Below are positions 1 to 64,000 of a stretch of 64,000 nucleotides of DNA, one piece after another. Source of the stretch: Phyllobates terribilis (taxonomy: Eukaryota). A model generated the notes under the pieces. That model was not told the origin of the DNA. It searched no databases and saw nothing but the letters and a program-made list of their open reading frames with translations. Location: the NCBI RefSeq assembly GCF_046119375.1, contig NW_027362769.1, forward strand, positions 391,158,001-391,222,000, read 5' to 3'. The position numbers and the translations under genes were made by a program. Position 1 is the stretch's first letter, and every line of letters starts with the position of its first letter.

Positions 1-303
1 GAGCGAAAACCACAGATGCGGTGGGCAAGGCAGAGCAGAGCTGAACCGCCGGAGCGGTGGACAAGGCAGAGCAGAAAGAAGCTGCTGGAGCGGTGGGCAA
101 AGCAGAGCAGAGAGAAGCCGCCGGAGCGGTGGGCAAGTCAGAGCAGAGAGAAACCACTGGTGCGGTGGACAAGGCAGAGCAGAGCGGAACTGCCGGAGCG
201 ATGGGCAGAGCAGAGCAGAGAGAAGCCGCCGGAGCGGTGGGCAAGTCAGAGCAGAGAGAAACCGCTGATGCGGTGAGCAAGTCAGAGCAGAGAGAAACCG
301 CTG
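1..303 (-). repeat. Inverted fragment of the ~39-bp internal tandem repeat of the LTR family at 19124-21040
   Basis: Reverse complement of ~20180-20480 (the + ORF 57..320 and - ORF 20050..20421 share the same translation). Joins the forward LTR copy at ~307. Confidence 0.85.
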
Positions 304-306
304 GTA

Positions 307-1692
307 GACTGACTGCTTAGGGCGGCGGCCCGGTTACTTCCTGATTCTTATAGCTGCTGTGGGCGCAACCCTAATGCGTCTCCAGCCTATTGCTGTGAGT
401 CACTGGATATTTAAACCCCTTCCATCCACAAGGAGGTGCCTGAGCAACACCTTCACTCAGTTAGTCTTTGCTACTGAATTGCCAGGTCCTGTCCTGTTTC
501 TAGTCTGTTTCCACCACTCTGGGGGCTGCATACCCAGACCTGTTATCACTGACTTCTAGTCTGTTTCCGCCACTCTGTATACCCAGGCTCGTTCTTGTAT
601 CTCATTGCAGTAGCAGTTCCTGTCTGAACTGTATCCTAGCCTGTTACCTGTTTGTCTCTATATCAGTACCTTCCCTTTTCCTGCAGTATCTGAACCTGCA
701 CCTAACTCCAACTCGTTGTCTCTGTACTTCTGTTTGTGAGTTTTGTGTCCCCTCACTACTTCATAGGAAGTACCTTGTGTGTATCTAGTTCTGCTTGTCC
801 CTTTTCCCTTCCTCCGTATCTTCCTCCTGTGTTCTAGCCATCTTCCTGTATTTTCCAGTCTGTTCCATGTGAACAGAGCCCTGTCCTCTCTGCCTTGTCC
901 ACTGCACCTGCGGTTTCGCTCCGCTTAGTCTTGCGCACCGCTCCGGTGGTTTCTCTCTGCTCTGACTTGCCCGGCGACTTCTCTCTGCTCTGCCTTGCTC
1001 ACCGCACCAGCAGTTTCTCTCTGCTCTGACTTGCCCACCGCTCCGGTGGCTTCTCTCTGCTCTGCTTTGCCCACCGCTCCGGCGGCTTTTCTCTGCTCTG
1101 CCTTGTCTACCGCTCCGGCGGTTTTCACTCCGCTCTGCTTGCTCAACGCACCAGCAGTTCCTCTCTGCTCTGCCTTGTCATCCGCTCCGGTGGTTTTGCT
1201 TTACTATACTTGTCTACCGCATCTGTGGCTCTGTACCTGTCTCCCAGTCTGTACTGGACCCTATCCAGCCTGCGCTCCAACCTGCTAGTACCTCCCTGTC
1301 TGCACTTCAGCAATACTTGCCAGTATCTCCGTCTGCATACCAGACACGCTTGCTAGTGCCCACCTGTCTGCATACCAGCCGTGCTTGCCATTACCCACCT
1401 GTCTGCATACCAGCCGTACTTGCCAATACCCACCTGCCTGTATGCCAGTCTAACCTGCCTGTTCCTGCATTCCCCGGTGTGGGTCAACAACTGTGACCGG
1501 GGTCTGACCTGGAGTCGCACCTGGTCCCTCTGCTCGGTTCCTCCTTGGTCCACGGAGTCGAGTAAGCCACCGTACGACCTTGGTCGGATCGGGTTGATAC
1601 TTAGTTACGCCCCTCCAGGCCCCTCCTCGGTTCATGGTACAGTGGGATCACTAATCACGCTCACGCCAGTCAGTCCGGGCGCGATCGTAACC
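307..1692 (+). mobile_element. 5'-truncated LTR, duplicate of 25213-26726
   Basis: Near-identical to ~25330-26726. Ends GGGCGCGATCGTAACC versus GTAACA in the other copy; both are followed by the same minisatellite. Confidence 0.9.
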
Positions 1693-4600
1693 GTATGCAT
1701 GGTCCCCTCACCCCCAATCCTGGTATGCATGGTCCCCTCACCCCCCAATCCTGGTATGCATGGTCCCCTCACCCCCCAATCCTGGTATGCATGGTCCCCT
1801 CACACCCCAATCATGGTATGCATGGTCCCCTCACACCCCAATCATGGTATGCATGGTCCCCTCACACCCCAATCCTGGTATGCATGGTCCCCTCACACCC
1901 CAATCCTGGTATGCATGGTCCCCTAACCCCCAATCCTGGTCTGCATGGTCCCCTCACCCCCAATCCTGGTCTGCATGGTCCTCTCACCCTCCAATCCTGG
2001 TATGCATGGTAGCCCTCATCCTGGTATACATGGAACCCCATCCATCATCCTGGTATGCATGATACTCCTCATCCCCATTGCTGGTATGCATGGCACCCCT
2101 CACCCCCCAATCCTGATGTGTATGGCACCCCTCATCCCCCAATCCTGGTATGCGAGGCATCCCACAATCCTGGTATGCATGGCACCCCTCATCTTCAATC
2201 CTGGTATGCATGGCACCCCTCATACCCCAATCCTGGTATGCATGGCACCCCTCATCCTCCAATCCTAGTATGCATGGTACCCCTCATCCCCCAATCCTGG
2301 TATGCATGGTCTCCTCACTCCTCAATCCTGGTATGCATGGTCCCCTCACACCCCAATCGTGGTATGCATGGTCCCATCACCCCCCAATCCTGGTATGCAT
2401 GGTCCCCTCACCCCCCAATCCTGGTATGCATGGTCCCCTCACCACCCAATCCTGGTATGCATGGTCCCCTCACCCCCCAATCCTGGTATGCATGGTCCCC
2501 TCACCCCCCAATCCTGGTATGCATGGTCCTCTCACCCCCCAATCCTGGTATGCATGGTACCCCTCATCCCTATTCTGGTATGCATGGTACCCCTCATCCA
2601 GGTATACATGGAACCCCATCCATCATCCTGGTATGCATGATACTCCTCATCCCCATTGCTGGTATGCATGGCACCCCTCACCCCCCAATCCTGATGTGCA
2701 TGGCACCCCTCATCCCCCAATCCTGGTATGCGAGGCATCCCACAATCCTGGTATGTATGGCACCCCTCATCTTCAATCCTGGTATGCATCTCACCCCTCA
2801 TCCCCCAATCCTGGTATGCATGGTCCCCTCATCCCCCAATCCTGGTATGCATGGTCTCCTCATCCCCCCAATCCTGGTATGCATGGCACCCCTCACACCC
2901 CAATCCTGGTATGCATGGTCCCCTCACACCCCAATCCTGGTATGCATGGTCCCCTCACACCCCAATCCTGGTATGCATGGTCCCCTCACACCCCAATCCT
3001 GGTATGCATGGTCCCCTTACCCCCAATCCTGGTCTGCATGGTCCCCTCACCCCCCAATCCTGGTATGCATGGTAGCCCTCATCCTGGTATACATGGAACC
3101 CCATCCATCATCCTGGTATGCATGATACTCCTCATCCCTATTGCTGGTATGCATGGCACCCCTCACCCCCCAATCCTGATGTGCATGGCACCCCTCATCC
3201 CCCAATTCTGGTATGCAAGGCATCCCACAATCCTGGAATGCATGGCACCCCTCATCTTCAATCCTGGTATGCATGGCACCCCTCATACCCCAATCCTGGT
3301 ATGCATGGCACCCCTCATCCTCCAATCCTAGTATGCTTGGTACCCCTCATCCCCCAATCCTGGTATGCATGGTCTCCTCACTCCTCAATCCTGGTATGCA
3401 TGGTCCCCTCACACCCCAATCGTGGTATGCATGGTCCCCTCACCCCCCAATCGTGGTATGCATGGTCCCCTCACCCCCCAATCGTGGTATGCATGGTCCC
3501 CTCACCACCCAATCCTGGTATGCATGGTCCCCTCACCCCCAATCCTGGTATGCATGGTCCCCTCACCCCCAATCCTGGTATGCATGGTCCTCTCACCCCC
3601 CAATCCTGGTATGCATGGTACCCCTCATCCCTATTCTGGTATGCATGGTACCCCTCATCCTGGTATACATGGAACCCCATCCATCATCCTGGTATGCATG
3701 ATACTCCTCATCCCCATTGCTGGTATGCATGGCACCCCTCACCCCCCAATCCTGATGTGCATGGCACCCCTCATCCCCCAATCCTGGTATGCGAGGCATC
3801 CCACAATCCTGGTATACATGGCACCCCTCATCTTAAATCCTGGTATGCATCTCACCCCTCATCCCCCAATCCTGGTATGCATGGTCCCCTCATCCCCCAA
3901 TCCTGGTATGCATGGTCTCCTCATCCCCCAATCCTGGTATGCATGGCACCCCTCATGCCCCAATCCTGGTATGCATGGCACCCCTCATGCCCCAATCCTG
4001 GTATGCATGGTCCCCTCACCCCCCAATCCTGGTATGCATGGTCCCCTCACCCCCCAATCCTGGTATGCATGGTCCCCTCACCCCCCAATCCTGGTATGCA
4101 TGGTCCCCTCACCCCCCAATCCTGGTATGCATGGTCCCCTCACCACCCAATCCTGGTATGCATGGTCCCCTCACCCCCAATCCTGGTATGCATGGTCCCC
4201 TCACCCCCCAATCCTGGTATGCATGGTCCTCTCACCCCCAAATCCTGGTATGCATGGTACCCCTCATCCCTATTCTGGTATGCATGGTACCCCTCATCCT
4301 GGTATACATGGAACCCCATCCATCATCCTGGTATGCATGATACTCCTCATCCCCATTGCTGGTATGCATGGCACCCCTCACCCCCCAATCCTGATGTGCA
4401 TGGCACCCCTCATCCCCCAATCCTGGTATGCGAGGCATCCCACAATCCTGGTATGCATGGCACCCCTTATCTTAAATCTTGGTATGCATCTCACCCCTCA
4501 TCCCCCAATCCTGGTATGCATGGTCCCCTCATCCTCCAATCCTGGTATGCATGGTCTCCTCATCCCCCAATCCTGGTATGCATGGCACCCCTCATGCCCC

Positions 4601-5782
4601 AATCCTGGTATGCATGGTCCCCTCACCACCCAATCGTGGTATGCATGGTCCCCTCACCCCCCAATCCTGGTATGCATGGTCCCCTCACCCCCCAATCCTG
4701 GTATGCATGGTCCCCTCACCACCCAATCCTGGTATGCATGGTCCCCTCACCACCCAATCCTGGTATGCATGGTCCCCTCACCCCCAATCCTGGTATGCAT
4801 GGTCCCCTCACCCCGCAATCCTGGTATGCATGGTGCTCTCACCCGCCAATCCTGGTATGCATGGTACCCCTCATCCCTATTCTGGTATGCATGGTACCCC
4901 TCATCCTGGTATACATGGAACCCCATCCATCATCCTGGTATGCATGATACTCCTCATCCCCATTGCTGGTATGCATGGCACCCCTCACCCCCCAATCCTG
5001 ATGTGCATGGCACCCCTCATCCCCCAATCCTGGTATGCGAGGCATCCCACAATCCTGGTATGCATGGCACCCCTCATCTTCAATCCTGGTATGCATCTCA
5101 CCCCTCATCCCCCAATCCTGGTATGCATGGTCCCCTCATCCCCCAATCCTGGTATGCATGGTCTCCTCATCCCCCAATCCTGGTATGCATGGCACCCCTC
5201 ATGCCCCAATCCTGGTATGCATGGTCCCCTCACCCCTCAATCCTGGTATACATGGTCCCCTCACCCCTCAATCCTGGTATGCATGGTCCCCTCACCCCTC
5301 AATCCTGGTATGTATGGTACCCCTCATCCCCCAATCCTGGTATGTGTGGCCCCCTCATCCCCCAATCCTGGTATGTGTGGACCCCTCATCCCCCAATCCT
5401 GGAATGTGTGGCCCCCTCATCTCCCAATCCTGGTATGTGCGGCACCCTCACCTTCCAATCCTGGTATGTATGGCACCCCTCATCCCTTTCATGCTGCACA
5501 CACATACCAAAAAAATAAACACTTATACTCACCTTTCTTCCCTGTGCTCCAGCGCTGCGGTGTCCTGTTCTGCTGAAGGCTGAGGGAGGAGTGTGGCACC
5601 GGAGTACACGAGTGCCCATACCGCGCTGTCCGGTAGACACACTGAAAATGTGGTATGCGAGGCATCCCACAATCCTGGTATGCATGGTACCCCTCATCCC
5701 CAAATCCTGTTATGCATAGTCCCCTCATCCCCTAATCCTGATATGCATGGTCCCCTCACCCCCCAATCCTTGTATGCATGGT
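1693..5782. repeat. 31-bp minisatellite (CCTGGTATGCATGGTCCCCTCACCCCCCAAT) with higher-order blocks
   Basis: Visible tandem units for ~3.8 kb plus a few trailing units at ~5655-5782. A variant marker block recurs six times. Confidence 0.97.
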
Positions 5783-6689
5783 TTGCCTACCTTCAGATTT
5801 CTTAGCTTCTGATGATCAGCACGTATTATCCTCCTTGTAGTACCTCTGGTGCCTGTCAGTCCATCTGTAGAATAGATCAGTCCTCACTCTGTAGTTTCTT
5901 TCTGATTCTTGTGACAAAGTTAGTGGATTTCCTGACACGTGAAAAACAGCTGTTCAGCTCGTCTGGTCTCTTCTCTCTCACCTTTGTTCAAGAAAGAAAT
6001 TCACTTAAAAACACGAAAAATCAGGACTGGCTAAGGCTAGCCAAATGTAAAATAAATACTTCTTTCTGTATTTTTTCTCTATTGAGGACTTCTCAAAGTA
6101 TTAATATCAAGATATTCTTATAAAAAATGTATCTATTTATTCTCGGGTTGTCCATTAAAAAGAATTATTGCAGAAGGTACATACAATAATTAGTTACAAA
6201 GTGATTGTCCATTTGTCCATAATTAGCTTAATTGTTGAGATTCACCCATCTTTCCCTGGGATTCTGGATGGTAGATTGCGTCTGTCTGTGTCCAGCACGT
6301 GAGTCCGGGTAAGAACGTGTTTCCTGGGCCTACATCAGGAGCTGGTTTACACACAGCACCTCGTCCTGTGTCCTGTGGAATGGCAAGAGAGACCCCCCTG
6401 TCTCTAACATGGGCTTTTATAGGCCGGTCATATGGCACCTGCTCTTCTAATTATGGTGCTGAACCAAAAATACACAAATAGCGCATGTTAGCTAAAAACC
6501 CTAACACGATGGCTGATGCAATCTACAGATCTCAGAATTAAGAATAAAATGAATATCCAGAATTAATATTTAACACCCTCACGACTCCAGCACTGATGCT
6601 CCTGAGATTTCCTGGCAGTCGGTGATGACTTGGAACAGTAATTACATCAGCTATTGGGTGACCCTGAGAGCGGCAGGGTGGGCTCTGGG

Positions 6690-7043
6690 CGCTCAGCTAA
6701 CATGAGGCAAGGGGCAGAAATATCATAAGTATCGAGTCCTGACTCTTGATTGCAGAGATGGTGGAGGAAGAGACTGAATCTATAGACTGAGGTAGAGGAG
6801 AGATCCCACCGCAATCCCTAACCAGACCACCAGCCTTCTCCTGACATGGTGGAGTACAGGTAGGGAGAAAAATTCCACCGCATCTGAATCTGAACCTTCA
6901 CAGAGATGATAGTGTGCACATGATCGACCGTGCCTCGGCTTTTTCCTGCAGCCCCACAGAGAATGAAAAGAGCATCTAACCTCACGCTCCATTTTGTAGC
7001 AGGGATAAAAATGTCCCTCCTGCTGATCGATGCAGGTCTCCAT
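6690..7043 (-). mobile_element. Possible degraded L1/Tx1-type ORF2 fragment (copy at ~31630-31980)
   Basis: Minus-strand LWGCRKKPR followed in another frame by GGL loosely resembles the post-RT FLW..KKPRI...GGL segment of L1-clade ORF2. Weak, by eye only. Confidence 0.3.
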
Positions 7044-7232
7044 GGTTGGACCCTTACTTCAGATAGCTGACAACATATTTCTATTGGACATCCCCTTTAA
7101 TAATCATTGGGAAGCAATCAGTAGGGTCTGATACTGCTGGGCTCCCCTGACTAAGGACTACAAGAAGCAGGGACTTTGTAGAAAGAATTTGTCTTAATAA
7201 AAAGTGTGTCTTAAAGTCCAGCAGCACGTTAG

Positions 7233-8439
7233 TGTGGAGCCCATGTGGGTCCAGTTTCCACAGAGGTACTGCATCTCAGCCAGAGGTGTGGTACCCCACT
7301 CTCATGTAAGGAGGGAGCACTACCCGGGACTCACCCACTCACATGCAAAACCACATCACTCCATTAGTGATGGTCCAGATTGCTCCTGAGGGAGAGCACA
7401 GATCCGGTCCCTGTCTGGAGGATGGAACTAGGTAGAGGAGGTGGGTGAAGGAAGGACTGAAGGTAGAGGGGACCACACAGAGTGACAGTTGGTGATGTGG
7501 GTCACATGACAGACAGTATAAAAGAAGGGTAGAAATATCTAGAAGAGGCCAGTGAGTGAGGACCGTTGAGGAGTAGGGTCCAGACGGAGTGGGGGCCTAG
7601 TCAGAGGGACCCAGTAGGAGAGAGAAGCCCAGAGCAGTGAGAAAGGCTCCAGAGAGAGAGAGAGGATCTTAGGGGCACAGGAAGTGCGGAGTCCACCCGT
7701 GCGCCCGAGTTCTCGATGACCATGAAGGGATCAGGTCGCAGTAGGGGACTGGCCCCAGACTAGTGGAGGACTGGAAGACTCAGCTAGCAAACTGGAGGTT
7801 GCAGTATCTTCAAGTGCCGTAGCCAAAAACCACACACATTCGCTGAAATTGTGGCTATATAGGACAAAAGGGGACAAAGAGGACGTCGCCCGACAAGGCC
7901 CGTGGCCACTAGCTTGAGACACGGTGTGTGAGGCGCAGGGCAGGAGGGTGAGAGCCAGTGCAGAGAGAGACGACCCGGCAAGGTACACAAGAAGGGGGTC
8001 CCGTTCAAGTGCACCCAAGTTATCTGAGAGTTGGCTGGATCACTTCCCCGGAGGACACAGGACTCGGTGGGCTGTTATAACCTGCTGGCAGTTGTAACCT
8101 GGAACATCATAAGAACTGTGAGTAAAAACTTGAAGACTGCACCCCGCTGTGTCCTTTACTTACTTGTTGCATCACCTGCCTTGCACTACAACACTAACAT
8201 CATAGAACACCTCTAACTGCCCTGGGGCCTATCTCTACCTGTGGAGAGCTGAACCATCTCTGCTGCGTCACCAATAACCCTGGTGGATCTGAACAGCAGC
8301 GGCGGCCACCTATAGCCGCATACCACGGGTGGCGTCACAAAACTTTATTCCCCAATTGACTTTTCTTATTGCCACCGTGACTATCCCAAAAAGGACCGGC
8401 CCGGCTACTGAGTACCCCATGGCCCCAGGAGGCGCGTCA
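7233..8439 (+). mobile_element. Solo LTR with 4-bp TSD
   Basis: TG...CA termini (TGTGGAGCCC...GGCGCGTCA) flanked by TTAG at 7229-7232 and 8440-8443. Distantly related to the LTRs at 50946 and 60487. Confidence 0.9.
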
Positions 8440-8504
8440 TTAGTATCAACCTGAGGCCTCATTCAGATTTCCATCTTTTCCATCAGTGCATTGTCCGTGT
8501 GCCC

Positions 8505-8710
8505 AGCACACCACGCCTGCCCAGCACACCACGCCTGAACAGCACACCACACCTGCCCAGCACACCACACCTGCACAGCACACCACACCTGCACAGCACA
8601 CCACGCCTGCACAGCACACCACACCTGCACAGCACACCACGCCTGCACAGCACACCACACCTGCACAGCACACCACACCTGCACAGCACACCACACCTGC
8701 ACAGCACACC
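8505..8710. repeat. 18-bp tandem repeat (CACACCACACCTGCACAG), ~11 copies
   Basis: Direct reading; duplicated at ~33435-33647. Confidence 0.95.
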
Positions 8711-9160
8711 GACCACTGCTAGGTAATGGTCAAGTGAATGAGTTTCCCACAGAACAATGGTCTATGTATAAAATAAATCTCATCATTCTCCAGTCTCATC
8801 ATTGTACCGACCAGAATCGTGCATGTAATGGCAGGAGGCTCCAGTCCACAATAAGGAGGAGCTCACTGAGCGGCACCATGTGAACCACTGGCGGATGAGG
8901 CTGCTCTGATCTTTATAATGGTCTCCTGACTCCAGTCTGATGGGAATAAGAGGAGCTGAGCTTCTGCTTATCTCACATCTGGAGCTCGGCTGACTTCTCC
9001 TTCCCCGAACTGGTGGTGGATTCTCTACACTGCAAACAGGTGGAGTCACTACAACTCTCATCCTACACACCATCCTGTCAATCATTTTCTTCCTCAACAG
9101 CAAACAATCTCTGAGCTGCAGGATTAATAGTTTATTCTCAGAAATCTCCACCCTTTTTAC

Positions 9161-9198
9161 GAAAGGGAAACTTTTTAGTTTTTGGTTCCTGCTCTTTC
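9161..9198 (+). promoter_or_regulatory. ISRE/IRF-like element upstream of the TRIM stub
   Basis: GAAAGGGAAACT (9161-9172) matches the GAAANNGAAACT ISRE consensus; a degenerate AGTTTTTGGTTCC follows. Confidence 0.6.
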
Positions 9199-9206
9199 CC
9201 ACCACA

Positions 9207-9284
9207 ATGGCGTCTGCTGAGCTGAGGGACGAGCTGAACTGCTCCATCTGCCTGAGCCTCTATACAGATCCCGTATCCCTGTAA
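9207..9284 (+). pseudogene. 25-codon TRIM stub (MASAELRDELNCSICLSLYTDPVSL*)
   Basis: Identical to the first 75 nt of the 34144 gene, then unrelated sequence beginning with an in-frame TAA. Confidence 0.93.
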
Positions 9285-9519
9285 ATATCACTGGTCACAT
9301 ACATGTAGACACGTAGAAGTGGGGGCGTCATGGGGGGATCGTCCTAAGGAGCTTTACACTAGTGTCACATAAGTCACGTTACATTGTGTCGTGGCTCCAG
9401 AGTCCGCACTGCCCTCTAGTGGTCGTATTCTATAGGTCCTTGAGTTATAGAGTCTCCATTGTTTATATTTATGTCATAAATGAATAAAACACAAGAAACT
9501 TTGTAATAAATCTTATCGA

Positions 9520-9812
9520 GAAATCTGCTTCTTTCCCTCTAAATTCAGGTGTAAAATCTGTATTCAGCGAAGATTCTCCCATTACTGAGATAGGAGATGA
9601 CAGTTGGTGCTTCTAAATCTCTATGGAGGAGGGAGGAGCCAGAGGAGACACTGACATTCTGCTGCAGGATCTCAAAACAACATTTACAATTTTCCATAGA
9701 AGTTTATGAGCACCAGCTGCCATCTCCCATCTCAGCAATGGGGAAATCTGTCTTCGCTGAATTCAGATTTTATCTGTTAATTGTAAATTTTCAGAAAGAA
9801 GTAAATTCCTCT
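9520..9812. mobile_element. Degenerate MITE-like inverted repeat
   Basis: Imperfect ~60-bp arms at 9553-9611 and 9709-9771, with weaker outer complementarity. No TSD identified. Confidence 0.6.
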
Positions 9813-10348
9813 AATCAAATCTAATGATGGCCCCCGCACAGTATGACGCCCTCCTGCGCCCCCAACAGATGATGACTGGTAATATAGAACAGGACATCCT
9901 CCCCTAACCTGGCTGACGTGACGCGCTGCTCTGCTCTGTGAGGAGAGGACTGAGACTCTGCGCAGCAGGCGATGACGACACAGGACTCAGAGCTCAGAGG
10001 CTGAATGGTGGAGCAGGAGCCGGCGGCCTCGTGTCCATCATTGTATCTACCTGCCGCCTACCTGTCATTCAGACACAAGAGGCAGAAAAGGGAGAGAGGG
10101 AGAAGAGCTGCAAGTGCAACATCCAACCCCACTGCACTTGCAGCTCATTAGGATACAATTTCAACTATGGATTTCTCTAAAACAGCAAAATGGATTCCTA
10201 CAAGAAACATCTAGATTTAATCAGCGTAAAAGCATCTTTACATCCATGTCATTAGTTTACGGTATAAAGTCCTGATGACAGGTTCTCTTTAAGATGGATG
10301 AGCTCAAGCCTCCGAGATGCTTCCTGCAGGAAGGACTATAACACTGAT

Positions 10349-12527
10349 CAGGGCCAGCGTCAGCACCCGGCGCACCCGGGCAAATGCCGGGGCCCTGAGC
10401 AGGCAGAGGGGCCCACTGGCGGTCGCGCACCCCGCCGGGCTATGGGCGGAGGAGAGCGGTGTCAGCGTCCGCCCTTCTCCGCCGCTTGCTCAGGGCCCCG
10501 GCAGCTGGATACTTACCTCTCCCCGTGCCTGCGCAGATCCGCTGTCTTCCTGCTCTGCGCTCCCTGTGACGTCTTTTCACCGCGCCCTCCCCTGAGCCGT
10601 CACAGGGAGCGCTGAGCGGGAAGACACCGACAACGCTGGAGTTTGGACCCGAGCAGCGGGCAGCAGGTAGCAGTTGAGGAGGAGGGAGGTGAGTATTTGA
10701 TTTTTTTTTTTTTAATGTATGGAGGCATGGGGCAGTATAAAGAGAAGGGCGGGGGGCATCCTGCATGGAGCATTATAAGGGGAGGGGGCAGCCTGTATGG
10801 GGCATTATATAGAGGGGGGGTGACATCCTGAATGGGGCATTATAAGGTGGGGAACAGCCTGCATGGGGCATTATAAAGGGGGGGGCAGCCTGCATAGTGC
10901 ATTATGTGGGGGGAACAGCCTGCATGGAGCATTATAAGGGGGGGCAGCCTGCATGGGGCATTATAAAGAGGGGGGGGCATCCTGCATGGGGCATTATAAA
11001 GAGGGGGGGCATCCTGCATGGGGCATTATAAAGAGGGGGGGGGTTTCCTGCATGGGGCATTATATAGAGGGGGGGGTGACATCCTGCATGGGACATTATA
11101 AGGTGGGGAACAGCCTGCATGGGGCATTATAAAGGGGGGGCAGCCTGCATGGAGCATTATAAGGGGGGGCAGCCTGTATGGTGCATTATGTGGGGGGTAA
11201 CAGCCTGCATGGAGCATTAAAAGGGGGGGGCCTGTATGGGGCATTATGTGGGGGGTAACAGCCTGCATGCAACATTTTATGGGGGCCAGTATCCTGTATG
11301 GAGAGTTATAAGGGGACCGGTATCCTGTATGGAGCGTTATAAGGGGACCGGTATCCTGTATGGAGCGTTATATGGGGGCCAGTATCCTGTTTGGAGTTTT
11401 ATAATGGGACCAGTATCCTGTATGGAGCGTTATATGGGGGCCAGTATCCTGTATGGAGCTTTATAAGGGGACCAGTATCCTGTATGGAGCGTTATATGGG
11501 GGCCAGTATTCTGTATAGAGCCTTATAAGGGGACCAGTATCCTGTATGGAGCGTTATATGGGGGCCAGTATTCTGTATGGAGCCTTATATGGGGGCCAGT
11601 ATTCCGTATGGAGCCTTATATGGAGGCCAATATTCCATATGGAGCCTTATATGGGGGCCAGTATTCCGTATGGGGCCTTATATGGGGGCCAGTATTCCGT
11701 ATGGAGCCTTATATGGGGGCCAGTATTCCGTATGGAGCCTTACATGGGGGCCAGTATTCCGTATGGAGCCTTATATGGGGGCCAGTATTCCGTATGGAGC
11801 CTTACATGGGGGCCAGTATTCCGTATGGGGCCTTACATGGGGGCCAGAATTCCGTATGGAGCCTTATATGGGGGCCAGTATTCCGTATGGAGCCTTATAT
11901 GGGGGCCAGTATTCCGTATGGAGCCTTATATGGGGGCCAGTATTCCGTATGGAGCCTTATATGGGGGCCAGTATTCCTTATGGAGCCTTATATGGGGGCC
12001 AGTATTCCGTATGGAGCCTTATATGGGGCCAGTATTCCGTATGGAGCCTTATATGGGGGCCAGTATTCCGTATGGGGCCTTATATGGGGGCCAGTATTCC
12101 GTATGGGGCCTTATATGGGGGCCAGTATTCCGTATGGAGCCTTATATGGGGGCCAGTATTCCGTATAGAGCCTTATATGGGGACCAGTATTCCGTATTGG
12201 GCCTTATATGGGGGCCAGTATTCCGTATAGAGCCTTATATGGGGACCAGTATTCCGTATTGGGCCTTATATGGGGGCCAGTATTCCGTATGGAGCCTTGT
12301 ATGGGGGCCAGTATTCTGTGTGGAGCGATTCACCGGTTTCTGAGCTATTGTGGAATTTACAATAGATATCACTCATGTAATGTAAGAAGTGAAATCTTTG
12401 CATTCCACTATATATATATATATATTTCTCCGCCGTATCTCTGCATCATGAATCGTGGTATGTATTAAAGGGGCCCACTGAGACTCTTTCGCCTGGGGCC
12501 CAGAAAAACCTGGAGCCGGCGGCCCTG
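10349..12527. mobile_element. Non-autonomous hAT-type DNA transposon carrying internal minisatellites
   Basis: Termini CAGGGCCAGCG / CGGCGGCCCTG with an exact 8-bp TSD ACACTGAT (10341-10348, 12528-12535). No transposase. Confidence 0.92.
10740..12320. repeat. ~31-bp G-rich minisatellites inside the hAT element
   Basis: GGGGGCAGCCTGCATGGGGCATTATA-type units grade into GGGGGCCAGTATTCCGTATGGAGCCTTATAT units. Confidence 0.95.
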
Positions 12528-12549
12528 ACACTGATAATCTGTGGATTTC

Positions 12550-13070
12550 CATTATTACTCCTTCAGTGGAATATAAACCTAATAGACCCCTCAGTCCTGC
12601 TGTAAGCCTTCTTGGTGGGTTCACTCCTGGACTGTGACAAGGACTTCATGACTTCATCAGAGACACCTCTAGATTATAATAAGGACGGGTCAACCTTCAG
12701 GCTGGAAGATGAATCTCCTCAGGTCCTGGCATAGTTGAGGCCTTTAGACATTGGTTCTGCAGTGGGGAAAGTCTCCAGAAAAAAACATCAAATCATCTAA
12801 ATAAGTTGTCAGGATCATTGACCAGAACAGTATGACGGCTGCTACCGGGGCCTGGACTTGTCTGATCTTCATCAATATTCTCAGCATCACAGAAGCAGCA
12901 GGAAACCCGTAGGTCAGTCTGAACCTCCAAGGTAGAGAAATACCATGCACACCCAAATGATTGACCCCTGACGAAGGAAGAGAAATGATGAGACTTGGCA
13001 GTGATCATGTCCGCGGCTAAATGGATCTCTGGCACTTCCCACATCTTATTGATATGCTCTAGATCTTTAG
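12550..13070 (-). mobile_element. Degraded Gypsy-type reverse transcriptase remnant
   Basis: Minus-strand YLDDLMFFSGD plus upstream GCAWYFSTLEV resemble the YLDDILIYS and GAKWFSKIDL motifs of the intact element in this window. Multiple frame breaks. Confidence 0.5.
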
Positions 13071-14745
13071 TTCCTAGACATGATCCTGGACTGCTGAACC
13101 TCGGCTCGATTAGTGATGATATTGAAGGAGTCGCCGCTTAGTATCATTTATTCCGACCTGTATAGACCACAAGATCCAGAGACTAAATGGCGCACTCCTC
13201 CCTGAGACGTCTTCCACATGTGAGGGAGTAAAGACTTCACAATTATAGAGTTCACCTATCATTTAACCCTTTCAGGATACAAGTTTATCGGTTCAGGAAT
13301 CAAAAATGAATATTTGCTGTGGGGTCCTGTGATTTCTATGTACACCACTGCCTGCAATGCCAAGTACATCATTTTCTCTCCTTTAATGTGACTGGTCTTC
13401 TTCTTCATTACAGGCAGCTTGTACTGGTACATAGAGCTACATCTTTATATACCAGTGCATTTCTATGTATGTATTTCAATCTATTCTAGTCAGAGATTTT
13501 TTTTTCTTCTTATAAAATTGCTAAAAAAAATTAAAAAACATTTACAGTAATGACATTTTTACTGCGATTTAAAAAAAATAAACATCACAAATCATCAAAT
13601 GACAGACATATCTGGTGTCCCTGTAATCGTAACAATCTGTACAATACGGTGATCAGATTATTTATGGTGATCGGCAAAAAAAGGTGTGTTATATTTTTTC
13701 TGTATTAAACCCATACATTTTTAATAATAATGTAACGCTGAGGCCGTGTTCACACATATTGTAAATGCTGCGTGTTTTCTACAGGTGTCCGCACCACGCG
13801 ACACAATAACGATCCTCTCTGATTATTATGTTTATGCTGCATTTTTTATGCCTTTTTTCCTCTGTTTGATGCATTTTTGGTGCAGACTTGAAGCTGTGAT
13901 TTTTATCTGATAGAAAATATTCTGCATTTTAAAGAGCAACTGCGTTTTTTTCCAGCATTTTTCAGGCTCCACAGATAATAAAACATCTATAATGCAGAGT
14001 TCAGCAGCGTCTTTAGACGCACAGAGGGCAGCAGTTCTCATGACTTCACATCCACTTGATTGGACGTTTAGGCCGTGTTCACACGTGGTGTTAATGCTGC
14101 TTTTTCTGCAAAGTGGATGTGATTCCATGTAAACTCCTGCCCGCCGTGCATCTGAAGACCCTGCTGAACTCTGCCGTCTTGGTGCTTTGTTTCTTTATGA
14201 GGAGCCTGAAAAAAACATGTAAAAATCTCAGTTCCGGTTTTAATACAGAATCAAAGTTTTTCTGGAACATAAAGGGAAACACATTGAAAAACGCGGCTTC
14301 ACATCTGCACCAAAAACGCATCAAAAGAAGGAAAAAAAGCAGAAAAAACCCAATAATGAGAGCAGATTGTTGTTGTGCAGTTGGGTGCGGATCCTGCAGG
14401 AATCTCAGCGCTTCTATCACCACATGGAGATTTACAGAGGACGTCGCCCATCACTGTGAAGTGACGTAACTCCATCTGATAGAAGATATCTCCATGAGAA
14501 GTGACGCTCTCCATGAAGAACGGAGCGGAGAAAGGCGCCGTCATCATCTGTGGGGTCAGTTCACACTTGTAGGTGGATGCTCCCTGTAGTCACAGAGGGG
14601 ATTACTCCAGGTGAGAGATCCCACCATCGCTCCAGAGGAGGAGACGTGAGGAGCGTCCGGACAAAATGTCAGGAGGAAGAAGGTCATGTTCCCAGGGGAA
14701 TTAATATATATTCATCGTGTGCTGGAAATAACCCTGATGTGTAAG

Positions 14746-15485
14746 GCCTCATTCACACATCGCTTATTCATGTACGCGGTGTTCACAGATGGATAGAACA
14801 GGTACATGCTCTATGGGGCTGTTCACATGTCGCTGGTTTTTCCGGGCCGAGTGGTCGGCAAAAGATCTCGGCAACGTGTCCGATTTAGATTCAAGTCACA
14901 GATGAAGTCTATGGGTCAGTGAGAATCACACACAGCACACGGCTGGCGACAGTGCGATTACGGCCTCATTCACACTGCAAGATTTTTATACCAAAACCAG
15001 GAGCGTCTCCGAAACACAGAACAGGTGTCAATATTTCAATTCTAGTTTTTCTCTGTAAATTCCTCTCCTGGTTTTGGCATCAGCAAAATACTGATGAAAT
15101 ACTGATCTGAAATACTGATGTGTGAATGAGGCCTAACACTGTAATAAGGCCACGTTCACACGCTCAGTATCTGGTCAGTATTTTATATCAGTATTTGTAA
15201 GTCAAAATCAAGAATGGAAAAATCAGTGGAAAAGTATAATAGAAACTCGTTGCCGCTTCTGTATTTATCTCCCACTCCAGGTTTCGGCTTACAAATACTG
15301 ATGTAAAATACTGACCAACTACTGACGTGTGAACGTGGCCTAATAGACAGAAGAAGCTTTACAATCATCTGAGAAAATCACTAATAAAACACAGATTGTA
15401 AAAACTGACCGAACACTGATGAAAATCAGAACAAAACCACTGATGGAGAACGGTCCGTGATTTCACTTATGTCTGAATGAGACCT
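14746..15485. mobile_element. Cluster of nested short TIR MITEs (AGGCC...TTCACAC termini)
   Basis: 15147-15341 has perfect 16-bp TIRs AGGCCACGTTCACACG; 14961-15134 has GGCCTCATTCACAC ends. Similar termini at 14746 and ~15475. Confidence 0.75.
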
Positions 15486-15877
15486 AACGATGAGTCCTTC
15501 ATCAGCCACATACAGCGCTCGTCTGCCGGACTCCAACTGATTATTTCAGCCTGAGGAAGAGGAGGAGATGAATTTCACTTCACCAAACTCCACATTTACG
15601 AACACTCTTCTTTGTATGCAGTAAAGTTTTGTGGGTTCTCCACTTACTTTTCCTGCATCAAACTGGTGGTGGATTCTCATTATAATATGACCAGGTGGAG
15701 TCACTACAACTCCTAATCCTACACCAGATCCTCATGGCTGATCGTTAAGTAATTTCTTAAGAACAAATCAGCCGTGAACACAACCATGGAGCTGTAGAGG
15801 TTAATTCATCTCAGAAACCTCCACCCTTCTTATGGAAAGAAACTTTTTAGCTTTGATTCCTGCTCTTTCCCGCTACA

Positions 15878-17446
15878 ATGGCGTCTGCTGAGCTGAGGGA
15901 CCAGCTGAACTGCTCCATCTGCCTGAGCCTCTATACAGATCCCGTATCCCTGAGATGTGGACACAACTTCTGCCGCTCGTGTATTGTGAGTGTGCTGGAT
16001 GCCCAGGAGGCGGCTGGAGGGTATTCCTGTCCTGACTGCAGAGCAGAATATCCGGAGCGTCCGGCCCTGGAGAAGAACCGGAAGCTGAGGAACATAGTGG
16101 AGCGTTTCTCATCTACTCAGCCTGATATGAAGGACACTAGTATCTTCTGTGCTTACTGTACAAAGTCTCCTGTACCGGCTGTGAAATCCTGTCTGCAGTG
16201 TGAGAATACTTTCTGTAATGACCACCTGACTGTCCACAACAAGACATTAGATCATATATTAACAGAACCCACAAGATCTTTTGACAACAAAAAATGTTCC
16301 CTCCACAAGAAGGTTCTGGAGTATTACTGCCCGCAGGACGCGGCTTGTCTGTGTGTGTCTTGCTGTCTGGTTGGTGAACACAGAGGACACCAGGTGGAGC
16401 TTCTAGATGAGGCTTCTGAGAAGAAGAAAAAGGATCTGAGGAAATATCTGGATGAACTAAATCCACAAAAAATAGATATTTGGACAAGAGTCCAGAATCT
16501 GCAGGATCATATAAAAAATATCCAGGAGAAAGCCTCAAATAAAAGGATGAACGTCAGTAAGATATTTATGGACATTAAGAAGCAAGTGGAAATGGCAGAA
16601 AAGAAAGCGCTGAGCGAGGTCTCCAGGCAGGAGGAGAAGATTGTGTCCCAGATATCTCATCTGATCAAGAAGCTGGAAATACAGGAGGACGAGCTGTCCA
16701 GGAAGATGCGTCACGTGGAGGAGATGTGTCGTGTCACTGACCCAATAAGACTCTTACAAGAAAGTGACATTACAGTGTGTAGTCATGGAGGTGATGAGGA
16801 CACCGGGGGAGATGGTGGAGAGGTCAGTTCTGAGGAGGATCTGGATGAGGTTCTGATATCACTGACCTTACACCGATCTATGAGGGATATTGTCACTAAT
16901 GTAACATCAGAGCTCGGGGTCCATGTCCCAGACATATTGCTGGATGTGGACACTGCTCCTAGAAGGGTGAAGATATCAGAAGATCTGAAGACTGCAACAG
17001 ATTCCTATAACAAACCGGTGAGGCTAGAATCACTAGGAAGATTTGTGACATCTGCCCAGGTGTTAAGCAGATGTGGCCTCTTCTCAGGACGACATTACTG
17101 GGAGGTAGAGTGGAACCAGATAGGACAATGTAGTGTTGGGTTGTCCTATCCCAGTATAGAGAAGAAAGGAGAACATTCTGGTATTGGATATAATGATAAA
17201 TCTTGGTGTTTGGATATGTATAATGAAGAATATAATGTATGGCACAACTCGGATGTATTAACCCTCAGTGTAAAGCCAACAAGTCCAACACTTGGAGTCT
17301 TCTTAGACTATGAGGCTGGGCGTCTGTCCTTCTATGAGCTGTGTGACCCCATCAGACACTTACACACCTTCACCGCCTCCTTCACTGAACCCCTACATGT
17401 TGTCTTCTCTGTGGAGGTTGGAGCCTCTGTTACAATAAGAAGCTGA
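15878..17446 (+). CDS. Intronless class IV TRIM E3 ligase (RING-Bbox1-Bbox2-coiled coil-PRY/SPRY), TRIM25/TRIM39-like, 522 aa
   Basis: C3HC4 RING CSICL...CGHNFC..C...CPDC, two B-boxes, coiled coil and SPRY motifs GRHYWEVEW and LGVFLDYEAGRLSFY in one uninterrupted ORF. Confidence 0.97.
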   Translation: MASAELRDQLNCSICLSLYTDPVSLRCGHNFCRSCIVSVLDAQEAAGGYSCPDCRAEYPERPALEKNRKLRNIVERFSSTQPDMKDTSIFCAYCTKSPVPAVKSCLQCENTFCNDHLTVHNKTLDHILTEPTRSFDNKKCSLHKKVLEYYCPQDAACLCVSCCLVGEHRGHQVELLDEASEKKKKDLRKYLDELNPQKIDIWTRVQNLQDHIKNIQEKASNKRMNVSKIFMDIKKQVEMAEKKALSEVSRQEEKIVSQISHLIKKLEIQEDELSRKMRHVEEMCRVTDPIRLLQESDITVCSHGGDEDTGGDGGEVSSEEDLDEVLISLTLHRSMRDIVTNVTSELGVHVPDILLDVDTAPRRVKISEDLKTATDSYNKPVRLESLGRFVTSAQVLSRCGLFSGRHYWEVEWNQIGQCSVGLSYPSIEKKGEHSGIGYNDKSWCLDMYNEEYNVWHNSDVLTLSVKPTSPTLGVFLDYEAGRLSFYELCDPIRHLHTFTASFTEPLHVVFSVEVGASVTIRS

Positions 17447-18051
17447 GGCCAATGTCGTCCACATCACATTATAATTACATTATTTCTTGTCTCATGGTCA
17501 CATCTGTACATAGTGAGTTATTAGCAGGACCCTCTAATAATACAATGTATATGGGGGGAGTCATGGGTGGGATTTTTCCTATTGGATTGGTTTGTCTACC
17601 TTGGACATCAGATGCAAAATCAATAATTGAGGCAAACGGAGATATTAATGGGTAAATTGTCCTAAAACTGATAATTTCTGATCATTAACCCCTTGCTGAT
17701 ATCCTCTGTACTTGTATGGCACAATGATTTTGTTGCTCTCAAGCAGAGCTGAGTGTTAGCTGACACCCTGCTGTAAAAGTCTTGATCGGCGCTATGTATC
17801 CTGGCCATTTGACCTCTCTGATGGCAACAGTAGCATCTGTTTATGTTAGGGAGGGGTCACCCTGTTTGTCCCTATCTGCACCCCATGATTGTGATCACGC
17901 AGTGCTAATGGCAGACATGATGACCCCCAGGCTGAGTAATGGCCAAGGGGTCACCCAGTTATAGTGGCCTCTAAGGTACTGCCATGAGCAGGATCTGACA
18001 TCTCCTGTGAGTGTAAGAGTGACAGGCCTAATACGTTGTCAGATTCTCCTA

Positions 18052-18505
18052 ACAAACACCCGATGCGCGTTTCTCTGTTGCTTCTTCAGGGATCTGGTTG
18101 GTGAGACGCGCGTCAGGTGTTTGGTGGGTGAGCCTGAACATGTCCTCGTTATCATGTGTACTATTTGCACTTCATACTATTTTATTGTTTGGGACCCTAA
18201 TACTGTTGCCACCTTAATTCTTATTTCTATACCTCATTTTTATATTTGGATTCATAACGTGTTTACATTTGATTGCACCTTAGTATATATATATGTCACT
18301 TATAATTTTGGACCAATTCATTGTCCGTTACTTGCTCTGTGACAAGCTTTCTAGGTGTTTGCATTCTTATTCAGATGTCACCTTGCATTGTTTCCATCGT
18401 TGGGGTAAATCCTTTTTTATTGTCTCACCCACCATTCATGTCCATGTTTATTATGATGGATATTTCTTCTTTTAAAAATTATTCAATAAAGATCATTGAT
18501 CATGT
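18052..18505. mobile_element. Penelope-like pseudo-LTR remnant with degenerate hammerhead motif (copy at ~36296-36740)
   Basis: Short inverted arms around a minus-strand CTGAAGA...GAAACGCGC core; an AT-rich tail contains AATAAA. Confidence 0.45.
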
Positions 18506-18603
18506 TTAATTAATATCTACTTTACTCCTCGCACATTTCTTATTTTTGGGCTTATAAATCAATCTAGTAAAATCCATATTCAGAAAACCAACTGGCCCCT
18601 TCT

Positions 18604-19018
18604 GACCAAGGTCGCATGGCGGCTCAGTCGACTCCATGAACCAGGGAGGAATCGAGCAGAGGGACCAGGTGCTACTCCAGGTCAGACCCCGGTCACAGCT
18701 GTTGACCCACACCGGGGAATGCAGGAACAGGCAGGTTAGGCTGGCATACAGACAGGTGGGTACTGGCAGGCACGGCTGGCATACAGACAGGTGGGTACTG
18801 GCAGGCACGGCTGGTATGCAGACAGGTGGGTACTGGCAGGTAGGAACGCAGGCAGGATAGGGACCAGTACAGACTGGGATACAGGAACAGAGCCACAGAG
18901 CAAAACCCGCAGGTGCAGTAGAAAAGCAGAGCAAAACCCGCAGGTACGGTAGACAAGCAGAGCAGAGCAAAAACCGCAGGTGCCGTAGACAAGCAGAGCA
19001 GAGCAAAACCCGCAGGTG
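18604..19018 (-). mobile_element. Inverted internal fragment of a related LTR subfamily
   Basis: Reverse complement of the LTR 3' region. The left junction has 3-nt GAC microhomology with the TRIM downstream sequence. Confidence 0.85.
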
Positions 19019-21042
19019 CTTCGTTTCCTCTAATGGTCAGAAGAGGTAATCCTCTTGAAGAGAAGGATTGGCCTCCAAATTCTCTGCAGAAGACCCTTGC
19101 AGGCTTAAAGGGGAGGCGGGTACTGTAACATCCCTGGCGGCGTACTTGCATAGTGCACCACCTCCCACTACGCAAGACCGCAATCTTACCTGTTAATCCA
19201 GCCTACAAACCTTGCTCCAGTTCATGCTGTGTGCATGTCTCTTGACTGACTGCTTAGGGCGGCGGCCCGGTTACTTCCTGATTCTTGTTGCTGCTGTGGG
19301 CGCACCCCTAATGCGTCTCCAGCCTATTGCTGTGAGTCACTGGTTATTTAAGCCCCTTCCACTCAGAAGGAGGTGCCTGAGCAACACCTTCACTCAGTTA
19401 GTCTTTGCTACTGAATTGCCAGGTCCTGCCCTGTCTCTAGTCTGTTTCCGCCACTCTGGGGGCTGCATACCCAGACCTGTTATCTCTGACTTCTAATTTG
19501 TTTTCGCCACTCTGGGGGCTGTATACCCAGGCTCGTTCTTGTATCTCATTGCAGTAGCAGTTCCTGTCTGAACTGTATCCTAGCCTGTTACCTGTTTGTC
19601 TCTATATCAGTACCTTCCCTTTTCCTGCAGTATCTGAACCTGCACCTAACTCCAACTCGTTGTCTCTGTACTTCTGTTTGTGAGTTTTGTGTCCCCTCAC
19701 TACTTCATAGGAAGTACCTTGTGTGTATCTAGTTCTGCTTGTCCCTTTTCCCTTCCTCCGTATCTTCCTCCTGTGTTCTAGCCATCTTCCTGTATTTTCC
19801 AGTCTGTTCCATGTGAACAGAGCCCTGTCCTCTCTACCTTCTCCACCGCACCTGCGGTTTCGCTCCGCTCAGTCTTGCCCACCGCTCCGGCGGTTTCTCT
19901 CTGCTCTTACTTGCCCACCGCCCGGCGGCTTCTCTCTGCTCTGACTTGCTAACCGCACCAGCGGTTTCTCTCTGCTCTGACTTGCCCACCGCTCCGGCGG
20001 TTTCTCTCTGCTCTGACTTGCCCACTGCTCCGGCGGCTTCCCTCTGCTCTCACTTGCTAACCGCACCAGCGGTTTCTCTCTGCTCTGACTTGCCCACCGC
20101 TCCAGCGGCTTCCCTCTGCTCTGCCTTACTCACCGCTCCGGTGGCTTCTATCTGCTGTGACTTGCCCACCGCTCCGGCGACTTCTCTCTGCTCTGACTTG
20201 CTCACCGCATCAGCGGTTTCTCTCTGCTCTGACTTGCCCACCGCTCCGGCGGCTTCTCTCTGCTCTGCTCTGCCCATCGCTCCGGCGGTTCCGCTCTGCT
20301 CTGCCTTGTCCACCGCACCAGTGGTTTCTCTCTGCTCTGACTTGCCCACCGCTCCGGCGGCTTCTCTCTGCTCTGCTTTGCCCACCGCTCCGGCGGCTTC
20401 TTTCTGCTCTGCCTTGTCCACTGCTCCGGCGGTTCAGCTCTGCTCTGCCTTGCCCACCGCATCTGTGGTTTTCGCTCCGCTCTGCTTGCTCACCGCACCA
20501 GCAGTTCCTCTCTGCTCTGCCTTGTCCTCCACTCCAGCGGTTTCGCTTTACTCTGCTTGTCTACCGCATCTGCGGCTCTGTACCTGTCTCCCAGTCTGTA
20601 CTGGACCCTATCCAGCCTGCGCTCCAACCTGCTTGTACCTCCCTGTCTGCACTCCAACCGTGCTTGCCGGTATCTCCCTGCCTGCTTACCAGCCGTGCTT
20701 GCCAGTGCCCACCTGTCTGCATACCAGCCGTGCTTGCTAGTACCCACCTGTCTGCATACCAGCCGTACTTGCCAAAACCCACTTGCCTGTATGCCAGCCT
20801 AACCTGCCTGTTTCTGCATTCCCTGGTGTGGGTCAACAACTGTGACCGGGGTCTGACCTGGAGTCGCACCTGGTCCCTCTGCTCGGTTCCTCCTTGGTCC
20901 ACGGAGTCGACTATGCCGCCGTGCGACCTTGGTCGGATCGGGTTGATACTTAGTTACACCCCTCCAGGCACTCCTCGGTTCATGGTACAGTTGGATCACT
21001 AATCACACTCACGCCAGTCAGTCCGGGCGCGAGCGTAACAGT

Positions 21043-23112
21043 TTGCTCAGGCCATGGTTCCCGTTGAGCCCCACGGCCTTTCGCTCTCAGAGACATTTTG
21101 AATCCTTGTCTGGCGAATACGTGCACCAAAAAAAAATTTTTTCTCAAGCTATGGCCCAGGCGATTTATGCACCAGCCCAAATGGATCTATCAGCACTCAT
21201 TCCTGCGGATCCACCACGGTACTATGGGGATCCAAAACGTAGCCGTGCATTTGTGGAGGAATGCATGCTGCATTTCAAGTTCTATGCTCACTATTTTCCT
21301 ACCGATCGGGTTAAAGTGGCATTTATGATGTCCTATCTTGCGGGTGACGCCTTGAAATGGATCACCCCCCTATGGGAAGCATGGGATCCTATCGTCTTTG
21401 ACCTGCAGGCCTTTCTAATGGTCTTCGATGACCCTAATCCTGAAGCCTCTGCTAAAGCTTCCCTTCCCAATATCCCGGAGCAGCCCCGATGGGTAATGTG
21501 TGTAGGTAGCCTACCAGTCCTCCAGCCCGAAGAGACTGTTGCCCACCCAGAATCCACACAGGATGACTATGCTCTACAGAATACTTCTCTTCCCAACCTC
21601 AAGAGGCAGTCCAGATGTGCAAGGCGTAGAGGTAAACCGTCATGCCAGGTTCTGTCCTCCCAAAGACCTCCTGTTCCCCAGCCTGTAGAGGCAGCTTTCC
21701 GCACAGAATCCATGAAGGATGACAATGTTCGTCAGGCAAAGCAGAAGCCAGAACTCAGTCACAAAATCGGATTGCGGTCCCGCTGCGGTGGTTTGGGACC
21801 CCCTGACGGTCTTTGTCCGGCGAAGGTTGGAGAATCCCAAGACATTAGGCCTGTAGAAGAGGCTGCCTTTGGCGTTAGTGTTTCCTCTCCACAGATGACC
21901 ATGACTGAGTCCGTGGCAAGTGAAGGCCTCGGATTAACCGGAAGTTTCGGGCTTAAAGCCTTGAAGAGTCGGTGTCTTATTCCCGTCCGACAACTCCAGA
22001 AGCCGGTTTGGGCATTGTCAGCAGAAGGACGAGCCCTACTCAGAAACAGCCAAAATATGTCTGTACAAACTAAGCTCCAGATTGGAGCATTACACATGAA
22101 GAAGTTCACATTCCAGGTGCTGACTGGCTTACCCACAGGTCGTCCAGAGCCGAGAGATCTAGTGCCCGCTCAGGTCTGGAGACCCTGCATGGTGTATCCT
22201 GGGGGACTGCAAAAGTACAAGGGGTGTCTAGTCCCCATATCTTCAGGACAGTCAGCAGTTTCTTCTTCTTCTTCACCAGATCTGCTAGTTGCTGAATCAC
22301 TGTGCGCTGAAGTCTCCGAAGGAAGAGAAGCGGAGGCGATGTCGCCACACAGTCTCGACGATTGTACCAATGATCTGGCTTCAGGTACCATCCCGCCTTA
22401 CAGACATGTCATCTCTGAAACCAGTCTGAAGATGGTCCTAAAGCAAGGACCCTCCGTCTCTTATAAATCTGGTCTTACGTCCATCAAGGTGGTGTTTACC
22501 CCCTTGTCTCTGCACCCCTCCAACCAGGCGGAGGACCTCCAGTTGTCTCCTGAATCCTCTGGGGTGCTACCTGATAACAAAGGGAGAGAGACTTTCCTAC
22601 ACCCTGTACCTAGTACTTCGCCCACTTCATCCAGTAAGCTTGACAAAGTGTACTTCGAAGCAGTAATCACCCCCGAGTCTCTGCACTCCTCCAACCAGGT
22701 GGAGGACCTCCTGTTGTCTCCTGAGTCCTCCGGGGTGCTACATGTTAAACTGAGAGAGACTTTCCTACACTCGGTACCTGGTACGCCGCCCATGTCATCC
22801 AGTAAGCTTGGCAAAGTGTATGTCAAGGCGGTGGTTACCCCTGAGTCTCTGCACCCCTCCAACCAGGCGGAGGACCTCCAGTTGTCACCTGAATCCACCA
22901 GGGTGCTACCTGATAACAAATGTAGAGAGACTTTTCTGTATGCTGTTCCTGGTACTTCACCCACTTCATCTGTTGCTGAGGATGGCTTGATAGGAGGAAG
23001 CATCCCAGTCACCAAGATGATGAGACCAGTTTCGTTTCCTCTAATGGACAGAAGAGGTAATCCTCTTGAAGATGTAATGCACACGCCCGGGCTGAGCGGC
23101 GTGTGCGTGTGA
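21043..23112 (+). CDS. Ty3/Gypsy Gag-like ORF (sushi/PEG10-type capsid N-terminus) with decayed pol-like remnants and internal repeats
   Basis: PPRYYGDPKRSRAFVEEC...DRVKVAFMMSYLAGDALKW...VFDDP Gag motif; degenerate knuckle CGGLGPPDGLC; no YxDD or DDE. The real start codon is uncertain; the last ~13 codons come from the inserted LTR. Confidence 0.75.
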   Translation: MLRPWFPLSPTAFRSQRHFESLSGEYVHQKKIFSQAMAQAIYAPAQMDLSALIPADPPRYYGDPKRSRAFVEECMLHFKFYAHYFPTDRVKVAFMMSYLAGDALKWITPLWEAWDPIVFDLQAFLMVFDDPNPEASAKASLPNIPEQPRWVMCVGSLPVLQPEETVAHPESTQDDYALQNTSLPNLKRQSRCARRRGKPSCQVLSSQRPPVPQPVEAAFRTESMKDDNVRQAKQKPELSHKIGLRSRCGGLGPPDGLCPAKVGESQDIRPVEEAAFGVSVSSPQMTMTESVASEGLGLTGSFGLKALKSRCLIPVRQLQKPVWALSAEGRALLRNSQNMSVQTKLQIGALHMKKFTFQVLTGLPTGRPEPRDLVPAQVWRPCMVYPGGLQKYKGCLVPISSGQSAVSSSSSPDLLVAESLCAEVSEGREAEAMSPHSLDDCTNDLASGTIPPYRHVISETSLKMVLKQGPSVSYKSGLTSIKVVFTPLSLHPSNQAEDLQLSPESSGVLPDNKGRETFLHPVPSTSPTSSSKLDKVYFEAVITPESLHSSNQVEDLLLSPESSGVLHVKLRETFLHSVPGTPPMSSSKLGKVYVKAVVTPESLHPSNQAEDLQLSPESTRVLPDNKCRETFLYAVPGTSPTSSVAEDGLIGGSIPVTKMMRPVSFPLMDRRGNPLEDVMHTPGLSGVCV

Positions 23113-25131
23113 TTCCACTGGACCGTGCCGGAGAGTGAATGCCTGGAGGGGCGTAACTAGGTATTCACCCGATCCGACCAGGGTCGCACGACGGCATACG
23201 ACGCCAGTGCACCAAGGAGGAACCGAGCAGAGGGACCAGGTGCTACTCCAGGACAGACCCCGGACACGGCTGTTGACCCACACAGGGGAATACAGGAACA
23301 GACTGGTAGGCTGGCACACAGACTGGTGGGTATAGGCAGGCACGACTGGTATGCAGGCAGGCGGGTAAGCAGGCAGGGGGGTACAGGCAAGCACAGCTGG
23401 AGTGCAGACAGGGAAGCACTAGCAGGTAGGAACACTGGCGGGATAGGACCCAGTACACACTGGGACTAAGGAACAGAACCACAGATGTGGCGGACAAACA
23501 CAGCAGAGTGAGGCTGCCCAGAGAGGTGAGCGAGAACAGGGCAGGACAAGGCCGCCTGGAGCGGAGAGCAAGAGTAGAGCAGGACAAGGCCGCCAGGAGC
23601 GGTGAACAAAGGGTCAGAGCTGAGCGAGACTGCCGGAGCAGTGAGTAAGAGTAAAGCAGGACGAGGCCGCCTGGAGCGGTGAGCAAGAGTGGAGCAAGGC
23701 TGCCGGAGCAGTGAGCAAAAGGATAAGAGCGGAGCGAGACTGCCGGAGCAGCGAGCAAAAGGGTCCGAGCGGAGCAAGGCTGCCGGAGCAGCGAGCAAAG
23801 GAGTCAGAGCAGGCTAGAACCGCCGGAGCGGTGAACAAAGGAGAAGGAGCAGGCTAGAACCGCCGGAGCGGTGAGCAAAGGAGAAGGAGCAGGCTAGAAC
23901 CGCCGGAGCGGTGAGCAAAGGAGTCAGAGCAGGGGGGACAGGGCTCTGTTCACACGGAACAGACAGGAAGAGAAAAGCAGAGCCAGATACCCACAGGATA
24001 CTTGCAGTGAAGTAGCGAGTGGACCACAAACTCACAAACGGGAGTACAGAGACAACAAGCAGGAGTTAGGTACGAGTTCAGACTCTGCACAAAAAGGAAG
24101 GGAACGGACATAGAGGCAAAACAGGTAAAGGATAGGAAAGAGTTCAGACTGGAACTGAGTGTACGGAGGAGACCGACACTGCAGCGGGAGACAGGAGCGG
24201 GTCTGGGAATACGGCCCCCAGAGAGGCGGGACAAACAGGCAAGGAGCGTGTTCAGACAGGACAGACAAGATACAGGAACAGGTCTAGGTAATCGGCCCCT
24301 AGAAGGCGGGAGGAACAGGCTAGGAGCGTGTTCAGACAGGACAGACAAGATACAGGAACGGGTCTAGGTAATCGGCCCCTAGAAGGCGGGAGGAACAGGC
24401 TAGGAGCGTGTTCAGACAGGCCTGGAAATACAGCCTCCAGGATAGGCAGACAAGAGAACACAGACAGGACTCAGTTCAGACACGGTAACTGATACCGTAA
24501 GGCAGGAGATATAGACAGGACTCAGTTCAGACACGGGAACTGATACCGCAAGGCAGGAGACATAGACAGGACTCAGTTCAGACACGGGAACTGATACCGC
24601 AAAGCAGGAGACATAGACAGGACTCAGCTCAGACACGGGAACTGATACCGCAAGGCAGGAGACATAGACAGGACTCAGTTCAGACACGGGAACTGATACC
24701 GCAAGGCAGGAGACAAAGACAGGACTAAGTTCAGACACGGGAACTGATACCGCAAGGCAGGAGACATAGACAGGACTCAGTTCAGATGCGGGAACTGATA
24801 CCGCAAGGCAGGAGACAAAGAACGGGACCTGGCACCTTCAGAGTGCAAGCACACACTGAATGAAACACTATGCTCAGGCAGGGATTGATTGCCGCAGCTG
24901 GGCTATATACCAGGTGACAGACAGCAATAGGCTGAGGACGCACAAGGGGTGTGACCCACAGCAGGTACAAAAAGCAGGAAGTGATCGAGCGCCGCCCTTA
25001 AGCAGCAGAAACAGACACAAACAGACAGCATGGAGGGAAGCCAGAGAGACATTCTGGACAGGAGATCAAGTGCGCGCTCTTGCACAGTGGGAGATGGACC
25101 ACTATGCAAGGACGCCGCCAGGTATGTTACA
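23073..25131 (-). mobile_element. Solo LTR of a related subfamily, inserted in reverse
   Basis: TGTAAT...GTTACA termini with 5-bp TSD GAAGA (23068-23072, 25132-25136). Its reverse complement starts TGTAACATACCTGGCGGCG, like the host LTR. Confidence 0.93.
24464..24815. repeat. 51-bp tandem repeat inside the solo LTR (~7 copies)
   Basis: GACATAGACAGGACTCAGTTCAGACACGGGAACTGATACCGCAAGGCAGGA recurs at 51-nt spacing (24610, 24661). Confidence 0.93.
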
Positions 25132-26726
25132 GAAGATAAGGATTGGCCTCCAAATTCTCTGCAGAAGACCCTTGCAGGCTTGAAAAAGAGGGGGCGTAAA
25201 GGGGGGGGGTACTGTAACATCCCTGGCGGCGTGCTTGCATAGTGCACCACCTCCCACTATGCAAGACCGCAATCTTACCTGTCAGTCCATCCTGCAAACC
25301 GTGCTCCAGTTCATGCTGTGTGCATGTCTCTTGACTGACTGCTTAGGGCGGCGGCCGGGTTACTTCCTGATTCTTATAGCTGCTGTGGGTGCAACCCTAA
25401 TGCGTCTCCAGCCTATTGCTGTGAGTCACTGGATATTTAAACCCCTTCCATCCACAAGGAGGTGCCTGAGCAACACCTTCACTCAGTTAGTCTTTGCTAC
25501 TGAATTGCCAGGTCCTGTCCTGTTTCTAGTCTGTTTCCACCACTCTGGGGGCTGCATACCCAGACCTTTTATCACTGACTTCTAGTCTGTTTCCGCCACT
25601 CTGTATACCCAGGCTCGTTCTTGTATCTCATTGCAGTAGCAGTTCCTGTCTGAACTGTATCCTAGCCTGTTACCTGTTTGTCTCTATGTCCGTACCTTCA
25701 CTTTTCCTGTAGTATCTGAACCTGCACCTAACTCCAACTCGTTGTCTCTGTACTTCTGTTTGTGAGTTTTGTGTCCCCTCGCTACTTCATAGGAAGTACC
25801 TTGTGTGTATCTGGTTCTGCTTGTCCCTTTTCCCTTCCTCCGTATCTTCCTCCTGTGTTCTAGCCATCTTCCTGTATTTTCCAGTCTGTTCCATGTGAAC
25901 AGAGCCCTGTCCTCTCTGCCTTGTCCACTGCACCTGCGGTTTCGCTCCGCTTAGTCTTGCGCACCGCTCCGGCGGTTTCTCTCTGCTCTGACTTGCCCAC
26001 CGCCCGGCGACTTCTCTCTGCTCTGCCTTGCTCACCGCACCAGCAGTTTCTCTCTGCTCTGACTTGCCCACCGCTCCGGTGGCTTCTCTCTGCTCTGCTT
26101 TGCCCACCGCTCCGGCGGCTTTTCTTTGCTCCGCCTTGTCCACCGCTCCGGCGGTTTTCACTCCGCTCTGCTTGCTCAACGCACCAGCAGTTCCTCTCTG
26201 CTCTGCCTTGTCCTCCGCTCCGGTGGTTTTGCTTTACTATACTTGTCTACCGCATCTGTGGCTCTGTACCTGTCTCCCAGTCTGTACTGGACCCTATCCA
26301 GCCTGCGCTCCAACCTGCTAGTACCTCCCTGTCTGCACTCCAGCAATACTTGCCAGTATCTTGCTGTCTGCATACCAGACACGCTTGTTAGTGCCCACCT
26401 GTCTGCATAGCAGCCGTGCTTGCCATTACCCACCTGTCTGCATACCAGCCGTACTTGCCAATACCCACCTGCCTGTATGCCAGTCTAACCTGCCTGTTCC
26501 TGCATTCCCCGGTGTGGGTCAACAACTGTGACCGGGGTCTGACCTGGAGTCGCACCTGGTCCCTCTGCTCGGTTCCTCCTTGGTCCACGGAGTCGAGTAA
26601 GCCACCGTACGACCTTGGTCGGATCGGGTTGATACTTAGTTACGCCCCTCCAGGCACTCCTCGGTTCATGGTACAGTGGGATCACTAATCACGCTCACGC
26701 CAGTCAGTCCGGGCGCGATCGTAACA

Positions 26727-29700
26727 GTATGCATGGTCCCCTCACCCCCCAATCCTGGTATGCATGGTCCCCTCACACCCCAATCCTGGTATGCATGGTC
26801 CCCTCACACCCCAATCCTGGTATGCATGGTCCCCTCACACCCCAATCATGGTATGCATGGTCCCCTCACACCCCAATCCTGGTATGCATGGTCCCCTCAC
26901 ACCCCAATCCTGGTATGCATGGTCCCCTAACCCCCAATCCTGGTCTGCATGGTCCCCTCACCCCCCAATCCAGGTCTGCATGGTCCTCTCACCCCCCAAT
27001 CCTGGTATGCATGGTAGCCCTCATCCTGGTATACATGGAACCCCATCCATCATCCTGGTATGCATGATACTCCTCATCCCCATTGCTGGTATGCATGGCA
27101 CCCCTCACCCCCCAATCCTGATGTGTATGGCACCCCTCATCCCCCAGTCCTGGTTTGCGAGGCATCCCACAATCCTGGTATGTATGGCACCCCTCATCTT
27201 CAATCCTGGTATGCATGGCACCCCTCATACCCCAATCCTGGTATGCATGGCACCCCTCATCCTCCAATCCTAGTATGCATGGTACCCTTCATCCCCCAAT
27301 CCTGGTATGCATGGTCTCCTCACTCCTCAATCCTGGTATGCATGGTCCCCTCACACCCCAATCGTGGTATGCATGGTCCCCTCACCCCCCAATCCTGGTA
27401 TGCATGGTCCCCTCACCCCCCAATCCTGGTATGCATGGTCCCCTCACCACCCAATCCTGGTATGCATGGTCCCCTCACCCCCAATCCTGGTATGCATGGT
27501 CCCCTCACCCCGCAATCCTGGTATGCATGGTCCTCTCACCCCCCAATCCTGGTATGCATGGTACCCCTCATCCCTATTCTGGTATGCATGGTACCCCTCA
27601 TCCTGGTATACATGGAACCCCATCCATCATCCTGGTATGCATGATACTCCTCATCCCCATTGCTGGTATGCATCTCACCCCTCACCCCCCAATCCTGATG
27701 TGCATGGCACCCCTCATCCCCCAATCCTGGTATGCGAGGCATCCCACAATCCTGGTATGTATGGCACCCCTCATCTTCAATCCTGGTATGCATCTCACCC
27801 CTCATCCCCCAATCCTGGTATGCATGGTCCCCTCATCCCCCAATCCTGGTATGCATGGTCTCCTCATCCCCCAATCCTGGTATGCATGGCACCCCTCATG
27901 CCCCAATCCTGGTATGCATGGTCCCCTCACACCCCAATCCTGGTATGCATGGTCCCCTCACACCCCAATCCTGGTATGCATGGTCCCCTCACACCCCAAT
28001 CCTGGTATGCATGGTCCCCTTACCCCCAATCCTGGTCTGCATGGTCCCCTCACCCCCCAATCCTGGTCTGCATGGTCCTCTCTCCCCCCAATCCTGGTAT
28101 GCATGGTAGCCCTCATCCTGGTATACATGGAACCCCATCCATCATCCTGGTATGCATGATACTCCTCATCCCTATTGCTGGTATGCATGGCACCCCTCAC
28201 CCCCCAATCCTGATGTGCATGGCACCCCTCATCCCCCAATTCTGGTATGCAAGGCATCCCACAATCCTGGAATGCATGGCACCCCTCATCTTCAATCCTG
28301 GTATGCATGGCACCCCTCATCCTCCAATCCTAGTATGCATGGTACCCCTCATCCCCCAATCCTGGTATGCATGGTCTCCTCACTCCTCAATCCTGGTATG
28401 CATGGTCCCCTCACACCCCAATCGTGGTATGCATGGTCCCCTCACCCCCCAATCCTGGTATGCATGGTCCCCTCACCCCCCAATCCTGGTATGCATGGTC
28501 CCCTCACCACCCAATCCTGGTATGCATGGTCCCCTCACCCGCAATCCTGGTATGCATGGTCCCCTCACCCCCCAATCCTGGTATGCATGGTCCTCTCACC
28601 CCTCAATCCTGGTATGCATGGTACCCCTCATCCCTATTCTGGTATGCATGGTACCCCTCATCCTGGTATACATGGAACCCCATCCATCATCCTGGTATGC
28701 ATGATACTCCTCATCCCCATTGCTGGTATGCATGGCACCCCTCACCCCCCAATCCTGATGTGCATGGCACCCCTCATCCCCCAATCCTGGTATGCGAGGC
28801 ATCCCACAATCCTGGTATGCATGGCACCCCTCATCTTAAATCCTGGTATGCATCTCACCCCTCATCCCCCAATCCTGGTATGCATGGTCCCCTAATCCCC
28901 CAATCCTGGTATGCATGGTCTCCTCATCCCCCAATCCTGGTATGCATGGCACCCCTCATGCCCCAATCCTGGTATGCATGGTCCCCTCACCACCCAATCG
29001 TGGTATGCATGGTCCCCTCACCCCCCAATCCTGGTATGCATGGTCCCCTCACCCCCCAATCCTGGTATGCATGGCCCCTCACCACCCAATCCTGGTATGC
29101 ATGGTCCCCTCACCCCCAATCCTGGTATGCATGGTCCCCTCACCCCCCAATCCTGGTATGCATGGTCCTCTCACCCCCCAAATCCTGGTATGCATGGTAC
29201 CCCTCATCCCTATTCTGGTATGCATGGTACCCCTCATCCTGGTATACATGGAACCTCATCCATCATCCTGGTATGCATGATACTCCTCATCCCCATTGCT
29301 GGTATGCATGGCACCCCTCACCCCCCAATCCTGATGTGCATGGCACCCCTCATCCCCCAATGCTGGTATGCGAGGCATCCCACAATCCTGGTATGCATGG
29401 CACCCCTTATCTTAAATCCTGGTATGCATCTCACCCCTCATCCCCCAATCCTGGTATGCATGGTCCCCTCATCCCCCAATCCTGGTATGCATGGTCTCCT
29501 CATCCCCCAATCCTGGTATGCATGGCACCCCTCATGCTCCAATCCTGGTATGCATGGTCCCCTCACCACCCAATCGTGGTATGCATGGTCCCCTCACCCC
29601 CCAATCCTGGTATGCATGGTCCCCTCACCCCCCAATCCTGGTATGCATGGTCCCCTCACCACCCAATCCTGGTATGCATGGTCCCCTCACCCCCAATCCT

Positions 29701-30722
29701 GGTATGCATGGTCCCCTCACCACCCAATCCTGGTATGCATGGTCCTCTCACCCGCCAATCCTGGTATGCATGGTACCCCTCATCCCTATTCTGGTATGCA
29801 TGGTACCCCTCATCCTGGTATACATGGAACCCCATCCATCATCCTGGTATGCATGATACTCCTCATCCCCATTGCTGGTATGCATGGCACCCCTCACCCC
29901 CCAATCCTGATGTGCATGGCACCCCTCATCCCCTAATCCTGGTATGCGAGGCATCCCACAATCCTGGTATGCATGGCACCCCTCATCTTCAATCCTGGTA
30001 TGCATCTCACCCCTCATCCCCCAATCCTGGTATGCATGGTCCCCTCATCCCCCAATCCTGGTTTGCATGGTCTCCTCATCCCCCAATCCTGGTATGCATG
30101 GCACCCCTCATGCCCCAATCCTGGTATGCATGGTCCCCTCACCCCTCAATCCTGGTATGCATGGTCCCCTCACCCCTCAATCCTGGTATGCATGGTCCCC
30201 TCACCCCTCAATCCTGGTATGCATGGTCCCCTCACCCCTCAATCCTGGTATGTATGGTACCCCTCATCCCTCAATCCTGGTATGTGTGGCCCCCTCATCC
30301 CCCAATCCTGGTATGTGTGGACCCCTCATCCCCCAATCCTGGAATGTGTGGCCCCCTCATCTCCCAATCCTGGTATGTGTGGCACCCTCACCTTCCAATC
30401 CTGGTATGTATGGCACCCCTCATCCCTTTCATGCTGCACACACATACCAAAAAAATAAACACTTATACTCACCTTTCTTCCCTGTGCTCCAGCGCTGCGG
30501 TGTCCTGTTCTGCTGAAGGCTGAGGGAGGAGTGTGGCACCGGAGTACACGAGTGCCCATACCGCGCTGTCCGGTAGACACACTGAAAATGTGGTATGCGA
30601 GGCATCCCACAATCCTGGTATGCATGGTACCCCTCATCCCCAAATCCTGTTATGCATAGTCCCCTCATCCCCCAATCCTGATATGCATGGTCCCCTCACC
30701 CCTCAATCCTTGTATGCATGGT
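26727..30722. repeat. Second copy of the 31-bp higher-order minisatellite
   Basis: Same unit and six marker blocks as 1693-5782. Confidence 0.97.
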
Positions 30723-32169
30723 TTGCTTACCTTCAGATTTCTTAGCTTCTGATGATCAGCACGTATTATCCTCCTTGTAGTACCTCTGGTGCCTGTCAGT
30801 CCATCTGTAGAATAGATCAGTCGTCACTCTGTAGTTTCTTTCTGATTCTTGTGACAAAGTTAGTGGATTTCCTGACACGTGAAAAACAGCTGTTCAGCTC
30901 GTCTCGTCTCTTCTCTCTCACCTTTGTTCAAGAAGGAAATTCACTTAAAAACACGAAAAATCAGGACTGGCTGAGGCTAGCCAAATGTAAAATAAATACT
31001 TCTTTCTGTATTTTTTCTCTATTGAGGACTTCTCAAAGTATTAATATCAAGATATTCTTATAAAAAATGTATCTATTTATTCTCGGGTTGTCCATTAAAA
31101 AGAATTATTGCAGAAGGTACATACAATAATTAGTTACAAAGTGATTGTCCATTTGTCCATAATTAGCTTAATTGTTGAGATTCACCCATCTTTCCCTGGG
31201 ATTCTGGATGGTAGATTGCGTCTGTCTGTGTCCAGCACGTGAGTCCGTGTAAAGAACGTGTTTCCTGGGCCTACATCAGGAGCTGGTTTACACACAGCAC
31301 CTCGTCCTGTGTCCTGTGGAATGGCAAGAGAGACCCCCCTGTCTCTAACATGGGCTTTTATAGGCCGGTCATATGGCACCTGCTCTTCTAATTATGGTGC
31401 TGAACCAAAAATACACAAATAGCGCATGTCAGCTAAAAACCCTAACACGATGGCTGATGCAATCTACAGATCTCAGAATTAAGAATAAAATGAATATCCA
31501 GAATTAATATTTAACACCCTCACGACTCCAGCACTGATGCTCCTGAGATTTCCTGGCAGTCGGTGATGACATGGAACAGTAATTACATCATTGGGTGACC
31601 CTGAGAGCGGCAGGGTGGGCTCTGGACGCTCAGCTAACATGAGGCAAGGGGCAGAAATATCATAAGTATCGAGTCCTGACTCTTGATTGCAGAGATGGTG
31701 GAGGAAGAGACTGAATCTATAGACTGAGGTAGAGGAGAGATCCCACTGCAATCCCTAACCAGACCACCAGCCTTCTCCTGACATGGTGGAGTACAGGTAG
31801 GGAGAAAAATTCCACCGCATCTGAATCTGAACCTTCACAGAGATGATAGTGTGCACATGATCGACCGTGCCTCGGCTTTTTCCTGCAGCCCCACAGAGAA
31901 TGAAAAGAGCATCTAACCTCACGCTCCATTTTGTAGCAGGGATAAAAATGGCCCTCCTGCTGATCGATGCAGGTCTCCATGGTTGGACCCTTACTTCAGA
32001 TAGCTGACAACATATTTCTATTGGACATCCCCTTTAATAATCATTGGGAAGCAATCAGTAGGGTCTGATACTGCTGGGCTCCCCTGACTAAGGACTACAA
32101 GAAGCAGGGACTTTGTAGAAAGAATTTGTCTTAATAAAAAGTGTGTCTTAAAGTCCAGCAGCACGTTAG

Positions 32170-33376
32170 TGTGGAGCCCATGTGGGTCCAGTTTCCACAG
32201 AGGTACTGCATCTCAGCCAGAGGTGTGGTACCCCACTCTCATGTAAGGAGGGAGCACTACCCGGGACTCACCCACTCACATGCAAAACCACATCACTCCA
32301 TTAGGGATGGTCCAGATTGCTCCTGAGGGAGAGCACAGATCCGGTCCCTGTCTGGAGGATGGAACTAGGTAGAGGAGGTGGGTGAAGGAAGGACTGAAGG
32401 TAGAGGGGACCACACAGAGTGACAGTTGGTGATGTGGGTCACATGACAGACAGTATAAAAGAAGGGTAGAAATATCTAGAAGAGGCCAGTGAGTGAGGAC
32501 CGTTGAGGAGTAGGGTCCAGACGGAGTGGGGGCCTAGTCAGAGGGGCCCAGTAGGAGAGAGAAGCCCAGAGCAGTGAGAAAGGCTCCAGAGAGAGAGAGA
32601 GGATCTTAGGGGCACAGGAAGTGCGGAGTCCACCCGTGCGCCCGAGTTCTCGATGACCATGAAGGGATCAGGTCGCAGTAGGGGACTGGCCCCAGACTAG
32701 TGGAGGACTGGAAGACTCAGCTAGCAAACTGGAGGTTGCAGTATCTTCAAGTGCCGTAGCCAAAAACCACACACATTCGCTGAAATTGTGGCTATATAGG
32801 GCAAAAGGGGACAAAGAGGACGTCGCCCGACAAGGCCCGTGGCCACTAGCTTGAGACACGGTGTGTGAGGCGCAGGGCAGGAGGGCGAGAGCCAGTGCAG
32901 AGAGAGACGACCCGGCAAGGTACACAAGAAGGGGGTCCCGTTCAAGTGCACCCAAGTTATCTGAGAGTTGGCTGGATCACTTCCCCGGAGGACACAGGAC
33001 TCGGTGGGCTGTTATAACCTGCTGGCAGTTGTAACCTGGAACATCATAAGAACTGTGAGTAAAAACTTGAAGACTGCACCCCGCTGTGTCCTTTACTTAC
33101 TTGTTGCATCACCTGCCTTGCACTACAACACTAACATCATAGAACACCTCTAACTGCCCTGGGGCCTATCTCTACCTGTGGAGAGCTGAACCATCTCTGC
33201 TGCGTCACCAATAACCCCGGTTGATCTGAACAGCAGCGGCGGCCACCTATAGCCGCATACCACGGGTGGCGTCACAAAACTTTATTCCCCAATTGACTTT
33301 TCTTATTGCCACCGTGACTATCCCAAAAAGGACCGGCCCGGCTACTGAGTACCCCATGGCCCCAGGAGGCGCGTCA
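32170..33376 (+). mobile_element. Solo LTR with TTAG TSD (duplicate of 7233-8439)
   Basis: Same 1207-bp length, termini and TSD. Confidence 0.9.
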
Positions 33377-34097
33377 TTAGTATCAACCTGAGGCCTCATT
33401 CAGATTTCCATCTTTTCCATCAGTGCATTGTCCGTGTGCCCAGCACACCACACCTGCCCAGCACACCACGCCTGCCCAGCACACCACGCCTGCCCAGCAC
33501 ACCACACCTGCCCAGCACACCACACCTGCACAGCACACCACGCCTGCACAGCACACCACACCTGCACAGCACACCACGCCTGCACAGCACACCACGCCTG
33601 CACAGCACACCACGCCTGCACAGCACACCACACCTGCACAGCACACCGACCACTGCTAGGTAATGGTCAAGTGAATGAGTTCCCCACAGAACAATGGTCT
33701 ATGTATAAAATAAATCTCGTCATTCTCCAGTCTCGTCATTGTACCGACCAGAATCGTGCATGTAATGGCAGGAGGCTCCAGTCCACAATGCGGACAAGCT
33801 CACTGAGCGGCACCATGTGAACCACTGGCGGATGAGGCTGCTCTGATCTTTATAATGGTCTCCTGACTCCAGTCTGATGGGAATAAGAGGAGCTGAGCTT
33901 CTGCTTATCTCACATCTGGAGCTCGGCTGACTTCTCCTTCCCCGAACTGGTGGTGGATTCTCTACACTGCAAACAGGTGGAGTCACTACAACTCTCATCC
34001 TACACACCATCCTGTCAATCATTTTCTTCCTCAACAGCAAACAATCTCTGAGCTGCAGGATTAATAGTTTATTCTCAGAAATCTCCACCCTTTTTAC

Positions 34098-34135
34098 GAA
34101 AGGGAAACTTTTTAGTTTTTGGTTCCTGCTCTTTC
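34098..34135 (+). promoter_or_regulatory. ISRE/IRF-like element upstream of the second TRIM
   Basis: GAAAGGGAAACT at 34098-34109, 35 nt before the ATG. Confidence 0.6.
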
Positions 34136-34143
34136 CCACTACA

Positions 34144-35712
34144 ATGGCGTCTGCTGAGCTGAGGGACGAGCTGAACTGCTCCATCTGCCTGAGCCTCTAT
34201 ACAGATCCCGTATCCCTGAGATGTGGACACAACTTCTGCCGCTCGTGTATTGTGAGTGTGCTGGATGCCCAGGAGGCGGCTGGAGGGTATTCCTGTCCTG
34301 ACTGCAGAGCAGAATATCCGGAGCGTCCGGCCCTGGAGAAGAACCGGAAGCTGAGGAACATAGTGGAGCGTTTCTCATCTACTCAGCCTGATATGAAGGA
34401 CACTAGTATCTTCTGTGCTTACTGTACAAAGTCTCCTGTACCGGCTGTGAAATCCTGTCTGCAGTGTGAGAATACTTTCTGTAATGACCACCTGACTGTC
34501 CACAACAAGACATTAGATCATATATTAACAGAACCCACAAGATCTTTTGACAACAAAAAATGTTCTCTCCACAAGAAGGTTCTGGAGTATTACTGCTCGC
34601 AGGACGCGGCTTGTCTGTGTGTGTCTTGTTGTCTGGTTGGTGAACACAGAGGACACCAGGTGGAGCTTCTAGATGAGGCTTCTGAGAAGAAGAAAAAGGA
34701 TCTGAGGAAATATCTGGATGAACTAAATCCACAAAAAGTAGATATTCGGACAAGAGTCCAGAATCTGCAGGATCATATAAAAAATATCCAGGAGAAAGCC
34801 TCAAATAAAAGGATGAACGTCAGTAAGATATTTATGGACATTAAGAAGCAAGTGGAAATGGCAGAAAAGAAAGCGCTGAGCGAGGTCTCCAGGCAGGAGG
34901 AGAAGATTGTGTCCCAGATATCTCATCTGATCAAGAAGCTGGAAATACAGGAGGACGAGCTGTCCAGGAAGATGCGTCACGTGGAGGAGATGTCTGGTGT
35001 CACCGACCCAATAAGACTCTTACAAGAATGTGACATAACAGTATGTAGTCATGGAGGTCATGAGGACACCATGGAAGATGGTGGAGAGGTCAGTTCTGAG
35101 GAGGATCTGGATGAGGTTCTGATCTCACTGACCTTACACCGATCTATGAGAGATATTGTCACCAATGTAACATCAGAGCTCGGGGTCCATGTCCCAGACA
35201 TATTGCTGGATGTGGACACTGCTTCTAGAAGGGTGAAGATATCAGAAGATCTGAAGACTGCAACAGATTCATATATCAAACCGGTGAGGCTAGAATCACC
35301 AGGGAGATTTGTGACATCTGCCCAGGTGTTAAGCAGATGTGGCCTCTTCTCAGGACGACATTACTGGGAGGTAGAGTGGGACCAGATAGGACAATGTAGT
35401 GTTGGGTTGTCCTATCCCAGTATAGAGAAAAAAGGAGAACATTCTGGTATTGGATATAATGATAAATCTTGGTGTTTGGATATGTATAATGAAGAATATA
35501 ATGTATGGCACAACTCGGATGTATTAACACTCAGTGTAAAGCAAACATGTCCAACACTTGGAGTCTTCTTAGACTATGAGGCTGGGCGTCTGTCCTTCTA
35601 TGAGCTGTGTGACCCCATCAGACACTTACACACCTTCACCGCCTCCTTCACTGAACCCCTACATGTTGTCTTCTCTGTGGAGGTTGGAGCCTCTGTTACA
35701 ATAAGAAGCTGA
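34144..35712 (+). CDS. Intronless class IV TRIM E3 ligase paralog, 522 aa
   Basis: Same domain motifs; about 16 aa differences from the 15878 copy counted by eye. Confidence 0.97.
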   Translation: MASAELRDELNCSICLSLYTDPVSLRCGHNFCRSCIVSVLDAQEAAGGYSCPDCRAEYPERPALEKNRKLRNIVERFSSTQPDMKDTSIFCAYCTKSPVPAVKSCLQCENTFCNDHLTVHNKTLDHILTEPTRSFDNKKCSLHKKVLEYYCSQDAACLCVSCCLVGEHRGHQVELLDEASEKKKKDLRKYLDELNPQKVDIRTRVQNLQDHIKNIQEKASNKRMNVSKIFMDIKKQVEMAEKKALSEVSRQEEKIVSQISHLIKKLEIQEDELSRKMRHVEEMSGVTDPIRLLQECDITVCSHGGHEDTMEDGGEVSSEEDLDEVLISLTLHRSMRDIVTNVTSELGVHVPDILLDVDTASRRVKISEDLKTATDSYIKPVRLESPGRFVTSAQVLSRCGLFSGRHYWEVEWDQIGQCSVGLSYPSIEKKGEHSGIGYNDKSWCLDMYNEEYNVWHNSDVLTLSVKQTCPTLGVFLDYEAGRLSFYELCDPIRHLHTFTASFTEPLHVVFSVEVGASVTIRS

Positions 35713-37222
35713 GGCCGATGTCGTCCACGTCACATTATAATTACATTATTTATTGTCTCATGGTCACATCTGTACATAGTGAGTTATTAGCAGGACCCTC
35801 TAATAATACAATGTATATGGGGGTAGTCATGGGCGGATTTTTCCTATTAGATTGCTTTGTCTACCTTGGACATCAGATGCAAAATCAATAATTGAGGCAA
35901 ACGGAGATATTAATGGGTAAATTATCCTAAAAGTGATAATTTCTGATCATTAACCCCTTGCTGATATCCTCTGTACTTGTATGGCACAATGAGCTGGGTG
36001 TTAGCTGACATCCTGCTGTAAAAGTCTTGATCGGCGCTATGTATCCTGGCCATTTGACCGCTCTGATTGCGACAGTAGCATCTGTTTATTTTAGGGAGGG
36101 GTCACCCTGTTTGTCCCTATCTGCACCCCATGATTGTGATCACGCAGTGCCAATGGCAGACATGATGACCCCAGGCTGAGTAATGGCCGAGGGGTCACCC
36201 AGCTATAGTGGCCTCTAAGGTACTGCCATGAGCAGGATCTGACATCTCCTGTGAGTGTAAGAGTGACAGGCCTAATACGTTGTCAGGTTCTCCCAACAAA
36301 CACCCGATGCGCGCTTCACTATTGCTTCTTCAGGGGTCTGGTTGGTGAGACGCGCGTCAGGTGTTTGGTGGGTGAGCCTGAACATGTGCTCGTTATCATG
36401 TGTATCACTATTTGCACTTCATACTATTTTATTGTTTGGGACCCTAATACTGTTGGAACCTTAATTCTTATTTCTATACCTCATTTGTCACGTGTTTACA
36501 TTTGATTGCACCTTAGTATATATATATACGTCACTCATAATTTTGGACCAATTCATTGTCCGTTACTTGCTCTGTGGCAAGCTTTCTAGGTATTTTCATT
36601 CCTATTCAGATGTCACCTTGCGTTCTTTACATCGTTGGGGTAAATCTTTTTTATTGGCTCACCCACCATTCATGTCCATGTTTATTATGTTGGATATTTT
36701 TTCTTTTAAAAATTATTCAATAAAGATCATTGATCATGTTTTATTCATATTCTACTTTAGTCCTCGCACATTTCTTCTTTTTGGGTTTATAAATCAATCC
36801 AGTAAAATCCATGTTCAGAAAACCGACTGACCCCTTCTGACTCCAGCAGCGTGCGCAAACCACAGTTATTGTTAATATATACAGCATTGCTGCAAAGGGG
36901 AGAACCCAGCTAAAAGGCTTCTCCAGGTCTAATCTGTGATCACCTATCCACTACATAGTCCATCGATATGAGATTGATGTGGGTCTGATACCCGGCACAC
37001 CCACCGATCAGCTGAAAACTGCTCTGGCAGCATCCGGAAATACACAAGGTCTGGGCAGAACACAGCAGCACCGTCCATTATTTAGTGCGCACGAATGAAT
37101 ACTGCATCTTGTCCATTGAAGTGAATGTACTCTGGGACTCACCTGTGGCCATGAAACTATATATAGGATGGATGTCTTCAGCTTGTACATCATTTAGTTC
37201 GGGCCACTGCCGAAGCAGTTTT

Positions 37223-40200
37223 TGTTATGTTCTGCTACCAGAGCTAAGGAAAGAGAGGAGATCTGTCCCTACTATAGGACTCAGCTGAATCCCTACGATG
37301 TAACAGGGAACCTGATCCTGCGATCAGACCTGCTAAAGTCCTAAGCTAGTCTGTACGAAGACCTATAGATGTGGGGGAGGAATCCCTACAAGTACTAAGG
37401 ACTGGGAGGAATATGGGACACCTCCTAACAGAAATAGTAGCAGACAGACGAACAAACAAAATATAAAGAACATAGAGGTCCGTAGACCAAGCAAACTAAC
37501 AGAGCAAGACACAGAGCACAGGCTAGCTAGAAAGTAGATATACAATGAAGTACAGCAAAGCCAGAAGGGCGGAGCAGGATTAAATAGGCCAACAAGGTCA
37601 TGTGACCAGCAAAGGAAAAAAAACCTAACAGCAAGGTTCTAACAGTACCCCCCCTTCTAAGAGGATCCTCCGGATCCCCTAGGACCAGGCTTATCAGGAA
37701 ATCTCCTGTGAAACGCTCTGATAAGTCTGGACGCGGAAACATCATCTGACCTCACCCAAGAGTTATCCTCGGGTCCGAAACCTTTCCAGGCCACAAGATA
37801 CTGCAAACTACCTCTATACCGTCTAGAGTCAAGGATGCGAGAAATTTCATATTCCCCGTCCTCCACCACCGGAGGAACAGAGGCAGAGGCGTCACCATCC
37901 GACACAACAGCTTTTTTTAACAGAGAGACATGAAAGACCGGATTAATTCTCCAGGAGGTAGGAACCTCCAACCTAACAGCAGATTGGTTGACAACCTGAA
38001 GCACCTTAAAGGGCCCTACAAACTTGGGACCCAATTTCTTAGAAGGAATCCTCAACCGCAGATTCCTAGAGGACAACCAAACCATGTCACCAACAGCGAA
38101 CAAAACCTCCTGTCGTTTCCTATCAAAGTAGTCTTTAGATTTTCTGTTGGCCTCCTGAAGATTACCACGCACATCCGTCCAAACTCTTTCCAAATCACCG
38201 GAAAAATTCTCCTCCTCAGGCACGGCAGATCCCAACTTGGAGAACGACCCAAACGACGGATGTCTCCCAGAACAACAAAAAAAAGGCGAACAACCAGCAG
38301 AAGAAGATGTATGATTGTTCAGAGCAAATTCGGCAAGTGGCAGAAACTCAGACCACCCCTCTTGATTGTCTGCCACAAAACAACGCAAGAACTGCTCAAC
38401 ATCCTGGTTTTTCCTTTCTGTCTGGCCATTAGATTCAGGATGATATCCGGACGAAAACGACAAATGAATTCCCAACCTGTCACAAAAGGCACGCCAAAAA
38501 CGAGCCACGAACTGAGGACCCCTATCAGAAACAATGTCAGTAGGAACGCCATGAAGTCTGACAATTTCCTTGACAAAGGCCTTAGCGAGAGTTTTAGCGC
38601 AGGGCAGTTTGATGAAGGGAACCAAGTGACACATCTTGCTAAAACGGTCCACGACCACCCAGATGACAGTAAAACCCTCAGAGGGGGGAAGGTCAGTTAT
38701 AAAGTCCATAGCCAAATGTGTCCAAGGAGCACTGGGGACCTCCAAAGGACAAAGCAACCCCGCAGCAGGAGTATGTGAGGACTTAGATCTAGCACATACA
38801 GTACATTGGCGTACCCACTTAATGACTTCCTTCTGCCATCCAGGCCACCAAAAACTGCGACCCACCAGTCTCTTGGTCTCAGAGATTCCGGGATGACCTG
38901 CCAACCGAGATTCGTGACACTCAACAAACAAATCTCTCCTAAAGGTCCCAGGCACAAACAACCTCCCATGAGGAGTGTTAGATGGGGCATTCTCCTGAGC
39001 TTTAAGAATCTCATCTTCCAAAACGGAGTCTAAAGCAGCTATCACAACACCTTCTTGTAAAATGTTTTCCTCTTTCTCAGCACCGACTATGGGAGAAAAA
39101 CTGCGAGACAAGGCATCCGCCTTAACATTCTTAGTACCAGGGATGTAAGTAACAGAGAAATTAAACCGCGAGAAAAACAGTGCCCACCTAGCCTGACGGG
39201 CATTCAGGCGCTTGGCAGCGTCAAGATATATCAGATTTTTATGATCCGTAAGAACCTGAACGGGAAATTCCGCACCTTCCAAGAAGTGGCGCCAGTGTTC
39301 AAATGCGAGTTTAATAGCCAATAATTCCCGATTACCAATATCGTAATTCAATTCAGTCTCCGAAAATTTTTTTGAAAAAAAGGCACAGGGATGTAATCCA
39401 TCCCCGTTATCCTGAGACAATACTGCGCCAACCCCCACAGAGGAAGCATCAACCTCAACCAAAAACGGCCTAGTAACATCAGGCTGCATAAGGATGGGAG
39501 CAGAGGTGAACCTCTCCTTGAGATACACAAAAGCTTCAATGGCCTCAGAAGACCACTGAACCGCATCAGCACCTTTCCTGGTGAGATCAGTCAGAGGTTT
39601 GACAATACTAGAAATTTTTTTTATGAATTTTCTATAGTAATTGGCGAAACCCAAAAACCTCTGTATCGATTTCAAACCAATAGGCCTAGGCCATTCCTGC
39701 ACAGCCTGAACCTTAACCGGATCCATCTCAAAACCTTTGCTGGAGATAATGTAGCCCAAAAAACTAATTCTCTGTACAGCGAACTCACATTTCTCCAGCT
39801 TAGCAAAAAGCGAATTGTCCATTAATAACTGTAATACCTCACGCACGCTCCGCCAATGAGACTCCAGATCTGGCGAATAAATCAAAATGTCATCCAAATA
39901 CACAACCACATTTTTACCGATCAAAGGTCTAAGGATGTCATTAATCAGATTCTGAAAAAATGCAGGAGCATTAGTAAGACCAAAAGGCATAACCAGATTC
40001 TCAAAATGACCCACAGGAGTGTTAAAAGCAGTCTTCCATTCATCACCCTCCTTCATGCGCAACAGATTGTATGCCCCCTTAAGGTCAATTTTAGAGAACC
40101 ACTTGGCCCCCAATAACTGGTTAAACAGATCAGGAATCAATGGCAGTGGGTAAGGATTGCGTACAGTAATTTTGTTAATCTCACGAAAATCCAGACAAGG

Positions 40201-42195
40201 ACGTAAACCGCCGTCCTTTTTTTTTACAAAAAAAAATCCAACCGCCACAGGAGACTTAGAGGGCCTAATGTGACCGGCGGCCAAACTTGTCTGTATGTAT
40301 TCCTCCAAAGCCTTCCTCTCAGGAATGGTAAGGTTAAATAAACGACTTTTAGGAAGAGTCGCTCCAGGGACAAATTCAATAGAACAATCATAGTCTCTAT
40401 GAGGAGGCAAAACCTGCGAATCTTTCTCAGAAAAAACTCTCCAAAAATCCTGAATAGGAACAGGTAATTCTCCCCTATCCAAAGCTGCAATACGCCCGTT
40501 ACAACACTTGTCATAACATTTATGGCTCCAGGATTTAATTTCACTGGTAGACCAATCCAGTACAGGATTGTGAAATTTTAACCAGGGCAATCCCAATATT
40601 ACTGGAGAAGGCAAGTTATTCAACACTACCAAATCCAATTTCTCATGGTGAACACCATTAATAGTGAGAGGAAATTCACAGACCTTGAGAGTAATATTCT
40701 TCAAAGGGGAACCATCCACAGAAACCACAGCAATGGGGGATGATAAAGGTTCAGGTTTTAAATTGAGTTTTTCCACGAATCCCCCATCAATTACATTCAG
40801 TGTAGACCCGCAATCAACAAACACCCGAAATTCCATTAATTTTTCCTGAGCAATCGTGGAAGCAGCTAAAAATACACCCTTGGAATTTAAACAGGCAATA
40901 CGGGCGTGACTGACCATTTTTTTTTCTTTCTTCATACGAAGCTCACAGCCTTTAATCAAATGACCAGATTTTCCGCAATAGAAACACAAGCCTTTCGAAA
41001 AACGACGGTCTTTTTCTTGAGAGCGAGGTGCCACCGATCCAATCTCCATCGGTTCACCACTGTTAGTACACACATTCTCATAACCAGAAACTGACATAGC
41101 AGAGGATTTGCTCTCATTAACCCTAGCACGCAGTCTTCTATCCACCCGTATAGCTAATTGCATAGCCTGTTGCAAATCTTCAGGTGTAGGATAAGCAATT
41201 AGCAGGTCTTTAACCCTTTCACTGAGCCCAGCAAGAAATAGACTTTTCAGAGCAGAATCGTTCCACCCTGTTTGAGTGGACCAACGACGAAAATGTGTAC
41301 AATATTTTTCGACATTACCTGATCCTTGTTTTAAACGTCTCAACTCAGTCTCAGCTGATGCGACACGGTCAGGATCATCATATAATAGTCCCAAAGCAGA
41401 AAAAAAACTATCCACTGAACTGAAGCATGTATCACTAGGTTGCAAAGAAAAGGCCCACTCCTGAGGCTCTTTGCGTAAAAGTGACATTATGAACCCTACG
41501 CGCTGGGATTCATCCCCAGAGGACTTGGGTCTCAAACGAAAATACAATAAGCAAGCATTTTTAAATGAAAAAAATTCTCGATGTTCACCAAAAAATAAAT
41601 CCGGCAAACATACCTTAGGCTCCAAGAAATGTGCTCCAGAACAGTTACTCACGTGCTGACGGAGCTCGGCCACTTCCAGAGAGAGTCCCTGCAGGTGTTT
41701 AGCCAAATCCTGAACCGACACCATGATGGAACAAAAAAAATCTTTCCTTAGAGAATTTGCTGGCTGGACTTACTGTTATGTTCTGCTACCAGAGCTAAGG
41801 AAAGAGAGGAGATCTGTCCCTACTATAGGACTCAGCTGAATCCCTACGATGTAACAGGGAACCTGATCCTGCGATCAGACCTGCTAAAGTCCTAAGCTAG
41901 TCTGTACAAAGACCTATAGATGTGGGGGAGGAATCCCTACAAGTACTAAGGACTGGGAGGAATATGGGACACCTCCTAACAGAAATAGTAGCAGACAGAC
42001 GAACAAACAAAATATAAAGAACATAGAGGTCCGTAGACCAAGCAAACTAACAGAGCAAGACACAGAGCACAGGCTAGCTAGAAAGTAGATATACAATGAA
42101 GTCCAGCAAAGCCAGAAGGGCGGAGCAGGATTAAATAGGCCAACAAGGTCATGTGACCAGCAAAGGAAAAAAAACCTAACAGCAAGGTTCTAACA
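37223..42195 (-). mobile_element. Full-length Ty3/Gypsy chromovirus (sushi/Tf1-like)
   Basis: 422-bp LTRs (37223-37644, 41774-42195) differing at 2 positions, 5-bp TSD GTTTT, PPT AGAAGGGGGGGTAC and an intact ORF. Confidence 0.98.
37657..41724 (-). CDS. Gag-Pol polyprotein, 1355 aa (Gag, CCHC knuckle, protease, RT, RNase H, integrase, chromodomain)
   Basis: CFYCGKSGHLIKGC; FVDCGST; YLDDILIYS; VDASSVGVGAVL; GHPG...CTVC; DFITDLP...SDRGPQF...SNGQTER; YLVAWKGFGPEDNSW. Confidence 0.97.
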   Translation of the reverse strand: MVSVQDLAKHLQGLSLEVAELRQHVSNCSGAHFLEPKVCLPDLFFGEHREFFSFKNACLLYFRLRPKSSGDESQRVGFIMSLLRKEPQEWAFSLQPSDTCFSSVDSFFSALGLLYDDPDRVASAETELRRLKQGSGNVEKYCTHFRRWSTQTGWNDSALKSLFLAGLSERVKDLLIAYPTPEDLQQAMQLAIRVDRRLRARVNESKSSAMSVSGYENVCTNSGEPMEIGSVAPRSQEKDRRFSKGLCFYCGKSGHLIKGCELRMKKEKKMVSHARIACLNSKGVFLAASTIAQEKLMEFRVFVDCGSTLNVIDGGFVEKLNLKPEPLSSPIAVVSVDGSPLKNITLKVCEFPLTINGVHHEKLDLVVLNNLPSPVILGLPWLKFHNPVLDWSTSEIKSWSHKCYDKCCNGRIAALDRGELPVPIQDFWRVFSEKDSQVLPPHRDYDCSIEFVPGATLPKSRLFNLTIPERKALEEYIQTSLAAGHIRPSKSPVAVGFFFVKKKDGGLRPCLDFREINKITVRNPYPLPLIPDLFNQLLGAKWFSKIDLKGAYNLLRMKEGDEWKTAFNTPVGHFENLVMPFGLTNAPAFFQNLINDILRPLIGKNVVVYLDDILIYSPDLESHWRSVREVLQLLMDNSLFAKLEKCEFAVQRISFLGYIISSKGFEMDPVKVQAVQEWPRPIGLKSIQRFLGFANYYRKFIKKISSIVKPLTDLTRKGADAVQWSSEAIEAFVYLKERFTSAPILMQPDVTRPFLVEVDASSVGVGAVLSQDNGDGLHPCAFFSKKFSETELNYDIGNRELLAIKLAFEHWRHFLEGAEFPVQVLTDHKNLIYLDAAKRLNARQARWALFFSRFNFSVTYIPGTKNVKADALSRSFSPIVGAEKEENILQEGVVIAALDSVLEDEILKAQENAPSNTPHGRLFVPGTFRRDLFVECHESRLAGHPGISETKRLVGRSFWWPGWQKEVIKWVRQCTVCARSKSSHTPAAGLLCPLEVPSAPWTHLAMDFITDLPPSEGFTVIWVVVDRFSKMCHLVPFIKLPCAKTLAKAFVKEIVRLHGVPTDIVSDRGPQFVARFWRAFCDRLGIHLSFSSGYHPESNGQTERKNQDVEQFLRCFVADNQEGWSEFLPLAEFALNNHTSSSAGCSPFFCCSGRHPSFGSFSKLGSAVPEEENFSGDLERVWTDVRGNLQEANRKSKDYFDRKRQEVLFAVGDMVWLSSRNLRLRIPSKKLGPKFVGPFKVLQVVNQSAVRLEVPTSWRINPVFHVSLLKKAVVSDGDASASVPPVVEDGEYEISRILDSRRYRGSLQYLVAWKGFGPEDNSWVRSDDVSASRLIRAFHRRFPDKPGPRGSGGSS

Positions 42196-43788
42196 GTTTT
42201 CAGCTGATTGTGGGACTGTCGGACCCCCCACCAATTTCATATTGAAATGGGTCATTAATTTTTAGGTCCTGGATAACGCATTTAACCATCTAAGAGGTGT
42301 GAGTCTCCAGAAGCACAAGCTGGGCACAAAGTATAGGGCACAAAAATGAAACATTTGCAAATTTTCACTCTGCAACATCCACTGCGCACTAATTTCTAGA
42401 AAACGCCAATAGGGTCAAAATAGTCAGTACACCCATAGATGATTTCCCTGGGTGTAATTTGCAAATTCAGGACACTTTTGGGGGATTTTGCAGCTGTGGC
42501 AGATTAGGGGGCTCTGCCCAAATATTACACCAGGAAACTCTGTGCCCCAAAAGCCAAATGGTGCTCCTTGTCTTCTGAGCCCTGTGTATGACCCCATATA
42601 GGGAATTGCTGTACTTGGGAGAAGTAACGGCATTTTCGGTATCATTTATATCTAAATCTACTTATGTAATTTTTCCTTTTCACACAGCCCGATGGTAATG
42701 AAATCAGTGAATTATCTCATTACACCTGTAGATGAATTCCCTAAGGGGTATAGTTTCCTAAATTGGATCTCTTTTGGGTTTTCTGCTGTTCTGGCTCCTC
42801 GGGGGCTCTGCATATGGCACCCGCAAAATTTCCCAGACAAATCTGTATTCCAAAAGCCAAATCGTGTTTCTTCCTTCCGAGCCCGGCCGTGTGTCCAAAC
42901 AGAAGTTTCCGACCCCATATGGGGTATTGCTACGTTTGGGAGAATTTCTTTTACATATTGTGGGGTTAATGTTCTCTTATTACCCCATGGGAAAAAGGAA
43001 AAATTGGGGGATAAAGCCTAATTTTAGTGGAAATATGTGTCTTTTTTTTTGTCCCAATGTTATAAACTTTTGAGACATTTCGGCCCCTCATAGTCACTTC
43101 ACAACTTAATACAGTATATACCGGTGTATTTCTGTGTCCCTGCATTCTAGGGGCAAAATAAAAGTCAGATTTTTCTTTCTTTCTATAAAATAACTAAAAA
43201 ATACTGAAAAACCTTCACAATAATGAGATTAATTATTTTTTTAAAAACTAAACCTCATAAATCAGCAAATAACAGAGATATTTCATGTCCCTGTAATCGT
43301 AACATCATGTAGAACACGGCGATCAGATCATTTACGGTGATCGGTAAATGATGTAAAAAACAATGGAGAGATTGATATTTTTATTCCATTAAACCCATAA
43401 AACTCTTAACAGTAATGTAACGCTGAGGCCGTGTTCACACATAGTGTAAATGCTGCGTTTTTCTGCAGCTGTCCGCACCACACGACGCAATACTCTCTGA
43501 TCATGATGTTTTATCTGCTTTTTTTCTGCCTTTTCCCCTTTATTTGATGCATTTTTGGTGCAGATTTGCAGCGGTATTTTTAATGCATTTTTATATAACA
43601 ATAAAGTTTTGATTCCACATTCACAATCGCGGCTGCATTTCTGTTTTTTTTGCATTTTTCAGGCTCCACATAGATAAAAAAACACCAGAAATGCCCATTT
43701 CACCCACATCTATAGACGCACAGGGCAGACGATCTCCTGAAATCCCATCTACTTTGCTTGTTGTGGGCAGAAAATCTGCTGCATTTAA

Positions 43789-46700
43789 CCCCTTCACCCC
43801 CAGCCTGTTTCCACCTTCCTGACCAGGACAATTTTTACAATTCTGACCAGCGTCACTTTATGGGGTAATAACTCTGGAACGCTTCAACATATCCCAATAA
43901 TTCTGAGACTGTTGTTTTTTTTTGTGACACATTATACTTTATGTTAGTGGTAAATTGAGGATGATACTTTTTGCATTTATTTGTGAAAATATCAGAAATT
44001 TGGCAAAAATGTTGAAAATTGCCCAATTTTTAAACTATTTTAATTTCTATGCCCTTAAACCAGATAGTTATGTCACACAAACTAGTTAATAAATACCATT
44101 TCCCACATGTCTACTTTACATCTGCATCATTTTTTAAACATATTTTTTTTTGTTAGGAAGTTATAAGGGTTAAAAGTTTATCAGCGATTTCTCATTTTTC
44201 CAACAAATTTTTTTTAAAAAGATATTTTTTAGGGACCAGATCATATTTGAAGTGACTTTGAGGGGCCTATATGACAGAAAATGCCCAAAAGTGACACCAT
44301 TCTAAAAACTGCACCCCTCAAGGTGCTCAAAACCACATTCAAGAAGTTTATTAACCCTTCTGGTGCTTCACAGGAACTGAAGCAATGGGGAAGGAAAAAA
44401 TGAAAATTGTAGTTTTTCCCACCAAAATATTGTTTTAGCCCCACTTTTTCATTTTCACAAGGGAAACAGGAGGAAATGGACAGTGCAATGGTTTTGTGGA
44501 GTACACGATACCCCGTCTGTGGTGGAGAAATACTTTTGAGGCACAGTGCAAAGCTCAGAAGGGAAGGAGCGCCATATTATATGCAGATTTTACTTTTATA
44601 GTTTGTGGGTGCCATGAACCACTGAGGTGCCAGAACAGCAACCCCCCATAAGTGACCCCATTTCACAAACTACACCTCTCAATGAATTCATCTAGGGGTG
44701 CAGTGATCAAATTGACACCATGGGTGTGTCACAGAATTTTATACAATTGAGCAGTGAAGAAAAACTAATTACATTTATCATTTTTACCACAAAGATATTG
44801 TTATAGCCCCAGATCTTACATTTTCACACGGGGAAATGAGTAAAACTGGAAACAAAATTTGTCCCACAATTTTTGTTGATCGTAGACATACCCCATATCT
44901 GGATGTACAGTACTGTTTAGCCACACAGCGAGACTCTGGAGGGACGGAGCGCTATTTGCCTCCTGCAGCACAGATTTTTGCAGAATAGTTTGCTGACTCC
45001 ATACACAGAAACCCTCAAGTTACCCCATTTTGGAAACTATAGCCCTTTGTACATTTATCTACAGGTGTAGTGACAATTTTGACTCCATGTGTGTTTTCCA
45101 GAAACGAGAAGCAATCGATATAGCTGAGTGAAAATTGCAAACTGCCATTGTAGTGATTAGTACGTTGTAGTGTTATCAGTACGTTTTAGTGTGACCAGTA
45201 CACTGTAGTGACCAGTAAGTTGTAGTGACCAGTACGTTGTGCCCAGCTCGTGCTTCTGGAGACATGCACCCAGTAAATTAGGCGGGCTCTCATCACTGCA
45301 GAAATGCCAAACATGTGGACGCTAACTGTGGTTTAGGCACACTGAGGCTCAGAAGAGAAGGGACATTTGGATTTGGGAGTGCAAAAGTTTTTGGATTTCT
45401 TTTGGGAGTTGAGGAGACAGAGCGCTTTTCCAGAGATCTTATGCTACCAGTAACGTGGAAGCCCCCTATATTTCTGATAACAGATGACGGACCTGAATGG
45501 GGGCTTGCTTTTTTTGTGGATTGAGTTGAAACTTTTGTTGGGAACATTTTACATAACATTTTGGATCACATTTATCCTGCGCTCTACGCTGAGCACTTAC
45601 ATTGGAGTTTCCATCTAAATCTCTGAATGACGAGATTCAGATGAAACCCCTGAGGGATCCATTCACTATAATGAGGCAGCAGAGTTACTCTGGACTACAT
45701 CTGGCCTCTGTTCAGTGTTATCCTTCTTTTCAGAAGTGCACAAAACTGTGGCCGATGGCACTTTTATACACCCTTAAAATGATGGACGCCGCCGGATCAC
45801 AGGCCAGACAGTGTCCACAGTGCCTCCATCTGCCTCATTATAGGGAATCTTCCGCCGGGGTTTACATCTTAATCACGTATTTCAGAGATTTACACGGAAA
45901 CCCCGGTGTAAGCGCTCAGCGTAGAGCGCAGGATAAATGTGAGCCGAGCCATACTGAGATCTTCAGGAGGCAGAATAAACAAAACAGCAGCAGGTGAAGA
46001 ATTGGTTTTATTTATTTTTACACCATTCCTCGTGTTGTATAAGTGTTTATTTAGACGACTTTATTTTTCGGGTCGGTGCGATTACAGTGATACCAGATTT
46101 ATATTGGGTTTTTATGTTTGGCTGCTGTCACACACTAAAAGACGCTTTTTTTATTACAAAAACTAGTTTTTGCATCTCGATATAGAGTGGATATCCGGAT
46201 GAATAAGCGCTCCCAGGGTCACAAGGAATGATTATTGGATAATCATTCCTTGTGACCCTGGGAACGCTTATTCATCCGGATATCCACTCTATATCTTATT
46301 CTTACGGACTCCAGCCAGGAGTTCCGTTGAATTCCGACAGAAGCTGCATACCGGTGTGACCGGATATCCACATTAGACCTGAATTGGTCGACAAGCCTTT
46401 ATACAAGATCTGCTAAAGAAAGTCATTTTTGGATAATCATTCCTTGTGACCCTGGGAGCGCTTATTTAGCCGGATATTCACTCTAAGTTTTTGCATCTCC
46501 ATATTTTTAGAGCTATAATTTTTCTATATTTCTGCCGACAGAGTCATGTGATGGCTGTTTTTTGTGAAACGAGTTGACGTTTTTATTGGAACCATTTTCG
46601 GGCACATGACATTTTTTGATCGCTTTCTATTCCGATTTTTGAGAGGCAGTATGAAAAAAACCAACAATTCAGAAATTGTTTTTTTTATGACGTTCCGTGT

Positions 46701-47614
46701 GTGGTAAAATTGATAAGGCAGCTTTATTCTTCGGGTCAGTACATTTACAGTGATAAAACATTTATATTGTTTTTTATGTTTTGGCGCTTTTATGCAATAA
46801 AAACTATTTTATAGAAAAAATAATTGCTTTTGCATCGCTTTATTCTGCGAGCTATAACTTTTTTATATCTCCGCCGATGGAGTTGTGTGGGGTTAGTTTA
46901 TTGTGGGACAAGATGACATTTTCAGAGGTACCATTATTATTTCCATTTAATTCTTTGGTCGCATTTTATTTCACTTTTTGTGTGATGAAACAGCAAAGTT
47001 GTTTTTTTTTTTTTTACAGTGTTCACTGAAGGGGCTAACTAGTGTGACAGTTTTATAGGTCGGGTTGTTCCAGACACGGTAAAACTAAATATGTGTACTG
47101 TTTTTTTTCACATAAATATATTTATTTGTTGATATACTATTTTCTTTTTTTTTGTTCTTTATTTTGTGATTTATTTACTTTTTTAAAATTTTACTTTGTC
47201 CTTCTATGGAGCTCTAACTTTTTTTTACTGATTGCTGTTATAATGAATTGCAATTCATTATACCTGTCAGTGCTGCACTGACAGAAGCCTCTTAGACCGT
47301 GCTCTGAGCTTGGTCTAACAGACTTGCCGTAACTGTCTGACCCAGATGTCATGACGACGAAGGCAACAATCAGGCCCTTGCGATGACGTCGTGGGGGCGC
47401 TGATCGGAAGGAGCCTTCTAAATTCTGTGATCGATATTGATCGCAGTATTTAGGGGGTTAAAATGCCTGGGGCAATGCCCGCACTGCTCCTGGCACTGAC
47501 AGCCGGGTCAATGCTTTAACTTAAGCCGAGCTCCCGGCGGTGATCGCTCAGGCAGAGCTCATGTGCCCCGCATGATCGCCACGACATACCCATATGTCAA
47601 AGATCGTAAAGGGG
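43789..47614. mobile_element. Non-autonomous piggyBac-type element
   Basis: TTAA|CCCCTT...AAGGGG|TTAA ends. It splits a sequence that is roughly contiguous in the paralogous region at ~14030-14130. No transposase ORF. Confidence 0.7.
46179..46485. mobile_element. Short insertion with 57-bp fold-back, terminal direct repeat and 14-bp TSD (Penelope-like architecture)
   Basis: TSD AGTTTTTGCATCTC at 46165-46178 and 46486-46499; arms at 46179-46235 and 46239-46295; the arm recurs at ~46432-46485. Confidence 0.7.
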
Positions 47615-48646
47615 TTAACAGTTCAAGCAAAGTGGATGTGATGTCATGTAAGCTCCTGCCCGCTGTGCGTCTAAACACGCTACTGAACTCTGCCGCCTTG
47701 GTGCGTTGTTGTTTTTTATGAGGAGCCAGAAAAAAACACATTAAAAGTACTGCTTCACATCTGCATCAAACGCTTAAAAACAAAAGGAAAAAGGCTTAAG
47801 AAAAAATGCAGGAAAAAAACACAATATGCTTTGTGTGTGTAGTTTACTGCATTTGTATATAACTAATAAATGAAAAAAATGACATGGCATCACCCCCCCT
47901 ATTTTTGGTAACCATCAAAGGTAAAGCAGACAGCTGCGAGCAGATATTATCAGCCTGGGAAGGTCCATGGTTATTGGGCCCTTCCCAGCCTAAAAACACC
48001 AGACCACAGCCGCCCCAGAAGTGGTGCATCACACTAGATGCGTCAATTCTGGTTCTTTGTCCGGCTCTTCCTGATTGCTCTGGTGCGGTGACAATCGGGG
48101 TAATAGTAGTTGGGTTTGATGACAGCTGTGATTTTTCAAAAATCACATCAGCCATGAGCCCTGGGGTAAGTAACGGAGAGGAGTCTATCAGACAACCCCA
48201 TTACTAACCCGGTAATAAAAAAATAAAAACACATACACAGAAAAAATACTTCATTTGAATAAAGACTCCCCACACTATCTCTCCTTCACCACTTTATTAA
48301 AATAAAAAAAAAATCCCGTGCAGGTCCACAGTAATCCACTGAATCCAATGTAGTCCAGAAATGAATACCTGAACAACATAAAAAGACAGAAATAAACACG
48401 AGAGACACTCCTTTTAATTTATTACCCAAAATGTTCCCATGAAACTCCGCAACAGTCCACGTTCCTCGCATCCGGCAACTGTGAATAGCAGTAAAGTGAC
48501 CGCTATTCACAGGCATCGGGTAGTGATGTCAATGCTCATTATTGTCACCGGCGGATCTCGCTGGTGTTTCCAGTACCGGAAATATCAGGACACGTGAAGG
48601 AGGCCTAATTGTGGATCAGTAGTGAGCACAACCATGGAGCTGTAGG

Positions 48647-50945
48647 CATAGCTCCCAACCGTCCCGCATACTGATTTTGAGCACCGTCCCGCAGTCCCGG
48701 CCGGGAGCTTATGGCTCCCGCAGGGCAGTGAGAAGCAGCCGACACGCCCCCTCTTATATCAGGCTACACCCCCTCTGCCTCCCCTTCAGTGGCGTATCTG
48801 GGGGGGCAGAGGGGGTGTAGCCTGATTTAAGAGGGGGCGTGTCGGCTGCTTCTCACTGCCCTGCGGGAGCCATAAGCTCCCGGTCGGGACTGCGGGACGG
48901 TGCTCAAAATCAGTATGTGGGCGCAGTCGGGCGGCTTAACGTGGAAATCCGAAGTGTCTCCCCCGGCGGCTACATTCTGCCGCCCCCCGGACTGGGAGTA
49001 GGCAGTTCTTTGAGCCTGGTGTCAAGCTGACAGTCGGCTCACAGTACCTGCAGCACACCAGCACCCAGTGTTCAATTGTAGACGTGAGTACAATTAAAGT
49101 TCTGACCGCCAGGTCAGAGCAACTTCAGGAGCGTGATCATGTCATGTGATCACGCTGCTGACATCGCACGCCAGCACAACAGACAGAGGAGCACATTGGT
49201 GGTAAGTGGTCCACATTAGTGGAGCTAAAGACCCCAATGATTATATGTTGGGGGGGTTATTTAGTGTAACAGGACTGGGGGAGGTTTACTGTGTGTGGAG
49301 GGGAATTTACTGTGTGTGGGGGGTGACACTCCCCCGGGGCCGTGGGGTACTCGGCAGCACGGGCCCTCAGATGCTTGGGGGATATGACGGTGGCGGGCCC
49401 GGTCCGTGGCCCAGGGCAGTCAACTGAAAAGGGGAGGTAGTTTATTTGGGATTTTTGGGAATTGTTGTGACGCCACCTGTGGAATGCTGCTAGGGGAGCC
49501 GCCGCTGCGGAGCAGTCCTCTGGAGCTGGTGTTATGGCAGCAGGGGTGGTGTGGCTCTCCACAGGTAGAGCTTAGCTCAAGGGCAGTGTAGGGGTAGATG
49601 GTGAATGCTGGCGAGAGAGACGGCAGGACGATCCCGGAGGAAGTACGGGCGCACACACATAGGGGTAAACTTCAATACCTTTACTGGTGGTGATGCAGGT
49701 GCGGTCCAGGGTACTCAGGGCGAAGGGTGCATTTCTGGACTCTCCCCAGTGAGAGGGTGTAGGGCCTCCTGATCTGTGTCTTTTACTCTCTAAGCTTCGG
49801 GCCTGCCTGGAGCTAGGCCTGGCTTGCTTACTGCTTCTTTCTTCTACCTGCTGTCCTGGAGTTAGGGCTTTGTCCTGGCTCCCACTATTCCTGGTCGTTG
49901 GAGCCTTCGTAGTACCTAACCCTGTTGCTGTAGTCAGCGTTTGGTTAACCTGGGGCTCCCTCCTCTTCCCTTCTCTGGCCGTGCCCCACCAGTGACTCTA
50001 CGTTTGTCCGGCTGCCTCGGGCCTTCTCTTGGTACGCTGATTTCTGCGTCCCTGACCCTATGTGGTGGGCCTTCGTGGTAGGTGTAGTGAGGGGTCGCAC
50101 CGAGATATAGTTACGACCGCTGGTCTTTGGCTGAGGATTAGTCGCCTCTACCAATTTGGGATCCGGTACCCTGTTCTGCCAACCCGTCACCCGCAATCTC
50201 CTGGGCCTATGGGGTTCCTTCTTCTCTCGTGTCTCTTGGCCTCTCTTAATGTTCTGTTCCTTGTTTCCTTTCTCTTCTGTTCCTGTCCTCTCTGCTGTTT
50301 CTGGCCTCCACTCCAGGCCTGCCTCGTGGAGCTGGGCCCAGACTGAGCCACAGCTCCCTGTCAGCCCTCTCTGGCTGAACTCCTCTCTGAACTCACTCCC
50401 CGGACTGAACACTGTTCTAAGATGGTGCCCACCTTATATACCTCCCTCTATGTGTGAGCCCAGGTGACTAGCAACCAATGGGCTCCTACCTATGCCCAGA
50501 AACCCACCCCTATCTGCTCCTACACCACTGGGTATTCCACCCCCCTCCCCACTCCAGCCAGGGACAGATGCTGTCGTGCCTGCACTTCTGTCTAGTGGGA
50601 GCACCGTTGAGCTGTCCCTCGGAAATGGGGTGTGTGTGGTGCATGCAGCCTACCGAGCCCTGGTCCACACTCCATCCTTACCCGGGAGTGGGATATCACA
50701 CCTCTGGTTTGAGGTGCAATACCCCTGTAGCAGCCGAGCCGTCAGGGTGCTACACATGCAGTGCATGCGCTGTGAGAATTCAGAAGCCTGAAGACACATA
50801 GAATTTCAGTCACTGCCAGCGCCCCTCTGACAACTCCTCCTGCCGAGGGAGAAACATAATGGTAAATGGGTGTGGATTGGGATGTGGCCAGGGGCATGGC
50901 GCATGATTTCTGCCTCTTTCTGTTCTAAAAAAGTTGTGAGGTATG
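48647..50945. mobile_element. Composite non-autonomous hAT-like element inserted in the TRIM3 leader
   Basis: CATAGCTCCCAAC left end and GTTGTGAGGTATG right end. CTGTAGG (7 bp, or 8 counting the shared G) is duplicated at 48640-48646 and 54786-54792. Confidence 0.7.
49324..50754 (-). mobile_element. Solo LTR related to the 50946 element, reverse orientation
   Basis: Reverse complement starts TGTAGCACCCTGACGGCTCGG and ends GGGGGAGTGTCA. No matching TSD found. Confidence 0.8.
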
Positions 50946-51978
50946 TGTAGCACCCCGAGGACTCGGCTGCTACAGGGGTATTGCACCTCGAACCAGAGGT
51001 GTGATATTCCACTCCCGGGTAAGGATGGAGTGTGGACCAGGGCTCGGTAAGCTGCATGCACCACACACACCCCATTTCCGAGGGACAGCTCAACGGTGCT
51101 CCCACTAGACAGAAGTGCAGGCACGACAGCATCTGTCCCTGGCTGGAGTGGGGAGGGGAAAGTACACCCAGTGGTGTAGGAGCAGATAGGGGTGGGTCTC
51201 TGGGCATAGGTAGGAGCTCATTGGTTGCTAGTCACCTGGGCTCGGGTGTTAGAAGGAGGTATATAAGGTGGGCACCATCTTAGATCAGGGTTCAGTTCAG
51301 TGGAGACAGTCTGAGGAGAAGACAGGAAGCAGAGCCCCTGCATGGGCTCTGCTCTGTCAGGAGGCTGGAGCCTGAGAGAGAGAGAGAGAAGAAGGAACAG
51401 AAAGGAAAGTAGGAAAGGAACTGGAACAGAGGAGAAAGGAAGCAAGGGACACAGAGAAAGGCCCAGAGACACGAGGACAGAAGGAACCCCATATGCCCAG
51501 AGGAGATACTGGGTGAAGGGTTGGCAGAACAGGGTATCTGATCCCAAATTGGTGGAGGCAACAGATTCCTCAGCCAAAGACCGGAGGTTGTTACCACATC
51601 TTGGTGCGACTCCTCACTACATCCACCAGAAAGGCATACCGTATAGGGTCAGGGAAACCGGAGAGAGGTTTCGCCAACAGAAGGCTCGAGGAAGCTGGAC
51701 AAAGGTGGGTCACTGGTGGGGACGGCCAGTAGAAAGGAAAAGAGGGGAGCTCTGAACCACACTCTGGAATTGCCTGGGAGTTGACCGAGTCCCTCACCTG
51801 GTGAACGCAGCACGGGTCACCGCCACGGAGAACTACAACCCCCAGCGATCCGGCTCCGGGTATTCCCCCTGCACAGCAGCACAGCACAGGCCCAGGGGGC
51901 GCCTCAACTTTAGCATAGTCGGCAAGATCATTACCAACCCGCCACAAGCGGGTATTGCGTGCCTGAAGAAAACTGCAC

Positions 51979-52818
51979 ATGTACCTTAAAAAGAAGTCTC
52001 CCGCCATTTCCAGAAGTTTCCCGCTGTCCAGAGTCGTTTCCCGCCATCCGGAGCCGATTCCCGCCATCAGACGCCATTTTGGACCGTTTCCCGCCATCTT
52101 CATCCGTTTTTCCCGCCCTGGCAGAGCGGACGCCATTATGTGCGCACCAAAGGACAGCAGGAAGCCGACTCCCATCGTGGGAAAGGTCCCAGAGTGGCGC
52201 CAAAGGAGGGGCCCGCCCCCAGCAACAATAAGTACAGCAATGGAGATGTCCATCAACGTGGGGGGGCTGCCCCTGAAGGTGATTGTCAGCAGATGCCCCC
52301 AAGACCAACCCCCATGGGGGCGGATAGGAAAGAAAACTGAGGGGCTGGGTGCGGCCTGGATCAGTCTGGACCTGCTGCACCCGGAGATGGAGGGAGCAGA
52401 AAACTCCACCAGCACCCTGGCCCGCAGCCTGCTGCAAGCGGAGCCACCCTGCAGCCTGACAGAACTGCTGGCCCAACTGCCTAAAGACCCGGATTGTGCG
52501 CGCGCAGCGCTGGAAGATCTGAATAGAAGAATGGTCCGGGCGCAGCGGGATGTGTTTGCCGGATGGAGAGCGGAGATGGCCCGGCAGCATGGAGGTGACC
52601 AGCAGAGGACCCCGCCGGAACCGGGCAGCGCGCTTACCACTGGGCGCGGAGAAGAGGGACCGGCAGCTGCAGACGACGCCGCGGAGGAGGCCACGGAGAC
52701 CGAGGCAGGTAATGGGGACGCCACCACCCCAAGCCCTGGGAACACCAGCCTGCCCTCACCCTCCGTTGCGGGACCCGAGGCGCCGGGGACCGTACCTGAG
52801 ACCACCGCCACCAGCTAG
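51979..52818 (+). CDS. ORF1 of the LTR element, unknown function (probable N-terminal half of a frameshifted ORF)
   Basis: Open 279 codons after the PBS (ATGs at 52138 and 52240); predicted helical then acidic low-complexity sequence. No Gag motif recognised. Confidence 0.55.
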   Translation: MYLKKKSPAISRSFPLSRVVSRHPEPIPAIRRHFGPFPAIFIRFSRPGRADAIMCAPKDSRKPTPIVGKVPEWRQRRGPPPATISTAMEMSINVGGLPLKVIVSRCPQDQPPWGRIGKKTEGLGAAWISLDLLHPEMEGAENSTSTLARSLLQAEPPCSLTELLAQLPKDPDCARAALEDLNRRMVRAQRDVFAGWRAEMARQHGGDQQRTPPEPGSALTTGRGEEGPAAADDAAEEATETEAGNGDATTPSPGNTSLPSPSVAGPEAPGTVPETTATS

Positions 52819-53752
52819 GTCTCAGGCAGCAAGCATCGCCGTCACGCCCCGCCCCGCGCTGTGCCCTCTGAACCCTGGCGCCGTACAGCGTGAGACGTCA
52901 CAGGCCAGGACGCAAGACCCAGCACACCCGGGCGCCGCTGCCTCACCAGCGCCCCCTACCTTGGCGGTGCCACCCCCGGGCACGACCGACAAGCGACCGC
53001 CGCAAGGCCGAGTGCCCCCGGGTGCTGCCACCCGTCCGAAGCCCACAGTGCCACCCCTGGGCGCGGACCTGTATGCCCAACATACCAGCCCGGACGGGCT
53101 ACCCTTTGAATGGCCACCGGAGTTCGCCAACCCCCGTCTCCGGAAAGAGCGACCCCTGAGTGAGCCTCTGATCCCGGCCCCGGAGCCCGCCAACATCGCT
53201 CCACCCCTGCCGGAGGATGCCCAGTTTGCATGGGACCCCACTGGCGAGAACCTCATGGGCTTCACCCAGGAGACCCGGACGGAAGAAGCCCAGCGCCTGG
53301 AGTGCTGCCGTCAGCAGCTAGCCACCTATGAAAGAGAGCGGCGGCAGAGGCGCATCAGGGAGCAGCGACTCCAGGCCAGAAGCGCGGAGCAGAAGAGGAG
53401 GGCCCGTCAAGACTTCCACGCCATCCGCAGTCCCCGAGCCACCGGGACCGTAGTCAAGTTCCAGCTAGAGAATGGCTGGGGCTTCATAAGAGACCCGGAG
53501 GCTGACACCGACCTATTTGTCACCAGAAGGGACGTGGAAAGCCACCTGCCGGAGGGACATCACGGACGTGACTTGTACCCCGGTGACTTGGTCACTTACA
53601 CCCGGCACCAGGGTGCCAAAGGACTGTGCGCCCTCCATGTACATCGTCTGACTGAGGAGGAGCTGCGGTATCGCCCAGACACATACTACCCTGAGGATCC
53701 GGACGGATCTGAAGAGTATGGCGAAGGAGCATCAGGAGGACACCATTATTAG
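52550..53752 (+). CDS. ORF2: Pro-rich linker, Arg/Glu/Gln-rich helix and C-terminal cold-shock domain (53438-53650)
   Basis: GTVVKFQLENGWGFIRDPEADTDLFVTRRDV...RDLYPGDLVTYTRHQGAKGLCALHV aligns colinearly with the YBX/Lin28/CspA cold-shock domain. Confidence 0.85.
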   Translation: MCLPDGERRWPGSMEVTSRGPRRNRAARLPLGAEKRDRQLQTTPRRRPRRPRQVMGTPPPQALGTPACPHPPLRDPRRRGPYLRPPPPARSQAASIAVTPRPALCPLNPGAVQRETSQARTQDPAHPGAAASPAPPTLAVPPPGTTDKRPPQGRVPPGAATRPKPTVPPLGADLYAQHTSPDGLPFEWPPEFANPRLRKERPLSEPLIPAPEPANIAPPLPEDAQFAWDPTGENLMGFTQETRTEEAQRLECCRQQLATYERERRQRRIREQRLQARSAEQKRRARQDFHAIRSPRATGTVVKFQLENGWGFIRDPEADTDLFVTRRDVESHLPEGHHGRDLYPGDLVTYTRHQGAKGLCALHVHRLTEEELRYRPDTYYPEDPDGSEEYGEGASGGHHY

Positions 53753-54840
53753 AGAATGGTAAAGTGGAACTGTAAATAGTTACCCGTCGGGGTACAAGAA
53801 CTGTTGTGAAATTGTTGACTGTGTGAACTGTTACCTGTGTGCCCCTAATCCCTAACCAGGCTGAGGACTGTGAGCAGCCATTCCCCTATTCCCACTGGCC
53901 GAGGACTGAGAGCGGCCATACCCTTGTACATAGTTGCGCTTTTTAAAGCGCCCCCTACTGGTTTTATACAAGAACCGCAACGTCTACCTCAAAGTTAAAA
54001 TGGACTGTTGCACCTTTACCTGGTCACAAGTTGCACGGTGGCCAAAGGTCAAGAATGTGTTTTTTTTTTTTTGAAGAATGTTTTACTTGAAAAAGTTTTA
54101 TATGCTGCTAGAATAATAATGCAAATGTTACCTCATCTTGGTGCGACCCCTCACTACATCCACCAGAAAGGCATACCGTATAGGGTCAGGGAAACCGGAG
54201 AGAGGTTTCGCCAACAGAAGGCTCGAGGAAGCTGGACAAAGGTGGGTCACTGGTGGGGACGGCCAGTAGAAAGGAAAAGAGGGGAGCTCTGAACCACACT
54301 CTGGAATTGCCTGGGAGTTGACTGAGTCCCTCACCTGGTGAACGCAGCACGGCTCAGGCGGTCCTAACTGTGCACAAGTGACCTGATAAAGAACTGTGAG
54401 TAAAGCATTGAAAACTGCAACTTGCACGTCTCTGTGGTTCCTCGCCGCACCAGCACCATTAGTACTGGGACGCTCACACCATCACTCCCATCATTATCCA
54501 CACTAGCTGCCCTGAGGCAATACTCCTCCCGTGGGGAGTTATCCCATACTCGGCTGCGCAACCAACATCAGCCTCAGCGGTCGGCAGCGCAGCGGCGGTC
54601 CCCACTGACCGCAATCCACGGGTGGCGTAGTCGGACACTTATTACAACATTTAGACTGCCACTGGTTTGACCGCCCTGGGCACGGACCGGGTCACCGCCA
54701 CGGAGAACTACAACCCCCAGCGATCCGGCTCCGGGTATTCCCCCTGCACAGCAGCACAGCACAGGCCCAGGGGGCGCGTCATATGCTGTAGGGGTTAATT
54801 CTCCTGCACAGACTCTCCGCCCTTCTTACCAGAAGAAACT

Positions 54841-54857
54841 TTTTCACTTTCGGTTCC
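54841..54857 (-). promoter_or_regulatory. IRF-E/ISRE-like element upstream of TRIM3
   Basis: Minus strand GGAACCGAAAGTGAAAA contains the canonical GAAAGTGAAA IRF site. Confidence 0.6.
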
Positions 54858-54874
54858 TGCTCTTTCCCGCTACA

Positions 54875-56401
54875 ATGGCGTCTGCTGAGCTGAGGGACGA
54901 GCTGAACTGCTCCATCTGCCTGAGCCTCTATACAGATCCCGTATCCCTGAGATGTGGACACAACTTCTGCCGCTCGTGTATTGTGAGTGTGCTGGATGCC
55001 CAGGAGGCGGCTGGAGGGTATTCCTGTCCTGACTGCAGAGCAGAATATCCGGAGCGTCCGGCCCTGAAGAAGAACCGGAAGCTGAGGAATATAGTGGAGC
55101 GTTTCTCATCTACTCAGCCTGATATGGAGGAGACCAGAATCTTCTGTACTTACTGTACAAAGTCTCCTGTACCGGCTGTGAAATCCTGTCTGCAGTGTGA
55201 GGCGTCTTTTTGTGAAGAGCATCTAAGTAGACACAGTAAGTCATCAGAACATACGTTAGTTGATCCCACTGTTTCCCTGGAAGAAAGAAAATGCTCCACA
55301 CACAAGGAGATGCTGAAATATTACTGTCCTATAGACGCCGCCTGTATCTGTGTGTCCTGCTGGGTGGCCGGAGACCACAAGGGACATGACGTGGAGCTAC
55401 TGAACGTGGCCTCTGAGAAGAAGAAGGAGAAACTGAAGAAACAATTAGATGATCTAAACCCACAAAAATCAGAAATTCAGACAAGAGTCCAGAATCTGCA
55501 GGATCGTAAAAGGAAGATCCAGGAAAAAGCCTCCGATAAGAGGAATAAAGTCAGTAAGATATTCATGGACACTGAGAAGCAACTGGAAATGGCAGACAGG
55601 AGGAGAAGATTGTGTCCCAGATATCTCATCTGACCAGGAAGCTGGAAATACAGGAGGACGAGCTGTCCAGGAAGATGCGTCACATGGAGGAGATGTGTCG
55701 TGTCACCGACCCAATAAGACTCTTACAAGAAAGTGACATTACAGTGTGTAGTCATGGAGGTGATGAGGACACAGGAGGAGATGGTGGAGAGGTCTGTTCT
55801 GAGGAGGATCTGGATGAGGTTCTGATCTCACTGACCTTACACCGATCTGTGAGGAATATTGTCACCAATGTAACATCAGATCTTGGGGTCCATGTCCCAG
55901 ACATATTGCTGGATGTGGACACTGCTCATAGATGTGTGAAGATATCAGAAGATCTGAAAACAGCAACAAGATCAGAAGAAGAACAGGAGAAACCAAAATC
56001 ACCAGGAAGATTTGTGACATTTTCCCAGGTGTTAAGCAGATGTGGCCTCTCATCAGGACGACATTACTGGGAGGTAGAGTGGAACCAGATAGGAGGATGT
56101 GAGATCGGATTGTCCTATCCCAGTATAGAAAGGGAAGGAGATGAGTCTGGTATTATATATAATGATAAATCTTGGTGTTTGTTTATGTATGATGGAGAAT
56201 ATAATGTATGGCACAACTCCGTCAGATCAGTCCTCAGTGTAAAGTCAACATGTCCAACACTTGGAGTCTTCTTAGACTATGTCCTTCTATGAGCTGTGTG
56301 ACCCCATCAGACACTTACACACCTTCACCGCCTCCTTCACTGAACCCCTACATGTTATCTTCTATGTGAATGATGGAGCCTCTGTTACAATAAGAAGCTG
56401 A
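54875..56401 (+). pseudogene. TRIM paralog with two frameshifting deletions
   Basis: Versus the 15878 gene: 28-nt deletion at 55596/55597 (stop at 55631-55633) and 14-nt deletion at 56281/56282. The homologous stop is at 56399-56401. Confidence 0.93.
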
Positions 56402-57180
56402 GGCCGATGTCGTCCTCGTCACATTATAATTACATTATTTCTTGTCACATGGACACATCTGTATATAGTGAGTTATCAGCAGGACTCTCTAATAATACAA
56501 TGTATATGGGGGGAATCATGGGGGGATTTCTCCTGTTGGATTATTTTGTCTCTTCTTATATTTTATTAAGCATGAATGATTGAACCGAATGTCAATATTA
56601 ACCACTTCACGACATTTGACGTAAACTTACGTCATATCTCGTGTCCCTGCCTTTGCTGCGGGCTCACGCTCTGAACCTGCATCAGATGATCGCAGTTTCA
56701 AGTCTCTTAAGGGGACTATTAAATACTGCTAAAAGTTTAAAAAAAAAGTTTTTCAAAATATAAAAAAATAAAACATAACTTCCAATGTCGCTCCTTTTGC
56801 AGCATTGAAATTAAAACAAACAAAAAAATACATATATTTGGTATCGCTGCATTCAGATATTTCTGATCAATCAAAATATAAAATAAATTAATCTTATCGG
56901 TAAAAGGTGGAACGAGAAAAAAATAAAAACAACAAAATTACAGTTTTTTGGTCGCCGGAACATTGCAGTAAAATGCAATAAGAGGCGATGAAAACATCGT
57001 ATCTACCCCAAAAGAGTATCAATAAAAATGTAAATTCAGGATGCAAAGAATAAGCCCTCACCGGCCCCAGATCCCAAAAATGAATCTGTTTCGGGTCTCC
57101 AAAAATAGCAACAAATGCAAAATGTTTTTTTTTTTATTTTTTTTTTTTACGAAATCCCGATTTTTTTTCCCCACCATTTA

Positions 57181-58100
57181 CACTGTGTTCCAAATTATTA
57201 TGCAAATAATATTTTCTCAGATTTTCCCAAATTACCTATATGAATTGCAGTCATTGTAATTTTCCAGTCAAATAACTATTAGAGACAATTGAAAGGTTTT
57301 TGTACAAACTGCCTATGATAACAGGATATTTTTAAAAAAAATAAAATACTCAAACTGCACTCAAAATGCATGTTCCAAATTATTATGCACAGCAGAGTTT
57401 TCAACCTTTTCATTTTAATAAAGAACAAAAAATGGTCATTTGTGAAATTATAAGCATTAGCAGGTTATTACAAACTGAAATCAAACAGTTTTCAACTCAA
57501 AACTTTATTCTAGGTGATGTTACATTTGCACATAGGACCCCTTGTTCGAAAGGAGCTTCTGAACTCTCTCGTCCATTGAATTTGTCAGGTTTTGGATGGT
57601 TTCTGCTTCAATTGTTTTGCATGAGGACAGAATACCCTCCCAGAGCTGTTGCTTAGATGTGAACTGCCTCCCGCCATCATAGACACTCCTTTTGATGATG
57701 CTCCAGAGGTTCTCAATGGGGTTGAGGTCAGGGGAGCATGGGTGCCACACCATAAGTTTGTCCCCTTTTATGCCCATAGCAGCCGGAGATGCAGATGTGT
57801 TATGTGCAGCATGAGACGGGGCATTATCATGCATGAAAATGATCTTGCTGCAGAATACACGGTTCTTCTTCTTGAACCATGGCAGGAAGTGCTGTTTGAG
57901 AAACTCAACATACATTATGGAGTTCATCTTTACCCCTTCAGGGATCCTAAAAGGGCCGACAATCTCTCTCCCCATGATTCCAGCCCAAAACATTACTCCA
58001 CCTCCACCTTGTTAGCGCCGTAGCCGTGTTTGCATGGGGTGTCCATCAACCAGCCATCCTCCACTCCATCCATCTGGACCATCGAGATCATTTCAGTAAA
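57181..58100 (-). mobile_element. Truncated Tc1/mariner element with DD37E transposase C-terminus
   Basis: TA + CACTGTGTTCCAAATTATTATGCA TIR (repeated internally at ~57370); ORF 57520..57993 has HDNAPSH...SPDLNPIE with 37 residues between D and E. Confidence 0.88.
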
Positions 58101-60486
58101 GGGTTAATCCTATGTGATAAAGTTCTGGTATATAGCTGGGATATGTCATCACTCTCTGACTCCCGGACCCCCACCGATCCTGAAAATAAAGGGGCTGCAG
58201 CATTAGTTCAGCCTCCTGCACATCGGAGCTCTGGACTCCCCCGGTGCAGGAGCTGCAGTACGGCCGCAGTGGATGGGGGGCACATGAGGGGGTCTGGAGC
58301 GCCGCTGTGCAGGGTAACAGGGAGGGGACGCAGCACTAAATCAGCTCTGTGGCCCCTTCATTCTCAGGGCTGTGGAGGTCTCCAATAAATAAAGTGATGG
58401 CATATTCTAGCTATAAACCACCATGGGAAGCCCCCCTGTAATCTCCCCAATATCTACAGCAGCTTTCGAGGACCCAGGCGACGTCTGATCAGTTTCACTA
58501 TATTACTGGTAATTGCAGAGACCCCGAGGACGGTGGAGGGTGGTGGGATTCGTGTATTTTCAGATCTCGTCATTGTTACGTGAAGTGGAATAAAGATCTA
58601 CTTTTCTGTAGTTGATTTCTCTCCATATTTCCTGACACCTGATGCTCCCACCAGAAACCACAAATGTATAAATTTATAGGGGGACGTTTACATGTTTGGT
58701 GGGACGAGTGCTGGGACCCAAGGCCAGGACAAGGGGCAGGCAGGACAGGCAGCTGCCTAGGGCACCAGCTCATATCACAAGGGGAGGGGCGCGATATTCT
58801 CTGACAAGCTTTGGCCATGCGCTGGTCAGCTCTGCTCTGTCCCCGTGTAGCGGTGTGACAGACACTGTCGTATACCTGCCCCTGAAGACAACAATTGTAG
58901 TGTGAATACTAATATGCGGTTGTATTATGTTTTATGGTAAAATGCATAGAATGTTATAGGCACTGATGCTGCTGTGTGGGCACTGGATTGTAATGCCTAA
59001 GGTGACCTGGTACACTCAGCTCAGGGGTAGGGACAGTATAGAATATAGTTTAGTGTTAGTGATGGATAGGAACATTAGGGCAGATAGGCAGTGGTGGACC
59101 TATTAGTGTATAAGATATAGGGAAAGTATAGGATACAGTTTAGTGCTTAGGTTAGAGATAACCAGTGACTTTAGGTACAGGAGGACATCAGTTAGAGTGT
59201 GATGGGTCTTGTAAGTGTAATATGCTTAGTGCATACTGTTAGAAGACAGTGACTGTAGTTAAGTAGTGATGTTAGAATGTAGGTGAAAGGTTAAGTTGTC
59301 CAGCAACAGAGTAAAGAGGCAATTAATGTTTGGCACCAGCCCAAATTGAGATGGGTCTAGGTCAATCCTGGTTTAGTCAGTCTTAGTTAGATAGAGGTTT
59401 GGCTGAAGATGAAGTTCAGGAGACAGTGGGCTGGAGGCACTCGGAGTACATATCATTCTGACAGCATGAGGTTGTACCAAATTTCCTGCAGAAATCCCTG
59501 TAACATCAGGGGCCAACAGCCTGAACTAGGCACTGAGGAGCCTGCCTTATTCCCTTCCATACAGAGAAAGCTGGACGGGGAAATGCATGTGGGAAATGTA
59601 GCAGATCTCGGGGCCAGGCAAGAAATTGCTGTGGCTGACAAGAGGATCAAGCGTAGGGATTGTTCCAGCTGAATGTGAGCAGAGGCTTGAAATATGGGCT
59701 GTTCCTAAAACTGCGTGTTAAAGACTGTTGTATCTAAACTGTCCAGTAAAGTTGAACTTGTTATAACGAATCGGGTGTCCCCTGATGTGTGTGTGGCTGA
59801 TCCTGGACCAAAGGATGTGGATGCAGCGGAGGCCTCCGGCCTGCAAGTGACTACAATGCAATGTACACAACACAACATTGATGGACTGAGACTCTGTTTA
59901 TTTGTGGGGTGCCAGGGTGTGGAGAAGCAGCAGATCGCCCACGGCAACCACCCTGGGCACCTTACATGCATGGAATTTCCTACAGCGCTATGCCAGGTGA
60001 GGGCATTGGAAAAGGGAGCATGTCATGCAAGAAGAGAGGAATGCTGGCCAATGAACGCTTCCCCATCAGATTGAGAGCGCTCATTGACTGCTAATGTCTC
60101 TGTCCTCCTGCATGAGGCGCCCCACTGGTGAGTGCTTACTTAGGGGACAGGAGAGTGAAGGATGCCCAGCATGGCTGACATTGTGCTGGGTGCATCCTCC
60201 ACTGACCTCTTGTTACTTTAGGAACACACCTCAGCATCTTCGGGGCAGAGAGTAGAGGGCAGAGGAAGAGGGATCCTGGCATGGACAGCCCGGCAGGAGC
60301 AGGGAGCTGTTCTCTGTCCTGTGTCTCCTCTATCACAGAGATTTCTGCAGCTCCTTGTCGCTACTCTGTTATGTTCTGCACTGGGGGAATGAACTAAGTG
60401 TAGGATCTGCCCAGTAAAGTGACGGTGTGCCCAGTATTTACATCATAGAGAGCGTGTGTGTGTAATATATGTGTAGTGTGTGTATA

Positions 60487-61756
60487 TGTAGCACCCCGAG
60501 GACTCGGCTGCTACAGGGGTATTGCACCTCAGACCAGGGGTGTGGTATTCCACTCCCGGGTAAGGATGGAGTGTGGAACTGAGCTCAGATAGCTGCATGC
60601 ACTACACTCACCCCATTTCCGGGGGACAGATCAACGGTACTCCCACCAGATAGATGTGCAGGTACGACAGCTTCTGTCCCTGGCTGGAGTGGGGAGGGGG
60701 GAGGAACATCCCAGTGGTGTAGGAGCAGATAGGGGAGGGACTCTGGGCATAGGTAGGAGCCCATTGGGTGCTAGTCACCTGGGCTCGGGTGTCAGAAGGA
60801 GTATATAAGGTGGGCACCATCTTAGGACAGGGTCTTTTTGGTCTGCTCTGTGCAGAGAGGAGCTCAGCCAGAGAGGGCTGACAGGGAGCTGTGGCTCAGT
60901 CTGGGCCCAGCTCCAGAGCCAGGCCTGGAGATGAGGCCTGAAGCAGAGAGAGAGAGACAGGAGAAGAAGGAGGAACAGAAACACCAGGAGAGGCCCAGAG
61001 ACGCAAGAGAAGAGGGAACCCTGAGATCCCACGAGTTAACGGGTGAAGGGTTGGCAGAACAGGGTACCGGATCCCAAACTGGTGGAGGCCAATTATCCTC
61101 AGCCAGGAACCGGAGGTCGTGGACAAGTTTTGGCGCGACCCCTCGCCATATCCACCAGGAAGGCATACCACGTATAGGGTCAGGGAAGCCGGGAAAGGTT
61201 TCACCACCAGAAGGCCCGAGGGAGCTGGACAAAGGTGGATCCCTGGTGGGGACGGCCAGTAGGAAGGAAGAGAGGGGAGCTCAGGACCACGCTCTGGAAC
61301 TGCCTGGGAGTTGGCCGAGTCCCGCACCTGGTGGACGCAGCACGGCTCGGGTGGTCACTTTTGGCCGAAGTGATCTGAACACCAACTGTGACTAAAGCTG
61401 TGAAAACTGCAATGCACGTCTCTGAGCTTCCTTGTCACACCACCACTACCACTATCATCATTTCCTGCTTCACCAGCTGCCCTGAGGCTATACCTCTCCC
61501 GTTGGGGGTTATCCCATCCACGCTGCACAACCACACCACCGGCCTCAGCGGTCTGCCCTGCAGCGGCGGCTTCATAGCCGCATTCAACGGGTGGCGTAGT
61601 CGGACACTAATACCATCATATCAATAACGCCACTTAGTTTGACCACCCTGGGCACGGACCGGGTCACCGTCACGAGGACTACTACCCCTGTCAGATCCGG
61701 CTCCGGGTATCCCCCGCATGCGCAGCGCAGCACAACATGGCCCAGGGGGCGCGTCA
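60487..61756 (+). mobile_element. Solo LTR of the cold-shock-element family
   Basis: TGTAGCACCCCGAGG...GGCGCGTCA with 4-bp TSD TATA; start nearly identical to 50946. Confidence 0.92.
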
Positions 61757-62298
61757 TATACATGTATGTGTTTGACTGTATAAATATGTGTGTATTACTA
61801 TTCTGTCCTCTTGGACTTTCCCTACGTTTACTGGCTCTGTCAGCCCCAGGGATTTCCTGTCCAGTTCCTCAGTACATCTGGGATCCATTACATTCCCTTC
61901 TTGTGGTTCCACGTCCATCGTCTCCTGTATGCAGATGATAAGGTACTCTTCATTGTACCTGTACTGAGCATTTAGCTCCGGACATTGCAGGAATGTCCGC
62001 AAGGCATTTCAGTAAGGCATCCCGCTGCCCTGAATGATAGATTCTTGCTGAGACCAGCAGTCCACTGCACTTGTACTTGACCTTGGCTATAGTACTTCCC
62101 TATCTGACTCCCTATCAGGAAGCAGTCTCCTTTTTACTGGGCCTTTCCCCTCCCACTATGGGCTAGTCACAAACTTTAACTATGTCTGCTCCTACAGTAT
62201 GTAGCTGGGCAGATCTCCCTCACAAACACTGTGTATTACATTTACATACTTTAACCAGATTACACCTATAATGCTTACAAAGTCTATATTATCCTAGT

Positions 62299-63385
62299 GG
62301 GTCTCCATATTACAGGTGGTATGTCCCTGGTATCATGTACAATGTGCGCCCTCAAATGGTTCTTCATATTACAGGTAGTATGTCACTGGTATCATGTACA
62401 ATGTGCGCCCTCTAGTGGTTCTCCATATTACAGGTAGTATGTCCCTGGTCTCATGCACAATGTGCGCCCTCTAGTGGTTCTCCATATTACAGGTAGCATG
62501 TCACTGGTATCATGTACAATGTGCGTCCTTTAGTGGTTCTCCATATTACAGGCAGTATGTCCCTGGTCTCATGTACAATGTGCGCCCTCTAGTGGTTCTC
62601 CATATTACAGGTAGTATGTCCCTGGTATCATGTACAATGTGCGCCCTCTAGTAGTTCTCCATATTACAGGTAGTATGTCCCTGGCATCATGTACAATGTG
62701 CGCCCTCTAGTGGTTCTCCATATTACAGGTAGTATGTCCCTGGTCTCATGCACAATGTGCGCCCTCTAGTGGTTCTCCATATTACAGGTAGTATGTCACT
62801 GGTATCATGAACAATGTGCGTCCTTTAATGGTTCTCCATATTACAGGTAGTATGCCCCTGGTATCATGTACAATGTGCGCCCTCTAGTGGTTCTCCATAT
62901 TACAGGTAGTATGTCCCTGGTCTCATGCACAATGTGCGCCCTCTAGTGGTTCTCCATATTACAGGTAGTATGTCACTGGTATCATGTACAATGTGCGTCC
63001 TTTAGTGGTTCTCCATATTACAGGTAGTATGTCCCTGGTCTCATGTACAATGTGCGCCCTCTAGTGGTTCTCCATATTACAGGTAGTATGTCCCTGGTAT
63101 CATGTACAATGTGCGCCCTCTAGTAGTTCTCCATATTACAGGTAGTATGTCCCTGGTATCATGTACAATGTGCGCCCTCTAGTAGTTCTCCATATTATAG
63201 GTAGTATGCCCCTGGTATCATGTACAATGTGCGCCCTCTAGTGGTTCTTCATATTACAGGTAGTATGTCCCTGGTCTCATGTACAATGTGCACCCTCTAG
63301 TGGTTCTCCATATTATAGGTAGTATGTCCCTGGTATCATGTACAATGTGCGCCCTCTAGTGGTTCTTCATATTACAGGTAGTATG
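62299..63385. repeat. 59-bp tandem repeat (~18 copies)
   Basis: GGTTCTCCATATTACAGGTAGTATGTCCCTGGTATCATGTACAATGTGCGCCCTCTAGT recurs at 59-nt spacing (62417, 62476). Confidence 0.97.
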
Positions 63386-63499
63386 GAGTGGTTCTTCGGG
63401 TGGTAACCACAGACCATTTCTCTGTTCTCATCCTTTTTGGCTGTTGTTTTATTCACTTTTGCATATTGCCATTGCTGTCACCCCTAGAGGTACAGTGGC

Positions 63500-64000
63500 A
63501 TGAGGCGGTGGCTATAACCAACAGAAGTTGCTCAGGTAGTGCAGCTCATCCAGGATCAATGTGAGCTGTAGCAAAAAGGGTAGCTGTGTCTGTCAGCACA
63601 GTGTCCAGAGCATGGAGCAGATATCAGGAGACAGGCCAGTACACCAGGAGACGTGGAGGGGTCCGTAGGAGAGCAACAACCCAGCAGCAAGACCGCCACC
63701 TCCTCCTTTGTACAAGGAGGTTCAGGAGGAGCAGTGCCAGAGCCCTGCAAAATGACCTCCAGCAGGCCACTAACATTCATGTGTCTGCTCAATCTGTCAG
63801 AAACAGACTCCATGAGGGTGGTATGAGGTCACAACATCGAGAAGTGGGTGTTGTGCTTACAGCCCAATACATTGCAGGGCAATTGGCATTTGCTAGAGAA
63901 CATAAAGTTTGGCAGATTCCACATTGGTGCCCTGTGCTCTTTACGAATTAGAGTAGGTTCACACTGAGCACATGTGACAGAGTCTGGAGACGACGTGGAG
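63500..64000 (+). mobile_element. Degenerate Tc1-like transposase, N-terminal DNA-binding region
   Basis: SVSTVSRAW...GRRRATT..QDR...[10 protein letters not shown]...LAFAREH...W..VLF is typical of Tc1 transposases. Frame breaks; runs off the window. Confidence 0.8.

Follow-up and report, generated by a model that had tools for sequence, protein, structure and literature searches.

The window, a 64,000-nucleotide stretch of the Phyllobates terribilis genome, contains one copy, now defective, of a family of ~5-kb non-autonomous LTR retrotransposons, in which a C-terminal long helix and cold-shock domain (CSD) are conserved by selection on the transposing lineages. The family is very abundant and recently active in this frog genome. 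An integrated LTR element at 50946-54781 with TG...CA ends and a 4-bp TATG duplication had been proposed by the first-pass annotation and was borne out, with TGTAGCACCC at its 5′ end, GGGCGCGTCA at its 3′ end and TATG on both sides (Table 1). The primer-binding site likewise starts 4 nt past the 5′ LTR, at 51911 compared with an LTR end at 51906, and the leader that follows is likely to be the packaging region. The copy was found to be damaged in several ways: (i) its 5′ LTR is short of ~330 bp; (ii) the polypurine tract and the first 644 bp of the 3′ LTR are absent, the tract having gone with a deletion of ~880 bp at a TGTT microhomology; and (iii) an 8-bp gap near 52802 breaks the ORF into two frames, and a 9-bp gap lies near 53001. 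Because the window ORF is split and family copies have a single 596-aa frame, whose first ATG is equivalent to window position 51979, the ORF previously claimed at 52550-53752 is not the real one. The 3′ LTR remnant is 98.3-98.9% identical to the 5′ LTR over the overlapping part, a search for G-to-A hypermutation in the window copy gave none, and an empty-site test of the insertion flanks with TRIM paralogues recovered paralogues for the right flank only. Of the other LTRs thought to be related, the solo LTR at 60487 belongs to the family and that at 49324 proved to be chimeric, while those at 7233 and 32170, with a TTAG duplication, have only ~60 bp of the LTR start in common with the window family and are therefore of another family.

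Table 1. Coordinates of the window element, its parts and related LTRs (positions in the window)
Feature	Position	Strand	Remarks
Chimeric related LTR	49324..50754	-	No target duplication
Left target-site duplication TATG	50942..50945	+	
5′ LTR, 961 bp	50946..51906	+	~330 bp of R/U5 deleted compared with family LTRs
TATA-like box in 5′ LTR	near 51260	+	
Primer-binding site, presumed tRNA-Ser type	51911..51928	+	3 mismatches to the family site TGGCGTAGTCGGCAGGAT
5′ leader with CCCGCCATC repeats	51929..52140	+	Common to the gag-pol helper family
ORF 5′ part, including conserved N-terminal helical block	51979..52818	+	Stop after 8-bp gap near 52802
ORF 3′ part, other frame	52802..53752	+	Pro/Ala linker, PLGADL..WDPTGENLMGF motifs, ~48-residue helix, CSD, acidic tail
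Cold-shock domain (PF00313), five-strand OB fold	53441..53644	+	
3′ untranslated region, shortened	53753..54125	+	Polypurine tract lost
3′ LTR remnant	54126..54781	+	First 644 bp absent; AGTAAA poly(A)-like signal
Second 12-nt primer-like site in 3′ LTR remnant	54623	+	
Right target-site duplication TATG	54782..54785	+	
Solo LTR of the window-element family	60487..61756	+	~80% identical; TATA duplication

Family copies consist of LTRs of 1.2-1.3 kb, an 18-nt primer site of presumed tRNA-Ser type, a polypurine tract and one ORF of ~600 aa, which starts ~70 nt past the primer site and ends in the long helix and CSD. Every cis-acting signal required for reverse transcription and integration is thus retained by the family. 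Exact junctions between polypurine tract and LTR numbered 26,823 in the 10.6-Gb genome (control, 0); the 37,332 and 33,380 "candidates" are loose counts and not copy numbers. The share of the family is estimated at some 20,000 copies and about 0.1 Gb, or about 1% of the genome. Of 39 oriented loci, 31 had both termini at a spacing of 4.5-6.5 kb; identical 4-bp target duplications were present in 24 of the 31, and target sites were biased to TATN/CATA. When the first 20 junctions on one contig (C1) were read, 16 had a full stop-free CSD, one had a partial CSD and three were deleted derivatives, and pol was detected in the 1.1 kb upstream of none of them. LTR pairs of the window subfamily had a median identity of 99.0% (n = 16 of 20), rising to 100% in the youngest CSD copies. 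The CSD thus lies between LTRs in successive, pol-less copies, in agreement with the earlier proposal that a retroelement family rather than one decayed retrocopy bears it. Pfam analysis of the family ORF returned the CSD only, with no gag, PR, RT, RH or INT, and a scan of three element frames confirmed the reported lack of gag, protease, RT and integrase; nor was a retroviral gag-pol-env set present in the element. As a separate observation, four contig runs of uncertain type span the element and its CSD at 85% likeness, which cannot show transcription.

Selection on the ORF was measured in 16 copies that came from the polypurine tract-LTR junctions and were not chosen by protein similarity, so that this set is free of the bias of earlier estimates within the window subfamily, where copies ranked by protein similarity gave values that were biased low. 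The CSD dN/dS was 0.125 (codon bootstrap 0.07-0.20) compared with about 2 in shifted frames, and pN/pS was 0.19 in frame compared with 1.8-2.0 in shifted frames; the domain is therefore kept by selection. The single decayed copy with dN/dS near 1, named at first pass as the outcome that would overturn the finding, was not what the genome holds, as there are tens of thousands of copies. Every sampled subfamily had a dN/dS of 0.1-0.3, and by region the values were 0.20 for the CSD, 0.24 for the helix, 0.20 for the motif block, 0.42 for the N-terminal helices and 0.58 for the linker. Upstream of the CSD, changes private to a copy were richer in replacements than shared changes (38:25 versus 15:24, P = 0.04), as expected if selection acts on the source elements.

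The presence of a CSD in the window copy was supported by a PF00313 match to residues 307-374 of the frame 52523-53749 (E-value 1.2e-7; 32 bits), and element CSDs scored 32, 32.9 and 29.5 bits against a gathering cut-off of 27. An AlphaFold model (pLDDT 79) gave a 48-residue helix and a five-strand barrel, the modelled CSD matching CspA with a TM-score of 0.88 in Foldseek; in the ESM Atlas, the best scores (0.85) fell in generic CSD clusters and serve as a lead only. Three surface aromatics of RNP-1 and RNP-2 are kept. The reported replacement of the usual Trp and His was also seen, as Trp-to-Lys and His-to-Thr in the window CSD, and across copies the Trp of KWF is found in 0 of 15 and the His of FVH in 2 of 15. 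With these two positions of the canonical binding surface changed in almost every copy, the domain may bind with another affinity or to a different ligand; basic residues (TRR) have been acquired on that surface. As to ancestry, the earlier term "Lin28-like" did not hold, as neither Lin28 nor CARHSP1 was among the 35 PDB profile matches and no Lin28-type CCHC knuckles were detected by Pfam in the family ORF. The term "Y-box-type" fared better in that a profile of element CSDs matched YBX1/2 best in the PDB (55 bits, compared with 42 for CspA); however, in a tree that held two YBX-like proteins and one YBX-like pseudogene in place of full vertebrate YBX, the AU test rejected neither a YBX-like (P = 0.27) nor a CSDE1 (P = 0.53) sister. 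A genome search for host YBX with the YBX-like pseudogene matched only itself. The N-terminal helical block was modelled as three helices and gave no fold match to viral structures at E ≤ 0.001.

A family of 8 kb with a PNMA-type gag (PF14893, E-value 1.7e-7) and the Ty3/Gypsy order PR-RT-RH-INT was identified as the likely helper. All 20 gag-selected copies had RT and integrase matches and shared U5, primer site and leader with the element at 70-84% identity; the polypurine tract is common to both as well. From these shared sequences we infer strongly that this family supplies the Gag, RT and integrase by which the CSD element is copied. The sampled helper copies are older (median LTR identity 97.2%, n = 15 of 20) and differ from the element in U3, and therefore a subfamily outside the sample may be the active helper. 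No env-like ORF was present in the 8 kb of the helper. A gag origin of the family ORF was considered and rejected at the BLASTP level, where the ORF had no similarity to helper gag and pol. We also found a mosaic family of 3.5 kb (60,625 loose candidates), in which the helper LTR and gag start are joined to the tail of the element beyond the CSD and the CSD itself is missing; such a structure would be expected from template switching when both RNAs occupy one particle. Because this CSD-less mosaic is very abundant and 3 of the 20 copies read lack the CSD region, not every element requires the domain in cis in order to spread.

The family primer site is presumably of tRNA-Ser type, a label that we base on tRNA 3′ pieces. 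Some copies hold longer pieces of this kind, with T-arm, long variable arm and CCA, and one has a TGA anticodon loop. A full tRNA-Ser gene was not recovered by pattern search, ARAGORN or Rfam, the last of which gave no tRNA; the six loci inspected from the pattern search proved to be reverse-transcribed pieces of tRNA adjoining LTR ends, one of which ARAGORN called Ala. Element and helper both have a second site of 10-12 nt in U5 that is complementary to a tRNA 3′ end.

An element without copying enzymes but with a selected CSD protein suggests a parasite of another transposon, one equipped with a means of its own to handle RNA. The explanation we favor, with confidence only a little better than even, is that of a non-autonomous family copied by Ty3/Gypsy machinery, whose own protein is a cis-preferring factor that binds single-stranded RNA. 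The protein would load through its CSD onto the RNA that encodes it, while its helices would serve to oligomerize or to dock onto the helper particle, such that the element's RNA may outlast that of the helper or be packaged and reverse-transcribed more efficiently. Cis preference is the simplest assumption because selection keeps the protein in ~20,000 copies and a trans-acting product would be a shared good. As the modelled N-terminal block gave no fold match, docking to Gag is a conjectural step.

Instead of acting in cis, the protein might counter silencing in trans by binding small RNAs (piRNA or primer-site tRNA fragments) or by competing with host YBX, freeing element and helper alike. 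The successful spread of the CSD-less derivatives and the mosaic family would fit such a shared product, the second U5 site could act as a small-RNA decoy, and CSD captures by bird ERVs are repeated and read as adaptive by the authors of that work, in the sections considered here (PMC12287698). We nonetheless regard this as unlikely, as a shared product implies weak selection per lineage, in conflict with the low dN/dS of the sampled subfamilies. A role in reverse transcription or integration, exerted on chromatin or single-stranded DNA as a strand-transfer aid or target-site tether, appears more doubtful still. CSDs do bind single-stranded DNA as well as RNA, according to PDB titles, and the basic TRR residues and biased target sites would suit this role; however, the protein is neither fused nor similar to integrase, and helper target sites are similarly AT-rich without a CSD. 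An equally improbable source is an unsampled autonomous element with both CSD and gag-pol, of which the 5-kb elements would be deletion derivatives inheriting its selection. The mosaic family, which has gag and the post-CSD tail at opposite ends, is compatible with such an ancestor, and the loci read number only some dozens. Against it, (i) autonomous relatives with a CSD, whose existence the first-pass annotation had proposed to check, were not found among the helper copies (0 of 20); (ii) no pol lay between the LTRs of the CSD copies read, except for one nested foreign element; (iii) the ORF start leaves no space for gag; and (iv) subfamilies at a dS of 0.7-2.3 all have the pol-less layout. 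Lastly, a decayed host retrocopy of YBX, Lin28 or CSDE1 passively trapped between LTRs is scarcely credible, for although the window copy is broken and genuine CSDE1 and YBX-like retrocopies occur in this genome, it is already refuted by the selection signal; an identity to YBX1 of about 30% with no further host-gene sequence attached and the grouping of element CSDs on their own in the tree across four genera also speak against it.

Homologous CSD proteins were found in three other frog genera. A second family with unrelated LTRs bears a related CSD; the CSD of L083/L145 keeps VYVH and is present in three local copies with no LTR pair within 10 kb. We propose, tentatively and at somewhat less than even confidence, that Neotropical frogs harbor an old, undescribed clade of pol-less, protein-coding satellite retrotransposons that spans two or more unrelated LTR types. 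In this clade a host-derived cold-shock protein would have replaced gag-pol and, much as an adaptor serves a satellite virus, would help to capture helper Ty3 particles or to evade small-RNA silencing in the germ line; the clade would thereby account for ~1% of a giant poison-frog genome. The repeat expansion of Phyllobates is largely unclassified (62.6% of reads in the part of the study considered; PMC12208295), and the family is one concrete contributor to it (about 0.1 Gb, estimated). Gene models named "CSD-containing protein" in these frogs are often transposon ORFs.

Among known systems, LARD, TRIM, gag-only TR-GAG and Cassandra elements keep LTRs, primer site and polypurine tract and rely on a helper; unlike the CSD family, they are non-coding, code for gag or carry an RNA-gene piece (5S in Cassandra). 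Non-autonomous LTR elements are usually seen as such non-coding or gag-only passengers, whereas here a non-gag protein is strongly selected across many subfamilies, and a retrotransposon that parasitizes another appears to own a molecular tool. We know of no other non-autonomous LTR element with a selected non-gag RNA-binding protein, and no published description of the family was found by literature search. The Y-box proteins (YBX1/YBX2, FRGY2) have the same fold and the same long β3-β4 loop, but the element CSD has diverged in sequence and lies near the C-terminus after a long helix, and the Y-box layout of a near-invariant CSD and a tail of alternating basic and acidic segments is not seen. 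LINE-1 ORF1p, with a coiled helix followed by an RNA-binding domain (RRM) and cis action on its own RNA, offers an analogy of working only, as fold and element class differ and no homology is claimed. The Barthez lineage of Ty3/Gypsy is listed as PNMA progenitor in PMC3670739; the likely helper has a PNMA-type gag and, unlike the CSD family, no CSD. Closer in host are Xenopus 1A11, xretpos and lambda-olt 2-1, pol-less frog LTR elements with a single ORF, compared here by description only; the 71-kDa 1A11 protein is called Gag-like, xretpos uses a tRNA-Arg primer, there are tens to hundreds of copies, and the word "cold" is absent from the paper (PMC4585706). Closest in content are the 46 bird ERVs with cold-shock domains from several captures, in which PF00313 likewise lies within an LTR retroelement (PMC12287698, in part). 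The bird elements have RT, few copies each, a varying domain position and CSDs near those of the host (E-value about 1e-25 in two supplement rows), and sections 11-12 of that paper contain no selection test on them; the Phyllobates element is pol-less, Ty3-associated and present in ~20,000 copies, and purifying selection acts on its diverged CSD. Taken with the bird captures, the family provides a clean, high-copy case for the use of a CSD to a retroelement.

The window element, annotated in the first pass as an integrated LTR element with a TATG duplication, was verified at both termini and both flanks. It is a damaged member of an LTR retrotransposon family that is real, non-autonomous, protein-coding and present in high copy number. 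A Pfam scan of three element frames identified the cold-shock domain (CSD, PF00313; 32 bits versus a cut-off of 27) as the sole domain. When compared with another natural copy, the window element was found to (i) have a 5′ LTR short by ~330 bp; (ii) have lost ~880 bp, from the 3′ UTR end through the polypurine tract and into the 3′ LTR, whose first 644 bp are missing; and (iii) carry an ORF interrupted by an 8-bp gap near 52802. The LTR overlaps were 98.3% (231 bp) and 98.9% (94 bp) identical, which indicates that both LTRs derive from one insertion. Among the LTRs initially considered related, the one starting at 60487 is a solo LTR of the CSD family, the one at 49324 is chimeric and without a target duplication, and the proposed distant relatives at 7233 and 32170 have only ~60 bp in common with the family LTR; the identity of the latter two to each other is explained by a large segmental duplication. 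The window also holds a cluster of intronless TRIM genes, and the element ends 93 bp upstream of the ATG of a TRIM paralogue with a split frame, such that the LTR could affect the promoter of this paralogue.

Locations of the features described (window positions unless a contig or locus is named; G000, genome)
Feature	Location	Remarks
Window element	50946-54781	Begins TGTAGCACCC, ends GGGCGCGTCA; TATG flanking each side
CSD (PF00313)	nt 53441-53644	Pfam match
Solo LTR of CSD family	60487-61756	
Chimeric LTR	49324-50754	
Intronless TRIM genes	54875-56292; further ATGs at 9207, 15878, 34144	RING, B-box, PRY-SPRY
Open frame of another Ty3/Gypsy family	41769-37660 (-)	1,370 codons; 98% identical to element nested in locus L044
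Segmental duplication	1-8800, 19500-21000 and 25500-33700	31-, 36-, 18-bp tandem arrays
Second tRNA-3′-complement site	54623, 61592, 8330, 33267, 49475(-); loci L032-L144	
Mosaic family locus L120	G000:C1:92812000-92821999	
Mosaic family locus L121	C2:143963000-143972999	
Local CSD copies L145, L146, L151	G000:C4:791.48-791.52 Mb	RNP-2 His kept (VYVHY)
Intronless CSDE1 retrocopies and one decayed YBX-like pseudogene	L051-L056 (G000:C1:734.44 Mb), L071	

The 10.6-Gb genome was searched (the two closest proteins in the databases bear the name Phyllobates terribilis), and 39 loci were retained overall. Of these, 20 came from 150 listed best CSD matches and were picked for long open frames and contig spread; the others came from 20 among 150 listed PF00313 matches, of which one, a YBX-like pseudogene, was left out. 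Both LTR ends were detected 4.5-6.5 kb apart in 31 of the 39 loci, and 24 of these 31 had an identical 4-bp target duplication (TATN or CATA in most cases). A typical copy measures 4.8-5.1 kb and has LTRs of 1.2-1.33 kb, a single ORF of ~600 aa, the primer site TGGCGTAGTCGGCAGGAT 4-5 nt past the LTR and the polypurine tract (PPT) ACCAGGGGGGAA. LTR pairs were 97.3-99.8% identical in the window subfamily (median 99.0; 16/20 measurable) and 79 to 100% in other subfamilies; thus, the family is old and also very recently active. Putative priming by tRNA-Ser is supported by tRNA 3′ pieces (T-arm, long variable arm, CCA) that abut the LTR end in some copies elsewhere, in one case as far as a TGA anticodon loop; a complete tRNA gene was not called among the pieces examined. 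In five elements (L102-L104, L116 and L117) up to ~55 nt of tRNA, CCA included, lengthen the primer site. U5 of both the CSD element and its candidate helper (below) contains, 150-180 nt upstream of the primer site, a second stretch of 10-12 nt complementary to the tRNA 3′ end; this second site reads GGTGGCGTCAC in relatives with the other Ser primer site and is possibly a decoy, an alternative priming site or a template-switch relic.

The PPT followed by the LTR start, taken as a 25-nt pattern, matched the genome 26,823 times (reversed control, 0), and a CSD codon pattern, which fits 30/30 window-subfamily loci and just 3/22 others, matched 2,695 times. Of the first 20 PPT-LTR junctions in order on contig C1, 16 had a complete CSD, free of stops, no more than 1.1 kb away, one had a partial CSD and three were internally deleted relatives; pol was seen in this stretch at none of the 20. 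Extrapolating from these 20 junctions, all at one end of a single contig, we estimate ~21,000 CSD copies, which would make up about 0.1 Gb (1%) of the assembly.

The 16 junction copies, which were not picked by protein similarity, gave a CSD dN/dS of 0.125 over 120 non-independent pairs (codon bootstrap 0.07-0.20; maximum 0.24 among 117 usable pairs) rather than a value near 1, and pN/pS was 0.19 in frame versus 1.8 and 2.0 in shifted frames. Between six clusters (50 distinct frames; usable frame in 58/66 loci), dN/dS was 0.12-0.32 at dS 0.65-2.3. Along nine ORFs, the ratio was 0.20 for both the motif block and the CSD and 0.24 for the helix, with higher values for the N-terminal helices (0.42) and the Pro/Ala linker (0.58). 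Replacements were richer among private than among shared changes.

The AlphaFold model (pLDDT 79) consists of a 48-residue helix and a five-strand barrel, with CspA, YBX1/2 and kin as closest structural matches. A profile of 15 element-type CSDs matched YBX1 (55 bits) and CspA (42 bits); Lin28 and CARHSP1 were not among the 35 matches. The replacement of Trp and His with retention of RNP-1 was borne out: the RNP-1 and RNP-2 aromatics are retained, and the Trp of KWF, the m5C reader in YBX1, is gone in 15/15 and the His in 13/15. In a 59-row tree, 28 element-type CSDs formed one group (89/80, unstarred) separate from CSDE1 and YBX-like rows; a 31-row topology test rejected neither YBX-like nor CSDE1 as sister (p-AU 0.27 and 0.53). 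The N-terminal helices had no match, and derivation of the ORF from gag or pol was ruled out at the BLASTP level. Three local CSD copies that keep the RNP-2 His group with element CSDs, have no LTR pair within 10 kb, and are possibly an old or domesticated copy. Element CSDs are also fused into gene models of R3HCC1 (P0004, Phyllobates) and an astacin/CUB protein (P0155, Ranitomeya imitator), by either exon capture or annotation error.

One CSD copy was found inserted in the gag of a related element, and the 20 copies sampled from 150 listed matches to that gag belong to a Ty3/Gypsy element of 8.05 kb, with PNMA-type gag with knuckle, PR, RT, RH and INT in order and LTRs of ~1.05 kb beginning TGTGGCACCCC. 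This element is a candidate helper on sequence grounds: its LTR end and primer site are the same as those of the CSD element, the PPT is near-identical, and U5, primer site and leader align at 70-84% in 20/20 copies, all 20 lacking the CSD. Counting against this exact helper, the sampled copies are older (median LTR identity 97.2%; 15/20 measurable) and U3 differs. In a very abundant 3.5-kb mosaic family (60,625 loose candidates), the LTR, the leader and 77 aa of gag are of the helper type, whereas the tail downstream of the CSD and the 3′ UTR are those of the CSD element, which suggests that both RNAs met in one particle. Both CSD families commonly form head-to-tail LTR-internal-LTR arrays with a period of 3.6-3.8 kb (match lists of contigs C4, C9, C11 and C1).

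For an element with cis signals and a selected helix-CSD protein, without enzymes and with a candidate helper present, the RNA role that we infer, and lean toward, is that the CSD protein, a putative RNA binder, would bind the RNA of its own element and thereby improve RNA stability, packaging or reverse transcription inside helper particles. A strict need for the CSD in cis is counted against by the spread of CSD-less derivatives. That the protein is instead a putative counter-silencing factor acting in trans is unlikely, though the foremost alternative; a putative factor acting on ssDNA is distinctly improbable, and so, to the same degree, is an ORF inherited from an unsampled autonomous parent element. 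Passive decay of a retrocopy has a negligible probability and is untenable given the frame control and near-saturated dS, although the pairs are not independent.

A second pol-less CSD family (3/3 loci fetched, L157-L159) has the same primer site and an unrelated 1,032-bp LTR (TGTAATAG...CTTACA), with an 819-codon frame and a CSD 33% identical to that of the first; shorter CSD elements have other Ser-type primer sites. Among 1.84 billion protein representatives searched, 154 matched, and the ten single-domain top matches looked up, as proteins alone, came from Phyllobates (1), Ranitomeya (4), Anomaloglossus (3), Engystomops (1) and a Logan contig (1). None of the ten was from salamander, fish or Xenopus, a weak absence since annotations mask most transposon ORFs. 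Full-text literature searches (subscription papers, Repbase Reports and Dfam being outside their scope) turned up no account of the family and no frog retrotransposon with a CSD; the main text of PMC4131045, PMC12822217 and PMC12208295 lacks the word 'cold'. The 46 bird ERVs reported to have a CSD (PMC12287698) are likewise LTR retroelements carrying this domain, and Xenopus has elements described as pol-less (PMC4585706).
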